A stretch of 64,000 bases of DNA, taken from Corallococcus exercitus. Lineage in GTDB: Bacteria > Myxococcota > Myxococcia > Myxococcales > Myxococcaceae. The position numbers and the translations under genes were made by a program. Each line of letters starts with the position of its first letter. Position 1 is the first letter of the stretch. Below are positions 1 to 64,000 of this stretch, piece by piece. Below the pieces are notes generated by a model. The model worked only from the letters and a program-made list of their open reading frames with translations. It was not told the DNA's origin and searched no databases. The DNA is taken from the NCBI RefSeq assembly GCF_042231735.1, contig NZ_CP102577.1, positions 2,783,281 to 2,847,280 of the forward strand, read 5' to 3'.

Positions 1-2015
1 CCGCGGAGCAGCACGCGCTTGAAGCGGCGGAGGCCGCGCTGTCGGCCGTGCACAGCCGGCTGGAGCGGGTGCGCTCCGAGCTCGCGGCGCTTCGCGGCCT
101 GACGCCCACCTGGCCCGCCCAGCGCAAGGGCCACCCCCCGCGCGAAGCCCCGCTGACGGCGATGCTGTCGCTCACGGGCTTCGTGGACGCGGAGCTGGCG
201 GAGCTGCAGGCCCAGGAGCTGGACCTGGAGCGGCGGCACCGCGACGCCACGAACGAGCTGGAGCTGCGCCGCCGACGCGTGCAGGAGCTGTCCTCCGCGC
301 GCAGCGTGGACCGGGCCCAGCTGTTCCGCGCGGCGCTGCTGACGCTGTCCGGTCCCATCCCGGCGGACCGGGATGCACGGCTGGTGCTGGAGTACGCGGT
401 GGCTGGCGCGCGCTGGGTGCCCACCTATGACCTGCGCCTGCCTCGCACGCTGGAGGAAGGCACGCTGCGCATGCGCGCCGCCGTCATCCAGCGGACCGGC
501 GAGGACTGGACGGGGGTGCGGCTGGCCGTCTCCACCGCGAGCCTGGAGCGGCGCGCGGAGGTGCCGGAGCTGAAGTCGCTGCGCATCGGCCGCAGCCAGC
601 CGCCGCCCGCGCGCTCGGGGTGGCGTGAACCCGCGCCGGGCCTGGAGGAGCTGTTCGCGGGCTACGACGCCCTGCACGGGGGTTCCCCGGCACCGGGGTT
701 CCAGAAGCCCCCACCGCCCATGGCCCCGCAGTACGAGGAGCCCCTTCCGGAAGCGGATGAGGACGACTACGAGGAGCAGGAGTCCTACAAGGAGATGGCC
801 ACGTTCGGAGGCGCGCCAGGAGGTGCGCCTGGCGCGTCCCGCCCGCCTCCGCCGCCTGCCCCCATGGCGGCACCGAAGTCCTCGGGAGCCTTCCTCGGCG
901 GTGCCCGGCCCTCTCCCAGCCGCAACATCACCGGAGCCATCCCCGCCGCGCCGCCGAGCATGTCCGCACCGGCGCCGGACCGGGGCGGTGGCGGCATGGA
1001 GCGCATGCGCAGCAAGAAGCGCGCGGTCATGGAGGTGGAGGAGAGCCTCGATGACGCCCCGATCAAGGACCTGCTGGGCGACGACGACGACGATGGCGAC
1101 GCGCTTCGCCGTGCGGCGGGACTGGAGCCGGCGGACAGCCTGTTCGACTACGACTCGCTGACGCTGGCCTCCGCGGCCTCTCCGCGGCAGCGGGGCCGCC
1201 TGCGCCCCCGTCCCGCGCTCATGTCGCAGGCGATGCTGTCCATCACCTCCGTCAACGTGCAGGTGGAGGTCGTGCGCCTGGAGGCCCAGGCCTTCGTCTT
1301 CGCCGAGTCCGTGAACACCGTGGAGCCCCCCATCTGGTCGGTGCCGCCGCGCGACTCCGCCCGGTACTTCGACGCGCGCTTCGACGCGGAGGCCGTCGCG
1401 GACGTGCCGTCCGATGGCGCCTGGCACACCGTGCCCATGCTGACGGTGCCCCTGGAGTTCAAGGCCGAGTACGTGTGCGTGCCCTCGGTGGAGCCGCGCG
1501 TCTTCCGCACGGTGCGCCTGGACAACGCCTCGCCGCATCCGCTGCTCGCGGGGCCGGTGGACGTGACGCTCGGGGACGAGTTCCTGATGACGTCCCCGCT
1601 GCCCACGCTGGGGCCGGGTGAGACGCAGCGGCTGGGCCTGGGCGTGGAGGAGGCGCTCCAGGTGGCGCGCAACACCCGCTTCGAGGAGGCCACGGGCGGC
1701 ATGTTCGGCAACAGCACCGTGCTCACGCACCACGTCTCCGTGGAGGTGGCGAACCACCTGTCGCGTCCCGCGAGCATCGCCATTTCCGAGCGCATTGGCG
1801 CGGTCCCCGAGTCCCAGAAGGACCTCAAGGTGGAGGAGGCGGAGGTGGTGCCGCCCTGGCAGAAGCCCACGCCCCTCCCGGGTGAAGAGGTGGTGGAGGG
1901 CGAGCGGGTGTGGCGCGTGACCGTCGCTGCTGGAGAGAAGCGTTCGATGAAGGCGACGTGGGTCGTGAAGCTGCCCGCCAGCAAGATGCTGAACGGCGGG
2001 AACCGGAGGACGTGA
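1..2015 (+). CDS. DUF4139/DUF4140 (MuiA 'mucoidy inhibitor'-like) family protein, 5'-partial. The reading frame stays open back to nt 3, so the gene starts upstream of the window.
   Basis: 655-aa ORF with an N-terminal coiled-coil (AEQHALEAAEAAL...) and a long Pro/Ala/Glu-rich low-complexity linker. C-terminal motifs (WVPTYDLRLP, VDVTLGDEFL) are typical of the myxobacterial DUF4139 family. GC3 is very high in this frame. Confidence 0.7.
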   Translation, partial: AEQHALEAAEAALSAVHSRLERVRSELAALRGLTPTWPAQRKGHPPREAPLTAMLSLTGFVDAELAELQAQELDLERRHRDATNELELRRRRVQELSSARSVDRAQLFRAALLTLSGPIPADRDARLVLEYAVAGARWVPTYDLRLPRTLEEGTLRMRAAVIQRTGEDWTGVRLAVSTASLERRAEVPELKSLRIGRSQPPPARSGWREPAPGLEELFAGYDALHGGSPAPGFQKPPPPMAPQYEEPLPEADEDDYEEQESYKEMATFGGAPGGAPGASRPPPPPAPMAAPKSSGAFLGGARPSPSRNITGAIPAAPPSMSAPAPDRGGGGMERMRSKKRAVMEVEESLDDAPIKDLLGDDDDDGDALRRAAGLEPADSLFDYDSLTLASAASPRQRGRLRPRPALMSQAMLSITSVNVQVEVVRLEAQAFVFAESVNTVEPPIWSVPPRDSARYFDARFDAEAVADVPSDGAWHTVPMLTVPLEFKAEYVCVPSVEPRVFRTVRLDNASPHPLLAGPVDVTLGDEFLMTSPLPTLGPGETQRLGLGVEEALQVARNTRFEEATGGMFGNSTVLTHHVSVEVANHLSRPASIAISERIGAVPESQKDLKVEEAEVVPPWQKPTPLPGEEVVEGERVWRVTVAAGEKRSMKATWVVKLPASKMLNGGNRRT

Positions 2016-3574
2016 TGCGCACTTCCATTCTGTTGCCCCTGGTCAAGGTGACGGTCCTGGAGGACCGGGCCCTCATCGAACGCAGCGGCGCGGTGCGGCT
2101 CCCCCCGGGCCCCTGCCGCCTCGTGGTGGACGGACTGCCGGCGGTGGCGGTGGACCGCTCGCTCCAGGCGAAGCTCACCGGCGGCGTGGTGACCCAGGCC
2201 AGCCTGCGCCGCACGATGCGCGCGGTGCTGCCGGAAGCGCTGCGTGAGCACCACTCGGAGCTGGCCAGACGCGCCTTCGAGCGCGAGCAGGTGCTGGCCC
2301 GCGCCCAGGCGGAGGTGCGGCGCCTGGAGGCGAAGCACGAGCTGCTGGAGACCGCGCGCCAGGACGTGCTGCGCGCCATCTCCGAGCGCACCGGCGCCGG
2401 AGAAGCCGATCCCGCGAAATGGAAGGAACAGCTCGCGACGGTGCGCAAGGAGCAGACCGCGGCGGACGATCAACTGCGGCAGGCCCGCCGCGACCTGGGA
2501 CGCCTGGAGCGGCAGCACATCCAGGAGACCCGCGACGTGCTGGCGCGCACGGAAGCGCTGGAGCCCACCGTGGACGTGCGCGCGGAGCTGGACGTGAGCC
2601 ACGCGGCGGGCGGTGAGACGACGTTGACGCTCAGCTACCTGGTGCCGTGCGCCGCGTGGCGGCCGGCCTACCGCGCGGTGCTGGGGCTCGCGGAGGCGGC
2701 GTCCTCGGTGACGTTGGAGTGCGAGGCCGTCGTCTGGCAGAACACCGGCGAGCCGTGGAAGGACGTGACGCTGGCCTTCTCCACGGCGCGGCCCACGCTG
2801 GGGGCCACGCCGCCCCGGCTCACGGAGGACTGGCTGACCCTGCGGGACAAGACGTCGCGCGAGAAGCAGGTGGTGGACGTCTCCCTCCGCGAGGAGTCGC
2901 TCCAGGAGACGGGCGAGGCCGGCACGCCGAAGGCCGCGGACGCGCTGCCCGGCATGGACGACGGCGGCGAGCCGGTGACGCTGTCCGCGCCGCACAAGGC
3001 CACGGTGCCGTCGGATGGCGAGGCCCACCGCGTGGCGCTGTTCTCCTTCACCGCGCCCGCCACGTCGGAGCTGGTGGCCTGTCCGGAGCAGTCCCCGCTG
3101 GTGCACCGGGTGGCGCGCTTCGACAACACGGGGCCGGCGGTGCTGCTCGCGGGGCCGGTGGACCTGGTGCGCGCCAACGGCTACGTGGGCCGCGCGCAGC
3201 TCAAGTTCGCGGGCCGGGGCGAGCGCGTGAAGCTGGGCTTCGGCAGCGAGGACTCGCTGCGCGTGTCGCGGCAGGAGGACGTGGGCGAGGAGGTCGCGCG
3301 CATCACCGGCCGGCGCACGCGCACGCAGAAGGTGAAGCTGTTCATCTCCAACATGGGCGCGAAGCCCGCGGCGCTCGCGTTGGAGGAGCGCATGCCGGTG
3401 TCGGAGGTGGAGGCGGTGGAGGTGACGATGCTCAAGGACGCCACGAAGCCCGCGCCCACGAAGGTGAGCGAAGAGGGCATCGTGCGCTTCGAGTTGAGCG
3501 TGCCGCCGCGCTCCCGTCAGACGGTGACCTTCGGCTTCACGGTGGCCCGCGGCGCGAAGGCCGCGGGCCTGTAG
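2015..3574 (+). CDS. DUF4139 family protein, a tandem paralog of the upstream gene.
   Basis: The start ATG overlaps the upstream stop (TGATG at 2013-2017) and GGAGGA sits 5 nt upstream. It shares the architecture of gene 1: coiled-coil, then PAYRAVLG / VLLAGPVDLV motifs paralleling WVPTYDLRLP / LLAGPVDVTL. Confidence 0.75.
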   Translation: MRTSILLPLVKVTVLEDRALIERSGAVRLPPGPCRLVVDGLPAVAVDRSLQAKLTGGVVTQASLRRTMRAVLPEALREHHSELARRAFEREQVLARAQAEVRRLEAKHELLETARQDVLRAISERTGAGEADPAKWKEQLATVRKEQTAADDQLRQARRDLGRLERQHIQETRDVLARTEALEPTVDVRAELDVSHAAGGETTLTLSYLVPCAAWRPAYRAVLGLAEAASSVTLECEAVVWQNTGEPWKDVTLAFSTARPTLGATPPRLTEDWLTLRDKTSREKQVVDVSLREESLQETGEAGTPKAADALPGMDDGGEPVTLSAPHKATVPSDGEAHRVALFSFTAPATSELVACPEQSPLVHRVARFDNTGPAVLLAGPVDLVRANGYVGRAQLKFAGRGERVKLGFGSEDSLRVSRQEDVGEEVARITGRRTRTQKVKLFISNMGAKPAALALEERMPVSEVEAVEVTMLKDATKPAPTKVSEEGIVRFELSVPPRSRQTVTFGFTVARGAKAAGL

Positions 3575-3588
3575 GGAACCCCCACGCC

Positions 3589-4353
3589 ATGCCCTTCGCG
3601 ACGAAGTCCGGCCGCCGCATCCACTACGAGGTCCAGGGCCACGGCCCTCCCCTGCTCCTCTTCCACGGCCTGCTCCAGCTGGGCTCGCACTGGTCGCTCA
3701 AGGGCTACGTGCCCGCGCTGACGGACGCGTACACGGTGGTGACGTTCGACTCGCTGGGGCATGGCCAGAGCGACACGCCGCACGACCTGGAGGCCTACGG
3801 GCTGCGGCACCGGGTGGAGGACGCGCTGTCGGTGCTGGACACGCTCTCCATCGACCGGGCGCACGCGTGGGGCTACTCGATGGGCGGCTGGACCGTGTGC
3901 GGCCTGGCGTCCTTCGCGCCGGAGCGGCTGGCGTCCTACGTGGTGGGCGGGTGGGACCCGGCGGTGGGTCTGCCCGTGGCCTACGCGGCGCTGGAGAAGC
4001 AGCTCCGGCCGGGGAAGGACGTGGACTGGTTCCAGGTGCTCCTCTTCGGCGCAAGGCGCGCGCCGGAGCTGGCGGAGGCCATCGACGCAGGGGACCTGGA
4101 GGCGCTGCGGCTGTGCCTGAAGGCCTGCGAGAAGTCGGCGGGCCTGGATGAGGCGCTGGTGCGGTCCGGACGGCCGGGGCTGCTGTACTGCGGCGCGATG
4201 GACCCGTATCACGACTCCATGAAGGCCGTGGCCGCGCGGGCCGGCGCGGCGTTCGCGACCATCGAGCACGCCGACCACGGCGGGGCCTGGGCGAAGGCAC
4301 CCAAGGTGCTGCCCCACGTCCTGCCGTTCCTTGAGTCCGTCGCGCGGTCCTGA
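3589..4353 (+). CDS. alpha/beta-hydrolase fold protein
   Basis: HGxxQxG-like N-terminus (LLLFHGLLQLGSHW) and a GYSMGG nucleophile elbow. Length ~255 aa. The 568-aa ORF 2647..4353 in the track is only an upstream extension of this frame. Confidence 0.8.
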   Translation: MPFATKSGRRIHYEVQGHGPPLLLFHGLLQLGSHWSLKGYVPALTDAYTVVTFDSLGHGQSDTPHDLEAYGLRHRVEDALSVLDTLSIDRAHAWGYSMGGWTVCGLASFAPERLASYVVGGWDPAVGLPVAYAALEKQLRPGKDVDWFQVLLFGARRAPELAEAIDAGDLEALRLCLKACEKSAGLDEALVRSGRPGLLYCGAMDPYHDSMKAVAARAGAAFATIEHADHGGAWAKAPKVLPHVLPFLESVARS

Positions 4354-4881
4354 TCAGTTCGCGGACTGGATGGCGATGACCCGGACGTCGAAGTTGGCGG
4401 CGTCCTTGCGGATGCCATGGAGCCACGCCTCGCCCTGGCCGAACATCACGCCCTGTTCGTTGACGAAGAGGTCCGCGTAACGCTGCCGGGTGATGACCTT
4501 GGCGATGGCCGGGGTGACGATGGCGTCGTAATGCCTCACGAACGCCGCGCCGTCGGGCAGCTTCACCCTCCTGCCGCCGATGTTCGCGGTGAAGGGGTAC
4601 GCCACCAGGGCCGCGACCGCCTTCGCGTCGCGCGCGGCCACGGCCCTCTGGAACGACGCGAAGGTCTGCGCATACTTCGCGGGCTCACCGAGGACACCCT
4701 GGATGCGCGCGTTGACCGCGGCGATGTCTTCAGCGGTCCCGGCATCTGGAGGCACGGCGACGAGGTTGGGTGCGGCCGGCGGCGCGGTGGACCGTGGGGA
4801 AGCCCCTGGCGGATCCGTGCGTGGGCAGGCCGTCGAGGACACGAGGACGACGGCGGCAAGCCGCGGAGGTTTCGTCTGCAT
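4354..4881 (-). CDS. secreted/lipoprotein of unknown function
   Basis: N-terminal signal (MQTKPPRLAAVVLVSSTAC) with a lipobox-like STAC. 175 aa with high GC3. Confidence 0.55.
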   Translation of the reverse strand: MQTKPPRLAAVVLVSSTACPRTDPPGASPRSTAPPAAPNLVAVPPDAGTAEDIAAVNARIQGVLGEPAKYAQTFASFQRAVAARDAKAVAALVAYPFTANIGGRRVKLPDGAAFVRHYDAIVTPAIAKVITRQRYADLFVNEQGVMFGQGEAWLHGIRKDAANFDVRVIAIQSAN

Positions 4882-4949
4882 GGTCTTCCCCCCGCCAGGA
4901 CCGACAACGTGATCCTGGCAACGTCAGACTTTACAGAACCCAATTCCTC

Positions 4950-6122
4950 TCAGCGCATACCCTGCACCAGGGTCTGAAGCTGACGTCTCGCGGCCGACTC
5001 CGGAACGCGCCGGATTAGTGCATCGCGGACAAAGCGAGCAGCCGTGTTCTCCCACTGGGCCATCTGTCCCATCTGGCGTGAACGCACGACGAACTCATTG
5101 GCACGCTTCACCCGGCGGGACTCGTAGACGCGCAGGGCCTCCTCCACGCTGCCCGGGGCCGCGAGGCACTCCCCGAGCACGACGCCGTCCTCGATGGCCT
5201 GGCAGCCGCCCTGCCCCAGGTTCGGGGTCATCGGATGCGCGGCGTCGCCCAGGAGCGTCACGCGCCCCTTGCTCCAGCGCCGCACCGGCGGACGGTCATG
5301 GATGTCCGTGCGCAGGACCCGCTCCGGCGACGTGGCCGCGATCATCTGCGCGATGGGCGCGTGCCATCCGGCGAAGCGCTCCTGGAGCACGGCGAGCGTC
5401 TGGCCCGGCGCGTCCTCCGACCCCTGCGGCGCATTCAGCGTTGCGTACCAGTACACCTCGCCATGGCCGATGGGCACGATGCCGAAGCGGGCCCCGGGCC
5501 CCCAGGTCTCCGTGAAGTGGCCGTCCTTCACCAGGTCCGGAGCCACGCAGATGCCACGCCAGCTGGTGTAGCCGGAGTAGCGCGTGGGCTGCGCGCCCAG
5601 CAGGCGGGCCCTCACGGCGGAGCGCAGGCCATCCGCGCCCACCAGGACGTCGCCGGAGACGGTGCCGCCATCGGACAACGACACCGTGACGCGGGCGCCG
5701 TCATCCTGGAAGTCCGTCACGGAGACGCCCAGCCGCACGGCCTCTTCCGGGCCCGCGTGGGCGCGAAGGACGGCCTGGAGGCGGGCGCGGTGGATGGACA
5801 CCATCGGAGCATCCAGGTCCACCTGGAGCGAGCGCGCGTCGAAGCCGGTGATGCGAACTCCCGCCGGGTCGAGGATGAGGGTCTGCTCGGCGCGCTCGCC
5901 CTCCGCGACCACCGCGTCACACAGGCCGATGCGGCGCAGGGCGACCGAGGCGTTCATCTGCACGGTGATGCCCGCGCCCACCGGCCGCAGCGCATCCGCG
6001 CGTTCGAACACGGTGGCGCGGACTCCCGCGCGACGGAGGGCACAGGCCAGCGTGAGGCCTCCAATGCCGGCTCCAGCGATGAGGACGTGACGGGACGACG
6101 GGGACGTCATGGCGGCCTCCAT
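4950..6122 (-). CDS. FAD-dependent monooxygenase (salicylate hydroxylase / UbiH-like aromatic hydroxylase family)
   Basis: GxGxxG dinucleotide fold (IAGAGIGGLTLA), a DG motif (VGADG), and the GDAAH...G(Q)G FAD fingerprint (LLGDAAHPMTPNLGQGG). Confidence 0.85.
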   Translation of the reverse strand: MEAAMTSPSSRHVLIAGAGIGGLTLACALRRAGVRATVFERADALRPVGAGITVQMNASVALRRIGLCDAVVAEGERAEQTLILDPAGVRITGFDARSLQVDLDAPMVSIHRARLQAVLRAHAGPEEAVRLGVSVTDFQDDGARVTVSLSDGGTVSGDVLVGADGLRSAVRARLLGAQPTRYSGYTSWRGICVAPDLVKDGHFTETWGPGARFGIVPIGHGEVYWYATLNAPQGSEDAPGQTLAVLQERFAGWHAPIAQMIAATSPERVLRTDIHDRPPVRRWSKGRVTLLGDAAHPMTPNLGQGGCQAIEDGVVLGECLAAPGSVEEALRVYESRRVKRANEFVVRSRQMGQMAQWENTAARFVRDALIRRVPESAARRQLQTLVQGMR

Positions 6123-6140
6123 ACGGGCCGGCGCTGGCGT

Positions 6141-6989
6141 TCAACCGAACCAGCGGCCGGAGTCAGGAGCAAAGACTCGCACGCGTTCGAGCAGCGCCGC
6201 CGGCAGACGGGCCTGGAGCGTCGCGTGGACCTGCGCGGGGCTGTAAGCCTGACTGAAGTGCATCAGGACCAGGGCCTCGTTCTGGAAGCGGTCCGCCATG
6301 GAGGCGATCTCCTCCAGGTGGATGTGGGCGCGCTCCTGCGCGTCGCGGACGGTGCGCTCCGCGTCGATGAACGTGCATTCGAGGATGAGCACGCGGCTGT
6401 CGAACAGGGACGGCTGGCGCTCCAGCACGTTGGAGAGGGTGTCGGTGCAGTAGGCCAGCTCCAGGCGTTCGACCTCGTCGAACAGGGGCTCACCGGCCTG
6501 GCGACGGCGGCCGATTTCAGCGGGAGGCAGCTCGCGGTACTCGGGCTTGAGCTTCGCGACGCGGCGGAGGAACTGGTAGCCCAGCGATGGCACGGGATGG
6601 TGCGTGCGGAAGGCGCGGACCCACAGGTCCTGCTGCACCTTCACGGTGTCGCCGGGACGCAGGGGAACGGTGCGGATATCGGACTTCATCCGGTGCAGGC
6701 GCCCCAGGGCCGCGAGCGCCTCCTGCACGGGCGCTTCAATCTCCGCCGGCAGGTAGACGAACGGCGGCCCCTTCCCCACGAGCGCGCGGATGCCCAGGAG
6801 CGACCCCAGCGCGCTCGCATGGTCCGCATGCCCATGGCTGAGGAAGATGCGGTCGGTGGTGGCGAAGGAGCGGATGGGGATGCCCGCGTCGAGCAGCACC
6901 CCCAGCTCCGGTACCAGGAGCGACGTGTACACGCCGCCCACGGACACACCGCGCACGGTATAGGGTCCCGCCTGCACCTCGGTCAGCAT
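6141..6989 (-). CDS. MBL-fold metallo-hydrolase (RNase Z / beta-lactamase-like)
   Basis: HxHxDH motif (LSHGHADHASALG). Start chosen at MLTEVQ with GGAG upstream; a start at 7052 is also possible. Confidence 0.75.
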   Translation of the reverse strand: MLTEVQAGPYTVRGVSVGGVYTSLLVPELGVLLDAGIPIRSFATTDRIFLSHGHADHASALGSLLGIRALVGKGPPFVYLPAEIEAPVQEALAALGRLHRMKSDIRTVPLRPGDTVKVQQDLWVRAFRTHHPVPSLGYQFLRRVAKLKPEYRELPPAEIGRRRQAGEPLFDEVERLELAYCTDTLSNVLERQPSLFDSRVLILECTFIDAERTVRDAQERAHIHLEEIASMADRFQNEALVLMHFSQAYSPAQVHATLQARLPAALLERVRVFAPDSGRWFG

Positions 6990-7027
6990 GCACGGCAGCT
7001 TATGCGGACTCCGGGAGGAAGACGTCC

Positions 7028-7828
7028 ATGCGGTTGAGCCTGCGGCGGACATGGCTTCTCGCGATCACGGTGCTGCTCCAGTCGTGTGGAGGCGCGCACC
7101 GGCGGATTCAGTACGACTTCGACAGCGCGACGAACTCCTGCAGGACCCAGCCCGCCTACTGCGCTCAGGCCGCGGGAGAGGAGGCGGTGATTCCCCGGGC
7201 CGTGCGGACGTTCGCGACAGCGGGAGGCTCCGCGGCGGCGGCCGTGAAGCTCCTGGATGCCGCGCTGAAGCAGCAGGTGAAAAAGGCGCTGGAGGAGTGC
7301 GCGGACAAGGCGCGAGCAGCGGTCATCCTCGCGAACTTCGGGACCCGAAGCCCGACGCCGCAGGAGTGCAAGGAGGAGGTCCGCGACGCACAGGGCCGGA
7401 CCATCACCCGAGCCATCAAGCTCGGAAACGAGATGCACCGGGTCGCCTTGCAGTGCGCCATGGAGAAGCTGAACGAACTCCGTCCGGGTGGTTTCAGTCT
7501 TGAGCCCACGTATCTGTATGACCTGTCCAGTGGGAAGACAACCTGGCTATCACCCGCCGAAGTGGCTCGCATCCGGCAGCGTGGCAGCCTGGGAGAATTG
7601 AAGGGGTCTCTTGTTCCCGACGTGGTCCTTCACTCGGGTGACCCGGCGTGGGTTCAAGATGTTTATGACTTCAAGTTCCCCTGTACGGATATCGACAAAC
7701 GGCCACGTTGGCGAAAATACCCACCGGGACATCCCTATGACGGCTTGACCCAGAATGAGGTCTACCGCCAGGCGTTCGGCCTGAGAGAGGTCCTTCAAGT
7801 GAATCCCTATCTCGGAGCTGGACTGTAA
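7028..7828 (+). CDS. lipoprotein with a C-terminal PD-(D/E)xK-like motif; putative polymorphic nuclease toxin
   Basis: Lipoprotein signal plus lipobox (LLQSC|GG). The C-terminus carries E..(VPDVV)..(DVYDFK), which fits a restriction-endonuclease-fold catalytic core. The gene lies in a locally low-GC stretch (~7.38-8.1 kb). Confidence 0.45.
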   Translation: MRLSLRRTWLLAITVLLQSCGGAHRRIQYDFDSATNSCRTQPAYCAQAAGEEAVIPRAVRTFATAGGSAAAAVKLLDAALKQQVKKALEECADKARAAVILANFGTRSPTPQECKEEVRDAQGRTITRAIKLGNEMHRVALQCAMEKLNELRPGGFSLEPTYLYDLSSGKTTWLSPAEVARIRQRGSLGELKGSLVPDVVLHSGDPAWVQDVYDFKFPCTDIDKRPRWRKYPPGHPYDGLTQNEVYRQAFGLREVLQVNPYLGAGL

Positions 7829-7831
7829 GTC

Positions 7832-8725
7832 ATGAGCCACTCACCACTTCAGATGACGCGTCGAGGTCGAATCGTCACGCAGGTCGGCTTGAGCCTTTGT
7901 TTTTACCTTCCCAAACCCACGTTGGACGTCAATCAGGCGGTTTCTGAATCACTGCAGACGTACCTTCACGCCATCTCGCCCCAGCCGTTCACGCACTACT
8001 CGGATGACGAGGGTGAATGGCAGGAGCTGGACGCAGCCGGCTGGGCTGTGATTCACGAGAATTTACAACAGCCGCTCAGATCAATCGTCTTGCTCACCAA
8101 CGACACCGCCTATCCCAACGGATACGAGTTTCATTACGACGGCAAGGACATCCATGCCCCCATCTTCCGTCGCGACCCAGGTCCCGTGAGCGCGGTTCGA
8201 TTTGTTCTTCCGCTGTCATGGATGAGCACCCACGGACCCGACAGCGTCCGGAAGCTGGCGCTGGCCCTGGCGGCACCGCTGCCATTCAGCTCAGGACACG
8301 CGGGACTGGCCGTCACCGGCTTCCTCGGTGTGGGCTCGGTCACATCGGAGCTGGTTCCCCAATTGGTCCAGTACCCCGGTGTCGACCTCATGGAGCTGGA
8401 TCTGGTCTCCTCGGCGATCGGCACCCGCCTGCGCGTCCCGCACTGGATGACGTTCATCGGCGAGCCTTCGCTGGGCGCCATGGGAGGCGTGGACTTCCTG
8501 CGCTCCCAGCTCCACACGCCGGGCACCACCGTGGAAGCCCTCGACGCGTCCCGGGCGGTCGTCACCCTGGGCCCTGAACCGCTCGCCGGCGGTCCGGACC
8601 AGCCGCTTCTGGCCTACCGGGAGCTGGCCCGTGTCCTGGAGCCCTGGGCCTTCCACGCCACCCAGCGTCCCGCGGACTTTCCCGACGACGACTTCTTCCC
8701 GTGGGACCGCCGGTTCCTCGACTGA
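7832..8725 (+). CDS. cytoplasmic protein of unknown function; putative cognate immunity protein
   Basis: Starts 4 nt after the stop of the putative toxin gene. No signal peptide. Its 5' half is low-GC like the toxin gene. No recognisable catalytic motif. Confidence 0.4.
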   Translation: MSHSPLQMTRRGRIVTQVGLSLCFYLPKPTLDVNQAVSESLQTYLHAISPQPFTHYSDDEGEWQELDAAGWAVIHENLQQPLRSIVLLTNDTAYPNGYEFHYDGKDIHAPIFRRDPGPVSAVRFVLPLSWMSTHGPDSVRKLALALAAPLPFSSGHAGLAVTGFLGVGSVTSELVPQLVQYPGVDLMELDLVSSAIGTRLRVPHWMTFIGEPSLGAMGGVDFLRSQLHTPGTTVEALDASRAVVTLGPEPLAGGPDQPLLAYRELARVLEPWAFHATQRPADFPDDDFFPWDRRFLD

Positions 8726-8749
8726 ACCGGCGTCCCTTCCGGGCGCGGT

Positions 8750-9817
8750 TCAGTTCTTCGCGCGCTCGTACTGGTGTGGCCACAACACGTCCGAGCGCAG
8801 CTCCTTCGCGGCGCGCAGCGGCCAGTACGGATCCCTCAGCAGCTCCCGCGCGATGATGACCAGGTCCGCCTGCCCCGTGGCCAGGATGTGCTCGGCCTGG
8901 AACGCGGAGCGGATCATCCCCACCGCGCCCGTCAGCACGCCCGCCTCCTTGCGCACCTTCTCCGCCAGGTGCGTCTGGTAGCCCGGCCCCACCGGGATCT
9001 TCGCGGACGGCACCACGCCGCCCGACGAGCAGTCGATGAGGTCCACGCCCTCCTTCGCCACCAGCCTGGCCAGCGCCACGGAGTCCTCCGGCGTCCAGCC
9101 TCCGTCCACCCAGTCCGTCGCGGAGATGCGCATGAACAGCGGCAGCGACTCCGGCCACTTCGCCCGCACCGCGCGCGTCACCTCCAGCGCGAAGCGCGTC
9201 CGGTTCTCGAACGTGCCGCCGTACCTGTCCGTCCGCTTGTTCGACAGCGGAGACAGGAACTCGTGCAGCAGGTAGCCGTGCGCCGCGTGCAGCTCGATGA
9301 CCTGGAAGCCCGCCGCCTTCGCCCGCACCGCCGAGTCCGCGAACGCCTTCACGATGCGCTGGATGCCCGCCTCGTCCAGCGCCACCGGCACGGGATAGCC
9401 CTCCTCGAAGGCCTCCGTCGTCGGCCCCAGCACCGTCCAGCCGCCATGCTCCGGCTCCACGCGCTTGCCCGCGTCCCATGGGCGGGGCGTGGAGGCCTTG
9501 CGTCCCGCGTGCGCCAGCTGGACGCCTGACGCGGCCCCGTTCTGGTGCATGAAGCGGTTGATGCGCGCCAACTGCTCCACGTGCGCGTCCTTCCACAGCC
9601 CCAGGTCCTGCGGCGAGATGCGGCCCTCCGGCTCCACCGCCGTCGCCTCCGTCAACACCAGCCCCGCGCCCCCCACCGCGCGGCTGCCCAGGTGCACCAC
9701 GTGCCACTCGTTCGCGAAGCCGTCCTCGCTCGAGTACATGCACATGGGCGAGACCACCACGCGGTTGCGCATGGTGATGTCCCGCAGCTTCAGGGGGGTG
9801 AACAGCTTGCTGCTCAT
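8750..9817 (-). CDS. NADPH dehydrogenase / NADH:flavin oxidoreductase (Old Yellow Enzyme, YqjM/NamA-like)
   Basis: OYE signature regions (MCMYSS, HAAHGYLLHEFLSP, RTDRYGG). Confidence 0.9.
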   Translation of the reverse strand: MSSKLFTPLKLRDITMRNRVVVSPMCMYSSEDGFANEWHVVHLGSRAVGGAGLVLTEATAVEPEGRISPQDLGLWKDAHVEQLARINRFMHQNGAASGVQLAHAGRKASTPRPWDAGKRVEPEHGGWTVLGPTTEAFEEGYPVPVALDEAGIQRIVKAFADSAVRAKAAGFQVIELHAAHGYLLHEFLSPLSNKRTDRYGGTFENRTRFALEVTRAVRAKWPESLPLFMRISATDWVDGGWTPEDSVALARLVAKEGVDLIDCSSGGVVPSAKIPVGPGYQTHLAEKVRKEAGVLTGAVGMIRSAFQAEHILATGQADLVIIARELLRDPYWPLRAAKELRSDVLWPHQYERAKN

Positions 9818-10440
9818 GTCGGATCCTTTCGGGGAATCGAAGGCGTCTCTTCCGGCAGCCCCAGCGCCGCGCGCACCTGGGCCGTGCTCTTGCCCAGCCA
9901 GTGCCGCCGGTGGTTCTCCTGCGTCGACAGGCTGCGCGTCTCCATGCGGTCCACGTAGAGCGTGCCGTCCAGGTGATCCAGCTCGTGCTGGAGGATGCGC
10001 GCGTACCAGCCCCGCGCGGACACCGTCACCGGCTGCCCGTTCTCATCCAGCGCCTCCACGCGCACCCCGCGCGCCCGGGCCACCAGCGCCGCGAAGCCGT
10101 TCACGCTCAGGCAGCCCTCGTGGAACTCCATCGGCGTGGAGTCCTCCACCACCAGCTTCGGGTTGATCAGCACGTGGAAGGCCACCGGCGCCCGCTCCCG
10201 CAGCGCCAGGTCCGCGGGCGAAGCGCCGGCCTGGTACTCCGCCCGGTCCTCGATGACCACCAGCCGCAGGCCCACGCCCACCTGCGGCGCCGCGAGCCCC
10301 ACGCCGGGCGCGTCGCGCATCGTGTCGCGCATCAACTGGATGAGCTGCCGCGTCTGCTCGCTGCCGATTTCTTCCGGGGTCAGCTCGCGTGCGCGCTGAC
10401 GCAGCACCGGTTCCCCCGCCTGGACGATCTTGAGCACCAT
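9814..10440 (-). CDS. def: peptide deformylase
   Basis: The three Def motifs are present (GVGLAAPQVG, EGCLS, HELDHLDG). It overlaps the downstream flavin oxidoreductase gene by 4 nt (ATGA), so the two are one operon. Confidence 0.9.
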   Translation of the reverse strand: MVLKIVQAGEPVLRQRARELTPEEIGSEQTRQLIQLMRDTMRDAPGVGLAAPQVGVGLRLVVIEDRAEYQAGASPADLALRERAPVAFHVLINPKLVVEDSTPMEFHEGCLSVNGFAALVARARGVRVEALDENGQPVTVSARGWYARILQHELDHLDGTLYVDRMETRSLSTQENHRRHWLGKSTAQVRAALGLPEETPSIPRKDPT

Positions 10441-10578
10441 GGTGGCCCCACCGTAGCAACCGCTCTCCCGCCGCGCCGCATCGCCGTGGGGACGGCATGG
10501 GCCCGGCCGCCCGGCTCCCCACGGAGGGGGCAGCCCCTGGCGTGAGGGGGTGCCACTGACGGTAGGCTGCGTCGCACC

Positions 10579-11076
10579 ATGGCTCGCCGCAAGAAGGCCG
10601 ACGAAACCACCGCGCGCGTGCGCAACCTGCTCGCCCTCGACGCCGCCGGCATCATGCGCCGGCTGGCCGCACGCCGGGAGGAGATGTTCCTCCTCTTCTC
10701 CCGCCTGCGCAGCCGCGACCCGCTGGTGGAGACGGTGGCCTCACGCTACGCGGACGGCGCCTTCGCCCAGCTCATCCACCTCTCCGAACAGGAGCAGGCG
10801 GTGGTGGACCACTTCTACGGACGCCTGGACGAGCTGCGCTGGTACTTCACGTACACCGAGGACATGCCCGGCACGGCGCACCAGACCTTCAGCGCGCTGC
10901 ACCGCCGCCTGGAGGAGAGCTACCGCCTGTTCGTGGAGACGCTGGGCCTGCCCGTCCAGCCCGACGGCGTGCGCGTGGTGAACGCGGAGGCCGTCCGCCA
11001 GGAGGACACGGCCGCGGAAGCAACGCCCGTGGCGCTCGCCCCGCTGCCCCGCCGCCGCCGCGCGCCGCCCGCCTGA
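10579..11076 (+). CDS. hypothetical protein
   Basis: 165-aa ORF with good GC3 and no recognisable motif. Confidence 0.45.
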   Translation: MARRKKADETTARVRNLLALDAAGIMRRLAARREEMFLLFSRLRSRDPLVETVASRYADGAFAQLIHLSEQEQAVVDHFYGRLDELRWYFTYTEDMPGTAHQTFSALHRRLEESYRLFVETLGLPVQPDGVRVVNAEAVRQEDTAAEATPVALAPLPRRRRAPPA

Positions 11077-11078
11077 CT

Positions 11079-12230
11079 TCAGGCCGCGGAGGCTTCCGCC
11101 CGCGCGTCCGCGGCGGACATGGCCGGAGCCGCGGCCTTCACCAGCCGCTTCATGGACGCCTTGCCCACGACGACGTCCACCATCTTCCGCGCGCGCGTCC
11201 AGACGCTCTCCTGGACGTAGGGGATGCCGTACTTCTCGCAGAGGGCGCGCACGTGCGGCTGCGCCTCGCGGTACTTCAGCATCGGCAGGTCCGGCCAGAG
11301 GTGGTGCTCGATCTGGTAGTTCAGCCACAGGTGGGCGTAGTCGTTGAGGTCGCCGCCGGTGGCGTAGTTCGCGCTGCCCACCACCTGCTGCACCATGCGC
11401 TCCGCCTTGTTCGCGGGCGCGGAGTCGAAGCGGTACAGGTCCTCGCCGGTGTGATTGGGCCCCACCACGAAGAACGTGTGCAGGTTGGTGACGACGTCCG
11501 CCAGCACGGAGTTGCAGAAGACGCTGAACGCCGCCCACGGCCCCAGCACCAGGAACGCCGCCGGGTACAGCCCGAAGAAGACGGTGGCGTACGGCAGGTA
11601 GCAGCGCGTGAAGAGCTCCCACAGCTCCGCGCGCGTCAGCGCCCCACCCTCGCGCCGCCCCTTGCGGCGCAGCGACCCCAGCGTCTCCGGCGCGTAGTAG
11701 CTCGCGCGCCAGGTGACGGCCAGCAGCGCCAGCTGCACGTAGCGCAGGGCCAGCGGCCGGCTGTTGTCGCGCAGCGAGCCCTCCGCGTTGCGCTCCAGCA
11801 GGTCCGGATCCGCGTCCTCGCCGGTGTGCGAGTGGTGCAGCACGTTGTGCTCGAAGACCCACGCCTCCGGCAGCATCCAGTCCAGCCAGTCCACGAACCG
11901 GCGCTTCCCCTTCGCGAAGCCCTTGCTGGTGCGCGACGCGGGCATGCCCGGCACGCGGTCATAGCCCCGGTGCCCCACGTGGTGCATGAGCAGCCAGCGC
12001 GTGGAGCGGCCCAGGCCCAGCGCCACCGCGGAGAGCGGATTGGGCGCGATCCACGCCGTGGCCAGGCCCAGCGCGGACGCCACCTTCCCCCAGCGCTCCA
12101 GCTTCCGCAGGTGCGCCGCGTCCGGCTCGCCCAGGTTCGCGTCCAGCCGGGCGCGCAGCTCCTTCAGCTCCCGGTAGAAGCCCTCCACGTCCACGGAAGC
12201 CAGGTCGAAGTCGGGGGTGCCGCGGGACAT
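11079..12230 (-). CDS. membrane fatty-acid desaturase (acyl-lipid desaturase family)
   Basis: Three His boxes (HHVGH, HNVLHHSH, EHHLWPDLP) with hydrophobic spans. Start at MSRGTPDF with GAGGAG at -7. Confidence 0.8.
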   Translation of the reverse strand: MSRGTPDFDLASVDVEGFYRELKELRARLDANLGEPDAAHLRKLERWGKVASALGLATAWIAPNPLSAVALGLGRSTRWLLMHHVGHRGYDRVPGMPASRTSKGFAKGKRRFVDWLDWMLPEAWVFEHNVLHHSHTGEDADPDLLERNAEGSLRDNSRPLALRYVQLALLAVTWRASYYAPETLGSLRRKGRREGGALTRAELWELFTRCYLPYATVFFGLYPAAFLVLGPWAAFSVFCNSVLADVVTNLHTFFVVGPNHTGEDLYRFDSAPANKAERMVQQVVGSANYATGGDLNDYAHLWLNYQIEHHLWPDLPMLKYREAQPHVRALCEKYGIPYVQESVWTRARKMVDVVVGKASMKRLVKAAAPAMSAADARAEASAA

Positions 12231-12328
12231 GCGAAGGACTCCTCGGGAGCGGGACGGGGACCCCGGCCGGAACGGGCCGCACCGTAGCCTCCACCCGCCC
12301 CCACGCAAAGCGTCCCGTCCCGCCCCGC

Positions 12329-12805
12329 TCAGCCGCCCGCCGGGCGGCGGGGCAACACCAGCTTCGCGACGAGCACCTGCACCACGTCACCCTGCTGGTT
12401 GCGCGTCTCGCTGCGCACGGTGGCGATGCCCCGGTCCGGCCGCGTGCGCGAGGGCGTCACCTCCAGCACCTCGCTCTCCACGTGAAGGACGTCCCCCGGG
12501 CGTGTGGGCCTGGGCCAGCGGATGTCCCCGCCCGCCCCCACGATGCCGCCCTGGAAGGGCAGCCCGCTCTGGACGTTGAGCTTCATGGTGAGGGCCGCCG
12601 TGTGCCAGCCGCTCGCCGCCAGCCCCTCGAAGAGCGTCTCCTTCGCCGCGGCGTCGTCCAGGTGGAAGGCCTGCGGATCGAACTCGCGCGCGAAGGCGAT
12701 GATCTGCGCCGCGTCCAGCGTGTGCGTGCCGCTGATGAACTTCTGCCCCACCGACAGGTCGTCCAGGAACAGCGCCTGCCGCCCACCCTCTTCCGTCGAA
12801 GCCAT
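12329..12805 (-). CDS. MaoC-like (R)-specific enoyl-CoA hydratase/dehydratase (hot-dog fold)
   Basis: MaoC hot-dog sequence (FAREFDPQAFHLD...GGIVGAG). It sits directly upstream of, and co-oriented with, the desaturase. Confidence 0.75.
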   Translation of the reverse strand: MASTEEGGRQALFLDDLSVGQKFISGTHTLDAAQIIAFAREFDPQAFHLDDAAAKETLFEGLAASGWHTAALTMKLNVQSGLPFQGGIVGAGGDIRWPRPTRPGDVLHVESEVLEVTPSRTRPDRGIATVRSETRNQQGDVVQVLVAKLVLPRRPAGG

Positions 12806-13038
12806 GCCCGCGTCCCTCCAAGATTGATGCATATCCAGATGATGAGGATAATGCATCCGCGCGGAGGGCGCCCCTTCATCGACAGGGGAGCGCCGTTCCC
12901 TCCCTTTCCGCGGGCCCGGTGTCCACTGTTCTCCAGGGCGCACTGAAGGCCCGGGACGACACATGCGGGACGCCGAACGTTGAACATCGCGCGCACGCGC
13001 CGGCGGACACACGTTGAAACAGCCAGGGCCCACGGACC

Positions 13039-14454
13039 GTGCGGTATGAGCAGAGCGTGCCGCTCCCCCGCTTCCGCCATCACCTGTCCGTCCTCGCCGT
13101 GGCCCTGACGGGCCTGGCCGCCCCCGTGGCCCACGCCGACGAGGACCTGCCTGTGTCCGAGCTCCACCGCCCCCAGGTGGCGGAGGTGACGGTGGAGGGC
13201 GCGAACAAGACGACGTCCTCGACGGTGCGCGCGTTCGGGCAGCTGGACGTGGGCGACGAGGTGGACGGCGAGGAGCTGGAGAAGGTGGAGCGGCGGCTGC
13301 TGGCCACGGGGCTGTTCCAGGACGTGCGCGCGAGCACGGAGCCCATGGCCGACGGACGCGTGCGGCTGGTGCTGCGGGTGAAGGACAAGGCGTCGTGGGT
13401 GGTGGCCCCCACGGTGGCGCTGTCCTCCGCGAACACCGGCGGCGGGCTGCTCTACGCGGAGAACAACCTGGGCGGCCGCGCGAAGAAGCTCGCCGTCGCG
13501 GCGCAGGTGAGCACCGGCGAGAGCGGCGTGTACGTGGGCTTCCTGGATCCCATCGTCTTCGGCCTGCCGCAGCTCAAGTTCAGCCTGGAGGGACAGCTCA
13601 AGAGCGACCGCGTGGACGAGTACCGTCCGGACGCCAACCAGGACGACCCGGAGATCCTCCGGCGCACGCGCTTCAACTCGGCGTCCCTCAGCTCCGAGCT
13701 GGGCTTCATCCTCTTCGAGCGCGTGCGCGCGGCGGCGAAGTACCGCGTGTCCAGCATCGACGCGCGGGCGCCGGACCCCGAGAAGCCGGTGACGACGCAG
13801 GCCTTCTCCACCGGCCCTTCCCTGCGCGACACGTCGCTGCGCTTCATGGTGGGACTGGACTCGCGCCAGACGCTGCACGCGGTGACGGAGGGGCTCAACC
13901 TGGAGGGCTCCTACGAGGTGTCCGTCCCGGGCGTGTGGAGCGAGTTCCGCTACCGCAAGTTCGGCATCCTCTACCGCCACGGCCTGCGCTTCTTCAGCGA
14001 GAACAACCTGGTGCTGCGCGGGGAGCTGGCCGTGGGCAAGGACCTGCCCTTCCACCAGGAGCTGGTGATGGGCGGCACCACGCTGCGCGGCTTCCAGTAC
14101 CGGCAGTTCCGCGGCGACACGCGGGTCACCTTCACCGCCGAGTACCACTTCCCTCTCTTCAAGGTGAAGTCGCTGGCCTTCCGGGGCCTGGGCTTCTCCG
14201 ACACGGGCGTCATCGCGTGGCGCGACCTGCCCTCGGACGGGCTGCTGCGCGACGCCAGCGGACGCGTCATCCGCGGCTACCTGCCGCAGACGATGGCGAG
14301 CCAGAACTCCGCGACCCTGGCCCAGGGCGTGGGCGCGGGCCTGCGGCTGTACCTCAACAACGTCGTGCTGCCCCTGCTGGGGGTGGACGTCGCCTACGGG
14401 GTCAACTCCGGCCAGGTGCGCTTCTACCTCGTGGCCGGAGTCACGCCTTCCTGA
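13039..14454 (+). CDS. Omp85/BamA-family outer-membrane beta-barrel protein with one POTRA domain
   Basis: Signal peptide, a POTRA-like segment (VAEVTVEGANKT...LLATGLFQDV...VRLVLRVKDK), and a barrel-start motif (ENNLGGRAKKL). Confidence 0.7.
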   Translation: MRYEQSVPLPRFRHHLSVLAVALTGLAAPVAHADEDLPVSELHRPQVAEVTVEGANKTTSSTVRAFGQLDVGDEVDGEELEKVERRLLATGLFQDVRASTEPMADGRVRLVLRVKDKASWVVAPTVALSSANTGGGLLYAENNLGGRAKKLAVAAQVSTGESGVYVGFLDPIVFGLPQLKFSLEGQLKSDRVDEYRPDANQDDPEILRRTRFNSASLSSELGFILFERVRAAAKYRVSSIDARAPDPEKPVTTQAFSTGPSLRDTSLRFMVGLDSRQTLHAVTEGLNLEGSYEVSVPGVWSEFRYRKFGILYRHGLRFFSENNLVLRGELAVGKDLPFHQELVMGGTTLRGFQYRQFRGDTRVTFTAEYHFPLFKVKSLAFRGLGFSDTGVIAWRDLPSDGLLRDASGRVIRGYLPQTMASQNSATLAQGVGAGLRLYLNNVVLPLLGVDVAYGVNSGQVRFYLVAGVTPS

Positions 14455-14464
14455 GGCGGCCCGC

Positions 14465-15421
14465 TCAGCTGGCGCGGGCGTTGACGCCCACGTCCGCGGC
14501 CGGAGCCGGAAGCACCACGCCGGGCCACGACTCCGGCGGCAGCGTCAGGCTGAACGGCGGCGCCTCGCCGAGCACCGTCCGCCACAGCGCCTTGTCCGCG
14601 CACAGCGCCTGGGCGATGCGGCCGGACGTCGTGCGCACGCGCTCCACGACGGCCTGGTACTCCTCGGGCGTCTGCGCCTCCAGCATCGCGACGACGTTCT
14701 CCCAGACGCGCTGCCGCCAGACGATGAGCATCTGCATGACGGCCCGCTCCACCACGGGGCGGCTGAAGGGCACCTTCAGCAGCAGCTTCGTGGAGGTGCA
14801 GCGATAGCGCTCGGCGAGCAGGTCCAGGCACTCCGGGATGCACGAGCGGAGGATCTCGTTCACGTGGAAGTAGTCGTGCCGGTAGCGCGCCAGGCGGCGC
14901 GCATCCGCCGGCGGGGACTGGTGCGCGATGTTGTCGTAGACGACCATTCCCAGGTCGTGGTTGATGTGGGCGCTCACGCCCAGGAGCGCGTCCTGATACG
15001 GCTGCGTGAGTCCCTGGGCGGGATAGTGCGTCGCGAAGCGCCACGCCGCGGTGGGCAGCGGCAGGTTCTTCAGCGAGTCGCGCACCGCGATGAGCGCCTC
15101 TTCCGCGAAGCGGCCCGTCAGGTGCGACAGCCACTCGGGCTCGAGGAAGCCGCCCGCGTCCGGCCTGCTCAGCAGGTGGACGACCTTCCGGGTGACGATG
15201 GCGTAGATGTCCAGGAAGATGGCGCGTGAGTCATTGCGCGCGTTCAGCCGGCCGAGGATCTTCTCCAGCCCCTCCAGCGCCTCCTCGGCGTTGACGGGGT
15301 TCCAGAGCACGTCATCCAGCTGGATGGGTCCCTGCGCATCCGGCGCCTTCGTCTCGTGGAGGTGGACGGGCTTCGAACGCTGCTTGCGAGGGGACAGGGA
15401 AGAGGCCGGTGAAACAGTCAT
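14465..15421 (-). CDS. hypothetical protein
   Basis: 319-aa ORF starting at MTVSPASS. High GC3. No motif recognised. Confidence 0.5.
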   Translation of the reverse strand: MTVSPASSLSPRKQRSKPVHLHETKAPDAQGPIQLDDVLWNPVNAEEALEGLEKILGRLNARNDSRAIFLDIYAIVTRKVVHLLSRPDAGGFLEPEWLSHLTGRFAEEALIAVRDSLKNLPLPTAAWRFATHYPAQGLTQPYQDALLGVSAHINHDLGMVVYDNIAHQSPPADARRLARYRHDYFHVNEILRSCIPECLDLLAERYRCTSTKLLLKVPFSRPVVERAVMQMLIVWRQRVWENVVAMLEAQTPEEYQAVVERVRTTSGRIAQALCADKALWRTVLGEAPPFSLTLPPESWPGVVLPAPAADVGVNARAS

Positions 15422-15580
15422 GGAATGACGCTCCGCGGGGTGGGGGAACGACTTCGCATGAAAGCTTATATCAACCTGTACTTCCTGTGACACCAGCCCA
15501 CCCCGGAAGCGGCGAACCGTTTCAACAAGCCCCCGCGTGTCGACACTCACGCGAGGGCTTTTGTCACACCGTCGTCAAAC

Positions 15581-16834
15581 TCAGGGCGCGGTGCCTTCGC
15601 TGACGGTGCCGCCCGTCTTGCCCAGGACGTACTTCGCCAGGGACAGGGCGTTGTTCTCGTCGACGAGCGTCTCGTAGGTGGGCATCTGCGTGCCGGGCTT
15701 GAAGGACTCCGGGTTGCGGATCCACTTGGCCACTTCCTCGGGGGCCTTGCCCTTGGCGCCCTGGAGCTTGGCCTCGTAGGCCTTGCCGGGGGCGTGGCAG
15801 GTCGCGCAGCCCAGGGCGCTGAACATCTTCTCCGGGTCGTTGGTGGGCTCCGCCTTGGGGCGGCCACCGGCGGGGGGCGGCACCACCTTGTCGTTGGGCT
15901 TCATGGAGCGCAGGAAGGTGTAGAGGGCCGTGAGCTCCGCGTCGTCCGCGTAGCGGTACTTGGGCATGGGGGCGCGCAGGATGTAGCCCCCGGGCGTCAC
16001 GCCCGTGCGCATGGCCAGGATGAACTCATCCAGCGTCCACTTGCCGATGCCGGCCGTCTCGCTGACGGTGATGTTGGGCGACAGCAGCTTGCCCTCGCCG
16101 CCCAGCGGCGTCAGGTCGAACTCGAAGCCGCCGCTCAGCACGGTGTCCGGGTGCTGCAGCTTCACCGCGCTGCCGTCGAAGCCCGGCGAGTGGCAGAAGA
16201 CGCAGTCGTAGACGCTGCCGGCCAGGTAGCGGCCGTACTCCACGGAGTCCGCCGCCTTCGCGGGCACGGGCACCGGCTCCGTGCGGCCCTTGTCGTTGAT
16301 GCCCATGGCGAACGCGAACACCATGCGGCCCGGGGGCGTCAGCTCGGAGCGCGGCGGCTGCTGCTTCTCCGGCGCGAAGTCCGGGTGCCCGGAGCGCATG
16401 AAGCCGATGACCGCCGCGATGTCCTTGTCACCCATGTTGGGGAACGCGGGCATGGGGCGGAAGTGGTGGCTCTTGTCGATGCCGTTGATCACCATGCGGG
16501 CGATCTCCTGGTCCGTCCAGGCCCCCACGCCCTTCTCCGGGTCGGACGTGATGTTCGCCGAGTAGAACGTGCCCAGGTCGGGCGGGAAGTCGTGCATCCG
16601 AACGCCCACGGGCTTGGTGTTGCCACCGCCCGCGTGACACTCGGCACACACCGCGCGGAAGACCTGCTCACCGCGGGCAATGCCCTCCGGCGAGGTGTCG
16701 CGCGTGATGTTGGGCAGCGCCACGTAGTCATACGACTTGTTGATCTTGTGGGTGGCCACGCCCATGGCGGTACCCGCGCCAATCAAGACCAGGGCGACCA
16801 GCACTCCAATGGCCAGCAGGATCTTCTTCATCAT
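15581..16834 (-). CDS. membrane-anchored triheme cytochrome c. It resembles the cytochrome subunit of membrane-bound flavoprotein or PQQ dehydrogenases.
   Basis: N-terminal TM helix (MMKKILLAIGVLVALVLIGAG) and three CxxCH motifs (CAECH, CVFCH, CATCH) spaced like AdhB/GADH cytochrome subunits. Confidence 0.8.
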   Translation of the reverse strand: MMKKILLAIGVLVALVLIGAGTAMGVATHKINKSYDYVALPNITRDTSPEGIARGEQVFRAVCAECHAGGGNTKPVGVRMHDFPPDLGTFYSANITSDPEKGVGAWTDQEIARMVINGIDKSHHFRPMPAFPNMGDKDIAAVIGFMRSGHPDFAPEKQQPPRSELTPPGRMVFAFAMGINDKGRTEPVPVPAKAADSVEYGRYLAGSVYDCVFCHSPGFDGSAVKLQHPDTVLSGGFEFDLTPLGGEGKLLSPNITVSETAGIGKWTLDEFILAMRTGVTPGGYILRAPMPKYRYADDAELTALYTFLRSMKPNDKVVPPPAGGRPKAEPTNDPEKMFSALGCATCHAPGKAYEAKLQGAKGKAPEEVAKWIRNPESFKPGTQMPTYETLVDENNALSLAKYVLGKTGGTVSEGTAP

Positions 16835-16933
16835 GGGGAATGTTGCTCCGGACGAACGGGGACGAAACACGGACGCTCCGTCCTCCCCACGGGGAGGGGG
16901 AACGGAGCGCAGGCGCTGAGACGGGTGCGGCGG

Positions 16934-18061
16934 CTACTGCCCGGGCACGCAGGTGCTGGGCGGGGGAATGGAGGGCGTCGCCGAGGGGACCGCGGGCGCC
17001 ATCTGCAGGCCCGCGAACGTGACGAGCCCCGGGATCTGCGGGAGCTCCAGCGGCTGCAGCGACCAGGGACGGTTCTCCGCCGCGCTCGTCGTGGCGTCCT
17101 TCGCCGTGTACGTCACGTTGCCCGGAGGCCCCATGAGCGGCGGGTGGACGATGGCCACCAGGCCCAGGCTGCTGTGGGGCGCGGGCGGACCCGGCGCGAT
17201 GAAGAAGCCGCGCGTGGACTGCAGGGCCGCGACCGGCGGCGGCAGCGGCGCGCCGACGGGTGCCCACTCGATGTTGAGCACGCGGCCGGACGAGGCCTCC
17301 ACGGTGGTGTTGGGCGCGGGCACGCGGAACACCGGGAAGCCCGGCTGGTACAGCCAGAAGACCGTGATGCCGCCGAAGCGGCCCGGGTTGAGCAGGTCCG
17401 CCACCGTCACGGACGTGCCCTCGGAGGACAGGTACTTCGCCACCGCCTCCAGGATGCCCTTGTCGCTCACCTGGAGCGCTTCCAGGCCCACGCACGCGCT
17501 GTGCGCCGGCACCACCGGCCGGATGGTCAACGTGGGCAGGTAGTTGCCCTCCGGCACGGGCGGCAGCGGGAACGGCGCCGGCACGTCGTTGGCCAGGGAG
17601 GGCGGAGTGGGCAGCGTGGGCAGCGAGCCCAGGGAGAGGACGAAGAACGGCGGCCCCCGGCGCGTGGGCACCTTGTCCAGGGTCCACAGGCCGGCGGCGC
17701 TGGACAGCGTGGGCGGTGCCGGGTCGGGCGGCCGGCCCGTCGCCGGGTCCGGCACCGTGTCCTGCAGGGTGATGGGCGCGTTGCGCACCACCGCGCGCTG
17801 CAAGAGCGGGCTGAACTCCGCGTACAGCGGCGGCAGCGCGCACCGCGCGGGCGGCGGCGCGCAGTTGGCCAGGTTGATGAAGTAGGCCTCCGGGTCCACC
17901 GTGAAGCCCGTCAGCCGGGAGGTGAGGCCCGCCGGCTCGCGGTTCTCATAGGTGGGGCGCGGCGTGAAGGTGGACGACGCGGGGGAGTTGGAGGATTCCG
18001 TGCAGCCGGCGTTCAGCACGGCCGCGCCGAGCAGCGTTCCGACGAAGAGGGCTTTTTGCAT
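16934..18061 (-). CDS. Pro-rich lipoprotein of unknown function
   Basis: Lipobox LNAGC after the signal peptide. About 375 aa, very Pro-rich. It sits between the two cytochrome genes, with 15 bp to the upstream gene. Confidence 0.6.
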   Translation of the reverse strand: MQKALFVGTLLGAAVLNAGCTESSNSPASSTFTPRPTYENREPAGLTSRLTGFTVDPEAYFINLANCAPPPARCALPPLYAEFSPLLQRAVVRNAPITLQDTVPDPATGRPPDPAPPTLSSAAGLWTLDKVPTRRGPPFFVLSLGSLPTLPTPPSLANDVPAPFPLPPVPEGNYLPTLTIRPVVPAHSACVGLEALQVSDKGILEAVAKYLSSEGTSVTVADLLNPGRFGGITVFWLYQPGFPVFRVPAPNTTVEASSGRVLNIEWAPVGAPLPPPVAALQSTRGFFIAPGPPAPHSSLGLVAIVHPPLMGPPGNVTYTAKDATTSAAENRPWSLQPLELPQIPGLVTFAGLQMAPAVPSATPSIPPPSTCVPGQ

Positions 18062-18076
18062 GGCGGGTCGCATCCC

Positions 18077-19987
18077 CTACTTCGCGGGGAGGATGTGGCC
18101 GGCGGGGAGCTGCTCGCCGCCGTGGCACGTCTGCGCGCAGTTGCCGAACTTGCTGGGCGTGCCGCGCTGGTTGAAGGCGATCTGGAAGAACTCGTCCCCG
18201 TGCTGGGAGATGTGGCACGAGCCGCACAGCGCCAGGCTGGGCCGCTCCGTGCTCTTGCGCGTCAGGTGGCACACGGTGCAGTCCGCGCGGTTCGCCGGGT
18301 AGCTGGGCGAGTTCATGTGGATGCGGTGCACCATCTCCTGCGTGCGGCCCACCGTGTCCGTGTCGTAGTGGTGGCAGACCTTGCAGCTCTCGATGTGGTC
18401 CACCGACAGGCCGTGGCGCAGGTTGTCCAGCGACAGCACGCCGCGGTGGCAGATCTGGCAGTTGCCCACGTTGCCCGGGTACGTCGTGGGCTCGTCCTGG
18501 CCCACCTGGAAGAAGAACGGGTTCAGCTTCGCGACGCGCTCGCCCATGGACGCGCGGTTGAACTTCACCAGCGCCACGTAGGTGCCCGGCTTCGCGTCCG
18601 GGGGCAGCGTGAACGTCTGGCGCGTGGGCCACTTGTAGTCCATCAGGCCCGGCGTCAGGCCCGTGAGCGTGGCGTCATCCAGGAACGCGAACGGGAACGG
18701 CTTGGCGAAGAACTGGGGCTTGTCGCTGGGGTTGCCCAGCACCTGGAGGTCCTGGAGCGGGCCGGCGATGGCCACGTTGGAGATGGAGTCGTTCTCCGTG
18801 ACGGTCGCGATGACGTTGGGGACGAACGTCTGGATGCCGTTGGCCTGGCCGCTGATGATCTCCTTCGCGCTGGGCAGCAGGTCCTTGGAGTGCAGGTGGG
18901 CGCCCGCGCTGTCGCGCAGGTCCACGTAGACGCTCACGTCCTCGCCGGGCTTGTAGAAGCTGCCCTCCTTCGGGGGAGCGAACACCAGCCGCGAGTCCAG
19001 GCCCGGGCTGCACTGCACCGGGTTGCCGGCGTCGTCGGTGCAGGTGGAGGGGCGCTCATCCGGGATGACGTACGTCACCGGGAAGTAGAACGGCTTGTCC
19101 GGCAGCTGGCTCCAGGTGGCCTTGAGCGCGCCGGGGCCCGACAGGCGCGGGATGCGCAGCACCTTGAAGGGGTTGGTGCTGCCCACCATGTCCACGCGCG
19201 CGATGGTGCGCGTGATGGCGCTCTGGTCCAGGCCGCCCGGGAAGCCCGCCACGGTGCCGGGGTCCTTGTCACCGGGGAAGCGCGGCGGCTTGAGGTTCTC
19301 CGAACGCCAGGAGAAGCGGCTGTGGCCGGCGTAGGGGGACGACGCCAGCAGCTCCGAGCGCAGGTAGGTCTGGCTGGCGCGCGAGGTGCCCGTCTCGTCC
19401 AGCACCTCCACGGTGATGGTGTCGTCCTTCACCTTCTGCCAGTTCGCGTTGCCGAACTGCACCTCGCGGGTCCAGCAGTCCTCCACGGCGCCGGCGAGGC
19501 TGTAGAAGCTCCACTCGTCCGGGCCCTGGTTGACGTTGCCCCAGTCCAGGCCCGCGAACACGGACTGGTTCTTGATCCACCCGAGCGCGGCGGTCTGGTC
19601 GTTGGGGTTGTTGTGCTGGTTGACCACGGTCTCCGAGACGGAGAACTGGTTCAGGAAGTACTGGTTGTCCGAGAGGATCTGCAGCGTCCCGGTGGGAGGC
19701 GACAGCGTCAGCGGGTTCTGCGCGAGCGGCGTGATGCACACGTCCGGGTACGGGACGGGCACGCCGTTCTTCGCCACCATCTGCCCGTTGGGCAGGAAGG
19801 CGCAGCCATTGATGTACTGGAGGCTGAGCCGGATCGCGCCGGAGTTGAGCCCCTGGTAGGGGTCGAACCGCTTGGCGCCGCGACCCGTGGTGGACCCCTC
19901 GTCGTCAGTGACCTTGAGGAGGTTGCAGGACAGCAGGGGCACCAGCAGGGCGCACCACGCGCTCTTCAACAGGATTGAGCGATTCAT
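18077..19987 (-). CDS. penta-heme c-type cytochrome lipoprotein
   Basis: Lipoprotein signal (LLSC). Five heme-binding motifs are clustered in the last ~130 aa (CQICH, CKVCH, CTVCH, CGSCH, CAQTCH). The ~480-aa N-terminal domain is of unknown fold. Confidence 0.8.
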   Translation of the reverse strand: MNRSILLKSAWCALLVPLLSCNLLKVTDDEGSTTGRGAKRFDPYQGLNSGAIRLSLQYINGCAFLPNGQMVAKNGVPVPYPDVCITPLAQNPLTLSPPTGTLQILSDNQYFLNQFSVSETVVNQHNNPNDQTAALGWIKNQSVFAGLDWGNVNQGPDEWSFYSLAGAVEDCWTREVQFGNANWQKVKDDTITVEVLDETGTSRASQTYLRSELLASSPYAGHSRFSWRSENLKPPRFPGDKDPGTVAGFPGGLDQSAITRTIARVDMVGSTNPFKVLRIPRLSGPGALKATWSQLPDKPFYFPVTYVIPDERPSTCTDDAGNPVQCSPGLDSRLVFAPPKEGSFYKPGEDVSVYVDLRDSAGAHLHSKDLLPSAKEIISGQANGIQTFVPNVIATVTENDSISNVAIAGPLQDLQVLGNPSDKPQFFAKPFPFAFLDDATLTGLTPGLMDYKWPTRQTFTLPPDAKPGTYVALVKFNRASMGERVAKLNPFFFQVGQDEPTTYPGNVGNCQICHRGVLSLDNLRHGLSVDHIESCKVCHHYDTDTVGRTQEMVHRIHMNSPSYPANRADCTVCHLTRKSTERPSLALCGSCHISQHGDEFFQIAFNQRGTPSKFGNCAQTCHGGEQLPAGHILPAK

Positions 19988-20223
19988 GGAAGACGAGGCC
20001 GGAGGCAGGCAGGGGGAGGAAAGGGAGCAGGTGTCCTCACGCGCGGGCCCACGCGTCCCACCCTTCCCGACGCCGCCAGCGCTCCGCCACGCGGAGACGG
20101 TGAGGCCCGGTAAGGGTTGGGAGGAGAACACCTCATCGGTTCAAACTGACCACATTATGAGAGTCCGCGCAATTCGTGGACTTCAGATCGCGCAGGGGGG
20201 CTGAGTGCCCGCCGCCGCCTGAC

Positions 20224-21168
20224 TCAGGGCGTCGTCCGGGGCCAGAAGCTGAGGCCCGCGGACAGGAGCAGCGCGAAGACGAGCCCCAGCGCCGCGGTCT
20301 TCCCCAGGTGCGGGTTGAGCGCGCTGCCGTCCTCCCTCCAGATGGCGCGGATCTGCTTCACCGCGAGTGGCAGGGCCGCCAGCGGGAAGAGCCAGCCGCC
20401 CGCGTGCTCCGGCAGCAACAGCCAGGCGAGCACCGGGAGCACGAACGCGCCTCCCACCGCCAGCGTGTACTCCCACTGCCCGAAGCGCTGGCCGAAGCGC
20501 ACCACGAGCGTGCGCTTGCCGGCGACGACGTCCGTCTTGCGGTCGCGCAGGTTGTTCACCGCGAGGATGCCGGCGGAGAACAGCCCCATGGACAGCCCCG
20601 CCAGCCACACGGCCGGCGTGACGTGGTGGGTGAGCACGACGTAGCTGCCGCTCACCCCCAGGAGCCCGAAGATGATCAGCACCAGCACGTCCCCCAGCCC
20701 CAGGTAGCCCAGGGGGATGGGGCCCGCGGAGTAGAAGACCGCGCCCGCCAGACAGAAGGCGCCGCCCGCGAACACCGGCCACCCTTCCGCCTGCGTCAAG
20801 AGCAGCAGCGCGAGCGAGGAGCCCGTGAACGCCAGCGCCGCGGCCGTCGCCACCTCGCGCGCGGACAGCCAGCCCTTCTGCGTGACGCGCGCGGGCCCCA
20901 GGCGCGCCTCGGTGTCCGCGCCGCGCTCGAAGTCCGCGTAGTCGTTCACCAGGTTGCTGACGATCTGCATGAGCACGAAGCCCACCAGGAACGTGAGCGC
21001 GGGCACCGGCCGCCAGCTGCCCTCCGCGTTGGCGAAGGCCCAGCCCAGCACCGTGGGCGCGACGGAAGCGGTCAGCGTCTTGGGCCGCAGCGCGAGCCAC
21101 CAGATGCGGGCCAGAGGGGGTTTGGCTTCGAGCGCGACACTCGACGACGGGAGACTCGGGGTGGCCAT
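20224..21168 (-). CDS. menA: 1,4-dihydroxy-2-naphthoate polyprenyltransferase (UbiA family)
   Basis: UbiA prenyltransferase Asp-rich motif (NDYADFERG), ~9 TM helices, 314 aa. Confidence 0.8.
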   Translation of the reverse strand: MATPSLPSSSVALEAKPPLARIWWLALRPKTLTASVAPTVLGWAFANAEGSWRPVPALTFLVGFVLMQIVSNLVNDYADFERGADTEARLGPARVTQKGWLSAREVATAAALAFTGSSLALLLLTQAEGWPVFAGGAFCLAGAVFYSAGPIPLGYLGLGDVLVLIIFGLLGVSGSYVVLTHHVTPAVWLAGLSMGLFSAGILAVNNLRDRKTDVVAGKRTLVVRFGQRFGQWEYTLAVGGAFVLPVLAWLLLPEHAGGWLFPLAALPLAVKQIRAIWREDGSALNPHLGKTAALGLVFALLLSAGLSFWPRTTP

Positions 21169-21360
21169 GGATGTCCGGGGGAGGGCAGCAGCCGCACGGT
21201 AAAGCTACAAGCCCACCAGCGGCAAGAGGACGCAATGTCTCACATTCATCCTCCTCATGTATCACCTGATACAGGCCCGCACCGTCGGTAGCAGACGCGC
21301 CTTGTCAACACTCCGTCCGCCCGCGGCGTGACTCAAAGGCAGACACCAGTCACACCTCAA

Positions 21361-21415
21361 GTTAATTCAAGAACAAGTAGAATTAATTGAATAGAAGGCT
21401 TAGTGGATGATAAAA
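21361..21415. promoter_or_regulatory. AT-rich (~25% GC) block with TTCAA...TTGAA symmetry immediately upstream of the lipoprotein gene
   Basis: gttaattcaagaacaagtagaattaattgaatagaaggcttagtggatgataaaagg. This is highly atypical for this genome. A GTATCA-cc-TGATAC palindrome lies at 21259-21272. Confidence 0.4.
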
Positions 21416-21416
21416 G

Positions 21417-22118
21417 GTGGCCATGAACTCCTCTTCCTTCTCCTCCTCCCCTGCCCCGTCCCTTTCGCGCCGGGGTGCCCTGGCGCTGCTGGGTGCGCTC
21501 GCGTTCGCACTCGCCGGCTGCCAGCCGGTCCTCTCCATCGCCGACGCGCGGTCTCGCGCCGACGGGTCGGAGGTGACGGTGCAGGGCGCGGTCACCGTGC
21601 CCCCCGGCGCGTTCGCCTCCGCCATGGGCGACGAGGGCTTCGCCATCCAGGACGACACCGGCGGCATCTACGTGAAGCTCGAGGAGAAGCTGTCCTTCGG
21701 ACTGGGGGCCCGCGTGCGAGTCACCGGCACGCTGGACGAGCAGAACCAGCTGCGCATCCTCAAGACGGTGCCCGTGGACGTGGACCTGAGGCCCGGCACG
21801 GAGCAGGTGGCGCCCCAGGACGTCACCACCGGCGGTGTGAACGAGTCCGTGGAGGGCGAGCTCATCCGCGTGAGCGGCGCCATCACCCAGGCCTTCGTGG
21901 ACGACTCGCCCTACGGCTACAAGCTCTACATCGACGACGGCACCGGCGAGGTGCAGGTGTTCGTCCACGTGTCCGCCGGGTTCGACAAGGCCGCGCTCCA
22001 GGCCCTCACCGTGGGACAGCGCATCACCGTGGTGGGGCTGGCCGCGCAGTACGAGACCACCTACGAGGTCGCCCCCCGCATGCCGAGCGACCTGGTGGTC
22101 CAGACGACCACCCCCTGA
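21417..22118 (+). CDS. lipoprotein of unknown function
   Basis: Lipoprotein signal (LAFALAGC). It follows an unusual AT-rich upstream region. Confidence 0.55.
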   Translation: MAMNSSSFSSSPAPSLSRRGALALLGALAFALAGCQPVLSIADARSRADGSEVTVQGAVTVPPGAFASAMGDEGFAIQDDTGGIYVKLEEKLSFGLGARVRVTGTLDEQNQLRILKTVPVDVDLRPGTEQVAPQDVTTGGVNESVEGELIRVSGAITQAFVDDSPYGYKLYIDDGTGEVQVFVHVSAGFDKAALQALTVGQRITVVGLAAQYETTYEVAPRMPSDLVVQTTTP

Positions 22119-22328
22119 CGGGCAGGCGGGCGCCCCTGGGTATCTGGTGCCCCAGGAGCCAGTCGAGGGGCCGGCGGGCCGTTGGCTTTCGTGCAACACC
22201 CCTGATGTGGGCCCGGGGGCGGATGCACGATAGCCAACGCGCGCCTGGCAAGCAGTCAGCCGGGCAGGTTCCAAGCACACCGGCAGTGCCAATCCATCGG
22301 GGTCCCTGGCGGACGAACGAGGGCTGGC

Positions 22329-24779
22329 ATGGACGGACTTCGAGGAACAGCTGCGGTCTTGCTTGCGTGCGCGGGCCTGTGGGCCCCGGGCGCCGCGTGG
22401 GCGCAGGCCGCCGGTGAGGACGACTCCGGCGACGTGATGTCGGAAGAGAAGCTGGAGGCCCTGCTCGACACGCCGACGGCGCAGCCCTCCCAGGACGAGG
22501 TGACGGCGGAGGCCTTCGGGCCGGAGCGGCTGACGCCCTACTTCGCGGAAGGCCTGCTGGCGAAGGCGAAGGCGGAGTTCGACCGGGGCCGGTACAAGTC
22601 CGCGCGGGCGCTGCTCGCCACGGAGTCCCCCCCTTCCCTCCCCGGCCGCTTCCTCCAGGCCCAGAGCGCGTTCCTCGCGCGCGACTTCGCCACCGCCGCC
22701 GCGGAGTTCACCGCGCTCGCGGAGGACTACGCGCCCCTGCGCGACCACTGCCTGATGCGGGCCGCGCAGTCGCATGAGCGGCTGCGCAAGCCGCTGCGCG
22801 CGGCGGAGCAGTACGGCCAGGTGAGCCCGGGCTCCCCGCTCTACCCGGAGGCCCGCTTCACCATGGCGCGCGTGCTCAAGCGCCAGCTGCGCATCCCCGA
22901 GGCGCTGACCGCGCTGCAGGAGTTCATCGACAGCCGGCAGGCCCGCGGCCCGGACGCGCTCCGCATGAAGGCGCTGCTCGCGTACTGCGACCTGGCGCGC
23001 GCGCAGGGCATGTACAACGCCGAGCACCGCGCGCTGCTGGAGGTCTGGGCCACCGCGCCCCTGTCACCGGAGGCGGACCGCGCTCGCGCCCTGCTGCGCG
23101 ACCTGCCCCTGCCCATGAAGTGGCGCGTGCGCCGCGCGGAGGCGCTGGTGGAGCTGCACCAGAACGTCGCGGCCATGAACATGCTGGCCCGCTCGGGCCC
23201 CCGGACGGAGCTCCCGGACGAGCTGGCCTGCCGCGCCCAGCTCACCCTGGGCCGCGCGCTGCGCAAGGAGCGCCAGCACCGCCGCGCCATCCAGGTGCTG
23301 GAGCCGGTGGCGCGCGAGTGCCTGTCGCCCGAGCAGCGGCCGCAGGCGCTCTACCTGCTCGCCTATTCGCAGTCGGTGGTGCAGCCGGAAGCGGCGGTGG
23401 AGACGTACGCCACGCTGGCGCGGGACTACCCGGAGCACGGCTACGCGGACGACGCGCTGTTCTTCGAGGCCTGGACGCAGCAGCGCCTGAACCGCACGGA
23501 CGAAGCGCTTCAGAACTACGAGGCGCTGGCGAAGCGCTACCCCGCGGGCAACTTCGCCGCCGAGGCCCTCTTCCGCGCCTTCTGGCTGCACCTGCGCAAG
23601 AACGAGACGCAGCCGGGTCTGGCGTCGCTGATGGCGGTGGAGCAGCTGCCGGAGGCCGCGCGCACCGACGAGGCCCTGTGGCGCGCGCGCTACTGGCAGG
23701 CGCGGGTCCAGGAGAACGGCGGCGCGCTGGACGCGGCGCTCGCGCGCTACGAGCTCATCGCCACCGAGCGCCCCACGGCCTGGTACGGCCTGCTGTCCCG
23801 CACGCGGCTGGCGCAGCACGCGCCGGAGCGGCTGGCGCGGCTGACGGAGGCCTCCGCGCAGGCCGTCCCCGCGAAGACGCTGAACACCGCCGCGCCGGCC
23901 AGCGACGAGGTCTGGCCCCTGCCCCCGGGCCCGCTCCGGAAGGATCCGCGCTTCGCGGCGGGCGTGGAGCTCTTGCGCCTGGGACAGCCGGGCGTGGTGG
24001 AGGAGCTGCTCGCGGTGGACACGCGCGGCCTGGCGGAGGCGCCCGCGCGGCTGCTCTACCAGACCATGCGCCGCACCGGCCGGGGCCGGGCCACGCGGCA
24101 GGTGGCCCGCGTGACGCTGCGCCAGGAGGCCGCGGGCCCCTTGAGCGCCGCGTCCCGCCCGGTGTGGGAGGCGACGTGGCCGCTCGCGTTCCGGCCGCTC
24201 ATCCAGAGCCATTCGCGGGCCGCGCGCGTGGATCCGGACCTCCTGCAGGGCCTCATCCGCGAGGAGAGCCGGTTCAACCCGCGCGCGCGCTCCTCCACCG
24301 GCGCGCTGGGGCTCGCGCAGCTCATGCCCGGCACGGCGAAGCAGGTGGCGGACTCGCTCAAGCTGGCGTCGTTCGAGGTGTCGTCGCTCCTCCAGCCCGC
24401 GCAGAACATCCGGCTGGGCGCGACGTACCTGGGCTCGCTGCTCAAGCACTTCGGCGGCAACCCCGCCTACGCCGTGGCCGCCTACAACGCGGGCCCCGCC
24501 GCGGTGGAGCGCTGGCGCAAGGCCCTGCCCCAGGCGGAGCTGGACGAGTGGGTGGAGCACATCGCCTTCGATGAGACCCGCGACTACGTGAAGCGCGTGC
24601 TCAGCAGCTACAGCGCCTACAAGCTGCTCTACGCGAATGAGGTCCCGGCCTCCTTCGCGCCGGCGCGCAAGGCCCCGCTGGAGGCCGCGCGCACGCCCTC
24701 GGTGAGCCCCGCCACCGGCGTGGGCGGCAGCGGCCGGAACGTGGCGACGCCCACGTCCTCCGTCTCCGGGAGACGCTAG
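22329..24779 (+). CDS. soluble lytic murein transglycosylase (TPR/superhelical N-domain plus SLT catalytic domain)
   Basis: Signal peptide and long alpha-helical repeats. The C-terminal SLT motifs are present (EESRFNPRARSSTGALGLAQLMP, AYNAGPAAVERW). Confidence 0.9.
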   Translation: MDGLRGTAAVLLACAGLWAPGAAWAQAAGEDDSGDVMSEEKLEALLDTPTAQPSQDEVTAEAFGPERLTPYFAEGLLAKAKAEFDRGRYKSARALLATESPPSLPGRFLQAQSAFLARDFATAAAEFTALAEDYAPLRDHCLMRAAQSHERLRKPLRAAEQYGQVSPGSPLYPEARFTMARVLKRQLRIPEALTALQEFIDSRQARGPDALRMKALLAYCDLARAQGMYNAEHRALLEVWATAPLSPEADRARALLRDLPLPMKWRVRRAEALVELHQNVAAMNMLARSGPRTELPDELACRAQLTLGRALRKERQHRRAIQVLEPVARECLSPEQRPQALYLLAYSQSVVQPEAAVETYATLARDYPEHGYADDALFFEAWTQQRLNRTDEALQNYEALAKRYPAGNFAAEALFRAFWLHLRKNETQPGLASLMAVEQLPEAARTDEALWRARYWQARVQENGGALDAALARYELIATERPTAWYGLLSRTRLAQHAPERLARLTEASAQAVPAKTLNTAAPASDEVWPLPPGPLRKDPRFAAGVELLRLGQPGVVEELLAVDTRGLAEAPARLLYQTMRRTGRGRATRQVARVTLRQEAAGPLSAASRPVWEATWPLAFRPLIQSHSRAARVDPDLLQGLIREESRFNPRARSSTGALGLAQLMPGTAKQVADSLKLASFEVSSLLQPAQNIRLGATYLGSLLKHFGGNPAYAVAAYNAGPAAVERWRKALPQAELDEWVEHIAFDETRDYVKRVLSSYSAYKLLYANEVPASFAPARKAPLEAARTPSVSPATGVGGSGRNVATPTSSVSGRR

Positions 24780-24832
24780 CGGCACGACGCCGGACGGGAG
24801 TCGCGAGGCCCCCGTCCGGCACGCCTTCCCTG

Positions 24833-25645
24833 CTACTTCACGCCCGTGGGCTGCGTGATGGACTCCGACCGGATGGTGTACTGGCCGGCGATGGCGTTCG
24901 TGTCGATGCCCGTGAAGTGACGGTACGGGTACGCGCCATCCGCGATGATCTCGATGAACTCCACCGAGTCACCCGTGACGGACTTGCCGTTGAGGTCCAC
25001 GGCGAAGGTGTTCTTCTCCGCGTCCACGCGCCACACGCACGCGCCCACGTTCGTCTCCGCGGAGCCGGTGGACAGCCCGTCGATGTCGAAGTCGTTCAGG
25101 AAGTGGTGGTGCATCTCCGCCCAGCGGAGGAAGTCCCGGAAGTTGGTGAAGACGATCATCATCCCGGCCGGCTGCTGGCTGGAGCCCTGGAGCACGCCGC
25201 CCCGGTAGACGTTCATCCGGTACGCGGAGCCGCCCGGTGAGCCCGTGAACGTGGGCACCAGGTTGACCGAGTTCGCCTCACGGCCCGGGGTGACCTTCAG
25301 CGTGCTGACGACCTGATCCCCATCGCGCGCGGCCAGCTGGTAGCCGCCCTGCGCGCCCAGGCTGAACGCCACGCGCTGCTCCCACTTCACCGCCTGCGCG
25401 AAGCTGCTGGAGACGCCGTCCTTCTGCGTCAGCAGCCCCGACACCGCCAGCCCGTCCGCGACGGAGTCCACCTTCGCCCGGCCCAACGCGCAGGTCGTGA
25501 TGCCCTCGAACTTCTTCACACACTGGGACGCCGCGGACTCCTGCGCGCTCAGCGAACCGGCGGCCTGTCCGTCGTCACCGCCCGCGCAACCCGTCATGCC
25601 CAGCAGCAGGGACGCCAGCAGGGAACCCGTCATCTTCAGGTGCAT
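24833..25645 (-). CDS. lipoprotein of unknown function
   Basis: Signal plus lipobox (LLLGMTGC). 270 aa. Confidence 0.55.
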   Translation of the reverse strand: MHLKMTGSLLASLLLGMTGCAGGDDGQAAGSLSAQESAASQCVKKFEGITTCALGRAKVDSVADGLAVSGLLTQKDGVSSSFAQAVKWEQRVAFSLGAQGGYQLAARDGDQVVSTLKVTPGREANSVNLVPTFTGSPGGSAYRMNVYRGGVLQGSSQQPAGMMIVFTNFRDFLRWAEMHHHFLNDFDIDGLSTGSAETNVGACVWRVDAEKNTFAVDLNGKSVTGDSVEFIEIIADGAYPYRHFTGIDTNAIAGQYTIRSESITQPTGVK

Positions 25646-25762
25646 GCACTACCTCATCGTGTGGGGTGGACTGCCCGCGGCCCTACTGCACCCCGCGCGC
25701 CAATACCCGGAGTCCGTCTGTTTTCACTCTTGCAATTCATTGCGTGAGAAAACAGGAGTAGC

Positions 25763-25781
25763 GTTTCATGCTACATGAAAC
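25763..25781. promoter_or_regulatory. perfect 8-bp inverted repeat GTTTCATG-cta-CATGAAAC upstream of the M28 peptidase gene
   Basis: Seen directly. It is flanked by further partial palindromes (GTTTTC...GAAAAC, TGCAAT..ATTGCG) at 25716-25750. Confidence 0.4.
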
Positions 25782-25964
25782 ACACGCCATGTGACGGTCC
25801 CGGTCTCACGCGGAGCGCCAGGACGTCTCGCGCCCGGGCATGCTCGTGAAACCTGGATTCAAGGGATGAGCCGTGCGCGGGTGGAACTTTGCAGTGGCTC
25901 ACAACTCCGGCGTGGCCGGTCGGATAATCTGGGGAGCGCGGTTCCTCCCCCCGGACACCCCACC

Positions 25965-27374
25965 ATGGCCTCGAAGATCAACGACAGCTCGCGTCCCCTC
26001 ACCTCCGTCTCGCGGTTGTCCTCGCAGGACGCCCGGAGCTCGGAGGCGAAGACCCGGAACCGCCCCCTCGCGTGGAAGGACGGCTTCGAGTCCTCCGGGG
26101 CGCGCCCCGGCTCCAAGCTGCCGCAGCTGCCGGCGCCGCCTCCGGTGCTGTCGCTGCCGCCGCCCGCCACCACGACGCCGGTGCCGCCGGAGGCTCCCAC
26201 CGAGCCGCCCGTGTCGGCCGACTCGGATCCGATGACGCACATCGAGTACCTGGCGTCGGACGCGCTGCAGGGACGTGACAGCCCCTCCGCGGGCCTGGAC
26301 GCCGCTTCCGTCTACGTGCAGGCGCACGCGGAGAAGTACGGGCTCGTGGGCCCCAACATCAACAACCCGGAGAACCCCTTCCAGCAGCGCTTCAACGTCT
26401 ACTCGTGGCTGGGCGCGGACAAGGCGGGCGAGGAGGCCGGCGCGGCCCACGCCGGGCACGCCGAGCACAAGGAGTTCGGCCACACCCTGTTCCAGGAGGG
26501 CTTCTACCTGGACGAGAAGATGCCCAGGGACACGCTGAAGCGGCTCAATCAGCAGTACGAGCAGACGATGAAGGCGGCGGGCCAGACGGTGGTGCCGGCG
26601 CGCACGGGCCCGCAGCGCAGCGTGGAGGAGCTCAAGCAGGTGGCCACCGCCACGGGCCAGGCGGTGAACACCATGGCCCTGCTGCCCGGAACCGGCCCGC
26701 ACAAGGACGAGGTCATCGTCGTGATGGCCCACCTGGACCACGTGGGCGTGGACCGCAAGGGCAACGCCTACAACGGCGCGGACGACAACGCGTCCGGCAG
26801 CGCGGTGCTGATGGCGGCGGTGCCGGAGCTGGCGGAGGCCGCGAAGAACGGCAAGCTGGACCGCTCCGTGCTCTTCGTCTGGACGGGCGCGGAGGAGAAG
26901 GGGCTGGTGGGCTCGCAGTACTTCGTGGACCACCCCATCCCCGGCCTGGAGCTGAAGAACATCGCCGGCGTCATCAACACGGACATGGTGGGCCGCTGGG
27001 ATGATCAGCGCCTGTCCGTGGTGGACACCAACACCCGGGGCCAGCCCAACTACTTCCGCGACGTGGTGGACCAGGCGAACCAGCAGCTGGCGGATCCGTT
27101 CGACCGCATCAACCGCGACATCAACGTCTACCGCGACCGGCAGGACGGCGCGTCCTTCGGGCGCAAGGGCGAGGACGTCCTCTTCCTCTTCGAGGGCCTG
27201 TCCAACCCCGAGGGCGGCGGCGACCTCATCCCCGAGTACCACCGGCAGGATGACGACATCGACAAGATCATCGAGGACAACGGCGGCAACAAGCCCCGCC
27301 GCGTGAAGGACCTGCTGCTCAACGTCATCCACCTGGCGGCGAACCGCACGACGGAGCCGCAGCCGCCGAAGTAG
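25965..27374 (+). CDS. M28-family zinc aminopeptidase
   Basis: M28 metal and catalytic motifs (HLDHVG, NGADDNASGSAVLM, GAEEKGLVGS). The start is uncertain; ATG at 25965 chosen. Confidence 0.8.
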   Translation: MASKINDSSRPLTSVSRLSSQDARSSEAKTRNRPLAWKDGFESSGARPGSKLPQLPAPPPVLSLPPPATTTPVPPEAPTEPPVSADSDPMTHIEYLASDALQGRDSPSAGLDAASVYVQAHAEKYGLVGPNINNPENPFQQRFNVYSWLGADKAGEEAGAAHAGHAEHKEFGHTLFQEGFYLDEKMPRDTLKRLNQQYEQTMKAAGQTVVPARTGPQRSVEELKQVATATGQAVNTMALLPGTGPHKDEVIVVMAHLDHVGVDRKGNAYNGADDNASGSAVLMAAVPELAEAAKNGKLDRSVLFVWTGAEEKGLVGSQYFVDHPIPGLELKNIAGVINTDMVGRWDDQRLSVVDTNTRGQPNYFRDVVDQANQQLADPFDRINRDINVYRDRQDGASFGRKGEDVLFLFEGLSNPEGGGDLIPEYHRQDDDIDKIIEDNGGNKPRRVKDLLLNVIHLAANRTTEPQPPK

Positions 27375-27434
27375 CCGCTCGCGGCACCTTCCGCCGGAAG
27401 GGAGCCCTTCCGGCGGGAGCTTCCAGCGGGCCTG

Positions 27435-28319
27435 CTAGGCGGCCAGCTTCTCCCCGCTGCCTTCCACGGGACGGCCGGAGAGCGCGGCGACCTCATGGTC
27501 GCTCAGCACGAGCTTCTCCTCGGAGCCGCGCCAGACGAACGGGATGCCGGGCTGGCGGTACAGGTTCGCGGGGATCTCCTGCGCCAGCTGCGCGTGCAGC
27601 TCCGGCAGCTTGGACCAGTGCAGACCGTGCCGCGTGTGATGCGCGGTGTGGTAGCCCAGGTTGCCCGTCATCAGGTTGTAGCCCTTGTGGAGGATGTTGT
27701 ACGAGGCCTCCGAGTGGTTGGCCGTCTCCAGCCCCACGTGGTGGAAGTACGTGGCCCAGGTCGTCACGTAGAGCGACGCCATCATGGGCAAGAGGAACAC
27801 GAAGAGCGCGTTGTAGGGGTTCACCCAGAACAGGCCCGCCAGCAGCACCACCTGGAGCGCGGCCATCCACACGAACACGCGCAGCGCCTTGGGGTGATGC
27901 TTCTTCCCCACCTGGAACGCTCGCGGGTACGCGGTCAGCGCCGTGCTCAGCGAGTACTCCACCTCCGCCATCGTGGAGCCGTCAGCGCGCTTCCAGCGCG
28001 ACTCGTCCTGCGTCTGGTCCAGGTAGTTCTTGTGGTGGCCCAGCACGTGGTGGAGGAACCACGCCTGCGACGTCACGCCCGTCTGGAAGCCGAAGACGAT
28101 CTCCAACAGGCGGTTGGGCAGCGCGTGCTTGAAGAAGGACAGGTGCTGGTGGTGGTGGTTCCACGAGCAGATCCATCCCTTGGGGATGATGCCCAGCCCG
28201 AACCACAGCACCGGCACCCACCAGCTGCGCGCCGTGAGGAACACCGTCACGTCGAGCGCGAACACACTCAGGAACATCAGGACCGGGATGCGATCTTCAG
28301 GGTGCCGGAACAGGGTCAT
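27435..28319 (-). CDS. small membrane desaturase/hydroxylase-like di-iron enzyme (fatty acid desaturase superfamily)
   Basis: His boxes (NHHHQH, HHVLGHH, HTAHH) and 4-5 TM helices. 294 aa. Confidence 0.75.
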   Translation of the reverse strand: MTLFRHPEDRIPVLMFLSVFALDVTVFLTARSWWVPVLWFGLGIIPKGWICSWNHHHQHLSFFKHALPNRLLEIVFGFQTGVTSQAWFLHHVLGHHKNYLDQTQDESRWKRADGSTMAEVEYSLSTALTAYPRAFQVGKKHHPKALRVFVWMAALQVVLLAGLFWVNPYNALFVFLLPMMASLYVTTWATYFHHVGLETANHSEASYNILHKGYNLMTGNLGYHTAHHTRHGLHWSKLPELHAQLAQEIPANLYRQPGIPFVWRGSEEKLVLSDHEVAALSGRPVEGSGEKLAA

Positions 28320-28478
28320 GCGCCTTCCACGACAAGAGGAGCCAAGGGAGAAATGCCGATTTTCTGACTGTAGGACGGCAGCCCCCACCCCGAACAGCCC
28401 ACCCTCGCCTGCCTGCACGTTCCACACTGACGGTAAACCACGTAGTCACGTTGAACTTGTCTTTCCATTATTCCAAGA

Positions 28479-28499
28479 ATCACAGTCCTGTCTTGTGAT
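28479..28499. promoter_or_regulatory. perfect inverted repeat ATCACA-N9-TGTGAT in the divergent promoter region between the small desaturase and the heme-oxygenase-like gene
   Basis: Seen directly in the sequence. It lies in a locally AT-richer intergenic region. Confidence 0.45.
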
Positions 28500-28541
28500 A
28501 AACGCCGACCCAGCCCTTTTGGACCCAACCTGGAGGCGGCA

Positions 28542-29204
28542 ATGCGGAACCAGACCATCGAGGCGGCGCTCGCGAAGAACCCCCACCGTGAGCAGCTCAT
28601 CAAGCATCGGTTCTTCGAGGTGGTGGATGAGAAGGCCTTCAGCCGCGACCAGGCGGAGATGGTGCTGGGGCAGTGGTGGCACCCCCTGCACTACTTCCCC
28701 GACTTCCTGAGCAAGCTCATTGCCGTCTGTCCGCAGATGGAGATGAAGACGGCGGTGACCCACATCCTGAACCAGGAGGTGGGCGAGGGAGACCCGGCGC
28801 GCGCGCACGAGCGCTTCTTCATCCAGACGATGACGGACGCTGGCTTCACGAAGGCGGGCGTGTCGGAGGCGGACATGACGCCCGCCACGCGCCGGCTCAT
28901 CGACGGCTACCAGCGCGCCACGGACAACCACCTCACCGGCCTGGGCTTCCTCTACGGCACGGAGGTGGCGGACCTCACCATGGTGGCCAAGCTGGGCAAG
29001 CTGGTGCGCCGCACCACGGGCCTCAAGGCCCTGCCCTGGGTGGACATCCACGTGAAGCAGGAGCCGGACCACGTGGAGACGGCCGGCCATACGGTGGGCC
29101 TCCAGTACACCGACGCGGAGCTGGCCACCATCACCCGCGGCGCCGAGGAGATGTGGCAGCTGTGGGTGGGATTCTTCGAGGAGCTGCGCAACCGCGTCGT
29201 CTGA
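28542..29204 (+). CDS. heme-oxygenase-like fold protein (TenA/PqqC/CADD-like iron-containing redox enzyme family)
   Basis: All-helical, 220 aa, with E/H-containing helices (EVGEGDPARAHERFF). Divergently transcribed from the desaturase. Confidence 0.55.
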   Translation: MRNQTIEAALAKNPHREQLIKHRFFEVVDEKAFSRDQAEMVLGQWWHPLHYFPDFLSKLIAVCPQMEMKTAVTHILNQEVGEGDPARAHERFFIQTMTDAGFTKAGVSEADMTPATRRLIDGYQRATDNHLTGLGFLYGTEVADLTMVAKLGKLVRRTTGLKALPWVDIHVKQEPDHVETAGHTVGLQYTDAELATITRGAEEMWQLWVGFFEELRNRVV

Positions 29205-29288
29205 GCGGCCCCTTCACGTCAAGCGCAACCCCCTGGAATCCGTACGTTTTCGCACGGAACACTGGCGAATCTCTCCAGGTAGGGTAGT

Positions 29289-29309
29289 CACTCCCGCGTC
29301 ACGGGAGTG
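29289..29309. promoter_or_regulatory. inverted repeat CACTCCCG-cgtca-CGGGAGTG between the heme-oxygenase-like gene and the DUF47-PiT operon. It could be a terminator hairpin or an operator.
   Basis: Seen directly. No downstream U-tract. Confidence 0.35.
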
Positions 29310-29382
29310 TCACCCCCATGCGGCGCCACCCTCCTCCCGTGGCGGACCGCGCCTGTCCCTCCAGGCGCCGAGGGAGATCCCC

Positions 29383-30009
29383 ATGCTCGAAAAGCTGATG
29401 CCGAAGTCGGACGAGTTCTTCGACGACTTCGACGCGCAATGCGCCAGGACCGTCGAGGGAGCGAAGCTCCTGCACGAGCTCCTGGCGGACTTCCGTGACG
29501 TGCCCGCGCGCGTCCAGGCCCTCAAGGACGTGGAGCACAAGGGCGACGAGGTCACCCACACGGCCTTCAACCGGCTCCACCAGCAGTTCATCACCCCGTT
29601 CGACCGGGGGCAGATCCACACGCTCCTGTCGCGCATCGACGACGTGCTGGACCTGACCAACGCGGCGGCGGCGCGCCTGCTCTACTACGAGATTGAGACC
29701 AGCCGGCCGGACGCCACGGAGCTGGCGCGGCTCCTGGTGCTCTCCACGCAGAAGGTGCAGGAGGTCGTCGCGGCGCTGCGGCTCATCAAGAAGCCGGAGC
29801 AGATCCTCGCGGGCTGCAAGGAGATCAAGCACCTGGAGACCCAGGCGGATGAAGTCCTGCGCGCGGGCATGGGCCGGCTGTTCAAGAGCGGCGTGGATAC
29901 CCTGACCATCATCAAGTGGAAGGAGATCTACGACCTCATCGAGACGGCCACCGACAAGTGCCAGGGCGTGGCCAACGTCATCGAAGGCGTCGTGCTGGAG
30001 CACTCCTGA
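29383..30009 (+). CDS. DUF47 / TIGR00153 phosphate-transport regulator-like protein (PhoU-like fold)
   Basis: Typical DUF47 sequence (HKGDEVTH...ETQADEV). AGGGAG RBS at -7. Precedes the PiT gene by 1 nt. Confidence 0.85.
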   Translation: MLEKLMPKSDEFFDDFDAQCARTVEGAKLLHELLADFRDVPARVQALKDVEHKGDEVTHTAFNRLHQQFITPFDRGQIHTLLSRIDDVLDLTNAAAARLLYYEIETSRPDATELARLLVLSTQKVQEVVAALRLIKKPEQILAGCKEIKHLETQADEVLRAGMGRLFKSGVDTLTIIKWKEIYDLIETATDKCQGVANVIEGVVLEHS

Positions 30010-30010
30010 G

Positions 30011-31036
30011 ATGCTGCTCGCAGCGGTCGTCTCCATCGTCGTCGTCGCGCTCATCTTCGACTTCATCAACGGGTTCCACGACGCGGCGAACTCCATCGCC
30101 ACCGTGGTGTCCACGCGCGTGCTGTCGCCGAACCTGGCCGTGGCATGGGCCGCGTTCTTCAACTTCATCGCGGCGTTCGCGGGCGGCGTGCACGTGGCCA
30201 ACACCATGGGCAAGGGCATCATCAACTTCGAGATGCTCCGCGCGGCCGGCCCCACCGCGGTGCTGCTGGTCGTCTTCTCGTCGCTGATGGGCGCCATCGT
30301 CTGGAACCTGCTCACCTGGTGGTGGGGGCTGCCCTCGTCGTCGTCGCACGCGCTGGCGGGCGGGATGATTGGCGCCACGCTGCCCGTGCTGGGCTTCCAG
30401 GGGCTGGTGGGCAGCGGCATCGCGCGCATCGCGGCCTTCATCGTGCTGTCGCCGCTCATCGGCATGACGCTGGGCATCGGGATGATGCTGGCCAGCACCT
30501 GGGCGGTGCACCGTCAGACGCCGCTGCGGGTGGACACCTGGTTCCGCCGGCTGCAGCTGGTGTCGTCCGCCATCTTCTCCTTCAGCCACGGCACCAACGA
30601 CGCGCAGAAGGTCATGGGCATCATCGCGGTGGTGCTCTTCGGCACCATCTGGCGCGACCGGCCGTTCCACATCGACTGGTGGATGATCATCTCCTGCCAC
30701 GCGGCCATCGCGCTGGGCACGTTCTTCGGCGGCTGGCGCATCATCCGCACCATGGGCCACAGCCTCACGAAGCTGGCGCCCATTGGCGGCTTCAGCGCGG
30801 AGACGGGCGGCGGCGTCACCATCATCGCGCTGGCGGAACTGGGCATCCCCGTCTCCACCACGCACACCATCACGGGCGCCATCGTCGGCGTGGGGTCCAC
30901 GCGCGGCTGGCGCGCCGTGAAGTGGGGCACCGCCGGCCGCATCATCTGGGCGTGGGTGTTCACCATCCCCGCCGCCGCGCTGGTGTCCGTCATCGTCTAC
31001 GGACTCACGCTGGCGGTGGTGCGGCTGGTGGGCTGA
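30011..31036 (+). CDS. inorganic phosphate transporter, PiT family
   Basis: Repeated PiT signature (GFHDAANSIATVV and a second NDAQK-containing repeat). 10+ TM helices. Confidence 0.9.
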   Translation: MLLAAVVSIVVVALIFDFINGFHDAANSIATVVSTRVLSPNLAVAWAAFFNFIAAFAGGVHVANTMGKGIINFEMLRAAGPTAVLLVVFSSLMGAIVWNLLTWWWGLPSSSSHALAGGMIGATLPVLGFQGLVGSGIARIAAFIVLSPLIGMTLGIGMMLASTWAVHRQTPLRVDTWFRRLQLVSSAIFSFSHGTNDAQKVMGIIAVVLFGTIWRDRPFHIDWWMIISCHAAIALGTFFGGWRIIRTMGHSLTKLAPIGGFSAETGGGVTIIALAELGIPVSTTHTITGAIVGVGSTRGWRAVKWGTAGRIIWAWVFTIPAAALVSVIVYGLTLAVVRLVG

Positions 31037-31087
31037 AGCGAGCCCCCGGGCGCGGGGGGGGAACAGCCCCCGCGCCACGGCCCTTGC

Positions 31088-32866
31088 CTACCGGACGTTG
31101 AGCGCCGACGGCGTCCCGCCCACGGACGGCGGGACGAAGGGCACCACCTTCTTGTTCTGCCACTGGACCAGCTTCAGCGACGGGTCCTCCAGCGGCACGT
31201 CGAAGGTGTAGGAGATGCGCGTGGGGAAGTTCCCGTCCATCTCCTCGATGCGAATCTTCAGGCCCTTCATGTCGAACTCCTGCCCCAGGGCCACCGGGTG
31301 GCGCGCGGCGCGGTGGATGCGCTCCTCGATGGAGTCCAGGAAGTGGCCGCCCTTGGGGAGCGACAGCTCCAGGGAGTTGGGCCCGGTGCGCGTCACCTTC
31401 TGCTCGTTGAGCGAATAGGACAGCACCCACCAGGCCTTCGGCAGCGGCATGCCCGTGGACCACCAGCGCACGGAGCCGTAGATGCCGATGATGCCGTTGG
31501 GGGCGTTGAGCACCACCAGCCGCTGCTCGGGCAGCTTCGACTCGTCCAGGGCCTCCTCGTAGCGCGCCTGCACGCGCGCCATGAGGGCGTCCGTCTGCAC
31601 GTAGGCCTCCATGGTCTGCCACCAGACGTAGGGCGCGGCCACCACGTGCAGCAGGGCCATCACCGCGGCGCCGGCCAGCACCGCCCCCGCGCGGAACGTG
31701 CGCGCCCGGCCCCGCCACGCCTGGCGCAGCACCACGGCCATGCCCACCGCCATGCCAAGGCTGGGCACGATGAGCGTGCGCGAGCCGGCGAACGCGGAGT
31801 TGGCCAGCCACGTGGACACGAACGCGCCCGTCAGCATCCAGCCCACCGTGCGCCGCTCCGCGGCCTCCAGCTGGGGCCACACGCCCCACACGAGCAGCGC
31901 GAACAGCGTCAGCCCCGCGGCGCCCAGGATGGTGAACAGGGGCACCAGCGACTGGTCGAAGATGAAGTCCGGGGGCGCGTTCAGCGTCAGGCCCGCGATG
32001 GCGGCCGGGACGCGGGTGAGCATGGCCTTGAACCAGTCCACCGGCGTTCCCACGGCGTCCAGGTACATGTCCGAGGCGCCCGCGCCGTAGCCCAGCGCGC
32101 GGTACAGCACGAAGTAGCAGGCCATCAGCACGCCGAAGGGGATGAGCCCCTTGAGCTTGTCCTTCGCCTGCCCCGGCCCGGAGAAGGCCTCGTAGGCCAG
32201 CACGTACGGGCTGAGGATGACCATGGTCTCGCCGCACAGGAGCGCCAGCGTGAAGGACACCAGCGCGCCCACCAGGAAGTTCGTGCGCTTCTCCTCGCGC
32301 CACTTCACGTGGAAGTAGAGGCCGAGGATGCCGAAGAGCAGCGACATCACCACGCTGCGGTACGACAGCCAGCCCAGCACCGCCGAGTGCGAGCCCCAGA
32401 TGGCGAAGAGGAACATCGACACGCCCGCCAGCGCCGTGGGCAGCACGCGCTTGAGCAGCACGCCCGCCAGCACCACCAGGCCCACGTACCAGAGCACCGA
32501 GTGCAGCAGGTAGCCCGCGGCGACGCGGTTGTAGAGCAGGTGATCCAGTCCGTAGAGCAGGCTGCCCAGGGGCCGGAAGAACGAGACGCGCACCGTGGGC
32601 TCCACCCACCACGGGAAGACGCCCACCTCCGCCAGCCGCAGCGTGTGCTCCGGGATGCCGGTGGCCGTGCGGTACACGTCCAGGGGCGTGTTGCCCAGGG
32701 GCGCGGGCGGCGGCACGTTGTCCCAGACGCCCAGCCAGATGTAGTCATCCGGCATGAAACCCACGCGCAGTGCCATCAAGCCCAGCACCAGCGCGAGCAC
32801 GGTGGAGATCCAAAAGTAACGTTTAAACGGCCAACCCGGGGCGGCTGGCGGGGGAGAGGTATCCAT
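31088..32866 (-). CDS. polytopic membrane protein with a C-terminal soluble domain; possibly a GT-C-type glycosyltransferase-like protein
   Basis: About 12 hydrophobic helices in the first ~420 aa, then a ~170-aa hydrophilic domain. The competing ORFs 31005..32612(-) and 31298..32905(+) are R/G/A-rich artefacts. Confidence 0.55.
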   Translation of the reverse strand: MDTSPPPAAPGWPFKRYFWISTVLALVLGLMALRVGFMPDDYIWLGVWDNVPPPAPLGNTPLDVYRTATGIPEHTLRLAEVGVFPWWVEPTVRVSFFRPLGSLLYGLDHLLYNRVAAGYLLHSVLWYVGLVVLAGVLLKRVLPTALAGVSMFLFAIWGSHSAVLGWLSYRSVVMSLLFGILGLYFHVKWREEKRTNFLVGALVSFTLALLCGETMVILSPYVLAYEAFSGPGQAKDKLKGLIPFGVLMACYFVLYRALGYGAGASDMYLDAVGTPVDWFKAMLTRVPAAIAGLTLNAPPDFIFDQSLVPLFTILGAAGLTLFALLVWGVWPQLEAAERRTVGWMLTGAFVSTWLANSAFAGSRTLIVPSLGMAVGMAVVLRQAWRGRARTFRAGAVLAGAAVMALLHVVAAPYVWWQTMEAYVQTDALMARVQARYEEALDESKLPEQRLVVLNAPNGIIGIYGSVRWWSTGMPLPKAWWVLSYSLNEQKVTRTGPNSLELSLPKGGHFLDSIEERIHRAARHPVALGQEFDMKGLKIRIEEMDGNFPTRISYTFDVPLEDPSLKLVQWQNKKVVPFVPPSVGGTPSALNVR

Positions 32867-33086
32867 GTTTCAAAGATCTATCAGCACGGCCCCCACGCGA
32901 GATAGGTCCTCCTGGGTCGTCCGCTGACACCGGAAACACGCCCAGTGCGGTGCGCGCGGCGGAGATCCTTTGCCAGTGCCCGGACTCCGGGTGATCCTCC
33001 GCCGACGAAGGGGGACGCAGTCCGGCAGGTGCATTCACGCACGGGCGCGGCCCGTTTCCATCCGCGCCGCCGCCGGGCCCGCACGC

Positions 33087-34559
33087 ATGCGCATCGCCAT
33101 CATCGCCACGTACACCCATCCGACCCGCCTGCGAATCAAGGAACCCTCCATCATGCAGTCCTCGGTGCCGGAGCTCATCGCGGGCCTGTGCCCGGAGCAC
33201 GCCGAGGTGGAGATCTTCAACGAGAAGGAGGCGGACCTGCCGTTGGACCGGCACTGGGACCTGGTCTTCTTCTCGTACCTGCACTCGTACTACGAGCACA
33301 CGAAGGTCCTCTCCACCCTCTTCCGCCAGCGCGGGATGACGACGGTGGCGGGCGGCCGGCACGCGGGGCACTTCCCCGACGACGCGGCGAAGTACTTCGA
33401 CGCGGTCATCACCGGGGAGCCGGAGTCCAACGTGCCCGCGCTCATCGCGGACTTCGAGAAGGGTGAATTGAAGCCGCGCTACAGCCTGCCGTCCCAGGGC
33501 GCCGCCGCCATCCGGCCGTACCGCTACGAGCTCATCGACTTCACGCACAACAAGGTGCGCCTGCCGGGCATCGAGGCGTCGCGCGGCTGCCCCTTCACCT
33601 GCAACTTCTGCGTGCTCACCGGCCACGAGCGCTACCGCTTCCGGCCCGTCCCGGAGGTCATCGACGAGATCCAGACGCGCATGCGCTGGAACCCGAACTT
33701 CCTGGGGCTGATGGGGGACGCGTTCGTCTTCCTGGACAACAACCTGGGCGGCTCGCCCAAGTACCTGCGCGCGCTGTGCGAAGCGCTCATCCCCCTGAAG
33801 AAGACCTGGGGCTGCGCCCTCACCTTCAACGTGCTCAAGGACGAGTCGCTGGTGAAGCTGATGGCGAAGGCGGGCTGCCGCTACGTCTACACCGGCCTGG
33901 AGTCGCTCAACCCGGACTCGATCAAGGCGATGAACAAGGGCCAGAACAAGCTGTCGGAGGTGGACGCCGTCATCCGCCGCGTCTTCTCCGCCGGCATCCT
34001 CCTGTCCTTCGGGCTCATCGTCGGCTCGGACGGGGACACCAACGAGTACCTGCACCGGCTGCCGGAGTACCTGGCGGACCTGAAGTACTTCTCCGTCACG
34101 TTCCTGGGCATCGTGTGCCCCTACCCGGAGACGCCCTTCTTCCGCGAGCTCCAGGCGCAAGACAGGCTCCTGCCCGGCACCACCAGCCGCGACTACGACG
34201 GCTACACGCTGTGCCACCGGCCCAAGCAGCTGCACGCGTCGGAGGTGGTGGAGCACTTCCAGCGGCTGTGCCACACGCTGGGGAGCCTGCCCAACGTCGC
34301 GCGGCACTACGCGTCCAAGCTGATGATGAGCGACCTGCCCCGCTACAAGCAGACCATCCTCTTCTCCGGCCCCGAAATCGTCAGCATCCGCAACCCGGTG
34401 AAGAACCCGGCGCGCCGCTACATCGCGGGCCTGGACGCGATTGAAGCCTGGGACGCGGAGCAGATGGACAGGCTGGGCCTCACGCCGCAGGTCTTGACTG
34501 GACCCGGGACGGCAGGCGCACGTCCCACGCCAGTCCCAGGCCTCGCAGCGCACGGATGA
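33087..34559 (+). CDS. B12-binding-domain radical SAM enzyme
   Basis: N-terminal cobalamin-binding-like Rossmann segment, then a radical-SAM Cx3Cx2C motif (CPFTCNFC) and glycine-rich SAM motifs (FLDNNLGG). Confidence 0.8.
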   Translation: MRIAIIATYTHPTRLRIKEPSIMQSSVPELIAGLCPEHAEVEIFNEKEADLPLDRHWDLVFFSYLHSYYEHTKVLSTLFRQRGMTTVAGGRHAGHFPDDAAKYFDAVITGEPESNVPALIADFEKGELKPRYSLPSQGAAAIRPYRYELIDFTHNKVRLPGIEASRGCPFTCNFCVLTGHERYRFRPVPEVIDEIQTRMRWNPNFLGLMGDAFVFLDNNLGGSPKYLRALCEALIPLKKTWGCALTFNVLKDESLVKLMAKAGCRYVYTGLESLNPDSIKAMNKGQNKLSEVDAVIRRVFSAGILLSFGLIVGSDGDTNEYLHRLPEYLADLKYFSVTFLGIVCPYPETPFFRELQAQDRLLPGTTSRDYDGYTLCHRPKQLHASEVVEHFQRLCHTLGSLPNVARHYASKLMMSDLPRYKQTILFSGPEIVSIRNPVKNPARRYIAGLDAIEAWDAEQMDRLGLTPQVLTGPGTAGARPTPVPGLAAHG

Positions 34560-35310
34560 AGAGCCAGCCCGGGTCCCACTGCCACCACACCCAGCCGTGC
34601 CGCGCGGACGCGGGGAAGGCGTGGTGGTTGTTGTGCCAGCCCTCGCCCAGCGCCAGCACGCTCACCCACCACACGTTGCGGCTGTGGTCGCGCGTGTCGT
34701 GGACGCGGTGGCCGAACGCCGCGTGGCACACGGAGTTCACCGCGTAGGTGCTCTGCATCCAGCACACCACCGGCAGGAAGAAGTACGCGGGCACCGTGCG
34801 CCAGCCGAACGTCAGCCCCACGAAGAGCACCGCCAGCACCTGCGGCGCGATGCGGTAGCGCAGGAGCCAGTGGTAGTAGCCGTCGTTCGCCATGTCGCGG
34901 CACCAGGTGCGCCAGCCGTCCTCCTCGGTGGAGGCCTCGTTGAGGATCCACCCCATGTGCGCGTACCAGAAGCCCCGCAGGGGCGAGTGCACGTCCCCTT
35001 CCGCGTCCGCCTTCGCGTGGTGCAGCCGGTGGTTGGCGGCCCACAGGAGCGGGCTGCCCTGCGCCGTCAGCATGGCCACCGTCACCAGCGCGTACTCCAC
35101 CCAGCGGGGGCACGCGAAGGCGCGGTGGCACAGGAGGCGGTGCAGCCCCACCGTCGTGCCCAGGCCAATGGACACGTACACGGCCAGCGCCACCGGCAGC
35201 GCGTACGGCGGCCAGGGCAGGAAGAACGCCAGCGCGGCCAGCGCGTGCACCACGAGCATGTAGCCGACGATGACGGGACTGAGCTGGAAGCGGAGCGGTG
35301 CGGTGGTCAT
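34480..35310 (-). CDS. acyl-CoA delta-9 desaturase (stearoyl-CoA desaturase family)
   Basis: His boxes (HRLLCHR, HRLHH, HNNHH) and the characteristic 4-TM topology. Its 3' end overlaps the radical-SAM gene convergently by ~80 nt. Confidence 0.85.
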   Translation of the reverse strand: MTTAPLRFQLSPVIVGYMLVVHALAALAFFLPWPPYALPVALAVYVSIGLGTTVGLHRLLCHRAFACPRWVEYALVTVAMLTAQGSPLLWAANHRLHHAKADAEGDVHSPLRGFWYAHMGWILNEASTEEDGWRTWCRDMANDGYYHWLLRYRIAPQVLAVLFVGLTFGWRTVPAYFFLPVVCWMQSTYAVNSVCHAAFGHRVHDTRDHSRNVWWVSVLALGEGWHNNHHAFPASARHGWVWWQWDPGWLFIRALRGLGLAWDVRLPSRVQSRPAA

Positions 35311-35389
35311 GGCCCGGTGCGGATGCGAGGAAGAAGCACGGAAGTCTAGGGGCCCCGCCTGACGGGACAAGGAATGCGCTCCCCGCGCG

Positions 35390-38300
35390 TCACATCACGC
35401 GGGCGTCACGGGCGCCCGCGGCCTGGGGCAGCGGCAGCGCCTCCGCGGGCGGCAGCTGGGTCGCGGCCTGGAAGCGGTCCACGCGGCGCAGCTCCGCGCG
35501 GGCCTCCACCTGCGTGAAGATTTCGCGCGCGCGGGCGAGGAAGGCCTCGCGCCGGTGGGGCAGCGCCACCGCCGCGTCGAAGTAGGCCACCCCCGTCTCC
35601 CAGCGGTTGGGGCTCTTCTCCAGGACGGCGATGGCCTCCAGGAACACCGGCTCCGCGGCCTTCGGGCCCTTGCGCAGGGCCAGCGAGCGCGCCGTCACGC
35701 GCAGCGCCGGGCCCTTCAGGTACGGGTAGAGCCGGGCGATGACGCGCGCCTTGATGCAGGACAGCCGCACGATTCGCAGCAGCTCCTTGCGCGGCACCAC
35801 CGTGGCGCCCTCCTCCAGCGCGAAGAGGGCCGCCTCCGCCGCGTCCACCAGCCCCACCTGGAGGAAGGGCACCAGCACCTGGTAGCTCCAGATGCTCTTG
35901 AAGCAGCGCACCGCGACGAGCGCGGCCTCCTCCACCTGGTGCTCGCGCACGGTGACGTTGGCCAGGTGGTTGAGGCTGGCGCACTGGTTGGCCAGGTCCG
36001 CCACCTCCTCGCTGATGCGCAGGCCCTGCTCCAGCTCCGCGCACAGCTCGCCCACGTCGCCTTCGCCCAGGAGGTAGCGGCACATGGGCGCCCACGAGTG
36101 CGCCCAGCCCTGGTGCATCAGCGCGTTGAGCTCCACGCCAATGGTCTTCATCTGCTCGTAGAGCGCTTCGGCCGTGCGGAAGCGCGAGTGGAGGAACTCG
36201 CCCGTGGCCTGCATCATCAGGGACGTCTGGCGCTCCCAGCGCTCGCCCACCTGGCGCAGCGTGGAGACGGCCTCCTCCTGGAACTCCCACGCGCGCTGCA
36301 GCTCGTTGGCGAAGAAGGCCTGGATGCCCAGGCGGCTGAGCGCGAGCCCCTCCGCCACCGGGTCCTTGGAGCGCCGCGCGTACTCCAGCGCCTTCTCACA
36401 GTGGTAGCGCGCGCGCTTGAGCAGCCCCGCGCCGAACAAGAGCGTGCCGTAGTAGCCGCGCGCCAGGCTCATGGCGTAGTCGTTGCGCGAGCGCTCCGCC
36501 ATGTTGGTGGACACCAGCGTCGCCCACGTGAGCTTCATGATGTCCGCGAAGTAGTAGATGCGGATGAGCGAGTTGAGCGTGGACAGCTGCTGGAGGTAGT
36601 TGCCCAGCCGGGATGCGGGCAGCGGCCGCAGGATGAACGGCAGCAGCGACGCGAGCCCCCGCAGCAGCAGGTTGGCCAGCGTGCGCAGGCCCAGCGCGGG
36701 CAGGCTCCGTGGAAGGCTGCGGCCCCGGAGCACCAGGGACTTCTCCAGGTGCTGCGTGGCGAGCGCGGACTCGCCCTTCTCCTGGTGCGCGCGGCCCAGG
36801 CCCAGGTGCAGCTCCGCCTGGCGCTGGGGTTCCTCCTCGTCCACCAGGCACTGCTCGAACATCAGGATGGCGTTGGCGTAGTGGCCCGCCTGGAGCAGCG
36901 TCTCCGCCAGCTCCTGCATCACCCGGCGCGTCTTGAGGAGCATCGCCTCCGGGTCCACGGGGGCGACGGTGCCCAGGAGCTCCAGCCCGCGGTTGTAGTG
37001 GTAGAGCGCGTCGTCGTTCGCGTACTGCGCCCGCGCGCTGCGGGCCGCCATCAGCGTGTACTCCAGGCCCTTGTCCTCCACGTTGCCCGCGAGGAAGTGG
37101 AACGCGAGCAGACCCGCGGAGGCCGCGAGGTTGTCGTTCGCGCGGACCTCCAGGTAGCGCGCGAGCCGGCGGTGCAGGTCCTCGCGCGCCGACACCAGGA
37201 GCGTGTTGTAGGCCACGTCCCGGATGACGATGTGCTTGAAGAGGCAGGTGTACGGCTCCTCCTGCTCCAGCAGGATGAGGCCCAGGCGCTGGAGCGTGTC
37301 CATGGCCTCGCGCAGCCGCTGTGCGCCCAGCGTGGGCACCAACGCCGCCACCGCGTCCAGCGTGAAGATGCGCCCGATGACGGACGCCACCTTCACCACC
37401 AGCTTCTCCGTCTCGCTGAGCAGGTCGATGCGCGACAGCACCACGTCCTGGATGGAGTCCGGCAGCAGCAGGTCCTGCAGGCCGCGCTTGAGCTCCATCC
37501 GCGTGGAGCCGGGCTCGGCCAGGCCCAGGTAGCCCTGCTCCGCCAGGCCCTCCACGATGGACTCGATGAAGAACGGGTTGCCCTGCACCTTCGCGAGCAG
37601 CCGGTCCTCCAGCGCGACGTCCGGCGGCGACAGGCGCAGGTGCACGCGCAGGAGCGCCCGCGTGTCCTCCTCGTCCAGGCTCACCAGGTCCACGGGGAGG
37701 AACTCGGGCAGCTCGCGCAGGCCCTTGACCTGGTCGCCCGGGCGCATCGTCGCCAGCACCATGATGCGGTGCGAGCCCACGCGCAGCGCGAGGTACTGGA
37801 GCAGGTCCAGCGAGATGTAGTCCGCCCAGTGCAGGTCCTCGAAGAAGAGCAGCAGCGGCTGCGCGCGGCTCAGGCTCTCCAGGAGCTGGAAGACGATTTG
37901 AAACACCTTCTGCTGCTTGCGCCGCGCGTCCATCCCCGACGTGGCGGACGTCTCCTCCAGCGACATGCCGAGGATGCCCGCCATCACGGGGATCCACTCC
38001 GGCCCCACGTCCTCCAGGCCCTCCAGCCCCTGGCGCAGGCGCGTCAGCTGCGCCTCCGTGTCGTCCGAGTCATGCAGCCCGAACGCCTGGAGCAGCACCT
38101 CCTTCCAGGGGAAGAAGGGGGTGAAGGCCTCGTAGGAATAGCAGACGCCGTACAGCGCCCGGGCGCCGCCCTCCTCCGCGTCCTCCAGCACGCGCGCGCC
38201 CAGCCGCGACTTGCCGATGCCCGCCTCGCCGGACACCACGCACACGCGGCCCTGGCCGGCGAACGCCGCGGTGAGCGACTCGTGCAGCACGTTGAGCTCG

Positions 38301-39691
38301 CGGCTGCGGCCGATGATGTCGCCCCGGCCCTTGACGAAGAGGCCGCGGCGCGTCTCCCCCAAGAGCCGGTACACCGGCACGGAGCGCGAGACGCCCTTCA
38401 GCTTCGCGTCCTCGACGAACTCGGTGGCGAAGCCACCCTGCCGCGAGCGCGTCTGGGTGTTGGCGCACAGGTGCACGCCGCCCTGGCGTCCGCCGTGCGT
38501 CATCAGGCGCGCGGCCATGTTCACGACCTCGCCCAGCGCCGAGTAGCCCTTGCGCGTGGGCGAGCCCATGTCGCCGCAGTAGGCGTGGCCGGTGGCGATG
38601 CCGATCTGCAGCTCGTCGAGGAACGGGAACTGCTCGCGCGCCTTGAGCAGCTTGCAGGCCAGCCGGCACGCCAGCACCTCCTTGTTCTGCTGGGCGGTGG
38701 GCGCGCCGAACAGGACGTAGAGGACGTTGCCCTTGTCCGTGAAGTCCGTCATCAGCAGCACGCCACCGTGGTGGGCGCTCTCGCGCTGGACGAACTCGTA
38801 GTAGGCGTTGAGGTCGCGGGTGAAGGCTTCTGGATCCGCGTCCGACGACGCGTGGGTGAAGCGCACGAAGAAGCAGGTGACGTCGCGGAAGTCGCCCGCG
38901 AACTCCTGGTGCGCGGTGGTGATCTTCGTGAAGAGCACCGGGTGCAGCAGCAGCGCGCACCGGCCCACCAGCTCCGCCCCGCCCGTGGGCGCGGGCAGCG
39001 GGCGCTTCACGGCCTCCACCGGCGCGTCGAGCGCCAGCCGGTGGTTGCCGCCGTCACGCGGCTCGCCCCGGCGCGCGGACTCCGGCAGCGCCGCCCAGGC
39101 CCGGGGGCTCAGGACGACCTCCGACACCGTGGCCTGCTTCTCCGCGCCCACCGCCTGCGCCAGCGGCTCGCCCACGAGCGCCGGGTGCATCCACAGGCCG
39201 GTGGCGCCCATCACGATGCGGGTCGCCTCCCCGAAGCCGATGCCGATGCGCGACGACACGCCGAAGCGCTGGCCCAACAGCTCCAGCCGGGCGAAGCGCG
39301 CGAGCCGGCGCTGCACGCCCAGCGCGCACACCGCCGCGCGCTGCACCACGTCGCCGTCCGCCTCGCCGGGCGCGGCCTCGAAGCACGCGAGGATGGAGTC
39401 ACCGGCGAACTGGTAGATGTCCCCGCCGTGGTCGCGGACCACGTCGATCATCTCCGTGTAGTAGTTCGTCAGCAGGCGCTGGAGCGCGTCGATGCCGCGC
39501 GGGCCCGCGCCGCTCAGCCCCACCACGATGGGCGTGAAGCCCGCGATGTCCAGGAGCAGGATGGCGCCCCGCACGCCTTCCGCCAGGGGCAGCGCGTCCG
39601 CCGCCTGGCTCCCGAGCCGCGCGAGGATGGCCGCCGGCACGTAGGGCGCCAGCGTCGCGACGACGGGGTCAATGGGCTGCGTGGAGGGCAT
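35390..39691 (-). CDS. multidomain signalling protein: two class-III adenylate/guanylate-cyclase-like domains, a STAND/AAA ATPase, and C-terminal TPR/helical repeats
   Basis: Cyclase-like segments (ILLLDIAGFT...YQFAGDSIL and a second FVRFTH...GDMGSP), a Walker A (VSGEAGIGKS), and a long helical-repeat C-terminus. About 1430 aa from MPSTQPID. Confidence 0.8.
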   Translation of the reverse strand: MPSTQPIDPVVATLAPYVPAAILARLGSQAADALPLAEGVRGAILLLDIAGFTPIVVGLSGAGPRGIDALQRLLTNYYTEMIDVVRDHGGDIYQFAGDSILACFEAAPGEADGDVVQRAAVCALGVQRRLARFARLELLGQRFGVSSRIGIGFGEATRIVMGATGLWMHPALVGEPLAQAVGAEKQATVSEVVLSPRAWAALPESARRGEPRDGGNHRLALDAPVEAVKRPLPAPTGGAELVGRCALLLHPVLFTKITTAHQEFAGDFRDVTCFFVRFTHASSDADPEAFTRDLNAYYEFVQRESAHHGGVLLMTDFTDKGNVLYVLFGAPTAQQNKEVLACRLACKLLKAREQFPFLDELQIGIATGHAYCGDMGSPTRKGYSALGEVVNMAARLMTHGGRQGGVHLCANTQTRSRQGGFATEFVEDAKLKGVSRSVPVYRLLGETRRGLFVKGRGDIIGRSRELNVLHESLTAAFAGQGRVCVVSGEAGIGKSRLGARVLEDAEEGGARALYGVCYSYEAFTPFFPWKEVLLQAFGLHDSDDTEAQLTRLRQGLEGLEDVGPEWIPVMAGILGMSLEETSATSGMDARRKQQKVFQIVFQLLESLSRAQPLLLFFEDLHWADYISLDLLQYLALRVGSHRIMVLATMRPGDQVKGLRELPEFLPVDLVSLDEEDTRALLRVHLRLSPPDVALEDRLLAKVQGNPFFIESIVEGLAEQGYLGLAEPGSTRMELKRGLQDLLLPDSIQDVVLSRIDLLSETEKLVVKVASVIGRIFTLDAVAALVPTLGAQRLREAMDTLQRLGLILLEQEEPYTCLFKHIVIRDVAYNTLLVSAREDLHRRLARYLEVRANDNLAASAGLLAFHFLAGNVEDKGLEYTLMAARSARAQYANDDALYHYNRGLELLGTVAPVDPEAMLLKTRRVMQELAETLLQAGHYANAILMFEQCLVDEEEPQRQAELHLGLGRAHQEKGESALATQHLEKSLVLRGRSLPRSLPALGLRTLANLLLRGLASLLPFILRPLPASRLGNYLQQLSTLNSLIRIYYFADIMKLTWATLVSTNMAERSRNDYAMSLARGYYGTLLFGAGLLKRARYHCEKALEYARRSKDPVAEGLALSRLGIQAFFANELQRAWEFQEEAVSTLRQVGERWERQTSLMMQATGEFLHSRFRTAEALYEQMKTIGVELNALMHQGWAHSWAPMCRYLLGEGDVGELCAELEQGLRISEEVADLANQCASLNHLANVTVREHQVEEAALVAVRCFKSIWSYQVLVPFLQVGLVDAAEAALFALEEGATVVPRKELLRIVRLSCIKARVIARLYPYLKGPALRVTARSLALRKGPKAAEPVFLEAIAVLEKSPNRWETGVAYFDAAVALPHRREAFLARAREIFTQVEARAELRRVDRFQAATQLPPAEALPLPQAAGARDARVM

Positions 39692-39708
39692 CCCCGGGGG
39701 CTTTCCGC

Positions 39709-40176
39709 TCAGGACAGGTTGGCGTAGCGCAGGTAGAGGGCGCCCAGGCACACGGCGCCGTAGAGGGGAATCTCCGCCGTCTCCGTCCAGGGCTGCTGCT
39801 TCATCACCGCGCCCCAGACGTGCACCGCCGTCATGATGCCGCCAATGAGGCCGATGAGCTCGAAGATGACCAGGTGGCTCTTGGGGTCCGGGATGAACTG
39901 CACCACCGCGATGATGACGGACAGCGCCAGGCCTCCCAGGCAGCGCGCGAAGTAGACCGTCAAGTCGTTGTTGCCCGTGGGCAGCTCCCACCCGAACCAG
40001 CGCGCCCAGCGCAGCGGCACGAACAGCAACGGCAGCGCGTAGACGACCGCGAAGACCGAGGTGGAGACCGCGAGGAACCAGCTGGCCAGCGGATAGTCGG
40101 GGTTGATCATGATGGCGGACGAGGCAAGGGCACCGGGCGTCCTGCTGCCGGGCGCACCCTGCCCCACGCTGTCCAT
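39709..40176 (-). CDS. small integral membrane protein (3-4 TM helices)
   Basis: Hydrophobic helices. The start may be MINPDY at about 40110. Confidence 0.45.
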   Translation of the reverse strand: MDSVGQGAPGSRTPGALASSAIMINPDYPLASWFLAVSTSVFAVVYALPLLFVPLRWARWFGWELPTGNNDLTVYFARCLGGLALSVIIAVVQFIPDPKSHLVIFELIGLIGGIMTAVHVWGAVMKQQPWTETAEIPLYGAVCLGALYLRYANLS

Positions 40177-40243
40177 CCTAGAATCTTTTCCCTCCCCGTG
40201 GGGCGCCTTCCCCCCACCCGGCCCCCGTCAGCCCGGCTGCCGG

Positions 40244-40774
40244 CTAGCGGGTGGCGGCCAGGAGGAACTCGGCCACCCGCTCCAGGGAGGTGGTGCGCTC
40301 GGCTTCCGCCGGGAAGCGCCGGAAGGCCTCCGGGGGCCCGTGCAGGATGAGCGGCTTGCCATAGCGCAGCGCCAGGACGGCCTCCGCCGCGGTGCCCGCC
40401 CCTCCGGGTAGCGCGACCAGGGCGTGCGGCGTCAGCACGTTGATGTGGTTGCGGCTCATCGGGTCCGTGCCCTGCTCCCCGCTGAGCGGCAGGTGCGTGT
40501 AGATGGGGATTTCGATATCCGTGTTCGGGTAGCCGGGCCGGGGCTGGTACCGGCCATCCGCCCCGACAGTGCCGGGGATGATGCCGATGGCCGCCCCCCG
40601 CCGCCCCTCCACCTGGACGAAGGCCCCCGCCGCGACGCTCATGACGCCCCCGCCCGCGCCCGTCAGCAGGTCGAAGCCCGCCTCGGCAATCCACCGCGCC
40701 AGGGGGACGACCCACTCCTCGTGGGCCTCCGTGCCGGAGCCGAACACTCCGATGATGCGGCGGTGTCTGCGCAT
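40244..40774 (-). CDS. LOG-family (TIGR00725-like) Rossmann-fold protein
   Basis: GxGxxG (IGVFGSGT) and the PGGxGTxxE motif (LPGGAGTAAEAV) typical of LOG/YvdD-like proteins. Confidence 0.7.
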   Translation of the reverse strand: MRRHRRIIGVFGSGTEAHEEWVVPLARWIAEAGFDLLTGAGGGVMSVAAGAFVQVEGRRGAAIGIIPGTVGADGRYQPRPGYPNTDIEIPIYTHLPLSGEQGTDPMSRNHINVLTPHALVALPGGAGTAAEAVLALRYGKPLILHGPPEAFRRFPAEAERTTSLERVAEFLLAATR

Positions 40775-41017
40775 GACTGCGTCCTCCCCGAAAAACTGGA
40801 ACTACGTGAGCCCCTGTTCCATGCGAATCCCCGGCCAACGCCGCAAGGGCTCACGGACCGGCGTGCGGCCCGGCTCCCGTCCACCCGTGGAAGGTGCGCG
40901 GCGCGAGCGTCGCCTGGCCGTCGCTTGTCTCCTCCCGGAGCGCGAGGCCCTCCCGCACGACCCGTGATGTCGGACCCCTCCTCTACCTTCGTTCGCGAGT
41001 GAGCGAGGAGGCCGCCC

Positions 41018-41320
41018 ATGTTCGACGCCTGTGGAGGTTGTGAGCGCCGTGGCACCGCCGGAGAGGTGTTCGACTGGTGCGCGCACTGCGAGTTGTCCCT
41101 GTGTCCCGGCTGCCTCCAGCGCGGCTGCTGCGGCAGCGTGCCCGCGGACTCCGGGCGGGGCGCGCCCAGGGAGCTGCCCGAGCCGCCTCCCGAGCGCGAG
41201 CCCCTGCCGGAGGACTTCGGCGGCCGCTGCTGCACGCACGCCCGCGCGGTGGCGTGCTCCTGCGCCTTCCACTGGGTCTGCGTGCGCCACGGCGACCTGC
41301 ACGTGGGCACCCACGACTGA
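41018..41320 (+). CDS. small Cys-rich protein (putative zinc-ribbon / B-box-like)
   Basis: 100 aa with about 14 Cys in paired CxxC arrangements (CGGC, CAHC, CPGC, CC). Strong RBS (GAGGAGG) 6 nt upstream of the ATG. Convergent with the kinase gene. Confidence 0.5.
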   Translation: MFDACGGCERRGTAGEVFDWCAHCELSLCPGCLQRGCCGSVPADSGRGAPRELPEPPPEREPLPEDFGGRCCTHARAVACSCAFHWVCVRHGDLHVGTHD

Positions 41321-41414
41321 GGACGTGAAGCCTCACCCCTGTGTGGGCGTTGACACACCGGACCGGAAGGAGGCCCCGTGGTGGCGGCCCCCGGCCCGTG
41401 TCATTCCGTCCGGC

Positions 41415-44400
41415 TCAGGGCACGTCCAGCGCGACGCCCTGTCCCGGCACGGCCATCACCCAGCGGACGACGTCCGGCTTGCCGCCGCAGGTGACGCGCA
41501 CCTCGAACTCACGCCCCGCGGGCATGGGGCTGGCGAGCGGCGTCTGGCCCTGGAGCACCTGCGAGCCCAGCGCCACGCGGCAGCCCTGGGCACCGGTGAC
41601 GCTGAGCGTGCCCCGGGCATCCGCCTGGGGCGCGGCGTCCGCGAGCGTGCGCAGGTCGATGTGCTCCGACTTCGGCACCTTGCCGAAGCGGTGCAGCTTG
41701 CCCTCCACGGCCGTGGAGACGAGCCAGCCGGAGGGGTCCTCCGGCAGGGCGTTGCTGCCTTCCAGCAGCACGCCGGACACGTAGACGCGCTCGCCCTCCT
41801 GGGCGTTGCGCACCTCCACGCCGCCCTTGGGCAGCAGGAACACCAGCGCGAGCCCCGCGAGCACCAGGCCCACGCCCCCCACGACGAGCCCCTTGCGCTG
41901 GCCGGACGTCAGCCCCTTCCCCGTCGCGTCGGCGGCGGGCACCTGGGCCGCGGGGGCGGCCACGGCGTGGACGGGCGGAGGAGGCGCGGCCACGGGAGCC
42001 GCCGGAGGGCGCACGGGCGCGGCCACGGGCGGCGGCGGCGCGGCCACGGGCGGCGGCGGCGAGGGGTGGTTCCCTCCATAGGCCGCGTGCGTGCCCGTCT
42101 GCGGCGGGTGGGCACTTCCCTGCGGCGGGGCCGCGTATTGCGCGTGGGTGCCCCCGTGCTGCGGATGGGCGGCCACGGGGGGAGGCGCCACGGCGGCCAC
42201 GGGGGGAGGCGGCGGGGCCGAGGTCAGGGGCGCCACGGAGGGCACCGACACCGACGGACGCGCGGGCGCCTGCGGCGGAGGCCCCACGCGCGTGGGCACG
42301 TTGGCGGCGGCCGCCGGGCGCACCGCGGTGGGCGGCGGCAGCGGTGACGCGGGCGGCGGCGCGGCCGGGCGCGACGGACGGGGCGCGGGCGCGGCGGCCA
42401 CGGGCGGGGAGGCCACCGGGGGCGCGGCGACGGGAGGACGTGTCGGATCCGAGGTGACGGAGACGACCTCGGTGCCGCGCTCGGCGGCCTCCGGCGGGGA
42501 GGCCACCGGGGGCGGCTCCATCCGGGGCATGCTGCCGGAACCGCCGCGCACGGGCGGACGGGACAGGTCCGACGGGGCGCGCATGTCGCTGCCGGAGCCC
42601 GTGCCCGGGGCGCGCGAGTGCGAGCCCGTCCCCGGCATCAGCGCCCGGGGGTTGGAGCCCGTGCCCGAGCCGGCGATGGACGACGGCGCGTACTCGGAGA
42701 GCCGGTCGCCCAGCGCCTCCTTGAAGAACTGCGCCACCGACGCGGGCGACGAGGACAGCCGGTGGTGCGCGATGACGGCTTCAATCTCCTCGCGCATCGC
42801 CGCCGCGGAGGGCGTGCGGCGCGCCGGGTCCTTCACCAGCGCGCGCAGGATGAGGTCCGACACGTCCTGCGGGATGTGGGGCCGCAGCTGCGAGGGCACC
42901 GGCGCGGGCTCGCGCACGATGGCCGCGAGCGTGGCCGCGTCGTGGTCGCGGCGGAACGGCAGCTGGCCGGTGAGCAGCTCGAAGAGCACCACGCCCAGCG
43001 CGAACACGTCGTTGCGCCAGTCCAGCGGACGGCCGCTGGCGGCCTCCGGGGAGAGGTACGAAATCTTCCCCTTGATGACGCCCGCCTGCGTCTGCTCCTC
43101 GCCCTGCACCTTGGCGATGCCGAAGTCCGACAGCTTGATGGCGCCGTCCAGCGACACCAGCACGTTGTGGGGGCTGACGTCGCGGTGCACCACCGGGTGC
43201 GCGGTGCCGGACGGGTCCACGTAGCTGTGCGCGTAGTGCAGGCCCGCGGCGACCTCCGCCACGATGCGCAGCGCGTGCTCCAAGGGCAGCGCCATGCCCT
43301 TGCGGCGCAGCTCCGTGAGCAGGCGCTTCAGGTCCGGGCCGCGCACGTACTCCATCAGGATGTACGCCACGCCGTCCGTCACGCCCACGTCGAAGGTCTG
43401 GACGATGTTGGGGTGCGTGAGGCGCGCGTTGGCGCGGGCCTCCGCGAAGAGCATGTCGACGAACTCAGGATTCTCAGCGAACTGCGCGAGAATCTTCTTC
43501 ATCACGACGAACTTCTCGAAGCCCTTCACGCCCTGCTGCTTGGCGAGGAACACCTCCGCCATGCCGCCCTGCCCCAGCCGGCGGATGATCTGCAGCCGCG
43601 CGCTGCCGCCGTGCACGTCCGTGGGCGACGTGCCCCGGGCGCCGGGGTCCGCGTTGGTGGAGCCGAAGAGGTACTGGCTGAGCGCGCGCTGCTCCAGCGC
43701 CTCGATGTCGTCCAGCGGCTTGTCGGTGAGCGGCGTGCGCGCGAGCAGCCCCTGGAACTGCGCGAGCGCCGGAGCCCGGGCGCTGCCGCCGCAGACGGGG
43801 CACACGCGGTCCAGGGTGCCCTTGGCGCGCAGCACCTCCAGGTACTCGTTGGTCTGGATGCGCTGGTGGGTGACCTGGCCGCAGTTGCGGCAGTCGCACG
43901 GCAGCCACAGCGTGGCCAGCTTCGCCGGCAGCGCCTTGGTGGACTTCGCCAGCACGCCCAGCAGCGGCGGCGGCACGCGGCAGAGCACCACCTGGGCGCC
44001 CTGCGACGCCACCTCCAGCACCTGTTCGATGCGCGGCAGCGCCTCCGGCTCCACCGTGCTCACGTGGCAGCAGTCGAACGCGACGCGCCCCTCCAGGCCG
44101 GACGCCAGCCGGCGCACGTTGAGGTCGCCCTTGAGCGTGCTGGCCAGGGTGATGAAGGTGATGTCGTCCTGGACGATCTTCAGGTGCGAGGACAGCTCGG
44201 ACGGCTCGTTCGGGAGGCCCGCGCGCAGGTAGCGCAGCACGGCGGGGTCCACCGCGGAGAACTGCTGGCGGCGCGCGAAGTCGAAGAACTCCGTGGGCTC
44301 GTCCGCGAACTCCAGCGGCTGGGCGCACACGGGGCAGTGGTGCGGCGGGGCACCGCCCGCCTCCACGACCTTGCTCTCCTCCACCAGGCGGACCAGCCGC

Positions 44401-44753
44401 AGCCGGTCCTCCTTGCAGAAGCGGCACGAGTACGGCGCCAGCAGCGAGAGCACGCGCGCGACGCCCGCGAAGCCCTCCACCATGTTGAGCTGATCCACCA
44501 CCACCGGCGGTGCGTTGACGACGTACAGCCCCGACACGCCCTGCGGCGGGTGGCCGGCGAACTCAATCCACCGGCGGACCCCGAAGGAGCTGATGCGCTC
44601 CACCAGCCCCAGGTCCACCACCACCAGGCCCTGGAGGCCCTTGGACGCTGGCGAGAGGGGGAAGGTTTCGTCGATCACCCCGGCCACGCGCACGTGGGTC
44701 AGACTGCCCACGCGCAGGGAGGTGATGCTGGCATTGGAAGTTTGGCTCTCCAC
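41415..44753 (-). CDS. membrane Ser/Thr protein kinase with an N-terminal STAS (anti-sigma-factor antagonist-like) domain, two zinc-ribbon repeats, a Pro-rich linker, a TM helix and a C-terminal periplasmic domain
   Basis: The STAS pattern is VVVDLGLVERISSFGVRRW...LYVVNAPPVVVDQL. There are two Cx2C...Cx2C modules. Kinase motifs are a Gly loop (LGQGGMAEVF), the invariant Lys (VVMKKIL), a catalytic loop (HRDVSPHN), DFG and SPE. A TM helix (LVVGGVGLVLAGLALVFLL) separates the C-terminal domain. Confidence 0.8.
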   Translation of the reverse strand: MESQTSNASITSLRVGSLTHVRVAGVIDETFPLSPASKGLQGLVVVDLGLVERISSFGVRRWIEFAGHPPQGVSGLYVVNAPPVVVDQLNMVEGFAGVARVLSLLAPYSCRFCKEDRLRLVRLVEESKVVEAGGAPPHHCPVCAQPLEFADEPTEFFDFARRQQFSAVDPAVLRYLRAGLPNEPSELSSHLKIVQDDITFITLASTLKGDLNVRRLASGLEGRVAFDCCHVSTVEPEALPRIEQVLEVASQGAQVVLCRVPPPLLGVLAKSTKALPAKLATLWLPCDCRNCGQVTHQRIQTNEYLEVLRAKGTLDRVCPVCGGSARAPALAQFQGLLARTPLTDKPLDDIEALEQRALSQYLFGSTNADPGARGTSPTDVHGGSARLQIIRRLGQGGMAEVFLAKQQGVKGFEKFVVMKKILAQFAENPEFVDMLFAEARANARLTHPNIVQTFDVGVTDGVAYILMEYVRGPDLKRLLTELRRKGMALPLEHALRIVAEVAAGLHYAHSYVDPSGTAHPVVHRDVSPHNVLVSLDGAIKLSDFGIAKVQGEEQTQAGVIKGKISYLSPEAASGRPLDWRNDVFALGVVLFELLTGQLPFRRDHDAATLAAIVREPAPVPSQLRPHIPQDVSDLILRALVKDPARRTPSAAAMREEIEAVIAHHRLSSSPASVAQFFKEALGDRLSEYAPSSIAGSGTGSNPRALMPGTGSHSRAPGTGSGSDMRAPSDLSRPPVRGGSGSMPRMEPPPVASPPEAAERGTEVVSVTSDPTRPPVAAPPVASPPVAAAPAPRPSRPAAPPPASPLPPPTAVRPAAAANVPTRVGPPPQAPARPSVSVPSVAPLTSAPPPPPVAAVAPPPVAAHPQHGGTHAQYAAPPQGSAHPPQTGTHAAYGGNHPSPPPPVAAPPPPVAAPVRPPAAPVAAPPPPVHAVAAPAAQVPAADATGKGLTSGQRKGLVVGGVGLVLAGLALVFLLPKGGVEVRNAQEGERVYVSGVLLEGSNALPEDPSGWLVSTAVEGKLHRFGKVPKSEHIDLRTLADAAPQADARGTLSVTGAQGCRVALGSQVLQGQTPLASPMPAGREFEVRVTCGGKPDVVRWVMAVPGQGVALDVP
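41950..42215 (-). repeat. in-frame tandem nucleotide repeats encoding a Pro/Ala/Val-rich linker of the kinase
   Basis: A perfect 21-bp tandem repeat (gcggccacgggcggcggcggc, twice, at 42019-42060) and near-repeats (ggccacggggggaggcg, twice, around 42171-42211). Confidence 0.7.
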
Positions 44754-44757
44754 CCGC

Positions 44758-45603
44758 CTACCCTCGTTCCAGACAGAACAGCAGCGACTTGGGCTGCGCG
44801 GCCCGGCGGCGCGCGTCCCCCAGGTCCACCGCGCAGGCGAACTGGGTCCGCTTCCCCGGAGTCACCCGCACCGCGACCGCGTCGCTGTGCTCCAGGATGC
44901 GCCGCAGACCCAGGCCCGCGCCACCACCCGAAGCATCCACCTGCGCCTTCTCACCCCACGCCTTCACCACCCGCACCAGCGGTGACACCGACAGGCGGCC
45001 GAAGCGATCCGTCGCCTCCAGCCAGGCCCGGCCGTCCGCCACCGCCCAGGACAGCAGGCAGCGATCCTCCTCCGCCACCGACTGCACCTGTCCGCGCCGG
45101 TGGGCGTACTTCGGCTCGCCGCCCGCGTCCACCGGCGCGTCGAGCAGTGCGTTCACACCAATCTCATGGACGACATCCGCCACCCGGCTGGCCGCCGCCT
45201 TGGAGCCGCCGGCCTGGAGGACGCCTTCCGCCGCGCGCTCCCCCGCCGCCGTCACCTCCGCGACACTGCCCAGCCACGCCACCGACGTGGCGGCTTCCCG
45301 GGGAATCATGGGCTCGCCGCGCAGGAGCGCGCCGAGCAGCCGCGCCTCCCAGGCGGACGGCTGGCCGCCCTCACCGCGCGTGGCCAGGAGCAGCGCCGGG
45401 GGCTGCCGCTCCAGGAGCGCCGCGTGGGCGGGGGTGAACCGCCCGTCGAACAGCACCAGGTGCGGCGCCGCGTCGTCACCGCGCCCCAAAAGGACGCCGT
45501 CCCGGGCCAGCACCCCGGAGGCCTTCTCCAGCGCCTCCGGCGTGAGCGTCGTGTCCGGCGTCAACTTCAGGGGGGCATCCTTCACGGCGGCGACGGTATC
45601 CAC
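44758..45603 (-). CDS. two-domain protein with a C-terminal GHKL ATPase resembling RsbW/SpoIIAB (anti-sigma factor / protein serine kinase)
   Basis: N-box-like (VHEIGVNALLDA), D/G1-like (VADGRAWL), G2 (SGGGAGLGLRRIL) and a following beta strand (AVAVRVTPGKRTQFACAV), in the same order as RsbW. 4 nt from the kinase gene. Confidence 0.5.
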   Translation of the reverse strand: MDTVAAVKDAPLKLTPDTTLTPEALEKASGVLARDGVLLGRGDDAAPHLVLFDGRFTPAHAALLERQPPALLLATRGEGGQPSAWEARLLGALLRGEPMIPREAATSVAWLGSVAEVTAAGERAAEGVLQAGGSKAAASRVADVVHEIGVNALLDAPVDAGGEPKYAHRRGQVQSVAEEDRCLLSWAVADGRAWLEATDRFGRLSVSPLVRVVKAWGEKAQVDASGGGAGLGLRRILEHSDAVAVRVTPGKRTQFACAVDLGDARRRAAQPKSLLFCLERG

Positions 45604-45609
45604 AGCGCT

Positions 45610-48213
45610 CTAATAATGCAGTCGAACTTCGGTGAAGACGCCCAGCGGGGGGGCGGGGAAGCCGTGGGACTCCTCGTACTTCGCGTTGAAGAGGTTGGTG
45701 CCCAGCAGGGACACGGCCACGCGCTCGTGGACGTTGAAGCCCACGCGCGCGGTCGCGGTGATGTAGCTGGGCAGCTTCACGCGGGTGGTGGTGCCGGCGA
45801 TCTCATCCACCACGAAGCCCGGGTCGAAGCGCGGGCCCACGAACAGGCCGTACAGCTCCACGAAGGCGAACTTGCCGATGTTGGTGCGGCCGCGCAGGTA
45901 GACGCGGTGGGTGGGCGCGTAGTCCAGCGGGTAGCTGGCCCCGCCGCCCACGGGCAGCGCCTCGGCGTCCAGGAACTGGTAGGCCACGTCGAAGGACGAG
46001 TTGAGGGCCGGCACCTGCGCCGCGGCCTCCGCCTCGAAGCCCGCCACGCGCGCGTCGCCCAGGTTCTTGAACTGGGACGTGGAGCCGAAGAGGAGCTCCT
46101 GGTTGATGAAGTTGCGGGCGCGGTTGTAGAAGCCGGTGCCCGTCAGGCGCACCTTGCGGTCGAACGGCCAGAAGTCCACCGCCGCCTCCACCGTGTCCAG
46201 CGTCTCCGCGCGCAGGGCCGGGTTGCCCAGGAGCGTCGCCGCGTACATCTGCTGGTTGATGGCCAGCTCCGCCAGCGTGGGCGCGCGGAAGGCGCGGCCG
46301 TAGTTGGTGCGCAGCGTGAGCAGCTCCGGGATGGCGTGGAACACGACGCTGGCGCGCGGGGACACCTGGTCCGTCTTCGCCTCCCAGACCTTGGAGGGGA
46401 TCTGGTAGTTGTCGTAGCGGGCGCCCGCGCCCACCACCAGCCGCTCCGTGACGCGGTACTCGGCGTCCACGAAGCCGCCCAGGATGGTCTGCTTCGTGTC
46501 GTCCAGGGTCAGGCCGGGCAGCACGTTCTGGTTGTTCACCTGGTCGGCCTTCACGTCGCCGCCCACGGTGACGGACAGCTTGTCCAGGGAGAACAGCGCG
46601 CGCGCCTCACCGCCCAGGCGGCTGCGCTTGCCCAGCGTGTCCTCGAGCGCGCCGGTGATTTCGTTCTCCAGCGTCACGTTGCGGCGCTTGAAGAACGTGT
46701 AGGCCTGGGCGAACACGCGCACGTTGTCCGTCACCTGCTGATCCAGCTGCAGGGCGGCGTTCAGGTTCTGGACGTGCTCGTTGTCCTGCGCGGTGTAGTG
46801 GCAGCGGCCGCAGTTGCCCACGGTGGAGATGTTCTGGCCACCGGGCCGGCCGATGTTGCCGTCGGTGAAGTCCGCGTCCAGGGCGAGGGGCCCCACGCGG
46901 ACCTTGCCGTTCACCTGGTGCACCAGCGAGTCCTCGTTGGTGTCCGTCTGGCCCAGCTGCTGGTTGTTGAAGAGCTGCGGGCCGTCCGAGCCGAAGCCGT
47001 AGTAGCCGAGCAGCGCCTCCACCGGACCGCCGCGGCCGGCGACGTTGGTCTGCAGGCGCCACGTCTTGTCCTGGCCCGCGAGGATGCGCGCGTCGGCGCC
47101 CACGTTCTGGCCCTTGGCGATGAGGTCCGCGGGCTGGCGCTCGATGATGTTGATGACGCCGCTGAAGGCGTTGGAGCCGTAGAGCGACGAACCCGGGCCG
47201 CGGATGACCTCCACCTGCTTGAGGTTGGTCATCGGCGTCGTCTCATCCGCGTAGAACTGGCCCGTCCAGGGGTCCGTCAGCGGACGGCCGTCCTTGAGGA
47301 GCAGCAGGCGGTTGGACAGGTAGTTGGAGCCCAGGCCGCGCGCGCTCACCGCCGCCTTGCGCATGGAGCCCCGGCGGCACTCCATGCCGGGGAAGTACTG
47401 GATGGCCTCGCAGAGCGAGAACTGGCCGGTGCCCTCCAGCTCCTCCGCCGGAATCCAGGACACCGTGAGGGGCACGTCGGAGATGCGCTGGCTGCGCTTG
47501 GACGCCGTGGTGACGACGGCCTCGCTCAGCGCCAGGTTGATGTTCTTCTCCAGGTCGTCGCCGCCGCCCAGGTCCGGGCCGTCCAGGCCGGAGAGGCTGG
47601 AGGGCGGAGGCAGCGCGCGGTCCGTGGTGGGCTCCGTGAAGGGCGCGCGGTCCGGGACGTTGTCGGCCGTCCGGGGCTGCGACGACGGCAGCACCGCGCC
47701 CGTGCCCAGCGCCGGCGCGGGCGGCGGGTTGGACGGGATGTCGGTCATCAGCGGCCCGTCATAGGGCGACGTCGAGGCAGGCGTCCCGGGCGAGGCCACG
47801 GGCAGCGGATCCGCCACGGACGGGCCGACGCCAGGGCCGGCCACCGGGGCGGGCGGCGCGGGCGGCGGCTCGGTGGCGAGCACCGGCTCCTGCGGGGCGG
47901 GCGCGTCCGCGGGAATGGGCTCCGGCTCCACCGGCGGAGGCGGCGTCTTCGCGCCCCGGCGCGTCTTCGCCGTGCGCGGAGGCTTCGCCCCCGGAGTGGC
48001 GGCCTTGGCGCCCGGCGGGGTGGCCGCGCGCTTGCGGGAGGCCTTCGTCCGCGTCTTGGGAGCAGGCTCCTGGGCCTCCTGGGCCTGGGCCGTCTCCACC
48101 GCGAACAGCGACAGCGCGCAGACCACCAGCGTGAGGCATGCGCGCGCGCCCAGCCGGCCGGCAAACCCCTTCACCGCGCTGGTGCGCGGCCCACCGTACT
48201 CAGTCGAGTCCAT
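45610..48213 (-). CDS. TonB-dependent outer-membrane receptor with a long disordered N-terminal extension
   Basis: Signal peptide, then ~200 aa of Lys/Pro/Ala-rich low complexity. Plug domain (TonB-box-like ALSEAVVTTAS, RGPGSSLYGSNAFSGVINI) and a long beta-barrel. The start may be 48297. Confidence 0.8.
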   Translation of the reverse strand: MDSTEYGGPRTSAVKGFAGRLGARACLTLVVCALSLFAVETAQAQEAQEPAPKTRTKASRKRAATPPGAKAATPGAKPPRTAKTRRGAKTPPPPVEPEPIPADAPAPQEPVLATEPPPAPPAPVAGPGVGPSVADPLPVASPGTPASTSPYDGPLMTDIPSNPPPAPALGTGAVLPSSQPRTADNVPDRAPFTEPTTDRALPPPSSLSGLDGPDLGGGDDLEKNINLALSEAVVTTASKRSQRISDVPLTVSWIPAEELEGTGQFSLCEAIQYFPGMECRRGSMRKAAVSARGLGSNYLSNRLLLLKDGRPLTDPWTGQFYADETTPMTNLKQVEVIRGPGSSLYGSNAFSGVINIIERQPADLIAKGQNVGADARILAGQDKTWRLQTNVAGRGGPVEALLGYYGFGSDGPQLFNNQQLGQTDTNEDSLVHQVNGKVRVGPLALDADFTDGNIGRPGGQNISTVGNCGRCHYTAQDNEHVQNLNAALQLDQQVTDNVRVFAQAYTFFKRRNVTLENEITGALEDTLGKRSRLGGEARALFSLDKLSVTVGGDVKADQVNNQNVLPGLTLDDTKQTILGGFVDAEYRVTERLVVGAGARYDNYQIPSKVWEAKTDQVSPRASVVFHAIPELLTLRTNYGRAFRAPTLAELAINQQMYAATLLGNPALRAETLDTVEAAVDFWPFDRKVRLTGTGFYNRARNFINQELLFGSTSQFKNLGDARVAGFEAEAAAQVPALNSSFDVAYQFLDAEALPVGGGASYPLDYAPTHRVYLRGRTNIGKFAFVELYGLFVGPRFDPGFVVDEIAGTTTRVKLPSYITATARVGFNVHERVAVSLLGTNLFNAKYEESHGFPAPPLGVFTEVRLHY

Positions 48214-48447
48214 CGTTCTCAATTCCACGAGGGGAAGCAGGGATGTCCGCGGTCCGTGCGCCAGGATCCAGAGCCGGTGCGACTGGCAATCGTCCACAGG
48301 GGCGAGTTTCCGCCCCTGAACGGTGGCGTTCCGCTCGACTTCTCAAACTACCGCAATAACTCACCTAAGGCCAAGTCGTGGCTGTCGATCCAGGCAAATC
48401 ACGCGAACGGCGGCGGGAGCGCCGCGCGCGGATCAGCCACGGCGCAA

Positions 48448-49374
48448 TCAGTCATCCGGCTGTTCAGCGGACACGGCCAGGTCGTCCGCGAACGGCGGCA
48501 GCGCGGGACCCAGTGACTCGGACTGCACGAGCACGGGCGTCTCCACCCGCAGGTCGGGGGCGTCCGCGAGGACGGGCTGGCGGCGTGGGGGGCCCTGGGT
48601 GACGAGCTTGCGGAAGTCCTCGAACTCGCGGCCCTGGATGCGGGCGAAGGCGTCGAACGGGGCGACCACACCCACGGAGGACAGGGACTGGGACAACGCG
48701 TCCCCCCCGCCCTTCAGGTCCACCAGCACGGCGCCCGGCACCCGGACGCTCTTGAAGAGCACCCGCATGTCCCTGGGCACGTGCGCCACCGGCACGAGCG
48801 CGGCCTCCGCGCCCTTCGCCTCCAGCATCTTCACCGCCGACTCCACGTTGGGCACCGGCACCAGCTTGAAGTGCTTCTGGGCATCCAGGTCGCCGCCCAG
48901 CACGACGTGGGAGACGAACTTCGGATCCGCGGGGCCCGCGCCCTTCACCAGCGCCATGCGCTTGCCGGCGAGGTCCTTCACGGTGCCCTTCTGGGTGGAG
49001 ATGATGGCCCAGCGCTGCTGCGTCTCACCGGCGCGCGGCGCGTACGCCACGGGCTGCGCCTTGGCGCCCAGCTGCACCGCGGCCCAGCCGTCCACCACGG
49101 CGAAGTCGATCTGCCCCTCCCCCACCGCCTTGGAGAAGTCCTCGTAGCGGCCGAAGCTCTTGGCGCCCACGGGGCGGCCCAGGCTGGCCTCCAGCTTCTG
49201 GGCCAGGGCCTCCGCGTACTGGAAGCGCTCCTGGCCGTCCGACAGCGTGGTGGCGAGGAACACGCCCAGCGTGGCCTTCTTCGGCGCGGCGGACGCGGGA
49301 CGGGAGATGACAACGGAGAACAGCACGGCGGCGAGCAGGAGGCTCCCCCGCGCGACAAGGGATGGCGTCTTCAC
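48448..49374 (-). CDS. periplasmic PhnD/SsuA-like substrate-binding protein
   Basis: Signal peptide and type-2 periplasmic-binding fold features. It overlaps the TPR gene stop by 4 nt. Confidence 0.65.
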   Translation of the reverse strand: MKTPSLVARGSLLLAAVLFSVVISRPASAAPKKATLGVFLATTLSDGQERFQYAEALAQKLEASLGRPVGAKSFGRYEDFSKAVGEGQIDFAVVDGWAAVQLGAKAQPVAYAPRAGETQQRWAIISTQKGTVKDLAGKRMALVKGAGPADPKFVSHVVLGGDLDAQKHFKLVPVPNVESAVKMLEAKGAEAALVPVAHVPRDMRVLFKSVRVPGAVLVDLKGGGDALSQSLSSVGVVAPFDAFARIQGREFEDFRKLVTQGPPRRQPVLADAPDLRVETPVLVQSESLGPALPPFADDLAVSAEQPDD

Positions 49375-51896
49375 GGCGTCTCCTCCGCGACCCCGGTGGC
49401 CGGCGTGACGCCCTGTGCGTCACCCAGTCCATGGAGGCCCTGCAGGCGGTCCTTCCATTCACGCACCTGGGCGGCGCGGGTGCCCGCGCCGGAGGCCAGG
49501 TAGCGGCGCCAGGCCTCCACGGCCTCGGCGGGTTCATGCCGGCGCTCCTGCGCGTCGATGCCCAGGTTGAGCGAGGCGACGGGCACGGCGGTCTCCAGGC
49601 GCTTCCACGTCGCGAGCGCGGAGGCCGCTTCGCCCTGGCGCCAGTCCACGCACGCCAGGTTGTGCTGCACCAGCGCGTCGTCGGGCGTCGCGGCGAGCGC
49701 GGCCTTCAGCGCCTTCTCCGATGCCCTCATGTTGCCGGAGGCGTACGCGAGCGCCGCCTCGCGGCGCAGCAGCGCGCCGGTGAGGTGGCCCATCCACTTC
49801 GGCTGTCCGGGCATGGGCTTCTTCTGCGCGGCGGTGAGCAGCTTGCGCGCGGGCGCGACCTTGCCCTGGCGGTAGAGCACCCACGCGTCCGCGAGCGCGC
49901 GCGTGTTGGGCCACGCCCACTCCGGCGCCGGGGTGAGCGAGCGCTTGAGGCCGGCGGAGGCCTCCGCGAACCGCCCTTCTTCCGCGCGCGTGAGTGCCCG
50001 GGCGAAGGTGGCCAGCTTCGCCAGGTCCGTGCGCTTGCCGGTGCCCAGGCGGTCCACCGCGTCCAGGTCCCGGTTCGCCGCGGCCGCGTCGCCGGCCTCC
50101 AGCTTCGCCAGGGCCCGGCGCACCAGCACGCGGGGCAGGTTCGCCTCCGCCACCTTCGAGGCCGTCTTGGAGGGCCCCGCGTCCGTCAGCCGCTGCACGG
50201 CGGCGTCCACCTGGCCCAGCTCCACCTCCGCGAGCGCGGCGCCCGCGGACGCCTCCGCGCGCTGATCCGGCTCCTGCGTGGCCTCGCCGGACTGGGTGAA
50301 GGCGGCGAGCGCTCCTTGCGCGTCGCCACTGCCCAGCCGCGCGTAGCCCAGGAGCAGGTGCTCGCGCCAGGTCGCGCCCGGCAGCGTCACCGCGCCCTCC
50401 AGCACCTTGCGGGCCTCCGCGTACTGGTGGCTGTCCAGCAGCGCCGCGCCCAGGCGGCGGGCCATGGGGACGGAGCGGTCCAGGTCGTAGGCGCGGCGCA
50501 GGTCGCGCACGGCGTCGTCCAGGCGCTGCGTGCCGGCGCGGTCGCGTGCGCGGTGCGCCAGCGCCCGGGCCAGCCACTGCTTCGCGCCGGGGTGGCCGGG
50601 TTCGACCTGGAGCGCGCTGCCGTAGTCCTCGATGGCCTGGTCCCACTGGCCGGTGGCGAAGTGATCCGCGCCCAGCAGCATCCAGCCCAGCGCCTGGCGC
50701 GGGGCCATCTCCACCACGCGCCGGTGCACCTCCACCGCTCGCTGGTAGCGGCCGGCGCGGCGGTTGACGGAGCCCAGCGTCGCCCACAGCTCCAGGCTGC
50801 CGCCGCCCGTCTTCACCGCGGACTCCAGGAACTGGATGGCCTCCTCGTGGCGCGCCTGCGCCTGGAGCGCCTTGCCCACGGCGATCTGCCCCAGGAGCAG
50901 GCCCGGCTGCAGCTCCAGCACCTTGCGGAACTCCGCCTCCGCCTGCGCGGGCTGCTTCTGCGCGAGCCGCACGTCACCCAGCAAGAGGTGCGCGGCGGGC
51001 GTCGAGCCCAGCTTCATGAGCGCGGTGGCCTGGAGGTCCGCGCGCGGCACGTCGCCCGCGGCGAGGTACTGGCGCGCGAGGCGCTCCTTGGGCTCCGCCG
51101 CCTGCGGGTACTTCGTCACCAGCCGCTCCAGCAGCGCGCGGGCCTCCGGCACGCGGCCCTCCAGCTCCAGCACGGCGGAGAGGCCGATCTGCGCGGTCGC
51201 GGACTCGGCGCGGCCGGCCTGCGCCTTCTCGAAGGAGGCGCGCGCGGCGACGGCGTCGCGGCGGATGAGGTGCGCCTTGCCCAGCAGCTCGTGGATCTGG
51301 AAGTCGTTGCCCGCGAGCTTCTCCGGGCGCAGCACCAGGTAGCGCTGCAGCCGCGTCACGGCGCGGTTCCCGTCCTGGACGTAGAGGTAGTAGCTGGCCA
51401 GGTAGTAGTGGACGATGAGGTGGTCGGGCTGATCCGCGGCGGCCACCTGCTCCAGCACCGGCACGGCCTCCGGGAAGCGGCGCAGCTTGAAGTACGCCGT
51501 GCCCAGCGGGTACGCGAGCGACAGCTCCGACGGGTTCTGCGCGAACACCGGCTGGAGGCGGGCCACCGTGCGCTGGAAGTCCTGGAGCGCGTTGGCGGCG
51601 CTGCCCAGGCCCGCGGCGGCGTACACGGACTGCGGCTCCTGCGCGAGCGACTGCTCGAAGAGCTGGAGCGCCTTCTTGAACTTCTCCTCTGCCTCCTGCT
51701 TGTCGCCCTTGGAGAGGGCGGCGTTGGCGGACACAAGGGCCTGTTCGCCCTGCACCGTCATGCGCTGCGCCTCGGTGGCGGGCGGCGGGCGGAACTGGGC
51801 GAGCGCCGTCGGCGGGCCGGCCAGGGTGGCCAGCAGGACGAGCGCGGTGGAGACGCGGCGCGGGGAGCGGATGAATGGGCGCATGCGGTTCGTCAC
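49371..51896 (-). CDS. periplasmic TPR-repeat protein (841 aa)
   Basis: Signal peptide, then ~20 TPR-like helical repeats. It overlaps the upstream phosphatase gene by 4 nt. Confidence 0.75.
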   Translation of the reverse strand: MTNRMRPFIRSPRRVSTALVLLATLAGPPTALAQFRPPPATEAQRMTVQGEQALVSANAALSKGDKQEAEEKFKKALQLFEQSLAQEPQSVYAAAGLGSAANALQDFQRTVARLQPVFAQNPSELSLAYPLGTAYFKLRRFPEAVPVLEQVAAADQPDHLIVHYYLASYYLYVQDGNRAVTRLQRYLVLRPEKLAGNDFQIHELLGKAHLIRRDAVAARASFEKAQAGRAESATAQIGLSAVLELEGRVPEARALLERLVTKYPQAAEPKERLARQYLAAGDVPRADLQATALMKLGSTPAAHLLLGDVRLAQKQPAQAEAEFRKVLELQPGLLLGQIAVGKALQAQARHEEAIQFLESAVKTGGGSLELWATLGSVNRRAGRYQRAVEVHRRVVEMAPRQALGWMLLGADHFATGQWDQAIEDYGSALQVEPGHPGAKQWLARALAHRARDRAGTQRLDDAVRDLRRAYDLDRSVPMARRLGAALLDSHQYAEARKVLEGAVTLPGATWREHLLLGYARLGSGDAQGALAAFTQSGEATQEPDQRAEASAGAALAEVELGQVDAAVQRLTDAGPSKTASKVAEANLPRVLVRRALAKLEAGDAAAANRDLDAVDRLGTGKRTDLAKLATFARALTRAEEGRFAEASAGLKRSLTPAPEWAWPNTRALADAWVLYRQGKVAPARKLLTAAQKKPMPGQPKWMGHLTGALLRREAALAYASGNMRASEKALKAALAATPDDALVQHNLACVDWRQGEAASALATWKRLETAVPVASLNLGIDAQERRHEPAEAVEAWRRYLASGAGTRAAQVREWKDRLQGLHGLGDAQGVTPATGVAEETP

Positions 51897-53710
51897 GGCG
51901 TGGGGGCGGGGCTGAATTCGGCGACGATGACGGTGATGTCGTCGCGCTGGGGCTGGCCGGCGCTGTACGCGCGCACGTCCGCGAGGAGCGCGTCGCGAAG
52001 GGCGTCGGCGGGAAGGTGCGCGTGGGTCTGGAGCGCGGCGGCCAGGCGCTGCGTGCCGTAGAGGCGGTTGGCGCCGTCGCGCGCCTCGGTGAGGCCGTCC
52101 GTGTACCAGACGATGATGTCACCGGGGCTCAGCTGCGCCTGGCGCGACGTGAACTGCGAGGCGACGTTCGCGCCCAGCAGCGGGCCGCGCGCCGGCAGCG
52201 ACGCCATCTGCCGCGTGTTCCGGTTGTAGATGGCCGCCGCCGGGTGGGCGCCCGCCGCGTAGTCGATGCTGCCGCTGTACACGTCGATGACCGCGAGCGC
52301 GCTGGACATCTGGTGCTCGCCGCGGCCCACGTTGGCCAGCGTCACGTTGAGCGCGGTGATGAGCATCTGCGCGTGCACCTGCGACGGCTCGCGCAGCGTC
52401 ATCGCGGAGGCGAAGCCGCTGGTGGCGCTGGTGGCGACCAGCGACGTGGACAGGCCGTGGCCCGTCACGTCTCCAATGCCAATGACGACGCGCCGGTCGT
52501 CCAGCGCGGCGCGGAACCACCAGTCGCCGCCGCACGCGTCCGCGGGCACCACCAGCCCGGCGAGCCGCAGCGGGCCCACCGTCACGGCCTCTCGGCCCGG
52601 CAGGAGCGTCTCCTGCACGGTGCGCGCGAGCGACACCTCGCGCTCCAGCTGCGCCTTGGCGCGCACGTCCTCCAGGAGGACCTTGATGCGCTCCGCCATG
52701 TGGTTGAACACCACGCCCAGCGTCGTCACTTCACGGCCCGCGCCCGGCGCCGTGCCCGCGCGGGCGCCCAGGTCACCGGCGGCCAGCTGCATCACGCGGT
52801 GGGTGAGCACGCCCAGCGGCTTGGTGATGCGGCGGCTCTGGAAGGCGGCCAGCACGCCGGCCAGCACCACGAAGCCCACGCCCAGGCCCACGATGCGCAG
52901 CGTGTTGGCGCGCACCGCGGCGCGGTTGGTCTCCTCCAGTTCGTGCAGCTGCTTCTGCAGGTCCTCCAGCGAGTAGCTGATGACGACCACGCCCTTGCCG
53001 CCCTGCGAGCCGTAGTCGAGCGGCTCCTGGAACTCGAAGACGGGCTGGCCGTTGAAGAAGGCGCTGGCCCAGCGGCGCTCCGCGGTGCGGCCCCCGGAGG
53101 ACTCCCCCAGCTTGGCGGCCGGGTCGCTGTCCGCGACGAGCTGCCCGTCCGCGTCGAACATCTGCACGCGCAGGATGTTGCGGTTGTCCGCGATGATGGA
53201 GCGCGCGACCTCCGTGAGGAACGCGTAGTTGTTGTCGCGCAGGCTGGTGGCGGAGGTGAGCGCCAGCGTGTGGCTCACCGTCTGGCCCAGCTCGCGCGCC
53301 TGGGACTGCAGCCGCTGCGTGAACCGGTCCGACGTCGCGGTGAGCTGCGCCTCCGTCGTCTTCGCCGACAGCGCGGCCAGGAGGCCCACGATGATGATGA
53401 CCAGCGCGCCCGTGGTGAGCAGCAGCAGCTGATCCAACCGCAGCCCACGGATGGCCGCCACGTTGGGCAGCTCTCCGGCCTCCATGGGCGCGATGACCGT
53501 GCTCGTGGGCTCCGCGGCCGGCAGCCCCAGCGCCCCGGTCAGCCGGGTGGCCGTGTTCTCCCCGCGCAGGGCGGTGAGGTCCCGGGAGTGGGTGCCCGTG
53601 TACTCCGGCGGAGGGGGCGGGGTGCCAGGCCCTGCGTCGTGGGAATCTCCGGACGCATCGGGGGAATCTGGCACGGGGTCGAGGCGCGTGTTCGTACGGG
53701 ACAAAGGCAA
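51893..53710 (-). CDS. membrane sensor PP2C/SpoIIE-family protein Ser/Thr phosphatase (RsbU-like) with a periplasmic domain and HAMP
   Basis: Two TM helices flank a ~200-aa periplasmic domain, followed by a HAMP-like linker. The PP2C motifs are present (GGDWW, GDVTGHG, VWYTDGLTEA, DDITV). Confidence 0.8.
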   Translation of the reverse strand: MPLSRTNTRLDPVPDSPDASGDSHDAGPGTPPPPPEYTGTHSRDLTALRGENTATRLTGALGLPAAEPTSTVIAPMEAGELPNVAAIRGLRLDQLLLLTTGALVIIIVGLLAALSAKTTEAQLTATSDRFTQRLQSQARELGQTVSHTLALTSATSLRDNNYAFLTEVARSIIADNRNILRVQMFDADGQLVADSDPAAKLGESSGGRTAERRWASAFFNGQPVFEFQEPLDYGSQGGKGVVVISYSLEDLQKQLHELEETNRAAVRANTLRIVGLGVGFVVLAGVLAAFQSRRITKPLGVLTHRVMQLAAGDLGARAGTAPGAGREVTTLGVVFNHMAERIKVLLEDVRAKAQLEREVSLARTVQETLLPGREAVTVGPLRLAGLVVPADACGGDWWFRAALDDRRVVIGIGDVTGHGLSTSLVATSATSGFASAMTLREPSQVHAQMLITALNVTLANVGRGEHQMSSALAVIDVYSGSIDYAAGAHPAAAIYNRNTRQMASLPARGPLLGANVASQFTSRQAQLSPGDIIVWYTDGLTEARDGANRLYGTQRLAAALQTHAHLPADALRDALLADVRAYSAGQPQRDDITVIVAEFSPAPTP

Positions 53711-54046
53711 ACCTGGGAGAGCCCGCGGGGGAACGCGGTCGGGACGGCGCGGACTCTATCGCACTTCCTGATTGACGCGAGGAGTCCACCTGTCGGGATT
53801 TCCCTCGGGAGCGCCCCCTCCTCCGGCCCCTCAGCGGCCGTGCGATCAGCCTCCACCGGGGGTGTTCCCACCCGCGGGAAGCAGCACGTCACAGGGGGAT
53901 GGATGAGTTCCGCTCATTGCCGCGTCGCGCCACCCGGGGGCCCAAACGGTGACGGCGAACACCCGTGACATCAGCGTCCTTGAGTCGGGAGGCCGCATCC
54001 GGAGTATAGGGGCGTCCCTTTCCTTTCCCTTCGAGGTCCTCCGCCC

Positions 54047-55054
54047 GTGTCCCGGCCCCGGTTGATCAAAGAAAACTCCGCGCCGCTTTCGCTCGCCCGA
54101 GAGCAGCTCATCCGCATCCACGACCTGATGGTGAAGGCGCGAGTCCTGGAGGAGCGCCTCATCCAGATGTACAAGCAGGGCCACGGCTACTTCTGGATTG
54201 GCGGCCCCGGTGAGGAGGCGTTCAACGTCCCCCTGGGCATGCTCATGAAGGTGGGCGAGGGCCCGGCCTACGACTACCTGCACGCGCACTACCGCCAGTC
54301 CGCGACGCTCCTGGCCATGGGCGAGGAGCCCATCGGGGCGCTGCGGCAGATGAAGAACACGGCCACGGACCCCTACTCCGGCGGCCGCAACTTCGCGGGC
54401 CACTTCAGCCGGCGCTCGAAGAACATCGCCCCGGTCACCTCCCCCATCGAGGTGCAGTACGCCATCGCGCCGGGCACGGCCATGGCCCAGAAGCGCCACG
54501 GCGGCGAAGGCATCACCATCGTCACGGGCGGCGACGCGGGCACGGCCGAGGGCGATTTCGCCAGCGGGCTCATCTGGAGCAGCCGCCCGGCGAACCCGCT
54601 GCCCATCCTGATCATCGTCACCAACAACAAGTGGGGCATCAGCACCACGTCGGACGGCCAGCACGGCGAGACGAACATCGCGGACCGCGCGCGCGCCTTC
54701 AACATCCCGGCGAAGACCATCAACGGCAATGATCCGGTGGAGTCCTACCAGGAGCTGCAGGCCGCGATGGACTACGTGCGCAAGGAGCGCAAGCCGTACT
54801 TCATCGAGGCGCGCGTGTCGCGCCTGTACGGGCACTCGTCCGCGTCCGGCGCCAACTTCGTGAACGAGGAGCAGGACTGCCTGCGCCTGTTCGAGGCGCG
54901 GCTGGAGCAGGAGGGCGTCCTCGACCGCAAGCAGATGGACGAGGTGCGCAACCGCTACACGGAGGAGCTGGCCGCCGCGGCGCGCACCGTGCGTGACGAG
55001 CCGCAGCCCTCTGGCGACTCCATCTGGGAACACATCTACGCGGAGAAGAAATAA
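54047..55054 (+). CDS. 2-oxoacid dehydrogenase E1 component alpha subunit (pyruvate / branched-chain keto-acid dehydrogenase E1alpha)
   Basis: TPP-binding motif (GGDAGTAEGDFASGL...IIVTNNKWGIST). It may correspond to a two-gene esg/bkd-type locus (inference). Confidence 0.85.
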   Translation: MSRPRLIKENSAPLSLAREQLIRIHDLMVKARVLEERLIQMYKQGHGYFWIGGPGEEAFNVPLGMLMKVGEGPAYDYLHAHYRQSATLLAMGEEPIGALRQMKNTATDPYSGGRNFAGHFSRRSKNIAPVTSPIEVQYAIAPGTAMAQKRHGGEGITIVTGGDAGTAEGDFASGLIWSSRPANPLPILIIVTNNKWGISTTSDGQHGETNIADRARAFNIPAKTINGNDPVESYQELQAAMDYVRKERKPYFIEARVSRLYGHSSASGANFVNEEQDCLRLFEARLEQEGVLDRKQMDEVRNRYTEELAAAARTVRDEPQPSGDSIWEHIYAEKK

Positions 55055-55056
55055 CC

Positions 55057-56112
55057 ATGGCGAACATGGCACAGGCCATCCGCATGGCCCTGCACTACGC
55101 GGAAGAGAACCTGGGCGTCACCGACATCTTCGGCGAGGACGTGGGCGCCCCGCTGGGCGGCGTCTTCACCTGCACCCAGGGCCTGAAGACGGCGTGGAAC
55201 AGCCCCCTGGACGAGCGCGGCATCATCGGCGCGGCCATGGGCCTGGCGATGGCGGGCAACCGCCCCGTCGCGGAGATCCAGTTCTGCGACTACATCTACA
55301 ACACCATCGACCTGCTCAAGCTCGCGGGCAACACGCACTGGGCGACGAACGGTGACTGGGCCATGCCCATGGTGGTGCGCACGCCCGTGGGCAGCGGCAT
55401 CCGCGGGTCGCTGTACCACTCGCATTCCTTCGACGCGACGATGACGCACATCCCCGGCTGGAAGGTGGTCATCCCCTCCACCCCGCTGGACGCGTACGGC
55501 CTGCTCATCTCCGCGTGCCAGGACCCCAACCCCGTCATGTTCCTGGAGCCCAAGGCGCTCCTGCGCGTGAAGGGAGACGAGCGCATCCCGGGCGAGCCCG
55601 AGGACGACCGCGCGCTGTCGAAGATGATCGACGCGCCGCTGGGTGACCGCTCGCAGTGGAAGCCCCAGTGGCCCACGCTGGAGGCGTTCGCGATCCCCAT
55701 TGGCAAGGGCAAGGTGGTGCGCGAGGGCACCCAGGCCACCGTCGTCAGCTACGGCCGCACGATGCCCCTGTGCATCAAGGCCGCGGCGCAGCTGGCGGAG
55801 GAGGGCCTGAGCGTGGAGGTCATCGACATGCGCTCGCTCTGGCCGTACGACTGGGACCTCATCAAGGCCTCCGTCCAGAAGACGGGCCGCGTGCTCTTCG
55901 TCAACGAGGACACCGAGGTCACGAACTTCGGCGAGCACCTGGTCCGGCGCACCGTGGAGGAGCTGTTCTACTCGCTGCTCGCGCCGCCCCGGCTGGTGGC
56001 CGGCAAGTTCATCCCGGGCATCGGCCTGGCGGACGCGCTGGAGATGGCGTCCGTGCCGCAGCAGAACGACATCACCACCGCCCTGCGCAGCCTCTGCGGC
56101 GAGCAGCCGTAG
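55057..56112 (+). CDS. 2-oxoacid dehydrogenase E1 component beta subunit
   Basis: Transketolase-like pyrimidine-binding and C-terminal domains (GEDVGAPLGGVFTCTQGL, RTPVGSGIRGSLYHS). Starts 2 nt after E1alpha. Confidence 0.85.
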   Translation: MANMAQAIRMALHYAEENLGVTDIFGEDVGAPLGGVFTCTQGLKTAWNSPLDERGIIGAAMGLAMAGNRPVAEIQFCDYIYNTIDLLKLAGNTHWATNGDWAMPMVVRTPVGSGIRGSLYHSHSFDATMTHIPGWKVVIPSTPLDAYGLLISACQDPNPVMFLEPKALLRVKGDERIPGEPEDDRALSKMIDAPLGDRSQWKPQWPTLEAFAIPIGKGKVVREGTQATVVSYGRTMPLCIKAAAQLAEEGLSVEVIDMRSLWPYDWDLIKASVQKTGRVLFVNEDTEVTNFGEHLVRRTVEELFYSLLAPPRLVAGKFIPGIGLADALEMASVPQQNDITTALRSLCGEQP

Positions 56113-56226
56113 GCCGCCCTCGTTCCACCGAGCGCGGAAAGTCACACGGGCCGCCGTTCCTCTTTGGAGGCCGGCGGCCCTGTCGTTAGAATCCCAACTT
56201 CCGTGTCCCAGCCCATCGTCCGCACC

Positions 56227-56694
56227 ATGACCCCCGCCCCTGACGCCAACGCCTTCCGTATCCGCCGCGCGCGCCGTGGCGACGCCGAGGTCATGGCCCT
56301 GCTGCTGCGCGAGCTGGGCTACCCCCAGGGCACCGATCAGCAGACGGTGCACTGGGTCATCAGCCATCCGGAGATTGAGATCTTCGTCGCGGGAGATCCG
56401 CAGGACCGCGCGGTGGGCATGGTGTCCTTCTCCCACCGGCCGCAGCTGCGGCTGCGCGGGCGCGTGGCCACCGTGGACGAGCTCGTCGTGTCCGAGGGCT
56501 GGCGCCGCCGGGGCGTGGGCCGCGCGCTGCTCGCGCAGGTGGCCCAGCGCGGCAAGGTGCTGAGCGTGAAGCAGCTCCAGCTCATCGCCCCCATCAACGT
56601 CACCGACGAGACGCGCGCCTTCTACCGGGCGTGCGGCTACGTGGAAGGCGACTCCGGGGTGTTCCGCCACGCGGAGTACGAGCCGCAGAAGTAG
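56227..56694 (+). CDS. GNAT-family N-acetyltransferase
   Basis: Acetyl-CoA-binding motif (RRGVGRALL). The start may be 56164. Confidence 0.7.
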   Translation: MTPAPDANAFRIRRARRGDAEVMALLLRELGYPQGTDQQTVHWVISHPEIEIFVAGDPQDRAVGMVSFSHRPQLRLRGRVATVDELVVSEGWRRRGVGRALLAQVAQRGKVLSVKQLQLIAPINVTDETRAFYRACGYVEGDSGVFRHAEYEPQK

Positions 56695-56717
56695 CGATGA
56701 GGGTGGCGGTGCCGCGA

Positions 56718-56771
56718 GGGCCGGGCGCTCGGCCCGGGCCCCTTCGCGACAGGAGAGCGCTTTTCAGCGCT
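56718..56771. terminator. two GC-rich hairpins between the convergent GNAT (+) and PilZ (-) genes
   Basis: gggccg-ggcgct-cggccc (56718-56735) and agcgc-tttt-cagcgct (56756-56771). The second overlaps the PilZ stop. Confidence 0.4.
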
Positions 56772-57120
56772 TGAAGCTCGCGATGACGCGGCGCAGGCGC
56801 TCGTGGTCCTCTTCGCTCACGTCGATGAAGCGCACGCCGATGGCCTCCGCCTCGTCGCGCACCCAGGCGACGATGCCGGTGAGGTGGAACTCCTCGCCGT
56901 CCACCACCATGGCCAGCCGCACCTGCGCGCCCACGTCGTAGGACTTGCGCGTGCGCAGGCACAATCCACCGGCGGACAGGTTCAGCGAGTAGGCCCGCAG
57001 CGCACGCGCCGCGTCCTCCATCTGCTCGAAGCGCACCTCGAACCGCGCCGCCACGCGCTCCTCGGCGCGACGGTTCATGTACGGGTCTGGTTCCACCGGC
57101 CCATCCAACTTCGTGTTCAT
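56764..57120 (-). CDS. PilZ-domain protein (c-di-GMP-binding), stand-alone
   Basis: RRxxxR (RRAEER) and DxSxGG (NLSAGGL) PilZ motifs. Confidence 0.75.
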   Translation of the reverse strand: MNTKLDGPVEPDPYMNRRAEERVAARFEVRFEQMEDAARALRAYSLNLSAGGLCLRTRKSYDVGAQVRLAMVVDGEEFHLTGIVAWVRDEAEAIGVRFIDVSEEDHERLRRVIASFKR

Positions 57121-57247
57121 GCGCACCCTGACCCCCTCGGTTCTCGGACCGGAAGTGTCGGCTGGTTTCCAGGCCCGGTTCAAGGGCCCCCGGACGACGG
57201 AACGCCTCGTGTAAGTCCCAGGCTACTTCGACGCCAGGAGTTTCCGG

Positions 57248-58144
57248 ATGCGTGCACGTCTCGTGTTGTTGGGTGGCGCCCTGCTGATGGGGCTGTGGGT
57301 GGCGGGCTGCGACGACGAACCAACTGTCCGGCCGCCAACGGATGCGGGCACTACCCTGGATTCCGGGACGGACGCCGGTGATTCCGGGACTGTCGACCCG
57401 GGTGACGGCGGGGGCGGCGGAAGCTCCGACTTCGCGTGCAACGTGCCGAAGCAGGAGGGCTGCGCGGCGGGCCAGAACTGTCTGTACACGGACCTGACGG
57501 ATGGCGGCACGGGCAGCCAGTGCTTCGCGGGCGCGTGCGACGTGGTCCGCCAGAGCGGCTGTCCGGCCGGACAGCGGTGCACCTACGTGGGTTCGGACGG
57601 CGGGACCACGCAGCGCCAGTGCGTCGCGGCGGGCACCGCCACGGAGGGCGCGCCGTGCACGCTGGCCGAGTTGCCTCCGGGACAGACGTATGACACGTGC
57701 GCGGCGGGCCTCTACTGCAAGGACGAGACGCAGGGCGACGGCGGCACGGCGTTCTTCTGCCGCAAGCTGTGCCACGCGACGTCCGACTGCGGCTCCGGCG
57801 AGTGCAACACCGTGCTGCGCCTGACGGGCACGCGCGAGCTGCCGCTGGTGTGCGGCCCGGCCTCCGCGTCGTGTGATGCGTTCGCGCAGGACTGCGAGAG
57901 CCCGCTGGCCTGCTACCCGACCACCACCGGCCCGGTGTGCGCGGGCCAGGGGGCGCTGGGCGAAGGCGCCGCGTGCGAGTTCAGCAACCAGTGTTCACGG
58001 GGAAGCACCTGCGTGATGGCCGGCGGCAGCGGCACGTGCCGGACGCTGTGCCGGCTGCCCGCGGGCTCGCCGGGGTGCGCGGACGGCGTGGCCTGCCGGC
58101 CCATCAACAACAACGGCAGCGACGTGGGCGCCTGCGTCCCATAG
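57248..58144 (+). CDS. Cys-rich repeat lipoprotein
   Basis: Signal plus lipobox (LWVAGC). Four or five repeated Cys modules (C..GC.AGQ.C.Y). Confidence 0.6.
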   Translation: MRARLVLLGGALLMGLWVAGCDDEPTVRPPTDAGTTLDSGTDAGDSGTVDPGDGGGGGSSDFACNVPKQEGCAAGQNCLYTDLTDGGTGSQCFAGACDVVRQSGCPAGQRCTYVGSDGGTTQRQCVAAGTATEGAPCTLAELPPGQTYDTCAAGLYCKDETQGDGGTAFFCRKLCHATSDCGSGECNTVLRLTGTRELPLVCGPASASCDAFAQDCESPLACYPTTTGPVCAGQGALGEGAACEFSNQCSRGSTCVMAGGSGTCRTLCRLPAGSPGCADGVACRPINNNGSDVGACVP

Positions 58145-58363
58145 GCAAGGGATTGCCCACGGAAGGAAGCTCCCCGGCCCGGGGTGGCGAGCGCGCGGGT
58201 CCTCCCGGGGGCCGGCCCGCCACCGCCTGGGGCGGGCCCTGCGCCGTCCGTTCCCGGCGCGGGGATGTTCAGGGCCTCCCGGGATTGGCGCGCGCCATGA
58301 ATCCCCCGGGTCGCCGCGAAGGCACGTCGTGCACATTGTCTTGCGCCGGGAGGTGTCGTGGGC

Positions 58364-59635
58364 ATGGGTCTGAGGAAGGCGCTGCGCTGGGGATGTTTCG
58401 GGGTCCTGGGCCTGCTGGCGGGGTGTGGGGGCATGGACGACGGCGGCTCGCCGGAGGAGCCCTTCGGCGCGGGCCAGACGGACGCCCGGGTCACCGCGCC
58501 GGCGGATGCCGTGGAGGCCGCGCCCGCGCTGACGCTGCATGACGAGCGCCGGGTCCAGGCCACGCCGCCCGTGGCGCCCCTGCCCGCCCGGTTCCAGCCC
58601 GCCTTCCACCAGGCGCTGCGGGAGTCGCTCTCCGTGGGCAGCTTCACCACGTTCCGGATGAAGGTGCCGGTGGGGCGCGCGGGCAGCCGCGTGCGCGTCA
58701 CCTTCCGCTCCGGTGACGGCAGCCTGACGCTGCAGCGGGCCACGGTGGCGAAGGCTGGCGCCAACGGCGCGCTGGCGTCCGCTCCGGTGGCGCTCACCTT
58801 CAGCGGCAACGCGGGCTTCACCACGGGCACGCGCACGCTGGTGACGTCGGATGCGGTCGCGTTCCCGGTGGGCTTCGGCGACGAGCTGGCCATCTCCTTC
58901 GAGGTGAAGGGCGCCCTGGGCAAGAGCCGCATCCAGGCGTTCCCGGACAGCTGGACGCGGGCCGGGGCGTACGCGACGGCGCAGGGCGCGCTGGGCGGCC
59001 AGGCCTGGGCGTTCGCCACGGGCGTGGCGACGGTGGACGTGGAAGGGACGCCGGGCCGGGCCTTCGTGACCATCGGCGACAGCATCACGGAAGGCTACAT
59101 GGACGACCAGAACGACACGCGCGACACGTGGTCGTTCCTGACGCAGCGGCAGCTCGGCCTGCCGGTGGTGAACTCGGGGGCGTCCGGGCAGGGCTTCTGG
59201 GACGCGAACCTCCAGCTGCCGCAGGAGGTGCTCTCCCTGCAGGGCGTCACCGACTGCATCGTCCTGCTGGGCGTCAACGACCTGGCCGCGGAGGACATGA
59301 CGGTGCCGAAGCTGCAGCAGCGGATGACCCAGCTGCTGGATCAGCTCCAGCCCATGTGCCGGCTGTGGGTCAGCACGCTCTTGCCCAAGGAGAAGATGGG
59401 CGCCGACGGCGGCGACGTGGAGCTGATGAAGGCCCAGCGCCACGAGTTCAACGCGTGGATCCGCGGCCTGACGCGCGCGGATGTCATCGACCTGGAGGCC
59501 GTGACGCGCCAGCCGGGCAACGTGGACCTCTTCATCGACGGCCTGGAGACCGACGGCATCCACCCGAACGCGAAGGGCCACCAGCTCATGGCGGCCGAGG
59601 TGGTCCGGGTCCTCAAGGCGAAGGGCGGCCTGTAG
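58364..59635 (+). CDS. SGNH/GDSL-hydrolase-domain lipoprotein
   Basis: Lipobox (LLAGC). The SGNH blocks are present (GDSITEG, GVNDL, DGIHPN). Confidence 0.7.
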   Translation: MGLRKALRWGCFGVLGLLAGCGGMDDGGSPEEPFGAGQTDARVTAPADAVEAAPALTLHDERRVQATPPVAPLPARFQPAFHQALRESLSVGSFTTFRMKVPVGRAGSRVRVTFRSGDGSLTLQRATVAKAGANGALASAPVALTFSGNAGFTTGTRTLVTSDAVAFPVGFGDELAISFEVKGALGKSRIQAFPDSWTRAGAYATAQGALGGQAWAFATGVATVDVEGTPGRAFVTIGDSITEGYMDDQNDTRDTWSFLTQRQLGLPVVNSGASGQGFWDANLQLPQEVLSLQGVTDCIVLLGVNDLAAEDMTVPKLQQRMTQLLDQLQPMCRLWVSTLLPKEKMGADGGDVELMKAQRHEFNAWIRGLTRADVIDLEAVTRQPGNVDLFIDGLETDGIHPNAKGHQLMAAEVVRVLKAKGGL

Positions 59636-59737
59636 GCGCCTGCCCGGCTGGAAAGCGCACGAGGGGTTTGAATAGTTTCGGGGGCGCCCCGTCCAGGCAG
59701 CGTTCCCCAGCTTTCACAACTCCCGGAGCACACCCCC

Positions 59738-60091
59738 ATGCGCGCCCTGCCCGCCGCCCTCGTCGTCGCCTGCCTCGCCCTGCCCTCGCTCGTCCACGCG
59801 TCCGCGCTGCGCTGTGACAACAAGCTCGTGTCGGAGGGGTCCTCCAAGGCGGACGCGCTGGCCAAGTGCGGTGAGCCCGTGTCGAGGGAGACCAAGACGC
59901 AGTACGTGACCAACAAGGCCCGGACCGGGACGCGGGACGCGAGCCGCTACGACGAGGCCGCCACCGAGGTCACGACCTCCACGACCGTGGAGGAGTGGAC
60001 CTACAACTTCGGCCCCAACCGGCTCATGCAGACCGCCATCTTCCGGGACGGCCGCCTCGTGGAAGTGCGCAGCGGCTCCTACGGCTACTGA
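59738..60091 (+). CDS. small secreted protein (DUF2845-like)
   Basis: Signal peptide, two Cys residues, 117 aa. Confidence 0.5.
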   Translation: MRALPAALVVACLALPSLVHASALRCDNKLVSEGSSKADALAKCGEPVSRETKTQYVTNKARTGTRDASRYDEAATEVTTSTTVEEWTYNFGPNRLMQTAIFRDGRLVEVRSGSYGY

Positions 60092-60123
60092 CGGACTCCG
60101 GAGAGCCGCCGGCGGGCCTTTCG

Positions 60124-60846
60124 TCATGCGGACGGCGCGGTGGCCTCCAACAGCCCGTGCTTCTGGAGCAGCGCGGCCAGCGCGGGGGGCGCGAGCATCC
60201 AGTCCTCGCGGGTGGGCACCCAGCGCACGGGGGCGCCAGCGGCGGCGAGCCGCGCGTTCACCTCCGCGATCATCGGGGCGAAGGTGGGCTGCGGCACGTC
60301 CCAGCTTCCCACGCCGGCCTGGACCTCCACGGCGCCAGGCTCCACTCGCACCGCGGGCTGGCCCTGCACCGGATGAAGGGCGAAACCCGGCAGGTAGGGC
60401 TGCATGGCGGCGGACAGCCGCTCCAGCAGCGTCGGGTCCTCGAAGGGGTGGGCGCCCTCCAGGTCGAAGAAGGTGGGCAGCTGCGCCTGGAGCTCGTCGC
60501 GCAGCGGGTCCTCCTTGCTGTCGCGCCAGGCGTGCTCGGCCAGGACGCGGGCCTCGTGGGGGATGCGGATCTCCCAGCGCTCCAGGAGCGCGAGCAGCTC
60601 CGCCACGCGCTCCACCTCCTCCCACGGCGGCTCCACGCGCGTGAGCCAGGCCACCTCCGCCACCGTCTGTCCCCGGCGCAGGCCCGTCACCCGGTCCCCC
60701 TTGCGCAGCTGGAAGGGCGGCGCCTGGGTGAACTCCTGATCCGGATAGAGGGCGGTGTGCAGCAACCCCGTCCCGTGCTCCGGGCGCACGCGCGCGAAGC
60801 CGTGCTTGGGGTTGATCTCCTCCACGACGAACGTCTCCTGGGCCAT
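60124..60846 (-). CDS. hypothetical protein
   Basis: 240 aa with good GC3 and no motif. Confidence 0.45.
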   Translation of the reverse strand: MAQETFVVEEINPKHGFARVRPEHGTGLLHTALYPDQEFTQAPPFQLRKGDRVTGLRRGQTVAEVAWLTRVEPPWEEVERVAELLALLERWEIRIPHEARVLAEHAWRDSKEDPLRDELQAQLPTFFDLEGAHPFEDPTLLERLSAAMQPYLPGFALHPVQGQPAVRVEPGAVEVQAGVGSWDVPQPTFAPMIAEVNARLAAAGAPVRWVPTREDWMLAPPALAALLQKHGLLEATAPSA

Positions 60847-60855
60847 GGCTCTTCT

Positions 60856-63525
60856 CTAACCGGTGTTCCGCATGCCCGCAGCGATGCCGTTGAGCGCCAG
60901 CAGCAGCGGCCGGTCGCACTCCGCGTCTCCGTCGCGCTTGCGCTTGAGCAGCTCCACCTGGAGGAAGGACATGGGGTCCACGTAGGGGTTGCGCAGCGCG
61001 ATGCTCCGCTGCAGCTGCGGGTTGTTGTCCAAGAGCTTCGCCTCCCCGGTGAGCGACTTCACCGCGCGGCGCGTGCGCGAGTGCTCCTGCTGGATGCGCA
61101 GCCACAGGGGCCGCGTGGACGCGGGGGCCAGCTTCGCGTACCGCGCCGCGATGGCCATGTCCGTCTTGGCCAGCACCATGGTCACGTTGTCGATGACCGT
61201 GTGGAAGAAGGGCCACTCCTTGTACATGCGCTGCAAGAGCGCCGCGCCCTCCGGCGTGGCCGCGTACGCCTCCAGCGCGCTGCCCACGCCGTACCAGGCC
61301 GGGAGGATGGCGCGCGTCTGCGTCCACGCGAAGCTCCAGGGGATGGCGCGCAGCGTGTCCAGCCCGCCCGCCTTGCGCTTGCTGGGGCGCGAGCCGATGG
61401 GCAGCGCGGCGATCTCCTCCACCGGCGTGCCCGTCATGAAGAACTCCACGAAGCGCGGGTCCTCCCAGACGAGCGCGCGGTACGCCTTGCGCCCCTCCTC
61501 CGCCAGCACGTCGAAGGCGGCGCGGAAGGCGGACTCGTCCTCCGGGGACGGGCGCGGCTGCGCGTCGAGCGTGTGCAACAGCACGCCGCCCACCACCAGC
61601 TCCAGCGTGCGCTGCGTGAGCTCCGGGCGCGCGTACTTGTGGTCCATCGCCTCGCCCTGTTCGGTGGCCTTGTAGGCCCCGGCCACCGTGCCCGGCGGCA
61701 GCGCGAGGATGGCCGTCTGGGCGGGGCCGCCGCCGCGCGCCACCGTCTCACCCCGGCCGTGGAACAGGCGCAGGGGCACGTCGTGCTCGTCCGCCACGTG
61801 GGTGAGCGCCACCTGGGCGCGGTACAGCGCGGCGGCCGCGGCGAGCAGGCCCACCTCCTTGCCGGAGTCGCTGTAGCCCACCATCACCTCCTGCACGCCC
61901 CGGCCCTTCAGGTGCTGGCGGTACTCCGGGTGCGCGAAGAGCTGGCGCAGCACGTCCGGCCCGCCGTCCAGCGCGCCCAGCTGCTCGAAGAGGGGCGCCA
62001 CGTCCACGGTGGCGCACTGGAGCTTCGCGTCCCAGAGCCCCGCGTGCTTCAGGCACTGGAAGGCCGCCAGCACGTCGTCCGCCGTGGAGGCCATGGAGAG
62101 GATGAGCGTGCGGCAGACGGACTCGCCGCCCTCGTCCTGGCCCTCGCGCAGCTTCGCCAGCACCTCCAGGAGCCGCTTGCCGCCCTCGGTGGGGGCCGGT
62201 CCGCCGTTGAAGGACGCCGCCGCGCTCACCGCGTCCTCCGCGGGGGCCCGGACCTCCAGTTCGCCCAGGCCCAGGCCCAGCGCGCGGACGCGCTCGGACA
62301 TGCGGCGCACCTCGCGCAGGCCCGCGTGCTCCGCGCGCGCCGCGAAGAGCGACCGCTCCAGCACCGCGAGGTCGTCCCCCAGCGCCTCCGGTGAGCGGTA
62401 GGCCCCGGGCGGCAGCGTGGACGCCTGGCCCCGCCGCCGCGCCAGCACGTGCTCCAGCGCCAGCGACAGCCGCTCCTCCATGAAGCGCAGCTTGCGGCGC
62501 CACGGCTCTCCCAGCGTGCGCGGGCCCTGCTGCTTCGCCACGTCCGGCAGCGCCTTCGCGTCCTCCTCCAGCGAGCGCTCCAGCTCCTGGGTGGGGCGCG
62601 CGTGCCGCTCCGACTGCGACAGCATCCCGCCCAGCCGCTCCACGTCGCGCAAGAGCAGCCGCAGCCCCCGGGCGCGGTGCGCGCGCAGCGTGTCCGCGAA
62701 CACCTCCGGCGTCACCAGCGGGTTGCCGTCCATGTCGCCGCCCACCCACGAGTGCACGCGCACGGGCGTGTCCAGCACGCCCAGGGGCTCGCCGTAGGCG
62801 CGCTCGAAGGCCCAGTCCAGCGCCTCCGGCAGCCGGGCCACCGGCTCCGACAGCATCTCCTCCACGTACCAGTGGACGTTCTTCACCTCGTCGCCCACGG
62901 TGGGGCGCTCGCGGCGCAGCTCGTCCGTCTGCCAGAGCGCGGTGATCTCCTCGCGCATGGCCGAAAGGTTCGCGGCCGACTCGCGCGGGGTGAGCGCGCA
63001 GCGGTCGCGCTCCTCCAGGAGCTGCGCCAGCCGGTAGAGCTTCTCCAGCAGCGTCCGCCGGACCGCCTGGGTCGGGTGCGCGGTGAACGTCAGCGTCACC
63101 TTCAGCGTGCCCAGCGTCTCCCGCACCTTGTCGGCGCTCACGCCCGCGGCCTTCAGCGTCAGGAGCGTCGCCTCCAGTGAACCCTTCTGGGGCCGGGTGG
63201 CGGTGGGGCTCGCGTGGGCCCGGGCGCGGCGGATGCGGTGGTGCTGCTCAGCAAGGTTGACCAGCTGGAAGTAGACGGAGAAGGCGCGCAGCACCGGCTC
63301 CACCTGCTCCGAGGGCAGCCTGCGCAACACCGCCGCCAGCTCCGCCGCCGCGGCGCGTCGTCCCGCCACCGGACCGCGCCGCCGCTGGATGGCCAGGTGC
63401 CGGACCTCCTCCTCCTTGTCGAACAGGGCCTGTCCCTCCTGTTCCACCAACACCTCACCCAGCAGCCGGCCCAAGAGCCGGACATCCCGCCGCAGCGGGG
63501 GATCCACGGGACGTGAACGCGCCAT
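60856..63525 (-). CDS. ppc: phosphoenolpyruvate carboxylase
   Basis: PEPC signatures (TFTAHPTQ, VMVGYSDSGKEVG) and a C-terminal ...MRNTG. 889 aa. Confidence 0.92.
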   Translation of the reverse strand: MARSRPVDPPLRRDVRLLGRLLGEVLVEQEGQALFDKEEEVRHLAIQRRRGPVAGRRAAAAELAAVLRRLPSEQVEPVLRAFSVYFQLVNLAEQHHRIRRARAHASPTATRPQKGSLEATLLTLKAAGVSADKVRETLGTLKVTLTFTAHPTQAVRRTLLEKLYRLAQLLEERDRCALTPRESAANLSAMREEITALWQTDELRRERPTVGDEVKNVHWYVEEMLSEPVARLPEALDWAFERAYGEPLGVLDTPVRVHSWVGGDMDGNPLVTPEVFADTLRAHRARGLRLLLRDVERLGGMLSQSERHARPTQELERSLEEDAKALPDVAKQQGPRTLGEPWRRKLRFMEERLSLALEHVLARRRGQASTLPPGAYRSPEALGDDLAVLERSLFAARAEHAGLREVRRMSERVRALGLGLGELEVRAPAEDAVSAAASFNGGPAPTEGGKRLLEVLAKLREGQDEGGESVCRTLILSMASTADDVLAAFQCLKHAGLWDAKLQCATVDVAPLFEQLGALDGGPDVLRQLFAHPEYRQHLKGRGVQEVMVGYSDSGKEVGLLAAAAALYRAQVALTHVADEHDVPLRLFHGRGETVARGGGPAQTAILALPPGTVAGAYKATEQGEAMDHKYARPELTQRTLELVVGGVLLHTLDAQPRPSPEDESAFRAAFDVLAEEGRKAYRALVWEDPRFVEFFMTGTPVEEIAALPIGSRPSKRKAGGLDTLRAIPWSFAWTQTRAILPAWYGVGSALEAYAATPEGAALLQRMYKEWPFFHTVIDNVTMVLAKTDMAIAARYAKLAPASTRPLWLRIQQEHSRTRRAVKSLTGEAKLLDNNPQLQRSIALRNPYVDPMSFLQVELLKRKRDGDAECDRPLLLALNGIAAGMRNTG

Positions 63526-63726
63526 ATCGGACCGGCACCGTAGTCCTTCGCCCCCCGCCCTCCCCTACCCAATCTCGGATTTTCGGCCAACGTCGAACGG
63601 AGGACGCTCTCCGTCCTTGCAGGAAAAATTTAGCCTCCCGGTCTTCCCTTTAGGACATGGCTTCCATTAGAAAGTGGGCGCACCCGGACCCTGCCGGGAT
63701 GTCTGACCTGACCCTGAAGGAGTGGC

Positions 63727-64000
63727 AATGCGGAAGAATCCGTCTTGGCTGGCCCTGGGCCTGCTCGCGTTCGCGCCGACCGCGTACGCGGAGCGTGCCT
63801 GGTACGAAAAGCCGCAACCCGACGTCGCTGCGCCGTCCGCGTCGTTGCGCAAGTCCGTCGTTCAGGACATCACGGACGACCTGCCCCACCGTCTGGGTGA
63901 GCAGCAGAAGGAGCTGAAGGCGCAGGCCCTGCGGGAGCGGCTGGAGGGCAGCGGCCAGGCCGGCCGCGTGCACAAGCTGGCGAACGGCAAGTTCGTGGAG
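63727..64000 (+). CDS. secreted protein, 3'-partial (it runs off the window end)
   Basis: ATG at 63727 followed by a signal peptide (MRKNPSWLALGLLAFAPTAYA). The frame is open to the end of the window. It is missing from the ORF track because no stop lies within the window. Confidence 0.5.

Follow-up and report, generated by a model that had tools for sequence, protein, structure and literature searches.

Introduction

In FecA–FecR–FecI-type systems, an outer-membrane TonB-dependent receptor with an extension before its TonB box is genetically coupled to cytoplasmic signalling, and in Chlamydia the phosphatase RsbU spans the membrane and senses through a periplasmic domain. According to a study on the Chlamydia Rsb system, this sensor phosphatase feeds an RsbV/RsbW partner switch (PMC11619594). 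The SiaABCD system of Pseudomonas aeruginosa is described in two reports as a threonine-phosphorylation pathway controlling biofilm, in which the cyclase SiaD is activated by its binding partner SiaC (PMC7647112, PMC8457831). A 2010 phosphatome survey identified MXAN_4562 as the sole SpoIIE-like phosphatase of Myxococcus xanthus and also noted STAS–kinase fusions in Sorangium (PMC2887360), which softens the novelty that the first-pass annotation of the present locus had claimed for its combination of genes.

Here, we analysed a window of 64,000 nucleotides from Corallococcus exercitus (NZ_CP102577.1:2783281-2847280) containing a six-gene cluster. The parts of this cluster and their genetic linkage are real, and we infer its mode of working. 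In our assessment, there is an even chance that the cluster is a partner-switching-type phospho-switch with envelope input, the output of which is a receptor Ser/Thr kinase and not a sigma factor. Read at its best, by analogy, the switch would resemble SiaABCD and gate a Hanks kinase.

Organization of the six-gene cluster

All six ORFs are located on the minus strand between positions 41415 and 53710 and are biased towards GC at third codon positions, as real genes are, in a window of 71% GC, the GC peak of which (0.80) is traced to the linker of the kinase. Their orthologues in M. xanthus are MXAN_4557–4562; the literature open to search contains no mention of MXAN_4557 or MXAN_4558. The two tight operons that the first-pass annotation had delineated are borne out in coordinates and junctions. 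In the first operon, the gene for a membrane sensor phosphatase (605 aa; 51893..53710) overlaps that for a secreted TPR-repeat protein (841 aa; 49371..51896) by 4 nt at a GTGA, and the latter overlaps the gene for a secreted PhnD-like substrate-binding protein (308 aa; 48448..49374) through a further 4-nt GTGA with GGAGGAG ahead. In the second operon, the stop codon of a TonB-dependent receptor (TBDR) gene (867 aa; 45610..48213) is separated by 6 nt from the start of the gene for a 281-aa GHKL protein, which in turn ends 4 nt before the start of the kinase gene. Conservation fixes the TBDR start at ATG 48213 in place of GTG 48297, leaving a gap of 234 nt between the TBDR and PhnD-like genes.

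Within this gap lies a conserved promoter-like element (TTGGCC, 18 nt, TAGTTT; 48345..48374, minus strand), in which ACTTGGCC and GGTA stay unchanged across 12 loci of several genera amid drifting flanks. The element is likely the start of the TBDR–GHKL–kinase transcript, although it escaped a scan for the strict sigma-70 consensus. Its presence between the two operons indicates separate promoters, which counts against the phospho-switch explanation given above. As first noted, no sigma factor gene is present nearby: none was found in the cluster or in the GC3-supported flanking ORFs (~19 kb downstream and ~6 kb upstream), nor was a conserved one found in related loci. The same flanking ORFs contain no FecR, ABC permease or ExbBD genes.

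A GHKL protein and a kinase carrying two STAS modules

HMM searches on the window proteins matched the expected Pkinase (residues 388–653), Plug and TonB barrel, Phosphonate-bd, TPR, and HAMP and SpoIIE domains. For the STAS and GHKL domains, the result was mixed: in the window itself, the GHKL protein is too divergent to reach the threshold of Pfam HATPase_c_2 and the STAS sequence fails or falls below HMM thresholds, but the kinase N-termini of orthologues match STAS_2 in 11/13 (best E=1.6e-8) and STAS in 8/13. Both assignments in the window are therefore based on structural models. The GHKL fold first proposed for the 281-aa protein is present, and residues 112–281 of this protein (44758..45270, minus strand; orthologue of MXAN_4558) constitute a predicted SpoIIAB/RsbW-type serine-kinase domain, the model of which (pLDDT 88.7) matches the structures of SpoIIAB, RsbW and SiaB; its N, G1 and G2 ATP-binding boxes do not vary across 30 homologues. 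An N-terminal alpha/beta domain (residues 12–111; 45271..45570, minus strand), possibly a degenerate receiver, precedes it.

The N-terminus of the kinase is modelled (pLDDT 86.1) as a STAS-fold antagonist domain, with RsbR, YchM-STAS, RsbS, RsbV and SpoIIAA as the best structural matches. The STAS domain claimed at this position is thus present in fold, but it is not single; there are two modules, STAS1 (residues 8–165; 44259..44732, minus strand) and STAS2 (residues 190–330; 43764..44186, minus strand), each with a Cys4 zinc ribbon, which form an internal repeat (BLASTP E=6e-6) and share a secondary-structure pattern. In STAS1, the motif R-I-S55-S56-F-G(-V-R) is near-invariant among 53 kinases, position 55 being S in 52 and T in one, and S56 being present in all. 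The predicted phospho-acceptor, Ser55/Ser56 (codons 44586-44591, minus strand), lies directly ahead of helix 56–67 in the model, forming a helix N-cap as in SpoIIAA, so that a conserved phosphorylatable Ser/Thr occupies the DSSG position at the STAS helix N-terminus; by motif position, not by residue-level superposition, we take it to be the counterpart of SpoIIAA Ser58. In STAS2, the equivalent position 235 is E in 50/53 kinases and D in 3/53, and the zinc-ribbon residues C288/C291/C318/C321 are retained in 53/53.

The Hanks-type Ser/Thr kinase domain (residues 388–653; 42795..43592, minus strand; Pfam Pkinase E=4.1e-42) contains the catalytic Lys and the HRD and DFG motifs, and K419, H523-R-D525, N530 and D543-F-G545 are conserved in 52–53 of the 53 sequences, from which the domain is predicted to be active. 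The remainder of the gene (41415..42794, minus strand) encodes a Pro/Ala-rich linker (~654–952), a single transmembrane helix (953–981) and a periplasmic C-terminal domain, followed by the stop codon. By hydropathy, the periplasmic tail comprises 130 aa (982–1112); it has no Pfam match and retains 33–40% identity in distant loci.

In the phospho-switch that we favour, the GHKL protein would bind STAS1 of the kinase and phosphorylate Ser55 (or Ser56), and the membrane PP2C would strip this phosphate upon stimulation of its own periplasmic domain. Phosphorylation of STAS1 would then determine how active the fused Hanks kinase domain is, or in which oligomeric state it exists, and STAS1 may compete with a permanently 'phospho-mimetic' STAS2.

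Information could also flow in reverse, with the Hanks kinase sensing through its own periplasmic tail and phosphorylating its own STAS1, thereby releasing the GHKL protein, which as the true output would bind and inhibit an unlinked target (e.g., a sigma factor encoded elsewhere) until the PP2C resets the system. Phosphorylation of a STAS anti-anti-sigma homologue by a Hanks kinase is documented for PknD acting on Rv0516c (PMC1847690), the periplasmic domain of the kinase is conserved, and the extra N-terminal domain of the GHKL protein could contact another partner. We nevertheless consider this arrangement unlikely, as the GHKL ATP-binding motifs are invariant, the STAS1 serine sits at the exact motif position used by SpoIIAB-/RsbW-type kinases, and the neighbourhood holds no conserved gene for a candidate target.

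The sensor phosphatase and the envelope proteins

The phosphatase, the orthologue of MXAN_4562 (minus strand), consists of a Pro-rich N-terminus, TM1 (89–121), a Cache-like periplasmic domain (~122–267, ~145 residues), TM2 (268–292), a HAMP domain (292–342) and a SpoIIE/PP2C domain (404–599). It belongs to the SpoIIE/RsbU-family PP2C phosphatases: Pfam SpoIIE matches at E=1.1e-38 over 191/192 profile positions, HAMP at 4.1e-9 and dCache_1/sCache_4 weakly, and the translation shows the metal-binding motifs GGDW, GDVTGHG, TDG and RDDIT. Its top NCBIfam match is SiaA (E=7e-25), over the HAMP and PP2C domains; assignment as a SiaA equivalog (NF038263) was rejected at 87.6 bits against a 700-bit cut-off. 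The roles of the membrane HAMP-PP2C and the RsbW-like kinase are presumed in part from the PDB/NCBIfam names of SiaB and SiaA.

Predicted topology agrees with the initial reading, with signal peptides on the TBDR, PhnD-like and TPR proteins, a TM1–periplasmic–TM2–HAMP order in the PP2C, and a transmembrane kinase. The TPR protein (minus strand) matches 20 TPR-type Pfam families, and its signal peptide ends ...PPTALA/QF without a lipobox Cys. The PhnD-like protein (minus strand) matches Pfam Phosphonate-bd (E=2.7e-11), its NCBIfam matches being weak and all below cut-off, and by sequence it is assigned to the general Phosphonate-bd fold family only. It was rejected as a true PhnD (TIGR03431, 22 bits vs a 261-bit cut-off; no ABC (PhnC/PhnE) neighbours), and it is an orphan, as the neighbours scanned encode neither an ABC permease nor an ABC ATPase.

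The TBDR (minus strand) is the orthologue of MXAN_4559, which has been detected in outer-membrane-vesicle (OMV) fractions of M. xanthus and is among its computationally predicted outer-membrane beta-barrel proteins. A signal peptide is followed by a disordered Pro/Ala/Lys-rich extension of ~190 aa, a TonB-box-like EAVVTTA, a Plug (Pfam 1.8e-18) and a 22-strand-type barrel (TonB_dep_Rec_b-barrel 9e-41), identifying it as a TonB-dependent receptor. Residues 1–270 have no Pfam match even at E<=10 and no STN or other known signalling domain. No NCBIfam substrate-specific model is reached at its cut-off, and a likeness to heme and siderophore receptor families is sub-threshold.

More speculatively, the input to the phospho-switch could be an envelope ligand taken up by the TBDR, captured by the orphan PhnD-like protein and presented, with the TPR protein as scaffold, to the periplasmic domain of the PP2C, so that the signal would start at the outer membrane, cross the periplasm and end in Ser/Thr phosphorylation in the cytoplasm. 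Assigning signal delivery to the TBDR, TPR and binding proteins is speculative and draws only on conserved gene order and tight coupling. A new kind of trans-envelope cell-surface signalling in full, from a TBDR that imports or senses a ligand via the binding protein/TPR to the Cache-HAMP-PP2C and cryptic RsbW-like kinase and on to the STAS of the Hanks kinase, is offered as a tentative proposal that is more likely wrong than right. If it is true, a bacterial partner switch would directly gate eukaryotic-like Ser/Thr signalling, with STAS2 as a built-in phospho-mimetic competitor.

Conservation and linkage

Adjacency of the operons is not a matter of chance: all six genes are syntenic in 34/37 related loci with enough flank across Myxococcaceae and Archangiaceae, a count inflated by shared ancestry, as all loci come from one bacterial lineage. 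The two-operon synteny extends over Corallococcus, Myxococcus, Pyxidicoccus, Citreicoccus, Archangium, Vitiosangium and Hyalangium. The kinase gene is immediately downstream of the GHKL gene in 53/53 loci, and the TBDR gene is upstream of the latter in 46/51, including the distant L050 and L052, which like L054 have no nearby PP2C; five loci keep GHKL–kinase without the TBDR. Neither input part is therefore obligatory. A SpoIIE-type phosphatase is found upstream in 37/37 loci, as an orthologous PP2C within 10 kb in 35 and, in the other two, as a HAMP-HisKA-HATPase-REC-SpoIIE protein (four receiver-domain matches) with a binding protein in the same place.

The PP2C, GHKL and kinase genes stay linked even between deeply diverged loci. 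In the divergent L056, a HAMP-PP2C gene abuts GHKL–kinase directly and all three envelope genes are absent; in L057, the PP2C operon is inverted with adjacency kept; and in L049 and L053, the PP2C is replaced by a SpoIIE-type protein of quite different architecture. Fusion proteins elsewhere join STAS-Zn to the GHKL family of the 281-aa protein (P0159, P0225; as GHKL + STAS-Zn in L057:3-1604) or dCache-HAMP-GAF-SpoIIE to the same family (P0253), and they tie the three activities together. Because of these fusions, the L056 adjacency and the L049/L053 replacement, the functional tie among PP2C, GHKL and STAS-kinase is stronger than the first-pass annotation could know. Its 'complete partner-switching toolkit' was nonetheless overstated: PP2C, GHKL and STAS are present, but a sigma factor, the classical second partner that the kinase sequesters, was found neither in the cluster or the flanking ORFs scanned nor as a conserved gene in related loci.

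The switch might be real and the TBDR, TPR and PhnD-like proteins an ordinary uptake system, merely co-located or co-regulated and delivering no signal. The TBDR without a signalling domain, its sub-threshold resemblance to heme/siderophore receptors, the five loci without it and the reduced L056 arrangement all speak for this possibility, which we nevertheless regard as improbable: the binding protein lacks ABC partners (permease, ATPase), gaps of only 6 and 4 nt couple the TBDR to the signalling genes in an order kept in 46/51 loci, and loci without the PhnD-like gene have a different family of binding protein alongside the module (L047, L049).

By COG count, the sole SpoIIE phosphatase of M. 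xanthus might instead serve two further STAS proteins (COG1366) and two RsbW-like kinases (COG2172) of this species. That the operons are functionally independent and adjacent only by descent, the PP2C acting on other STAS proteins or directly on Hanks activation loops and the GHKL protein being an ATP-binding regulator that does not phosphorylate STAS, is very unlikely, since despite those additional proteins, the separate promoter-like elements and the single lineage sampled, a different SpoIIE-type phosphatase takes the same position in L049 and L053, adjacency survives inversion in L057, and SpoIIE-GHKL and STAS-GHKL fusions exist.

Comparison with known systems

The TBDR resembles FecA-type receptors in its coupling to cytoplasmic signalling genes and in the N-terminal extension ahead of its TonB box. 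This extension differs, however, in being low-complexity and Pro/Ala/Lys-rich rather than an STN signalling domain, and a FecA-type transducer was rejected because STN is absent and nearby genes encode neither a FecR-like anti-sigma factor nor an ECF sigma factor. In M. tuberculosis PknD/Rv0516c and the multidomain Rv1364c, STAS is a separate Hanks-kinase substrate and the output is sigma F, whereas in the cluster STAS is built into the Hanks kinase, and the adjacent gene encodes a dedicated GHKL kinase. The Chlamydia Rsb system shares with the cluster a sensor phosphatase feeding a partner switch; there, the STAS proteins are free-standing, and neither a fusion to a Hanks kinase nor an outer-membrane transporter is part of the system. 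Compared with RsbU/RsbV/RsbW and SpoIIE/SpoIIAA/SpoIIAB of Bacillus, the cluster has no sigma factor, its STAS is no free protein but comes in two copies within a Hanks kinase, both with a Cys4 zinc ribbon, its GHKL protein carries an additional domain at the N-terminus, and its phosphatase is a transmembrane sensor. Membership in the SiaABCD type was rejected, as the cluster has no DUF1987/SiaC target and no GGDEF output enzyme; the proposed control of the Hanks kinase by STAS1 nonetheless parallels SiaC, which when unphosphorylated switches on the cyclase SiaD.

The GHKL protein

The 281-aa protein is a predicted SpoIIAB/RsbW-type GHKL kinase, and the assignment made in the first-pass annotation is borne out by its fold and its invariant ATP-binding boxes. 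Fold comparison was the sole approach that placed it: Pfam and NCBIfam returned no match of any kind, Pfam HATPase_c_2 matched none of 30 homologues, and a profile of the family found no match among PDB sequences. The AlphaFold model built on the 30-homologue alignment is confident (pLDDT 88.7, pTM 0.88), and the fold match spans residues ~112–281. The blocks E147...N151-A152, D199-x-F-G202 and G226-G-G-A-G-L-G232 are invariant in this alignment and appear, in spacing and character, to be the N, G1 and G2 boxes of a GHKL enzyme. Its 153 detectable homologues, nearly all annotated as 'hypothetical', include MXAN_4558 of M. xanthus; the counterpart in L001, a related Corallococcus exercitus locus, is 98% identical.

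An exhaustive profile search for the family yielded 1,852 cluster representatives at E ≤ 0.001 and 39 at E ≤ 1e-30. A small close family thus sits within a larger, mostly unannotated group, a few members of which reach Pfam HATPase_c_2 (e.g., P0224, 27.5 bits). In the broader family, P0218 carries a fused PilZ domain; the window also contains a separate PilZ gene (56764–57222, minus strand). The GHKL protein also carries an extra N-terminal alpha/beta domain (residues 12–111; 45271–45570, minus strand) with weak likeness to receiver and BRCT folds, which recalls the receiver plus RsbW-like combinations of SypE and HsbR. The corresponding domain of the paralogues P0159, P0225 and L057:3-1604 has the look of a degenerate receiver (e.g., 'HLLLLDTD ... 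PVVMLS ... VAK').

The STAS–Hanks kinase

The N-terminus of the 1112-aa kinase does contain the STAS fold, as proposed earlier, in the form of two STAS–zinc-ribbon modules (STAS1 and STAS2) rather than a single domain. Residues ~8–165 and 190–330 form an internal repeat (BLASTP E = 6e-6), each half of which is closed by CxxC...CxxC. The window kinase matches Pfam STAS_2 at E = 3.5e-4 and 21 bits, below the 29.2-bit cut-off; among 13 orthologous N-termini from related loci, STAS_2 was matched in 11 (best E = 1.6e-8) and STAS in 8. Word-indexed homologue searches with the N-terminus returned 8–9 proteins only, and orthologues were drawn from fetched related loci instead. A profile of this region against PDB sequences gave zinc-finger noise only, and the AlphaFold model of residues 1–370 is confident (pLDDT 86.1).

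Across 53 orthologues, R53-I-S55-S56-F-G-V-R60 in STAS1 is virtually invariant, with Ser at position 55 in 52 proteins (Thr in one) and Ser56 in all 53. All eight cysteines of the two modules are invariant, and the Hanks residues K419, HRD, N530 and DFG are conserved. The STAS2 residue aligned with Ser55 is acidic throughout (Glu in 50, Asp in 3). Ser55 directly precedes helix 56–67 in the model, presumably occupying the position of the phosphorylated Ser58 of the DSSG motif in SpoIIAA.

Pfam Pkinase covers residues 388–653. According to hydropathy, a single TM helix (953–981) separates a long linker rich in Pro and Ala from a periplasmic tail of 130 aa. The linker (residues ~690–950) accounts for a GC peak of 0.80 with positive GC skew at 42000–42999, which is no separate feature. 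The tail (41418–41810, minus strand) has no Pfam match and retains 33–40% identity even in the most distant loci; our impression is of a loose similarity to PEGA-type beta-sandwich domains.

The phosphatase and the envelope proteins

The 605-aa protein is matched by Pfam HAMP and SpoIIE, with additional weak Cache-type matches, and hydropathy indicates a TM–periplasmic (~145 aa)–TM–HAMP–PP2C layout. The motifs GGDW, GDVTGHG, TDG and RDDIT are present, a set expected of an active SpoIIE/RsbU-type enzyme, which this protein is predicted to be. Its best NCBIfam match is SiaA, well under the cut-off of that family.

Of the three envelope proteins, the TonB receptor matches Pfam Plug and TonB barrel, the 308-aa protein Phosphonate-bd, and the 841-aa protein many TPR families; all three bear signal peptides by hydropathy. 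Phosphonate ABC uptake by the PhnD-like protein was rejected, as scores fall well under the cut-off and transporter genes are absent from the flanking genes scanned. FecA-type cell-surface signalling was likewise rejected, given that the receptor lacks an STN domain and that neither FecR nor ECF sigma genes occur among those flanking genes.

Transcription units

The six minus-strand ORFs of the cluster were confirmed in place, and all show strong third-position GC bias (window GC ~71%), as is typical of genuine genes. The junctions proved to be as first described: the PP2C stop and TPR start, and the TPR stop and PhnD-like start, both overlap as GTGA, and in operon 2 the receptor stop is followed by 6 nt, the 281-aa gene, 4 nt and the kinase gene. 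The receptor start had been called at GTG 48297 and requires correction to a conserved ATG at 48213 (minus strand), where 'RTM(D/H)ST...' is kept in 22 loci and an in-frame stop lies upstream in two. The receptor is therefore 867 aa long, and the inter-operon gap widens from 150 to 234 nt.

This gap harbors a conserved promoter-like element, TTGGCC-18 nt-TAGTTT (48345–48374, minus strand), whose core, ACTTGGCC-N17/18-GGTAGnTT, is invariant across 12 loci from several genera and whose flanks drift. We read this element, from its conservation, as the candidate promoter of the receptor–GHKL–kinase transcript, which supports the original division into two adjacent operons. With no terminator seen between them, transcription may read through from operon 1 into operon 2. 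Directly 5' of the receptor ATG is another conserved block, GGAnnTGAGAACG. A sigma-70/terminator consensus scan detected no promoter, and terminators only at background level. A sigma-54 reading of the element was discarded, as the fit is rough in Myxococcus sequences and unconserved in Corallococcus. An Rfam scan of the cluster, in which a riboswitch was sought as a clue to the receptor ligand, gave matches at chance level only.

Synteny, exceptions and fusion proteins

The synteny scan used one genome per species and found 60 loci, every one of them in Myxococcaceae, Archangiaceae or related MAGs; counts are restricted to loci with enough flanking sequence. The two operons are syntenic, with all six genes in 34 of 37 related loci. 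The kinase gene directly follows the GHKL gene in every case (53/53), the receptor gene precedes the latter in 46 of 51, and an orthologous PP2C gene lies ≤10 kb away in 35 of 37. As initially observed, no sigma factor gene is found near the cluster (flanking genes, ~19 kb downstream and ~6 kb upstream); FecR-like, ABC transporter and ExbBD genes are likewise missing among the flanking genes scanned. Downstream of the kinase, all on the minus strand, are a SLOG/LDcluster4 gene (40244–40774), a 155-aa ORF with no match (39709–40176) and a gene for a 1,533-aa adenylate/guanylate cyclase, AAA_16 and TPR protein (35390–39991). This trio (35390–40774) is found after the kinase in Corallococcus- and Hyalangium-type loci alone, and so lies outside the conserved core.

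Several loci depart from this arrangement, and these are the most instructive ones. In L056, a HAMP-PP2C gene adjoins the GHKL–kinase pair without the three envelope genes in between, and in L057 the PP2C–TPR–PhnD operon is flipped yet adjacent. In L049 and L053, the PP2C position is taken by a HAMP-HisKA-HATPase-REC-SpoIIE protein of 1,390 aa with four receiver-domain matches, and an SBP_bac_8 binding protein comes next. In L050 and L052, receptor, GHKL and kinase genes are kept and no PP2C is nearby. A calcineurin-like metallophosphoesterase gene lies immediately 5' of the receptor or GHKL gene in two distant loci lacking a nearby PP2C (L050:2933-3772, L054:4823-5638), and may encode a substitute phosphatase.

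Fusion proteins connect the same domains. P0159 and P0225 join a STAS–zinc-ribbon module (T/S-S motif) to a full-length member of the GHKL family, L057:3-1604 joins the two in reverse order, and P0253 combines dCache-HAMP-GAF-SpoIIE with a GHKL domain of this family. A further apparent GHKL–STAS fusion, P0127, looks frameshifted and was discarded. The fusions and the synteny exceptions jointly argue for the phosphatase, the GHKL kinase and the STAS–zinc-ribbon module acting on one another.

Two further observations concern individual loci. L049:1385-3601 encodes a paralogous STAS-STAS-Hanks kinase (36% identity) without the membrane part, 7 kb upstream of the main module and adjoining a GT87 glycosyltransferase gene; the STAS–zinc-ribbon–kinase design is therefore multi-copy in some genomes. 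In L052, the kinase is followed by two genes whose products have lantibiotic-dehydratase N-terminal domains (L052:10836-15763), and antiSMASH labels M. xanthus MXAN_4545–4561, which takes in most of the cluster, as 'lantipeptide' (PMC4902038). We judge this link probably unrelated to the core cluster.

Proposed mechanism and alternatives

We propose that the GHKL protein would phosphorylate Ser55 or Ser56 of STAS1, that the membrane PP2C would undo this phosphorylation on a periplasmic cue, and that the state of STAS1 would control the activity of the fused Hanks domain. The acidic STAS2 may represent a constitutive 'phosphorylated-like' copy. Independence of the two operons is a plausible alternative, since M. 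xanthus has, by COG count, two further STAS proteins and two further RsbW-like ones; set against it are the fusions and synteny exceptions that connect the phosphatase with the other two components. A second alternative has the Hanks kinase phosphorylate its own STAS, with the GHKL protein as the output, and the phosphorylation of Rv0516c by PknD provides a precedent for a Hanks kinase acting on a STAS protein (PMC1847690). In the scheme that we favor, the output is the Hanks kinase, and, more speculatively, the receptor, the orphan binding protein and the TPR protein would supply the input. Their conserved order and tight coupling, the lack of an ABC partner, and the occurrence of a different binding protein in loci without the PhnD-like gene speak for such a role over a merely co-located uptake system.

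Relation to known systems

The M. xanthus orthologues of the cluster are MXAN_4557 to MXAN_4562. MXAN_4559 has been detected in outer-membrane-vesicle (OMV) fractions and is one of the outer-membrane beta-barrel proteins predicted computationally for this species. MXAN_4557 and MXAN_4558 are mentioned nowhere in the searchable open-access literature. A 2010 phosphatome survey identified MXAN_4562 as the sole SpoIIE-like phosphatase in M. xanthus and recorded STAS–eukaryotic-like kinase fusions in Sorangium, leaving the genes unconnected (PMC2887360). These earlier remarks temper the first-pass claim of novelty. Searches of the open-access literature that paired partner switching with Myxococcus, with TonB receptors or with Hanks kinases turned up nothing else relevant.

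The cluster provides a specific input mechanism, open to experimental test, for one myxobacterial Hanks kinase in the genetically tractable M. xanthus, and a likely role for its only SpoIIE-type phosphatase. Myxobacteria possess about a hundred such kinases, few of which have a known input. Our analysis also brings to light a GHKL family missed by HMM libraries, whose 1,852 cluster representatives are mostly 'hypothetical'. The cluster also hints at an unexplored path from a TonB-dependent receptor to Ser/Thr phosphorylation, which, if real, would widen the known repertoire of partner switches and of cell-surface signalling.

Partner switching is chiefly known for sigma factor control, and to our knowledge few switches with enzyme outputs, such as SiaABCD of Pseudomonas aeruginosa, have been worked out. 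SiaABCD has a HAMP-PP2C and an RsbW-like kinase among its components. It is the closest worked example, and its published descriptions place a phospho-target and an enzyme output among its parts (PMC7647112, PMC8457831); what appears new here is that a module of the partner-switch type has a Hanks kinase fused in cis as its output and a set of envelope proteins as its proposed input.

Follow-up and report, generated by a model that had tools for sequence, protein, structure and literature searches.

A tandem STAS and zinc-ribbon module fused to a Hanks receptor kinase in Corallococcus exercitus, a likely partner switch

Introduction

What does a putatively phosphorylatable STAS domain do at the N-terminus of a Hanks-type receptor kinase? 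The question is raised by a gene of Corallococcus exercitus lying in a 64-kb stretch of DNA (contig NZ_CP102577.1), hereafter called the window. Partner switches with an enzyme as output are represented by All4160/HenR of Anabaena and by SiaABCD of Pseudomonas aeruginosa, the latter consisting of the HAMP-PP2C protein SiaA, the GHKL-like SiaB, the STAS-like SiaC, and the diguanylate cyclase SiaD. In M. tuberculosis, Rv1364c is arranged as PAS-RsbU-RsbW-RsbV in one polypeptide, and in the stressosome RsbR/RsbS hold RsbT inactive. The initial annotation of the locus, made from the sequence alone, knew of no described Ser/Thr kinase with a STAS N-terminus; however, a domain combination of this kind has been remarked on in Sorangium cellulosum, where STAS (COG1366) is found fused to eukaryotic-like kinases (Treuner-Lange 2010, PMC2887360). 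That statement is a one-sentence genomic remark with no tandem STAS-ribbon module, GHKL partner, or link to MXAN_4557-4562, and the same paper emphasises that STAS proteins are far less numerous in M. xanthus than in Sorangium.

Results

Identity and layout of the kinase gene

The ORF at 41415..44753 (GC3 of 0.96) is a real gene, the product of which exactly matches NCBI WP_375759950.1, 'serine/threonine-protein kinase [Corallococcus exercitus]'. Its counterpart in M. xanthus DK1622 is the orthologous kinase ABF90050.1 (MXAN_4557, judged by its position beside MXAN_4558), and orthologues were found at 50+ myxobacterial loci. The protein runs from two consecutive units of STAS plus C4 zinc ribbon through a Hanks kinase domain (HRDVSPHN), a Pro/Ala linker, and one TM helix to a PEGA-like ectodomain (Table 1), which confirms the initially proposed order of STAS, duplicated Cx2C module, kinase, Pro-rich linker, TM helix, and periplasmic domain. 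The architecture had also been called unusual, but the N-terminal module was found in 2,241 representative clusters at E<=1e-3 (library clustered at 50% identity), combined with kinases, PDZ, FIST, and cyclase domains, and its fusions with Hanks kinases occur in both orders, module-kinase and kinase-module.

Table 1. Features of the kinase gene and its cluster (positions in the window)
Feature	Position	Strand	Remarks
Hanks receptor-type Ser/Thr kinase gene	41415..44753	-	1112 aa
STAS domain 1	44424..44732	-	aa ~8-110; candidate phospho-acceptor Ser56 in ISSFG
ISSFG segment of STAS1	44580-44594	-	aa 54-58
Zinc ribbon 1	44304..44432	-	C110-x2-C113 ... C140-x2-C143; attached to last STAS1 strand
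STAS domain 2	43890..44183	-	aa ~191-288; phospho-acceptor absent
Zinc ribbon 2	43770..43898	-	C288-x2-C291 ... C318-x2-C321
Hanks-type kinase domain	42744..43592	-	aa 388-670; Pfam Pkinase
Catalytic loop HRDVSPHN	43164-43187	-	aa 523-530
Pro/Ala-rich juxtamembrane linker	41889..42743	-	aa 671-955
Exact 21-bp repeat, 2.2 copies	42016-42061		in linker; encodes PPPPVAA twice
Single transmembrane helix	41826..41888	-	aa ~956-976; maximum of mean hydropathy 2.76
Extracytoplasmic domain, PEGA-like	41418..41825	-	~137 aa
SpoIIAB/RsbW-type GHKL gene (putative), MXAN_4558 orthologue	44758..45603	-	281 aa; upstream of kinase
TonB-dependent receptor, MXAN_4559 orthologue	45610..48297	-	Pfam Plug + TonB_dep_Rec_b-barrel; synteny; PMC3222651
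PhnD-like periplasmic solute-binding protein	48448..49374	-	Pfam Phosphonate-bd E 2.7e-11; syntenic
TPR protein	49371..51896	-	841 aa; syntenic; coding region overlaps each neighbour by 4 nt
Membrane HAMP-SpoIIE (PP2C-type) phosphatase, MXAN_4562 orthologue	51893..53710	-	head of cluster

The tandem STAS and zinc-ribbon module

In a family-profile alignment with TM1442 and a Haliangium antagonist, Ser56 falls on the canonical STAS phospho-Ser ('ritSfG' against 'mdSaG' of TM1442), which bears out the earlier suggestion of a STAS N-terminus with a candidate phosphorylatable Ser in ISSFG, and the residue is retained in 92 of 93 relatives. The matching column of STAS2 is mostly Pro according to column counts among the relatives, and STAS2 is probably a scaffold after loss of the acceptor Ser. 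The two halves of the module align to each other (BLASTP E 8e-6), and the alignment brings both of their CxxC pairs into register. The predicted model has beta-hairpins at aa 103-122 (ribbon 1) and repeats the secondary structure of the STAS1 half in the STAS2 half, and STAS2 is further supported by a STAS_2 match at aa 215-268 of an orthologue (E 2.7e-6 in P0010). The duplication proposed initially therefore stands, but its unit is ~178 aa with a second STAS included, and not ~100 aa; similarly, the Cx2C pairs are present with 26 residues between them instead of about 28. All four CxxC motifs (C110/C113, C140/C143, C288/C291, C318/C321) are strongly conserved among 93 relatives at 23-70% identity, C110, C113, and C140 being invariant and the other five cysteines at least 90% conserved. 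Ribbon 1 has weak Pfam matches to zf-Di19 and rubredoxin-like families, and the zinc ribbons are structural additions particular to the module's STAS family.

The kinase domain and its catalytic loop

The Pfam Pkinase match covers aa 388-653 (E 4e-42), and the closest solved kinase domains are those of PknB/StkP-type receptor kinases (E 2e-45 to 1e-40), which share its topology, with a single TM helix between the juxtamembrane linker of a cytoplasmic kinase and an extracellular sensor domain. The Gly loop (GQGGMAEV, 394-401), beta3 Lys (K419 in VVMK), DFG (543-545), and SPE (568-570) named initially were all found, together with the alphaC Glu (FAEARA), so that the catalytic motifs are complete besides the variant loop. 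Unlike PknB/StkP, the Corallococcus kinase has 8 extra residues immediately N-terminal to HRD, a module of ~385 aa ahead of the kinase domain, and an ectodomain that is PEGA-like, not PASTA. In an alignment with StkP, its loop Ser stands opposite the Lys of HRDLKPQN, and the Lys to Ser replacement was thus read correctly; what did not hold is that the loop is unusual, since 118 of the 120 homologues closest in the kinase domain carry HRD[VI][ST]PxN (the remaining two gave no match), as do unrelated neighbouring kinases. In the majority of these homologues the kinase is N-terminal, and none of them showed the module's CxxC pairs. The variant is a signature of the clade and tells nothing specific on this protein, which comes near to what the initial annotation had itself named as making it uninformative. 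In a large Myxococcota clade of kinases, HRDVSPHN is the normal catalytic loop, and by itself it is no mark of a pseudokinase.

The missing Lys, which would contact the gamma-phosphate, nevertheless lends something to a reading in which the kinase is perhaps a low-activity or pseudokinase scaffold and the module, without phosphorylation, binds a small molecule (e.g., nucleotide, anion, or acyl carrier, as in SLC26/YchM STAS domains) or nucleic acid via its ribbons, zinc ribbons being frequent nucleic-acid or protein binders. We regard this as highly improbable, because the phospho-site Ser is near-invariant in STAS1 yet lost in STAS2, and because a dedicated GHKL neighbour is encountered repeatedly, as are SpoIIE phosphatases (see below). 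Moreover, the conservation of Ser/Thr at the Lys position alongside intact remaining catalytic residues points to a functional variant and not to decay.

Linker, transmembrane helix, and ectodomain

The linker, estimated initially at ~300 aa with exact 21-bp tandem repeats, is present with 285 residues (72 Pro and 57 Ala), although the repeat amounts to just 2.2 copies. Across syntenic orthologues the linker measures 190 to 338 aa, and relatives sharing more than 90% identity differ by indels in aa 777-932 only, except for two shorter N-terminal start calls. The TM helix, flanked N-terminally (cytoplasmic side) by basic residues, is conserved in every full-length orthologue. An extracytoplasmic domain follows as proposed, shorter than the ~160 aa first given; it has two invariant Cys in the orthologue alignment, and Pfam PEGA matches 10 of 34 orthologues (best E 1.7e-5), with no PEGA match in the protein of the window itself.

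The GHKL-like gene and the six-gene cluster

The stop codon of the upstream gene lies 4 nt ahead of the kinase start. Its product, unrecognised as GHKL by Pfam, NCBIfam, and a PDB sequence profile, looks like a SpoIIAB/RsbW-like GHKL protein on the basis of its predicted structure and motifs, namely an N-terminal alpha/beta domain followed by a C-terminal SpoIIAB/RsbW-type GHKL domain with invariant N-box Glu/Asn, D199/G202, and GGGAGLG. The G1 box reads D-x-x-G instead of D-x-G-x-G, a deviation that may compromise the binding of ATP or the kinase activity.

At the head of the cluster, the phosphatase matches Pfam SpoIIE (E 1.1e-38) and HAMP (E 4e-9), and its best NCBIfam match is SiaA (E 7e-25), with a score under the cutoff for membership of that family. 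MXAN_4562 is the sole SpoIIE-like phosphatase of M. xanthus (PMC2887360). Gaps between the six genes, from phosphatase to kinase, are -4, -4, 150, 6, and 4 nt, and the order of TPR, PhnD-like, TonB receptor, GHKL, and kinase genes is kept at all orthologous loci with sufficient flank, spanning Corallococcus, Myxococcus, Pyxidicoccus, Archangium, Hyalangium, and MAGs. The whole string is present in M. xanthus with the HAMP-SpoIIE gene in the same position, and the phosphatase still adjoins the cluster in two rearranged MAG loci (L054 and L055). The second STAS, the adjacent SpoIIAB/RsbW-like gene, and the SpoIIE phosphatase, all missed initially, give the likely meaning of the architecture.

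With these components a different wiring can be conceived, in which the membrane-anchored tandem STAS, RsbR/RsbS-like, keeps the GHKL protein inactive until, on signal, the latter phosphorylates the STAS, is freed, and switches on the HAMP-SpoIIE phosphatase or a different target, with the Hanks domain as input and not output. Two STAS units per chain and the single-unit STAS-ribbon proteins that occur in related clusters resemble RsbR plus RsbS, and the TM-PDZ relatives, where the module is the sole cytoplasmic domain, would fit a signal-releasing scaffold. We find this arrangement quite unlikely, as the predicted GHKL model best matches SpoIIAB and RsbW and no stressosome kinase, no single-unit STAS-ribbon gene was found in the window, and there was no sign of oligomeric cage formation; most components are the same as in the partner switch that we favour, and the wiring alone differs.

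Linkage of module and GHKL gene elsewhere

Of eight distant genomic contexts sampled, whose module proteins are about 27-33% identical, six have a homologue of the GHKL gene (hhalign probability 99.1%, E 1.4e-18; hmmsearch E 1e-21 to 1e-29) directly beside the module gene, and two lack it. The adjacency holds irrespective of the fusion partner of the module (kinase or TM-PDZ protein), and SpoIIE proteins lie at most two genes from the module in two of the eight contexts. One protein at locus L068 joins module, Hanks kinase, and GHKL domain, and a second joins a GHKL domain to half a module. The surroundings (about 6 kb) of paralogous module-kinases of Archangium and Cystobacter (seven loci: L036, L038, L043, L045, L050, L052, L057) contain no GHKL gene.

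This linkage bears on whether the kinase is self-contained, i.e., whether its STAS module autoregulates or docks substrates for the Hanks kinase, with Ser56 phosphorylated by the fused Hanks domain in cis or trans and the neighbouring GHKL protein merely a downstream binder or unrelated. The recurrence of the fusions in both orders is in line with this, an 'ELK-linked function' of STAS was already suggested for Sorangium (PMC2887360), and PknD, a Hanks kinase, phosphorylates the STAS protein Rv0516c in M. tuberculosis (PMC1847690). However, about 50 of the ~150 best module representatives are TM-PDZ proteins that have no kinase domain yet keep Ser56, and all three of those sampled (P0031, P0043, and P0060) have a GHKL gene next door, which is indicative that the GHKL protein, not the Hanks domain, is the constant partner of the module. 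Also, PknD is not fused to its substrate Rv0516c, which it phosphorylates on Thr2 instead of the canonical Ser. A self-contained kinase is therefore unlikely in our view.

Discussion

We favour, as the probable explanation, a sigma-factor-independent partner switch with the tandem STAS module as antagonist, fused to a bitopic Hanks receptor kinase. Its components (STAS module, GHKL protein, and SpoIIE phosphatase) are well supported by folds, motif conservation, gene adjacency, synteny, and fusion proteins, and from these we infer its biochemistry, i.e., the phosphorylation and binding steps and the direction of Hanks-domain regulation. Unphosphorylated STAS1 would bind the GHKL protein, whose gene lies upstream and is translationally coupled, and this protein would phosphorylate Ser56 and then dissociate. 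Upon an envelope signal, possibly one connected with the TonB receptor and the PhnD-like protein of the cluster, the HAMP-SpoIIE phosphatase would take the phosphate off STAS1. Precedents are the phosphorylation of the STAS protein Rv0516c by PknD and the enzyme-output switches of Anabaena and P. aeruginosa. Counting against such a switch are the deviant G1 box of the GHKL protein and its escape from the sequence profiles, the module genes that lack a GHKL neighbour, and the TPR, PhnD-like, and TonB receptor genes that intervene between the phosphatase and the GHKL/kinase pair.

As in the SpoIIE-SpoIIAA-SpoIIAB and RsbU-RsbV-RsbW modules of Bacillus, a PP2C (SpoIIE-family) phosphatase, a STAS with Ser at the acceptor position, and a small GHKL Ser-kinase fold are encoded in clustered genes. 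The cluster differs from those of Bacillus in that the surrounding ~10 kb showed no sigma factor and that three unrelated envelope genes separate phosphatase and kinase pair. Its STAS occurs in two copies, both of which terminate in a C4 zinc ribbon, and is joined to a Hanks receptor kinase; the GHKL protein, which goes undetected by Pfam HATPase models, carries an additional N-terminal domain of ~130 aa. In SiaABCD, the output enzyme is a separate cyclase and SiaC is a DUF1987-type STAS without ribbons, whereas here the output enzyme would be a Hanks kinase covalently joined to the STAS; Rv1364c has no Hanks kinase. In essence, whether the STAS module is bound or free would be relayed to the fused Hanks domain, additionally fed by the PEGA-like ectodomain, and the output of the switch would thus be Ser/Thr phosphorylation of downstream targets and not the release of a sigma factor.

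The kinase gene and its conserved neighbourhood

The kinase ORF opens with GTG and runs for 1112 codons, and against a genomic G+C content of 72% its GC3 is 0.96; by these values it is a real gene. The product is identical to WP_375759950.1 of NCBI ('serine/threonine-protein kinase [Corallococcus exercitus]'), and among the species-level genomes searched the closest matches, at 93-98% identity, are from Corallococcus spp. The initial annotation of this ORF was confirmed overall, and all the features that it listed (ISSFG, four CxxC, kinase motifs, linker, TM, and tail) are present. What makes the gene interesting, in our judgement, is its operon context together with the family-wide pairing of GHKL proteins with STAS-ribbon modules.

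Along the six-gene minus-strand string, from the phosphatase gene to the kinase gene, the gaps are -4, -4, 150, 6, and 4 nt [see table of features]. The order TPR, PhnD-like, TonB receptor, 281-aa gene, and kinase is found in all orthologous loci with enough flank, across Corallococcus, Myxococcus, Pyxidicoccus, Citreicoccus, Archangium, Vitiosangium, Hyalangium, and several MAGs; the HAMP-SpoIIE gene is still found beside the cluster in two rearranged MAG loci (L054 and L055). The string is identical in M. xanthus, where the start of the kinase gene (product ABF90050.1) overlaps the stop of a 280-aa gene, MXAN_4558. MXAN_4559 is the TonB receptor (PMC3222651), and from their positions relative to these two genes the kinase is MXAN_4557 and the phosphatase MXAN_4562, which is reported to be the only SpoIIE-like phosphatase of M. 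xanthus (PMC2887360). No paper on MXAN_4557 or MXAN_4558 was found in the literature, and promoter and terminator scans at both cluster ends gave nothing informative.

Several other features of the neighbourhood were recorded. In the automatically called ORF of the TonB receptor, the Plug domain starts only at aa 272, behind an unannotated N-terminal extension of ~230-270 aa; the M. xanthus orthologue MXAN_4559, annotated with 859 aa, has been reported from proteomes of the outer membrane and of OMVs. Convergent to the kinase gene is a 100-aa Cys-rich ORF with several CxxC and CC motifs (GC3 0.96-0.98) and no match in Pfam or NCBIfam, which is conserved with its Cys largely kept in C. coralloides (95%) and Hyalangium-like genomes (57-60%). 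An ORF at 40663-41358 (-) was rejected as a gene, being probably replaced by this Cys-rich ORF in the same GC3 phase. Two further genes were noted, one encoding an SLOG/LDcluster4 (TIGR00725-like) protein and the other a 1533-aa cyclase fusion of which the first ~370 aa are unannotated. The block 3' of the kinase gene is syntenic in C. coralloides and Hyalangium-like genomes, and M. xanthus has lanthipeptide-dehydratase-like genes instead.

Features of the window, of the kinase (amino-acid numbering) and of the loci of distant module proteins (L-numbers)
Feature	Position	Strand	Remark
HAMP-SpoIIE phosphatase	51893-53710	-
TPR protein	49371-51896	-
PhnD-like binding protein	48448-49374	-
TonB-dependent receptor	45610-48297	-
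281-aa protein	44758-45603	-	no Pfam or NCBIfam match
Kinase	41415-44753	-
Cys-rich ORF	41018-41320	+
SLOG/LDcluster4 gene	40244-40774	-	3' of kinase
Adenylate/guanylate cyclase-AAA16-TPR protein	35390-39991	-
Pre-HRD insertion	43188-43220		aa ~512-522
Pro/Ala linker	41889-42743
21-bp repeat	42016-42061
STAS1	aa ~8-110		then putative C4 ribbon C110/C113/C140/C143
ISSFG	aa 54-58		contains candidate Ser56
STAS2	aa ~191-288		then second putative ribbon C288/C291/C318/C321
Gly loop GQGGMAEV	aa 394-401
beta3 Lys	K419		in VVMK
alphaC Glu	E438
Catalytic loop HRDVSPHN	aa 523-530		D525, N530
DFG	aa 543-545
SPE	aa 568-570
GHKL homologue	L062		upstream of module gene
GHKL homologue	L066		downstream, overlapping
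GHKL homologue	L067		upstream; SpoIIE protein two genes downstream
GHKL homologue	L068		upstream; HAMP-HisKA-HATPase-REC-SpoIIE protein directly upstream of GHKL gene
GHKL homologue	L069		upstream
GHKL homologue	L070		downstream
Module-kinase-GHKL fusion	L068 8267-11356	-	metagenomic
GHKL-like/half-module protein	L068 4512-5966	+
Single-unit STAS-ribbon proteins	L062 10115-11470, L066 7132-7584, L067 3340-4923, L068 539-1012, L070 2061-2597

The tandem STAS and zinc-ribbon module

The structure model and the sequence agree in showing that the entire STAS + ribbon unit is duplicated in the kinase N-terminus. BLASTP aligns the module halves with each other (E 8e-6) and keeps both CxxC pairs in register; in the family alignment each of the eight Cys is either invariant or conserved to at least 90%, and modelled beta-hairpins at 103-122 and 281-300 carry the CxxC knuckles. 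With two such family-conserved knuckles on hairpins, the putative ribbons are probably of the C4 zinc type. The module has the STAS fold. No Pfam STAS or STAS_2 match above the gathering score was found for the kinase (STAS_2 reaches 14.8 bits vs a cutoff of 29.2, E 0.032), and STAS_2 scores 24.7-27.9 bits in orthologues. By sequence, the STAS1 family profile picks up anti-sigma antagonists among PDB entries (E 2.9e-4), and the profile alignment places 'veritSfGvreW' opposite 'vsymdSaGlgtl' of TM1442. In this alignment Ser56 pairs with the acceptor Ser of TM1442 and so occupies the canonical phospho-acceptor site, where helix alpha2 begins. As 92 of 93 relatives retain Ser56 and its STAS2 equivalent is mostly Pro, STAS1 looks to be the sole phosphorylatable copy. 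One rival explanation is that the STAS-ribbon module would bind a ligand and would not be phosphorylated.

When the module (aa 1-383) was compared by phmmer with a library of 1.84 billion representative proteins, clustered at 50% identity, the matches comprised 2241 clusters at E<=1e-3, of which 857 reached E<=1e-10. The sense of rarity conveyed by the initial annotation, which knew of no described kinase with a STAS N-terminus, is therefore not borne out. The module lies before kinases, behind kinases, with FIST domains, and with AAA16-TPR-cyclase; about one-third of the best matches are TM proteins with a periplasmic and a PDZ domain (TM-PDZ relatives), in which nothing but the module is cytoplasmic. 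A hidden degenerate kinase in the latter was rejected, as the kinase HMM has no significant match in most of them and the module is followed by a TM helix and a periplasmic domain. We also set aside P0005 (module + STAS + cNMP-binding) as a new architecture, because its C-terminal part abruptly turns SulP-like, on a contig of only 2.7 kb, which probably reflects a chimeric assembly. Among the other database proteins, the distant P0102 is a fusion of module, kinase, AAA16, TPR, and cyclase, and P0007 is a single 444-aa call running from a GHKL-like gene into a STAS N-terminus, either by frameshift/read-through or as a natural fusion. No second copy of the module or of the GHKL gene was found within the 64-kb window, including the N-terminus of the cyclase-AAA16-TPR protein.

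The catalytic domain and its Lys-less loop

Pfam PF00069 (Pkinase) matches the kinase with 144.8 bits vs a cutoff of 31.7 (E 4e-42), and the best PDB matches of the domain are StkP and PknB. Judged by this profile and its catalytic motifs, the protein would be a Hanks-type (eukaryotic-like) Ser/Thr kinase in all but the catalytic-loop Lys. Alignment upheld the substitution noted earlier: S527 of HRDVSPHN stands opposite the Lys of HRDLKPQN in StkP, and the gamma-phosphate-contacting Lys of HRDxKxxN is absent. An insertion of 8 residues relative to StkP and PknB lies directly before HRD (YVDPSGTAHP region) and is kept in the orthologues P0002 and P0003.

The loop had been regarded as a telling trait, and it turned out to be a clade-wide signature with nothing specific to this kinase. 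Of the 120 homologues closest to the kinase domain, 118 carry HRD[VI][ST]PxN and the remaining two gave no match; with the other catalytic residues intact, this is indicative of a conserved signature and not of decay. These homologues are mostly 42-50% identical and come from Myxococcia, Polyangia, Nannocystaceae, and Kofleriaceae; their kinase domain is mostly N-terminal, and the paired CxxC motifs of the module occur in none. Unrelated kinases near the distant relatives carry HRDVSLGN and HRDVNPSN, and HRDLKPEN is present in only 2 of ~70 module-fused kinases. Rio and Bud32 kinases also have Ser/Thr at this loop position and are active. Literature searches for HRDVSP, HRDISP, and HRDVTP loops gave only irrelevant matches. 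A rival source of module phosphorylation is the Hanks domain itself, which would then modify the STAS module of its own protein.

The linker, TM segment and ectodomain

The kinase domain is followed by a linker of 285 aa, 72 of them Pro and 57 Ala, then by a segment of strong hydrophobicity (~956-975) and a C-terminal tail of 137 aa. The 21-bp DNA repeat described here earlier is indeed exact, but it amounts to just 2.2 copies, with PPPPVAA encoded twice. Among close relatives (identity above 90%), the protein is 1097-1113 aa long in Corallococcus and 1048-1056 aa in M. xanthus; the Corallococcus indels all fall within aa 777-932, save two shorter N-terminal start calls, and the linker measures 190-338 aa among syntenic orthologues. 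The ectodomain has 55% mean column identity and two invariant Cys. PEGA (PF08308) matches weakly in 10 of 34 orthologues (best E 1.7e-5) and not in the window protein. Many short-read orthologue contigs (L001-L011, L018, and L024) break ~1.3-2.4 kb past the gene start, inside or just before the linker, where G+C reaches 84%; because of these breaks, database kinases are often partial and the full architecture is under-represented.

A divergent GHKL protein paired with the module

The product of the 281-aa gene directly upstream is predicted, from its structure model, to be a GHKL protein of the anti-sigma type that carries an additional alpha/beta domain (~130 aa) at its N-terminus, and its modelled Bergerat ATP-binding fold is closest to anti-sigma kinases. 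Searches of this protein for HATPase_c/HATPase_c_2 gave no Pfam match at E<=10, no NCBIfam match, and no PDB profile match, and only one of 44 homologues matches an HATPase profile (E 0.075). E147/N151 of the N-box and G226-GGAGLG-232 of the G2 box are invariant in the family, and G1 reads D199-R-F-G202, with atypical spacing vs DxGxG.

We then looked for homologues of this gene around distant module proteins that share ~27-33% identity with the query, in eight genomic contexts. The six found [see table of features] are supported by hhalign (probability 99.1%, E 1.4e-18) and hmmsearch (E 1e-21 to 1e-29), and the adjacency is the same for kinase-type and TM-PDZ-type module proteins. The GHKL gene is absent from two of the sampled contexts, L063 (a 5.5-kb contig) and L064/L065 (a FIST-rich locus). 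Paralogous module-kinases of Archangium and Cystobacter have no adjacent GHKL gene either, so the pairing is frequent and not obligatory in cis. At the metagenomic locus L068, a 1029-aa protein joins [STAS-ribbon]x2, a Hanks kinase (HRDVSPHN), and a C-terminal RsbW-like GHKL domain, and a 484-aa protein joins a GHKL-like domain to half a module; these fusions connect the parts in the manner of a 'Rosetta stone'. Single-unit STAS-ribbon proteins, either stand-alone (~150-180 aa) or as N-terminal parts of larger proteins, lie beside the tandem-module/GHKL pairs and keep [ST]-S-x-G; none was found in the 64-kb window. No description of the operon context or of the family-wide pairing was found in the searchable literature. 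As a rival explanation of the pairing, the STAS module and the GHKL protein could be wired as in a stressosome.

A candidate partner switch on a receptor kinase

The best-supported reading of these observations is a partner-switching circuit whose STAS antagonist forms one polypeptide with a Hanks receptor kinase. The GHKL protein would bind STAS1 and phosphorylate Ser56, the HAMP-SpoIIE phosphatase would reverse this phosphorylation on an envelope signal, and the state of the module would be relayed to the Hanks domain. The reading builds on the folds, motifs, synteny, recurrent pairing, and fusions; we infer each binding and phosphorylation step, the direction of control, and any role of the TonB receptor, PhnD-like, and TPR proteins. 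A SpoIIE-type phosphatase, a GHKL Ser kinase, and a STAS protein are encoded together, and the arrangement recurs in distant relatives. The system departs from classical partner switches in two respects, as a scan of the genes from 35390 to 53710 detected no sigma-factor domain and neither the STAS nor the GHKL domain reaches the Pfam thresholds; it appears to work like the classical family all the same. The closest known systems are RsbU/V/W, SpoIIE/AA/AB, SiaABCD (the phosphatase of the window most resembles SiaA), the fused Rv1364c, PknD acting on Rv0516c, and the recently described All4160/HenR switch of Anabaena with its enzyme output.

More broadly, we see a genuine prospect, a little short of an even chance, that Myxococcota harbour a large unrecognised class of sigma-independent partner switches. 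In this class, the STAS + C4-zinc-ribbon unit (single, tandem, or fused) would be the cytoplasmic end of TM receptors of the Hanks-kinase or TM-PDZ type, and its partner would be an RsbW-like GHKL protein too divergent for Pfam to see. The lineage of Myxococcus and Corallococcus would use its single SpoIIE-type phosphatase (MXAN_4562) solely for the MXAN_4557/4558 pair; an envelope signal linked to the TonB receptor would then act on Hanks signalling through directly wired GHKL/PP2C switching.

A myxobacterial genome encodes about 100 Hanks kinases, very few of them with known inputs, and partner switching is usually described as sigma-factor control. If the reading is true, a conserved operon with a STAS-Hanks fusion would join GHKL/PP2C partner switching and eukaryotic-like Ser/Thr kinase signalling, and MXAN_4562 would gain a candidate substrate. 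The 2010 phosphatome paper asked why M. xanthus appears to have so few STAS proteins (PMC2887360). Current annotation misses two families, the module being invisible or sub-threshold in domain databases and its RsbW-like partner being labelled a 'hypothetical protein'; the module family alone exceeds 2000 representative clusters at 50% identity. The partner-switch hypothesis is directly testable in the genetically tractable M. xanthus.

Follow-up and report, generated by a model that had tools for sequence, protein, structure and literature searches.

Gene organization of the locus

The window, a stretch of 64,000 nt from Corallococcus exercitus (contig NZ_CP102577.1, positions 2,783,281 to 2,847,280), harbors six co-directional genes on its minus strand, spaced by -4 to 150 nt. 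The first encodes a membrane-bound Cache-like-HAMP-SpoIIE phosphatase of the PP2C type (51893..53710; Pfam SpoIIE, E = 1e-38; HAMP, 4e-9). It is followed by genes for a secreted TPR protein (49371..51896), which overlaps both of its neighbors by 4 nt, a periplasmic solute-binding protein of the Phosphonate-bd family with a signal peptide (48448..49374), and a TonB-dependent outer-membrane receptor with Pfam Plug and barrel domains (45610..48297), whose stop codon is separated by 6 nt from the gene studied here. This fifth gene (44758..45603) encodes a two-domain protein of 281 aa, as judged from the ORF list, the sequence and its homologues, and the last gene (41415..44753) encodes a receptor-type Hanks kinase of 1112 aa with an N-terminal STAS region, referred to below as the STAS-kinase.

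The reading frame of the 281-aa protein was delimited correctly by a previous sequence-only reading of this DNA; it runs from a GTG start to a TAG stop. A search of 5.8 billion proteins retrieved 153 homologues at E ≤ 1e-3, with a best E-value of 1e-165. The closest were Corallococcus proteins with 95-98% identity, the Myxococcus xanthus orthologue was MXAN_4558, and all organism-named homologues among the matches listed belonged to Myxococcota. As 31 columns were invariant in an alignment of 44 sequences and the homologues were this numerous, the frame was regarded as a real gene. The position of its start codon was ambiguous, being either the GTG at 45603 or the GTG of codon 7 at 45585, where the NCBI records of close orthologues begin. 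The G+C content of the window is 65-75%, and consequently long ORFs are present in every frame. Long ORFs on the opposite strand, such as a plus-strand frame of 939 aa at 42618-45437, were dismissed as by-products of 72% G+C, since the proteins encoded on the minus strand are conserved in hundreds of homologues.

The TAG codon of the gene is separated by only 4 nt (GCGG) from the GTG codon of the STAS-kinase gene, and a GAGGG sequence is located 7 nt 5' of this GTG, within the end of the upstream ORF. Translational coupling of the two genes, as claimed in the sequence-only reading, is thus plausible from the arrangement of these signals. The scan of the operon for promoters and terminators gave no more candidates than shuffled sequence did.

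Conservation of the gene block

The genome scan (60 loci) demonstrated that the triad of an RsbW-like protein, a STAS protein and a SpoIIE phosphatase, encoded in one co-directional gene block, is conserved over approximately 60 genomes. The linkage to the STAS-kinase was strict, as its gene directly followed that of the 281-aa protein in all 53 loci having downstream sequence among the 64 fetched, and the four upstream genes were conserved across Myxococcaceae and Archangiaceae. A groundwater MAG, in which the homologue shares 44% identity, keeps the same pair, and directly upstream of it are encoded an SBP_bac_8 binding protein and a HAMP-HisKA-HATPase-REC-REC-SpoIIE protein. The triad is thus retained there as well, with a different phosphatase architecture. 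The Cache-HAMP-SpoIIE phosphatase is predicted to be the antagonist in this system, acting on the phosphorylated STAS domain.

M. xanthus has no SpoIIE-like phosphatase other than the orthologue of this one, MXAN_4562 (PMC2887360). The same study described STAS domains fused to eukaryotic-like kinases in Sorangium, for which an RsbW-like partner was not identified. The orthologue of the TonB-dependent receptor, MXAN_4559, was detected in the OMV proteome of M. xanthus (PMC4158809), suggesting that the gene block is expressed. Our literature search found no mention of MXAN_4557 or MXAN_4558, and the neighboring genes appeared in catalogue mentions only.

The C-terminal GHKL domain

The sequence-only reading had assigned the C-terminal part of the protein to the RsbW/SpoIIAB-type GHKL ATPases. 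Domain searches did not detect such a domain. Scans of the 281-aa protein against Pfam and NCBIfam gave no match, with no HATPase_c_2 hit at E ≤ 1; HATPase_c_2 (PF13581) matched none of the 44 orthologues, and HATPase_c matched two of the 44 weakly (E = 0.075). PDB sequence searches with the single sequence and with the orthologue profile also gave no meaningful match. Taken at face value, and by the criterion set in the sequence-only reading, the missing GHKL match would speak against the assignment, but this verdict was reversed because the predicted structure and remote homology show the GHKL fold.

The AF2 model of the protein, built from the 44-row alignment, had a pLDDT of 89.7 and a pTM of 0.89. 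It matched SpoIIAB, RsbW, SiaB and the CA domains of histidine kinases, and in the structure comparison it was nearer to the anti-sigma kinases than to the CA domains. Foldseek ranked the matches in the same way, SpoIIAB having an E-value of 8.7e-6 and a TM-score of 0.72-0.75 on the 281-aa protein. When the PDB was searched with a profile of 28 distant relatives, the top matches were solely GHKL proteins (E of about 0.01), with both the G1 and G2 boxes aligned. Ten remote relatives were also scanned with Pfam, among which P0217 alone reached the cut-off of HATPase_c_2 (27.5 bits against 27.4), and some others approached that of HATPase_c_2 or HATPase_c. Together with the invariant motifs described below, these results bore out the proposed core, and the C-terminal two-thirds of the protein (44761..45291; aa 105 to about 262-281) is, according to the predicted structure, a GHKL/Bergerat-fold ATP-binding domain.

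Two of the three ATP-binding motifs were found where the sequence-only reading had placed them. The N-box VHEIGVNALLDA (45136..45171; aa 145-156) contains the invariant residues E147, N151 and D155, and in the G2 box or ATP lid SGGGAGLGLRRIL (44893..44931; aa 225-237) all residues from G226 to G232 are invariant. E147 and N151 aligned with E46 and N50 of SpoIIAB, with a weak score and against an approximate SpoIIAB query, and the G226-G-G-A-G-L-G232 run aligned with GGSGLGL of PhoR. The third motif had been misplaced. The VADGRAW sequence (aa 188-194) taken for the G1 box was a variable turn of a β-hairpin formed by strands 182-189 and 192-199 in the AF2 model, and it was replaced by D199-R-F-G202, just past the second hairpin strand. 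This putative G1 box, DRFGRL (44992..45009; aa 199-204), aligned with the DxGxG motif of PhoR, CpxA and GRP94 and has a glycine pattern of its own, the atypical form D-x-F-G; D199 and G202 are invariant in the 44 orthologues. Residues E147, N151, D199, G202 and G226-G232 were all invariant in the 44 orthologues and the 28 distant relatives.

Three features set this family apart: a loop after the N-box, the DxFG form of the G1 box, and a basic C-terminal tail ending in a β-strand. The loop comprises 26 conserved residues and includes APVDxxGxPxYAHRR (aa 156-170). The tail RRRAAQPKSLLFCL (44770..44811; aa 265-278) has the form RRRxxxPKSLLF, in which R265-R267, K272 and S273 are invariant and residues 273-278 form a strand in the AF2 model; it is also kept in the wider family. 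Catalytic competence should not be assumed, as the G1 box is of the DxFG form and the loop of 26 residues follows the N-box. The protein is a strongly diverged relative of RsbW and SpoIIAB that is missed by standard domain searches. As it lies below the HATPase_c_2 threshold and displays no sign of an anti-sigma function, it was not filed as a strict member of the RsbW family but as a new diverged branch of the RsbW-type GHKL proteins.

The N-terminal domain

The N-terminal half had been described as a segment of approximately 130 aa without any recognized motif, possibly sensory or for docking. The lack of a known motif was supported, since Pfam gave no match to this region in the 281-aa protein, the 44 orthologues or 12 remote relatives, while its length was revised to approximately 105 aa. 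The AF2 secondary structure delimits an α/β domain of the order β-α-β-α-β-α (45292..45603; aa 1-104), in which G54, H60, L71-A74, R76 and the helix P82-x-x-W85-E86 are conserved among the 44 sequences. The PxxWE motif is invariant in the wider family too, where this domain is longer (approximately 130 aa).

The domain is not an obvious sensor, as it matched no ligand-binding family. A receiver domain was also considered but was not supported, since Response_reg matched neither the 281-aa protein nor its 44 orthologues nor the 12 remote relatives, and neither D53 nor T75, at the positions expected for the phosphorylation site of a receiver, is conserved. The sole hint of a receiver was a loose full-length Foldseek alignment to Leptospira LvrC (PDB 9qih), a protein of similar size (approximately 295 aa) that combines a receiver with a GHKL-like domain. 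The overall superposition on LvrC was poor (rmsd of approximately 21 Å), and unlike LvrC the N-terminal domain carries no receiver signature; at best it resembles a receiver. We suggest that it may dock on the second STAS repeat or a zinc ribbon of the STAS-kinase, or mediate dimerization.

The tandem STAS-zinc-ribbon module of the STAS-kinase

The first 330 residues of the STAS-kinase consist of a STAS domain and a CxxC...CxxC zinc ribbon, repeated twice. STAS1 (44439..44753; aa 1-105) contains the motif R-I-S55-S56-F-G and is followed by the first zinc ribbon (44304..44438), which gave weak zinc-ribbon matches in Pfam and in which C110, C113, C140 and C143 are invariant. The second repeat (43764..44192), recognized from the model and the alignment, consists of STAS2 (aa 188-280) and a zinc ribbon with C288, C291, C318 and C321. 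A Hanks-type catalytic domain with intact catalytic motifs follows (42774..43601; aa 385-660; Pfam Pkinase, E = 4e-42), having K418 (in VMKK), HRD523 and DFG543. The rest of the protein comprises a proline-rich linker, one TM helix (aa 955-974) and a C-terminal domain of approximately 140 aa outside the membrane.

The proposal that a STAS domain is fused to the product of the next gene was confirmed by Pfam STAS_2 matches in 16 of the 18 STAS-kinase orthologues (best E = 1.9e-8) and by the STAS fold in the model of aa 1-380 (pLDDT 81, from a shallow 12-row alignment). The Corallococcus copy alone matched STAS_2 with E = 3.4e-4, under the cut-off. Homologue searches with the N-terminus of the kinase, using a word index, recovered just 9-11 proteins.

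Ser56 (codon at 44586-44588) is invariant among the STAS-kinase orthologues and is the first residue of the helix 56-67, located after the third strand in the model. Its position corresponds to the phosphorylated Ser58 of SpoIIAA, in the S-x-G register. Ser56 of STAS1 is the predicted phospho-acceptor. STAS2 has V-E-P-E where STAS1 has the serine and is not phosphorylatable at this position. The sequence [ST]-S-[FY]-G was kept in 47 of 50 related module matches, and the remaining three were STAS2-type repeats.

The wider family and its fusions

When 1.84 billion cluster representatives were searched exhaustively by HMM, 1,864 relatives were detected at E ≤ 1e-3, and by these profile matches the 281-aa protein is assigned to a wider Myxococcota family of approximately 1,860 cluster representatives. 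Distant relatives (approximately 30% identical to the 281-aa protein) were used for a metagenome scan, which gave 80 loci, 59 of them with at least 600 nt of downstream sequence. A double STAS-Zn gene started within 300 nt of the GHKL gene in 30 of the 59 loci, a SpoIIE-domain gene lay downstream in 12, a STAS-Zn gene lay upstream in 3, and neither was present in 14. A STAS-Zn or SpoIIE gene thus adjoins the GHKL gene in 45/59 loci, a count that overstates independence, as many of the loci come from a small number of orthologous groups. Instead of 59 separate events, they document three or four independent architectures at the minimum.

The STAS-Zn module was also found with other outputs. Its copy in proteins with a TM segment and a PDZ domain is 33% identical to the Corallococcus module and keeps RISSFG, and in other proteins the module lies behind a FIST domain. 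Two kinds of natural fusion support a functional coupling of the GHKL protein with STAS-Zn and SpoIIE. P0149 consists of a STAS-Zn region followed by a full protein of the present type, an order opposite to that of the genes, and was found on two independent contigs; in P0255, a Cache-HAMP-GAF-SpoIIE protein is followed by the GHKL domain.

Proposed mechanism

We propose, as the reading we consider reasonably likely, that the locus encodes a partner switch in which the STAS component is fused to its own output and the 281-aa protein is the switch kinase. The switch probably controls a eukaryotic-like kinase and not a sigma factor. The 281-aa protein would be the cytoplasmic switch kinase of the module, and its STAS partner would be the N-terminal tandem STAS-zinc-ribbon module of a receptor-type Hanks kinase, in place of a free anti-anti-sigma factor. 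The GHKL protein would bind unphosphorylated STAS1 and use the γ-phosphate of ATP to phosphorylate Ser56, the residue that opens the second STAS helix, and this phosphorylation would release the complex. The membrane Cache-HAMP-SpoIIE phosphatase would remove the phosphate from Ser56, in response to a periplasmic signal relayed by the TonB-dependent receptor, the solute-binding protein and the TPR protein of the operon. Whether the STAS module is bound or free would then determine how active the fused Hanks kinase is, or how it assembles, in whichever direction, and in the paralogous systems that state would set the activity of a PDZ or FIST output. The non-phosphorylatable STAS2 may keep the module permanently anchored to the other protomer of a GHKL dimer.

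Comparison with known systems

A close classical counterpart is the SpoIIAB/SpoIIAA/SpoIIE system of Bacillus, which controls sigma-F. The order of N-box, hairpin, G1 and G2 in the 281-aa protein is that of SpoIIAB, its partner adopts the STAS fold and, like SpoIIAA, begins its second helix with a serine, and a SpoIIE-family phosphatase is encoded as the antagonist in the same operon. The protein differs from SpoIIAB, with which it shares approximately 16% identity, in giving no Pfam HATPase_c_2 match and in possessing the N-terminal domain of approximately 105 aa, the 26-residue loop, the DxFG-type G1 box and the basic C-terminal tail. The STAS partner differs from SpoIIAA in that two STAS-Zn-ribbon units in tandem are joined to a Hanks kinase, and no sigma gene is linked. 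The same differences apply to the RsbW/RsbV/RsbU system of sigma-B and the mycobacterial UsfX/RsfB pair. In contrast to systems of the RsbU type, the phosphatase here is a membrane Cache-HAMP sensor whose operon also encodes a periplasmic binding protein and a TonB-dependent receptor.

With its enzymatic output and HAMP-PP2C input, the SiaA/SiaB/SiaC/SiaD system of Pseudomonas aeruginosa is the most similar to the one described here. Compared with Rv1364c of Mycobacterium tuberculosis, a fused RsbU-RsbW-RsbV protein, and HsbR/HsbA of Pseudomonas, the 281-aa protein is a separate polypeptide of a different sequence family, and its STAS partner resides on a Hanks kinase. The parts of the system are of known kinds; the novelty lies in the family, in the tandem arrangement of STAS and Zn ribbon as a cassette, and in the way the system is wired to a receptor Hanks kinase.

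Alternative explanations

The kinase that phosphorylates Ser56 might be the fused Hanks domain, since Hanks kinases can phosphorylate STAS proteins. The precedent is PknD of M. tuberculosis, a receptor Hanks kinase functionally linked to the STAS anti-anti-sigma homologue Rv0516c (PMC1847690). PknD phosphorylates a free STAS protein, whereas in the present system the STAS domain is fused to the kinase, and an RsbW-like protein and a SpoIIE phosphatase are encoded along with it. On such a scheme, the 281-aa protein would be a non-catalytic clamp that binds ATP and the STAS domain without phosphotransfer, acting as a stoichiometric inhibitor or activator, while the Hanks domain would phosphorylate Ser56 in cis or trans and SpoIIE would reverse it. 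The atypical DxFG form of G1 and the long conserved insertion after the N-box are consistent with a clamp, as is the association with kinases in metagenomes, where a Hanks kinase was fused to the GHKL protein or encoded within 3 kb in 15 of the 16 loci with 3 kb on both sides, compared with a background of 3 kinase genes per 116 kb in the far flanks. Nevertheless, the residues for Mg-ATP binding in GHKL proteins (E, N, D and the Gly-rich lid) are invariant throughout the family, as expected of an active enzyme, and RsbW-type proteins are the established kinases for a serine at the position of Ser56. We consider the clamp unlikely, and the switch kinase remains the preferred reading of the 281-aa protein.

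The association with Hanks kinases can also be read in another way. Some distant members of the family are immediate neighbors of Hanks kinases of 412-418 aa that lack a STAS domain, and at two metagenome loci (L094 and L149) two family genes are interleaved with three kinase genes with no STAS match, so that the constant partner of the family could be the Hanks kinase and not the STAS domain. The GHKL protein would then be a substrate or adaptor whose N-terminal domain is phosphorylated by the kinase or docks on it, and the GHKL domain would have some other ATP-dependent role. This is improbable, as these distant loci usually also carry a STAS-Zn protein of the FIST or PDZ type by the GHKL gene, and the STAS-Zn::GHKL fusion P0149 has no Hanks domain.

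We likewise give little credence to a classical anti-sigma factor that would sequester an unlinked sigma factor, with the STAS-kinase as anti-anti-sigma factor and transcription as the output: the best structural matches were indeed genuine anti-sigma factors, namely UsfX, RsbW and the sigma-F-bound SpoIIAB, but no sigma factor gene was found in the six-gene block, the approximately 60 genome loci or the paralogues' metagenome loci, an effector-type domain (kinase, PDZ or FIST) is joined to the STAS module in every case, and the extra N-terminal domain and C-terminal tail are absent from anti-sigma factors.

Biological significance

The reading of the 281-aa protein as a switch kinase can be extended to the family as a whole, although we hold the broader proposal only tentatively and as somewhat short of an even chance. 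The unnamed Myxococcota family of RsbW-like GHKL proteins (approximately 1,860 cluster representatives) would form, together with the tandem STAS-zinc-ribbon module and a fused or adjacent Hanks kinase, a distinct device in which partner switching gates Ser/Thr kinase, PDZ or FIST outputs and not a sigma factor. One STAS repeat would sit on each protomer of the GHKL dimer, one acting as a fixed tether and the other as a phospho-switch. In Myxococcus and Corallococcus, such a device would connect a receptor Hanks kinase with TonB-dependent uptake and with the sensing of periplasmic ligands by the sole SpoIIE-type phosphatase.

A myxobacterium has approximately 100 Hanks-type kinases, and the regulation is known for few of them. 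For one of the conserved receptor kinases, MXAN_4557 in M. xanthus, the locus described here predicts a control circuit that can be tested, and the predicted circuit assigns a substrate to MXAN_4562, the single SpoIIE-like phosphatase of that organism. It also would give a function to 'hypothetical proteins' that domain databases miss. The system would add Hanks kinase, PDZ and FIST domains, each joined directly to STAS, to the outputs of partner switching, and the tandem STAS-zinc-ribbon module would be a regulatory cassette that can be reused.

The STAS-zinc-ribbon cassette and STAS2 of the kinase

The 1112-aa kinase encoded downstream of the GHKL gene contains two zinc ribbons of the form CxxC...CxxC (window 44304-44438 and 43764-43913, minus strand), one placed directly after each STAS repeat and both with invariant cysteines. 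The same STAS-zinc-ribbon cassette was also found fused in a PDZ protein (L066:7185-9599) and in a FIST protein (L068:4774-7188), both from metagenome loci. No earlier description of this tandem as a module is known.

Sequence comparison of the two repeats showed that V-E235-P-E in STAS2 (window 43914-44192, minus strand; kinase aa 188-280) occupies the site of the conserved serine of STAS1. The replacement of the serine was common to all of the kinase orthologues compared ('VEPEA', 'VELEG'). STAS2 may represent a STAS copy that permanently resembles the phosphorylated form ('phosphomimetic') or that cannot switch.

Neighboring genes

The SLOG cluster4 protein (LDcluster4, lysine-decarboxylase-like; 176 aa) is encoded at window 40244-40774 on the minus strand, 640 nt 3' of the kinase gene, and its gene was kept at the post-kinase position in some genera only (Corallococcus coralloides, Hyalangium). 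Approximately 1.4 kb 3' of the kinase gene lies the gene for a large STAND-like signalling protein of 1533 aa, whose domains comprise an adenylate/guanylate cyclase, an AAA_16 ATPase and TPR repeats (window 35390-39991, minus strand). Genes carrying the Lant_dehydr_N (lanthipeptide dehydratase) domain come after the kinase gene in M. xanthus (L001/L002, 12063-16843), whereas they are missing at the post-kinase position in the Corallococcus window.

The TonB-dependent receptor has a Pro-, Ala- and Lys-rich extension of approximately 270 aa preceding the plug domain (window 47488-48297, minus strand; receptor aa 1-270), and neither STN nor any other Pfam match was detected in aa 1-270. Translation may actually begin at a codon 3' of the ORF start, although the M. 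xanthus orthologues are likewise 859-917 aa.

Variant gene arrangements in the GHKL family

P0153, a protein of 444 aa from a 513-kb contig, appeared to be a read-through protein of the GHKL protein and the kinase N-terminus. Its middle contains scrambled stretches, and it resembles the product of a frameshift or sequencing error rather than a true fusion. In the distant groundwater MAG (L003), a nucleotidyltransferase/HEPN toxin-antitoxin-like pair (1750-2501) is located immediately 5' of the hybrid kinase-SpoIIE gene. In three metagenome loci of one subgroup (L087, L086 and L078), the GHKL gene precedes a SpoIIE-domain gene, after which come one or two FIST-domain genes.

In the metagenome loci L094 and L149 (at positions of approximately 8.6-13.3 kb), two paralogous GHKL-family genes alternate with three Hanks kinase genes. 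As the STAS-zinc-ribbon match was absent from these GHKL/Hanks kinase clusters, they suggest a variant in which the GHKL family operates with kinases alone.
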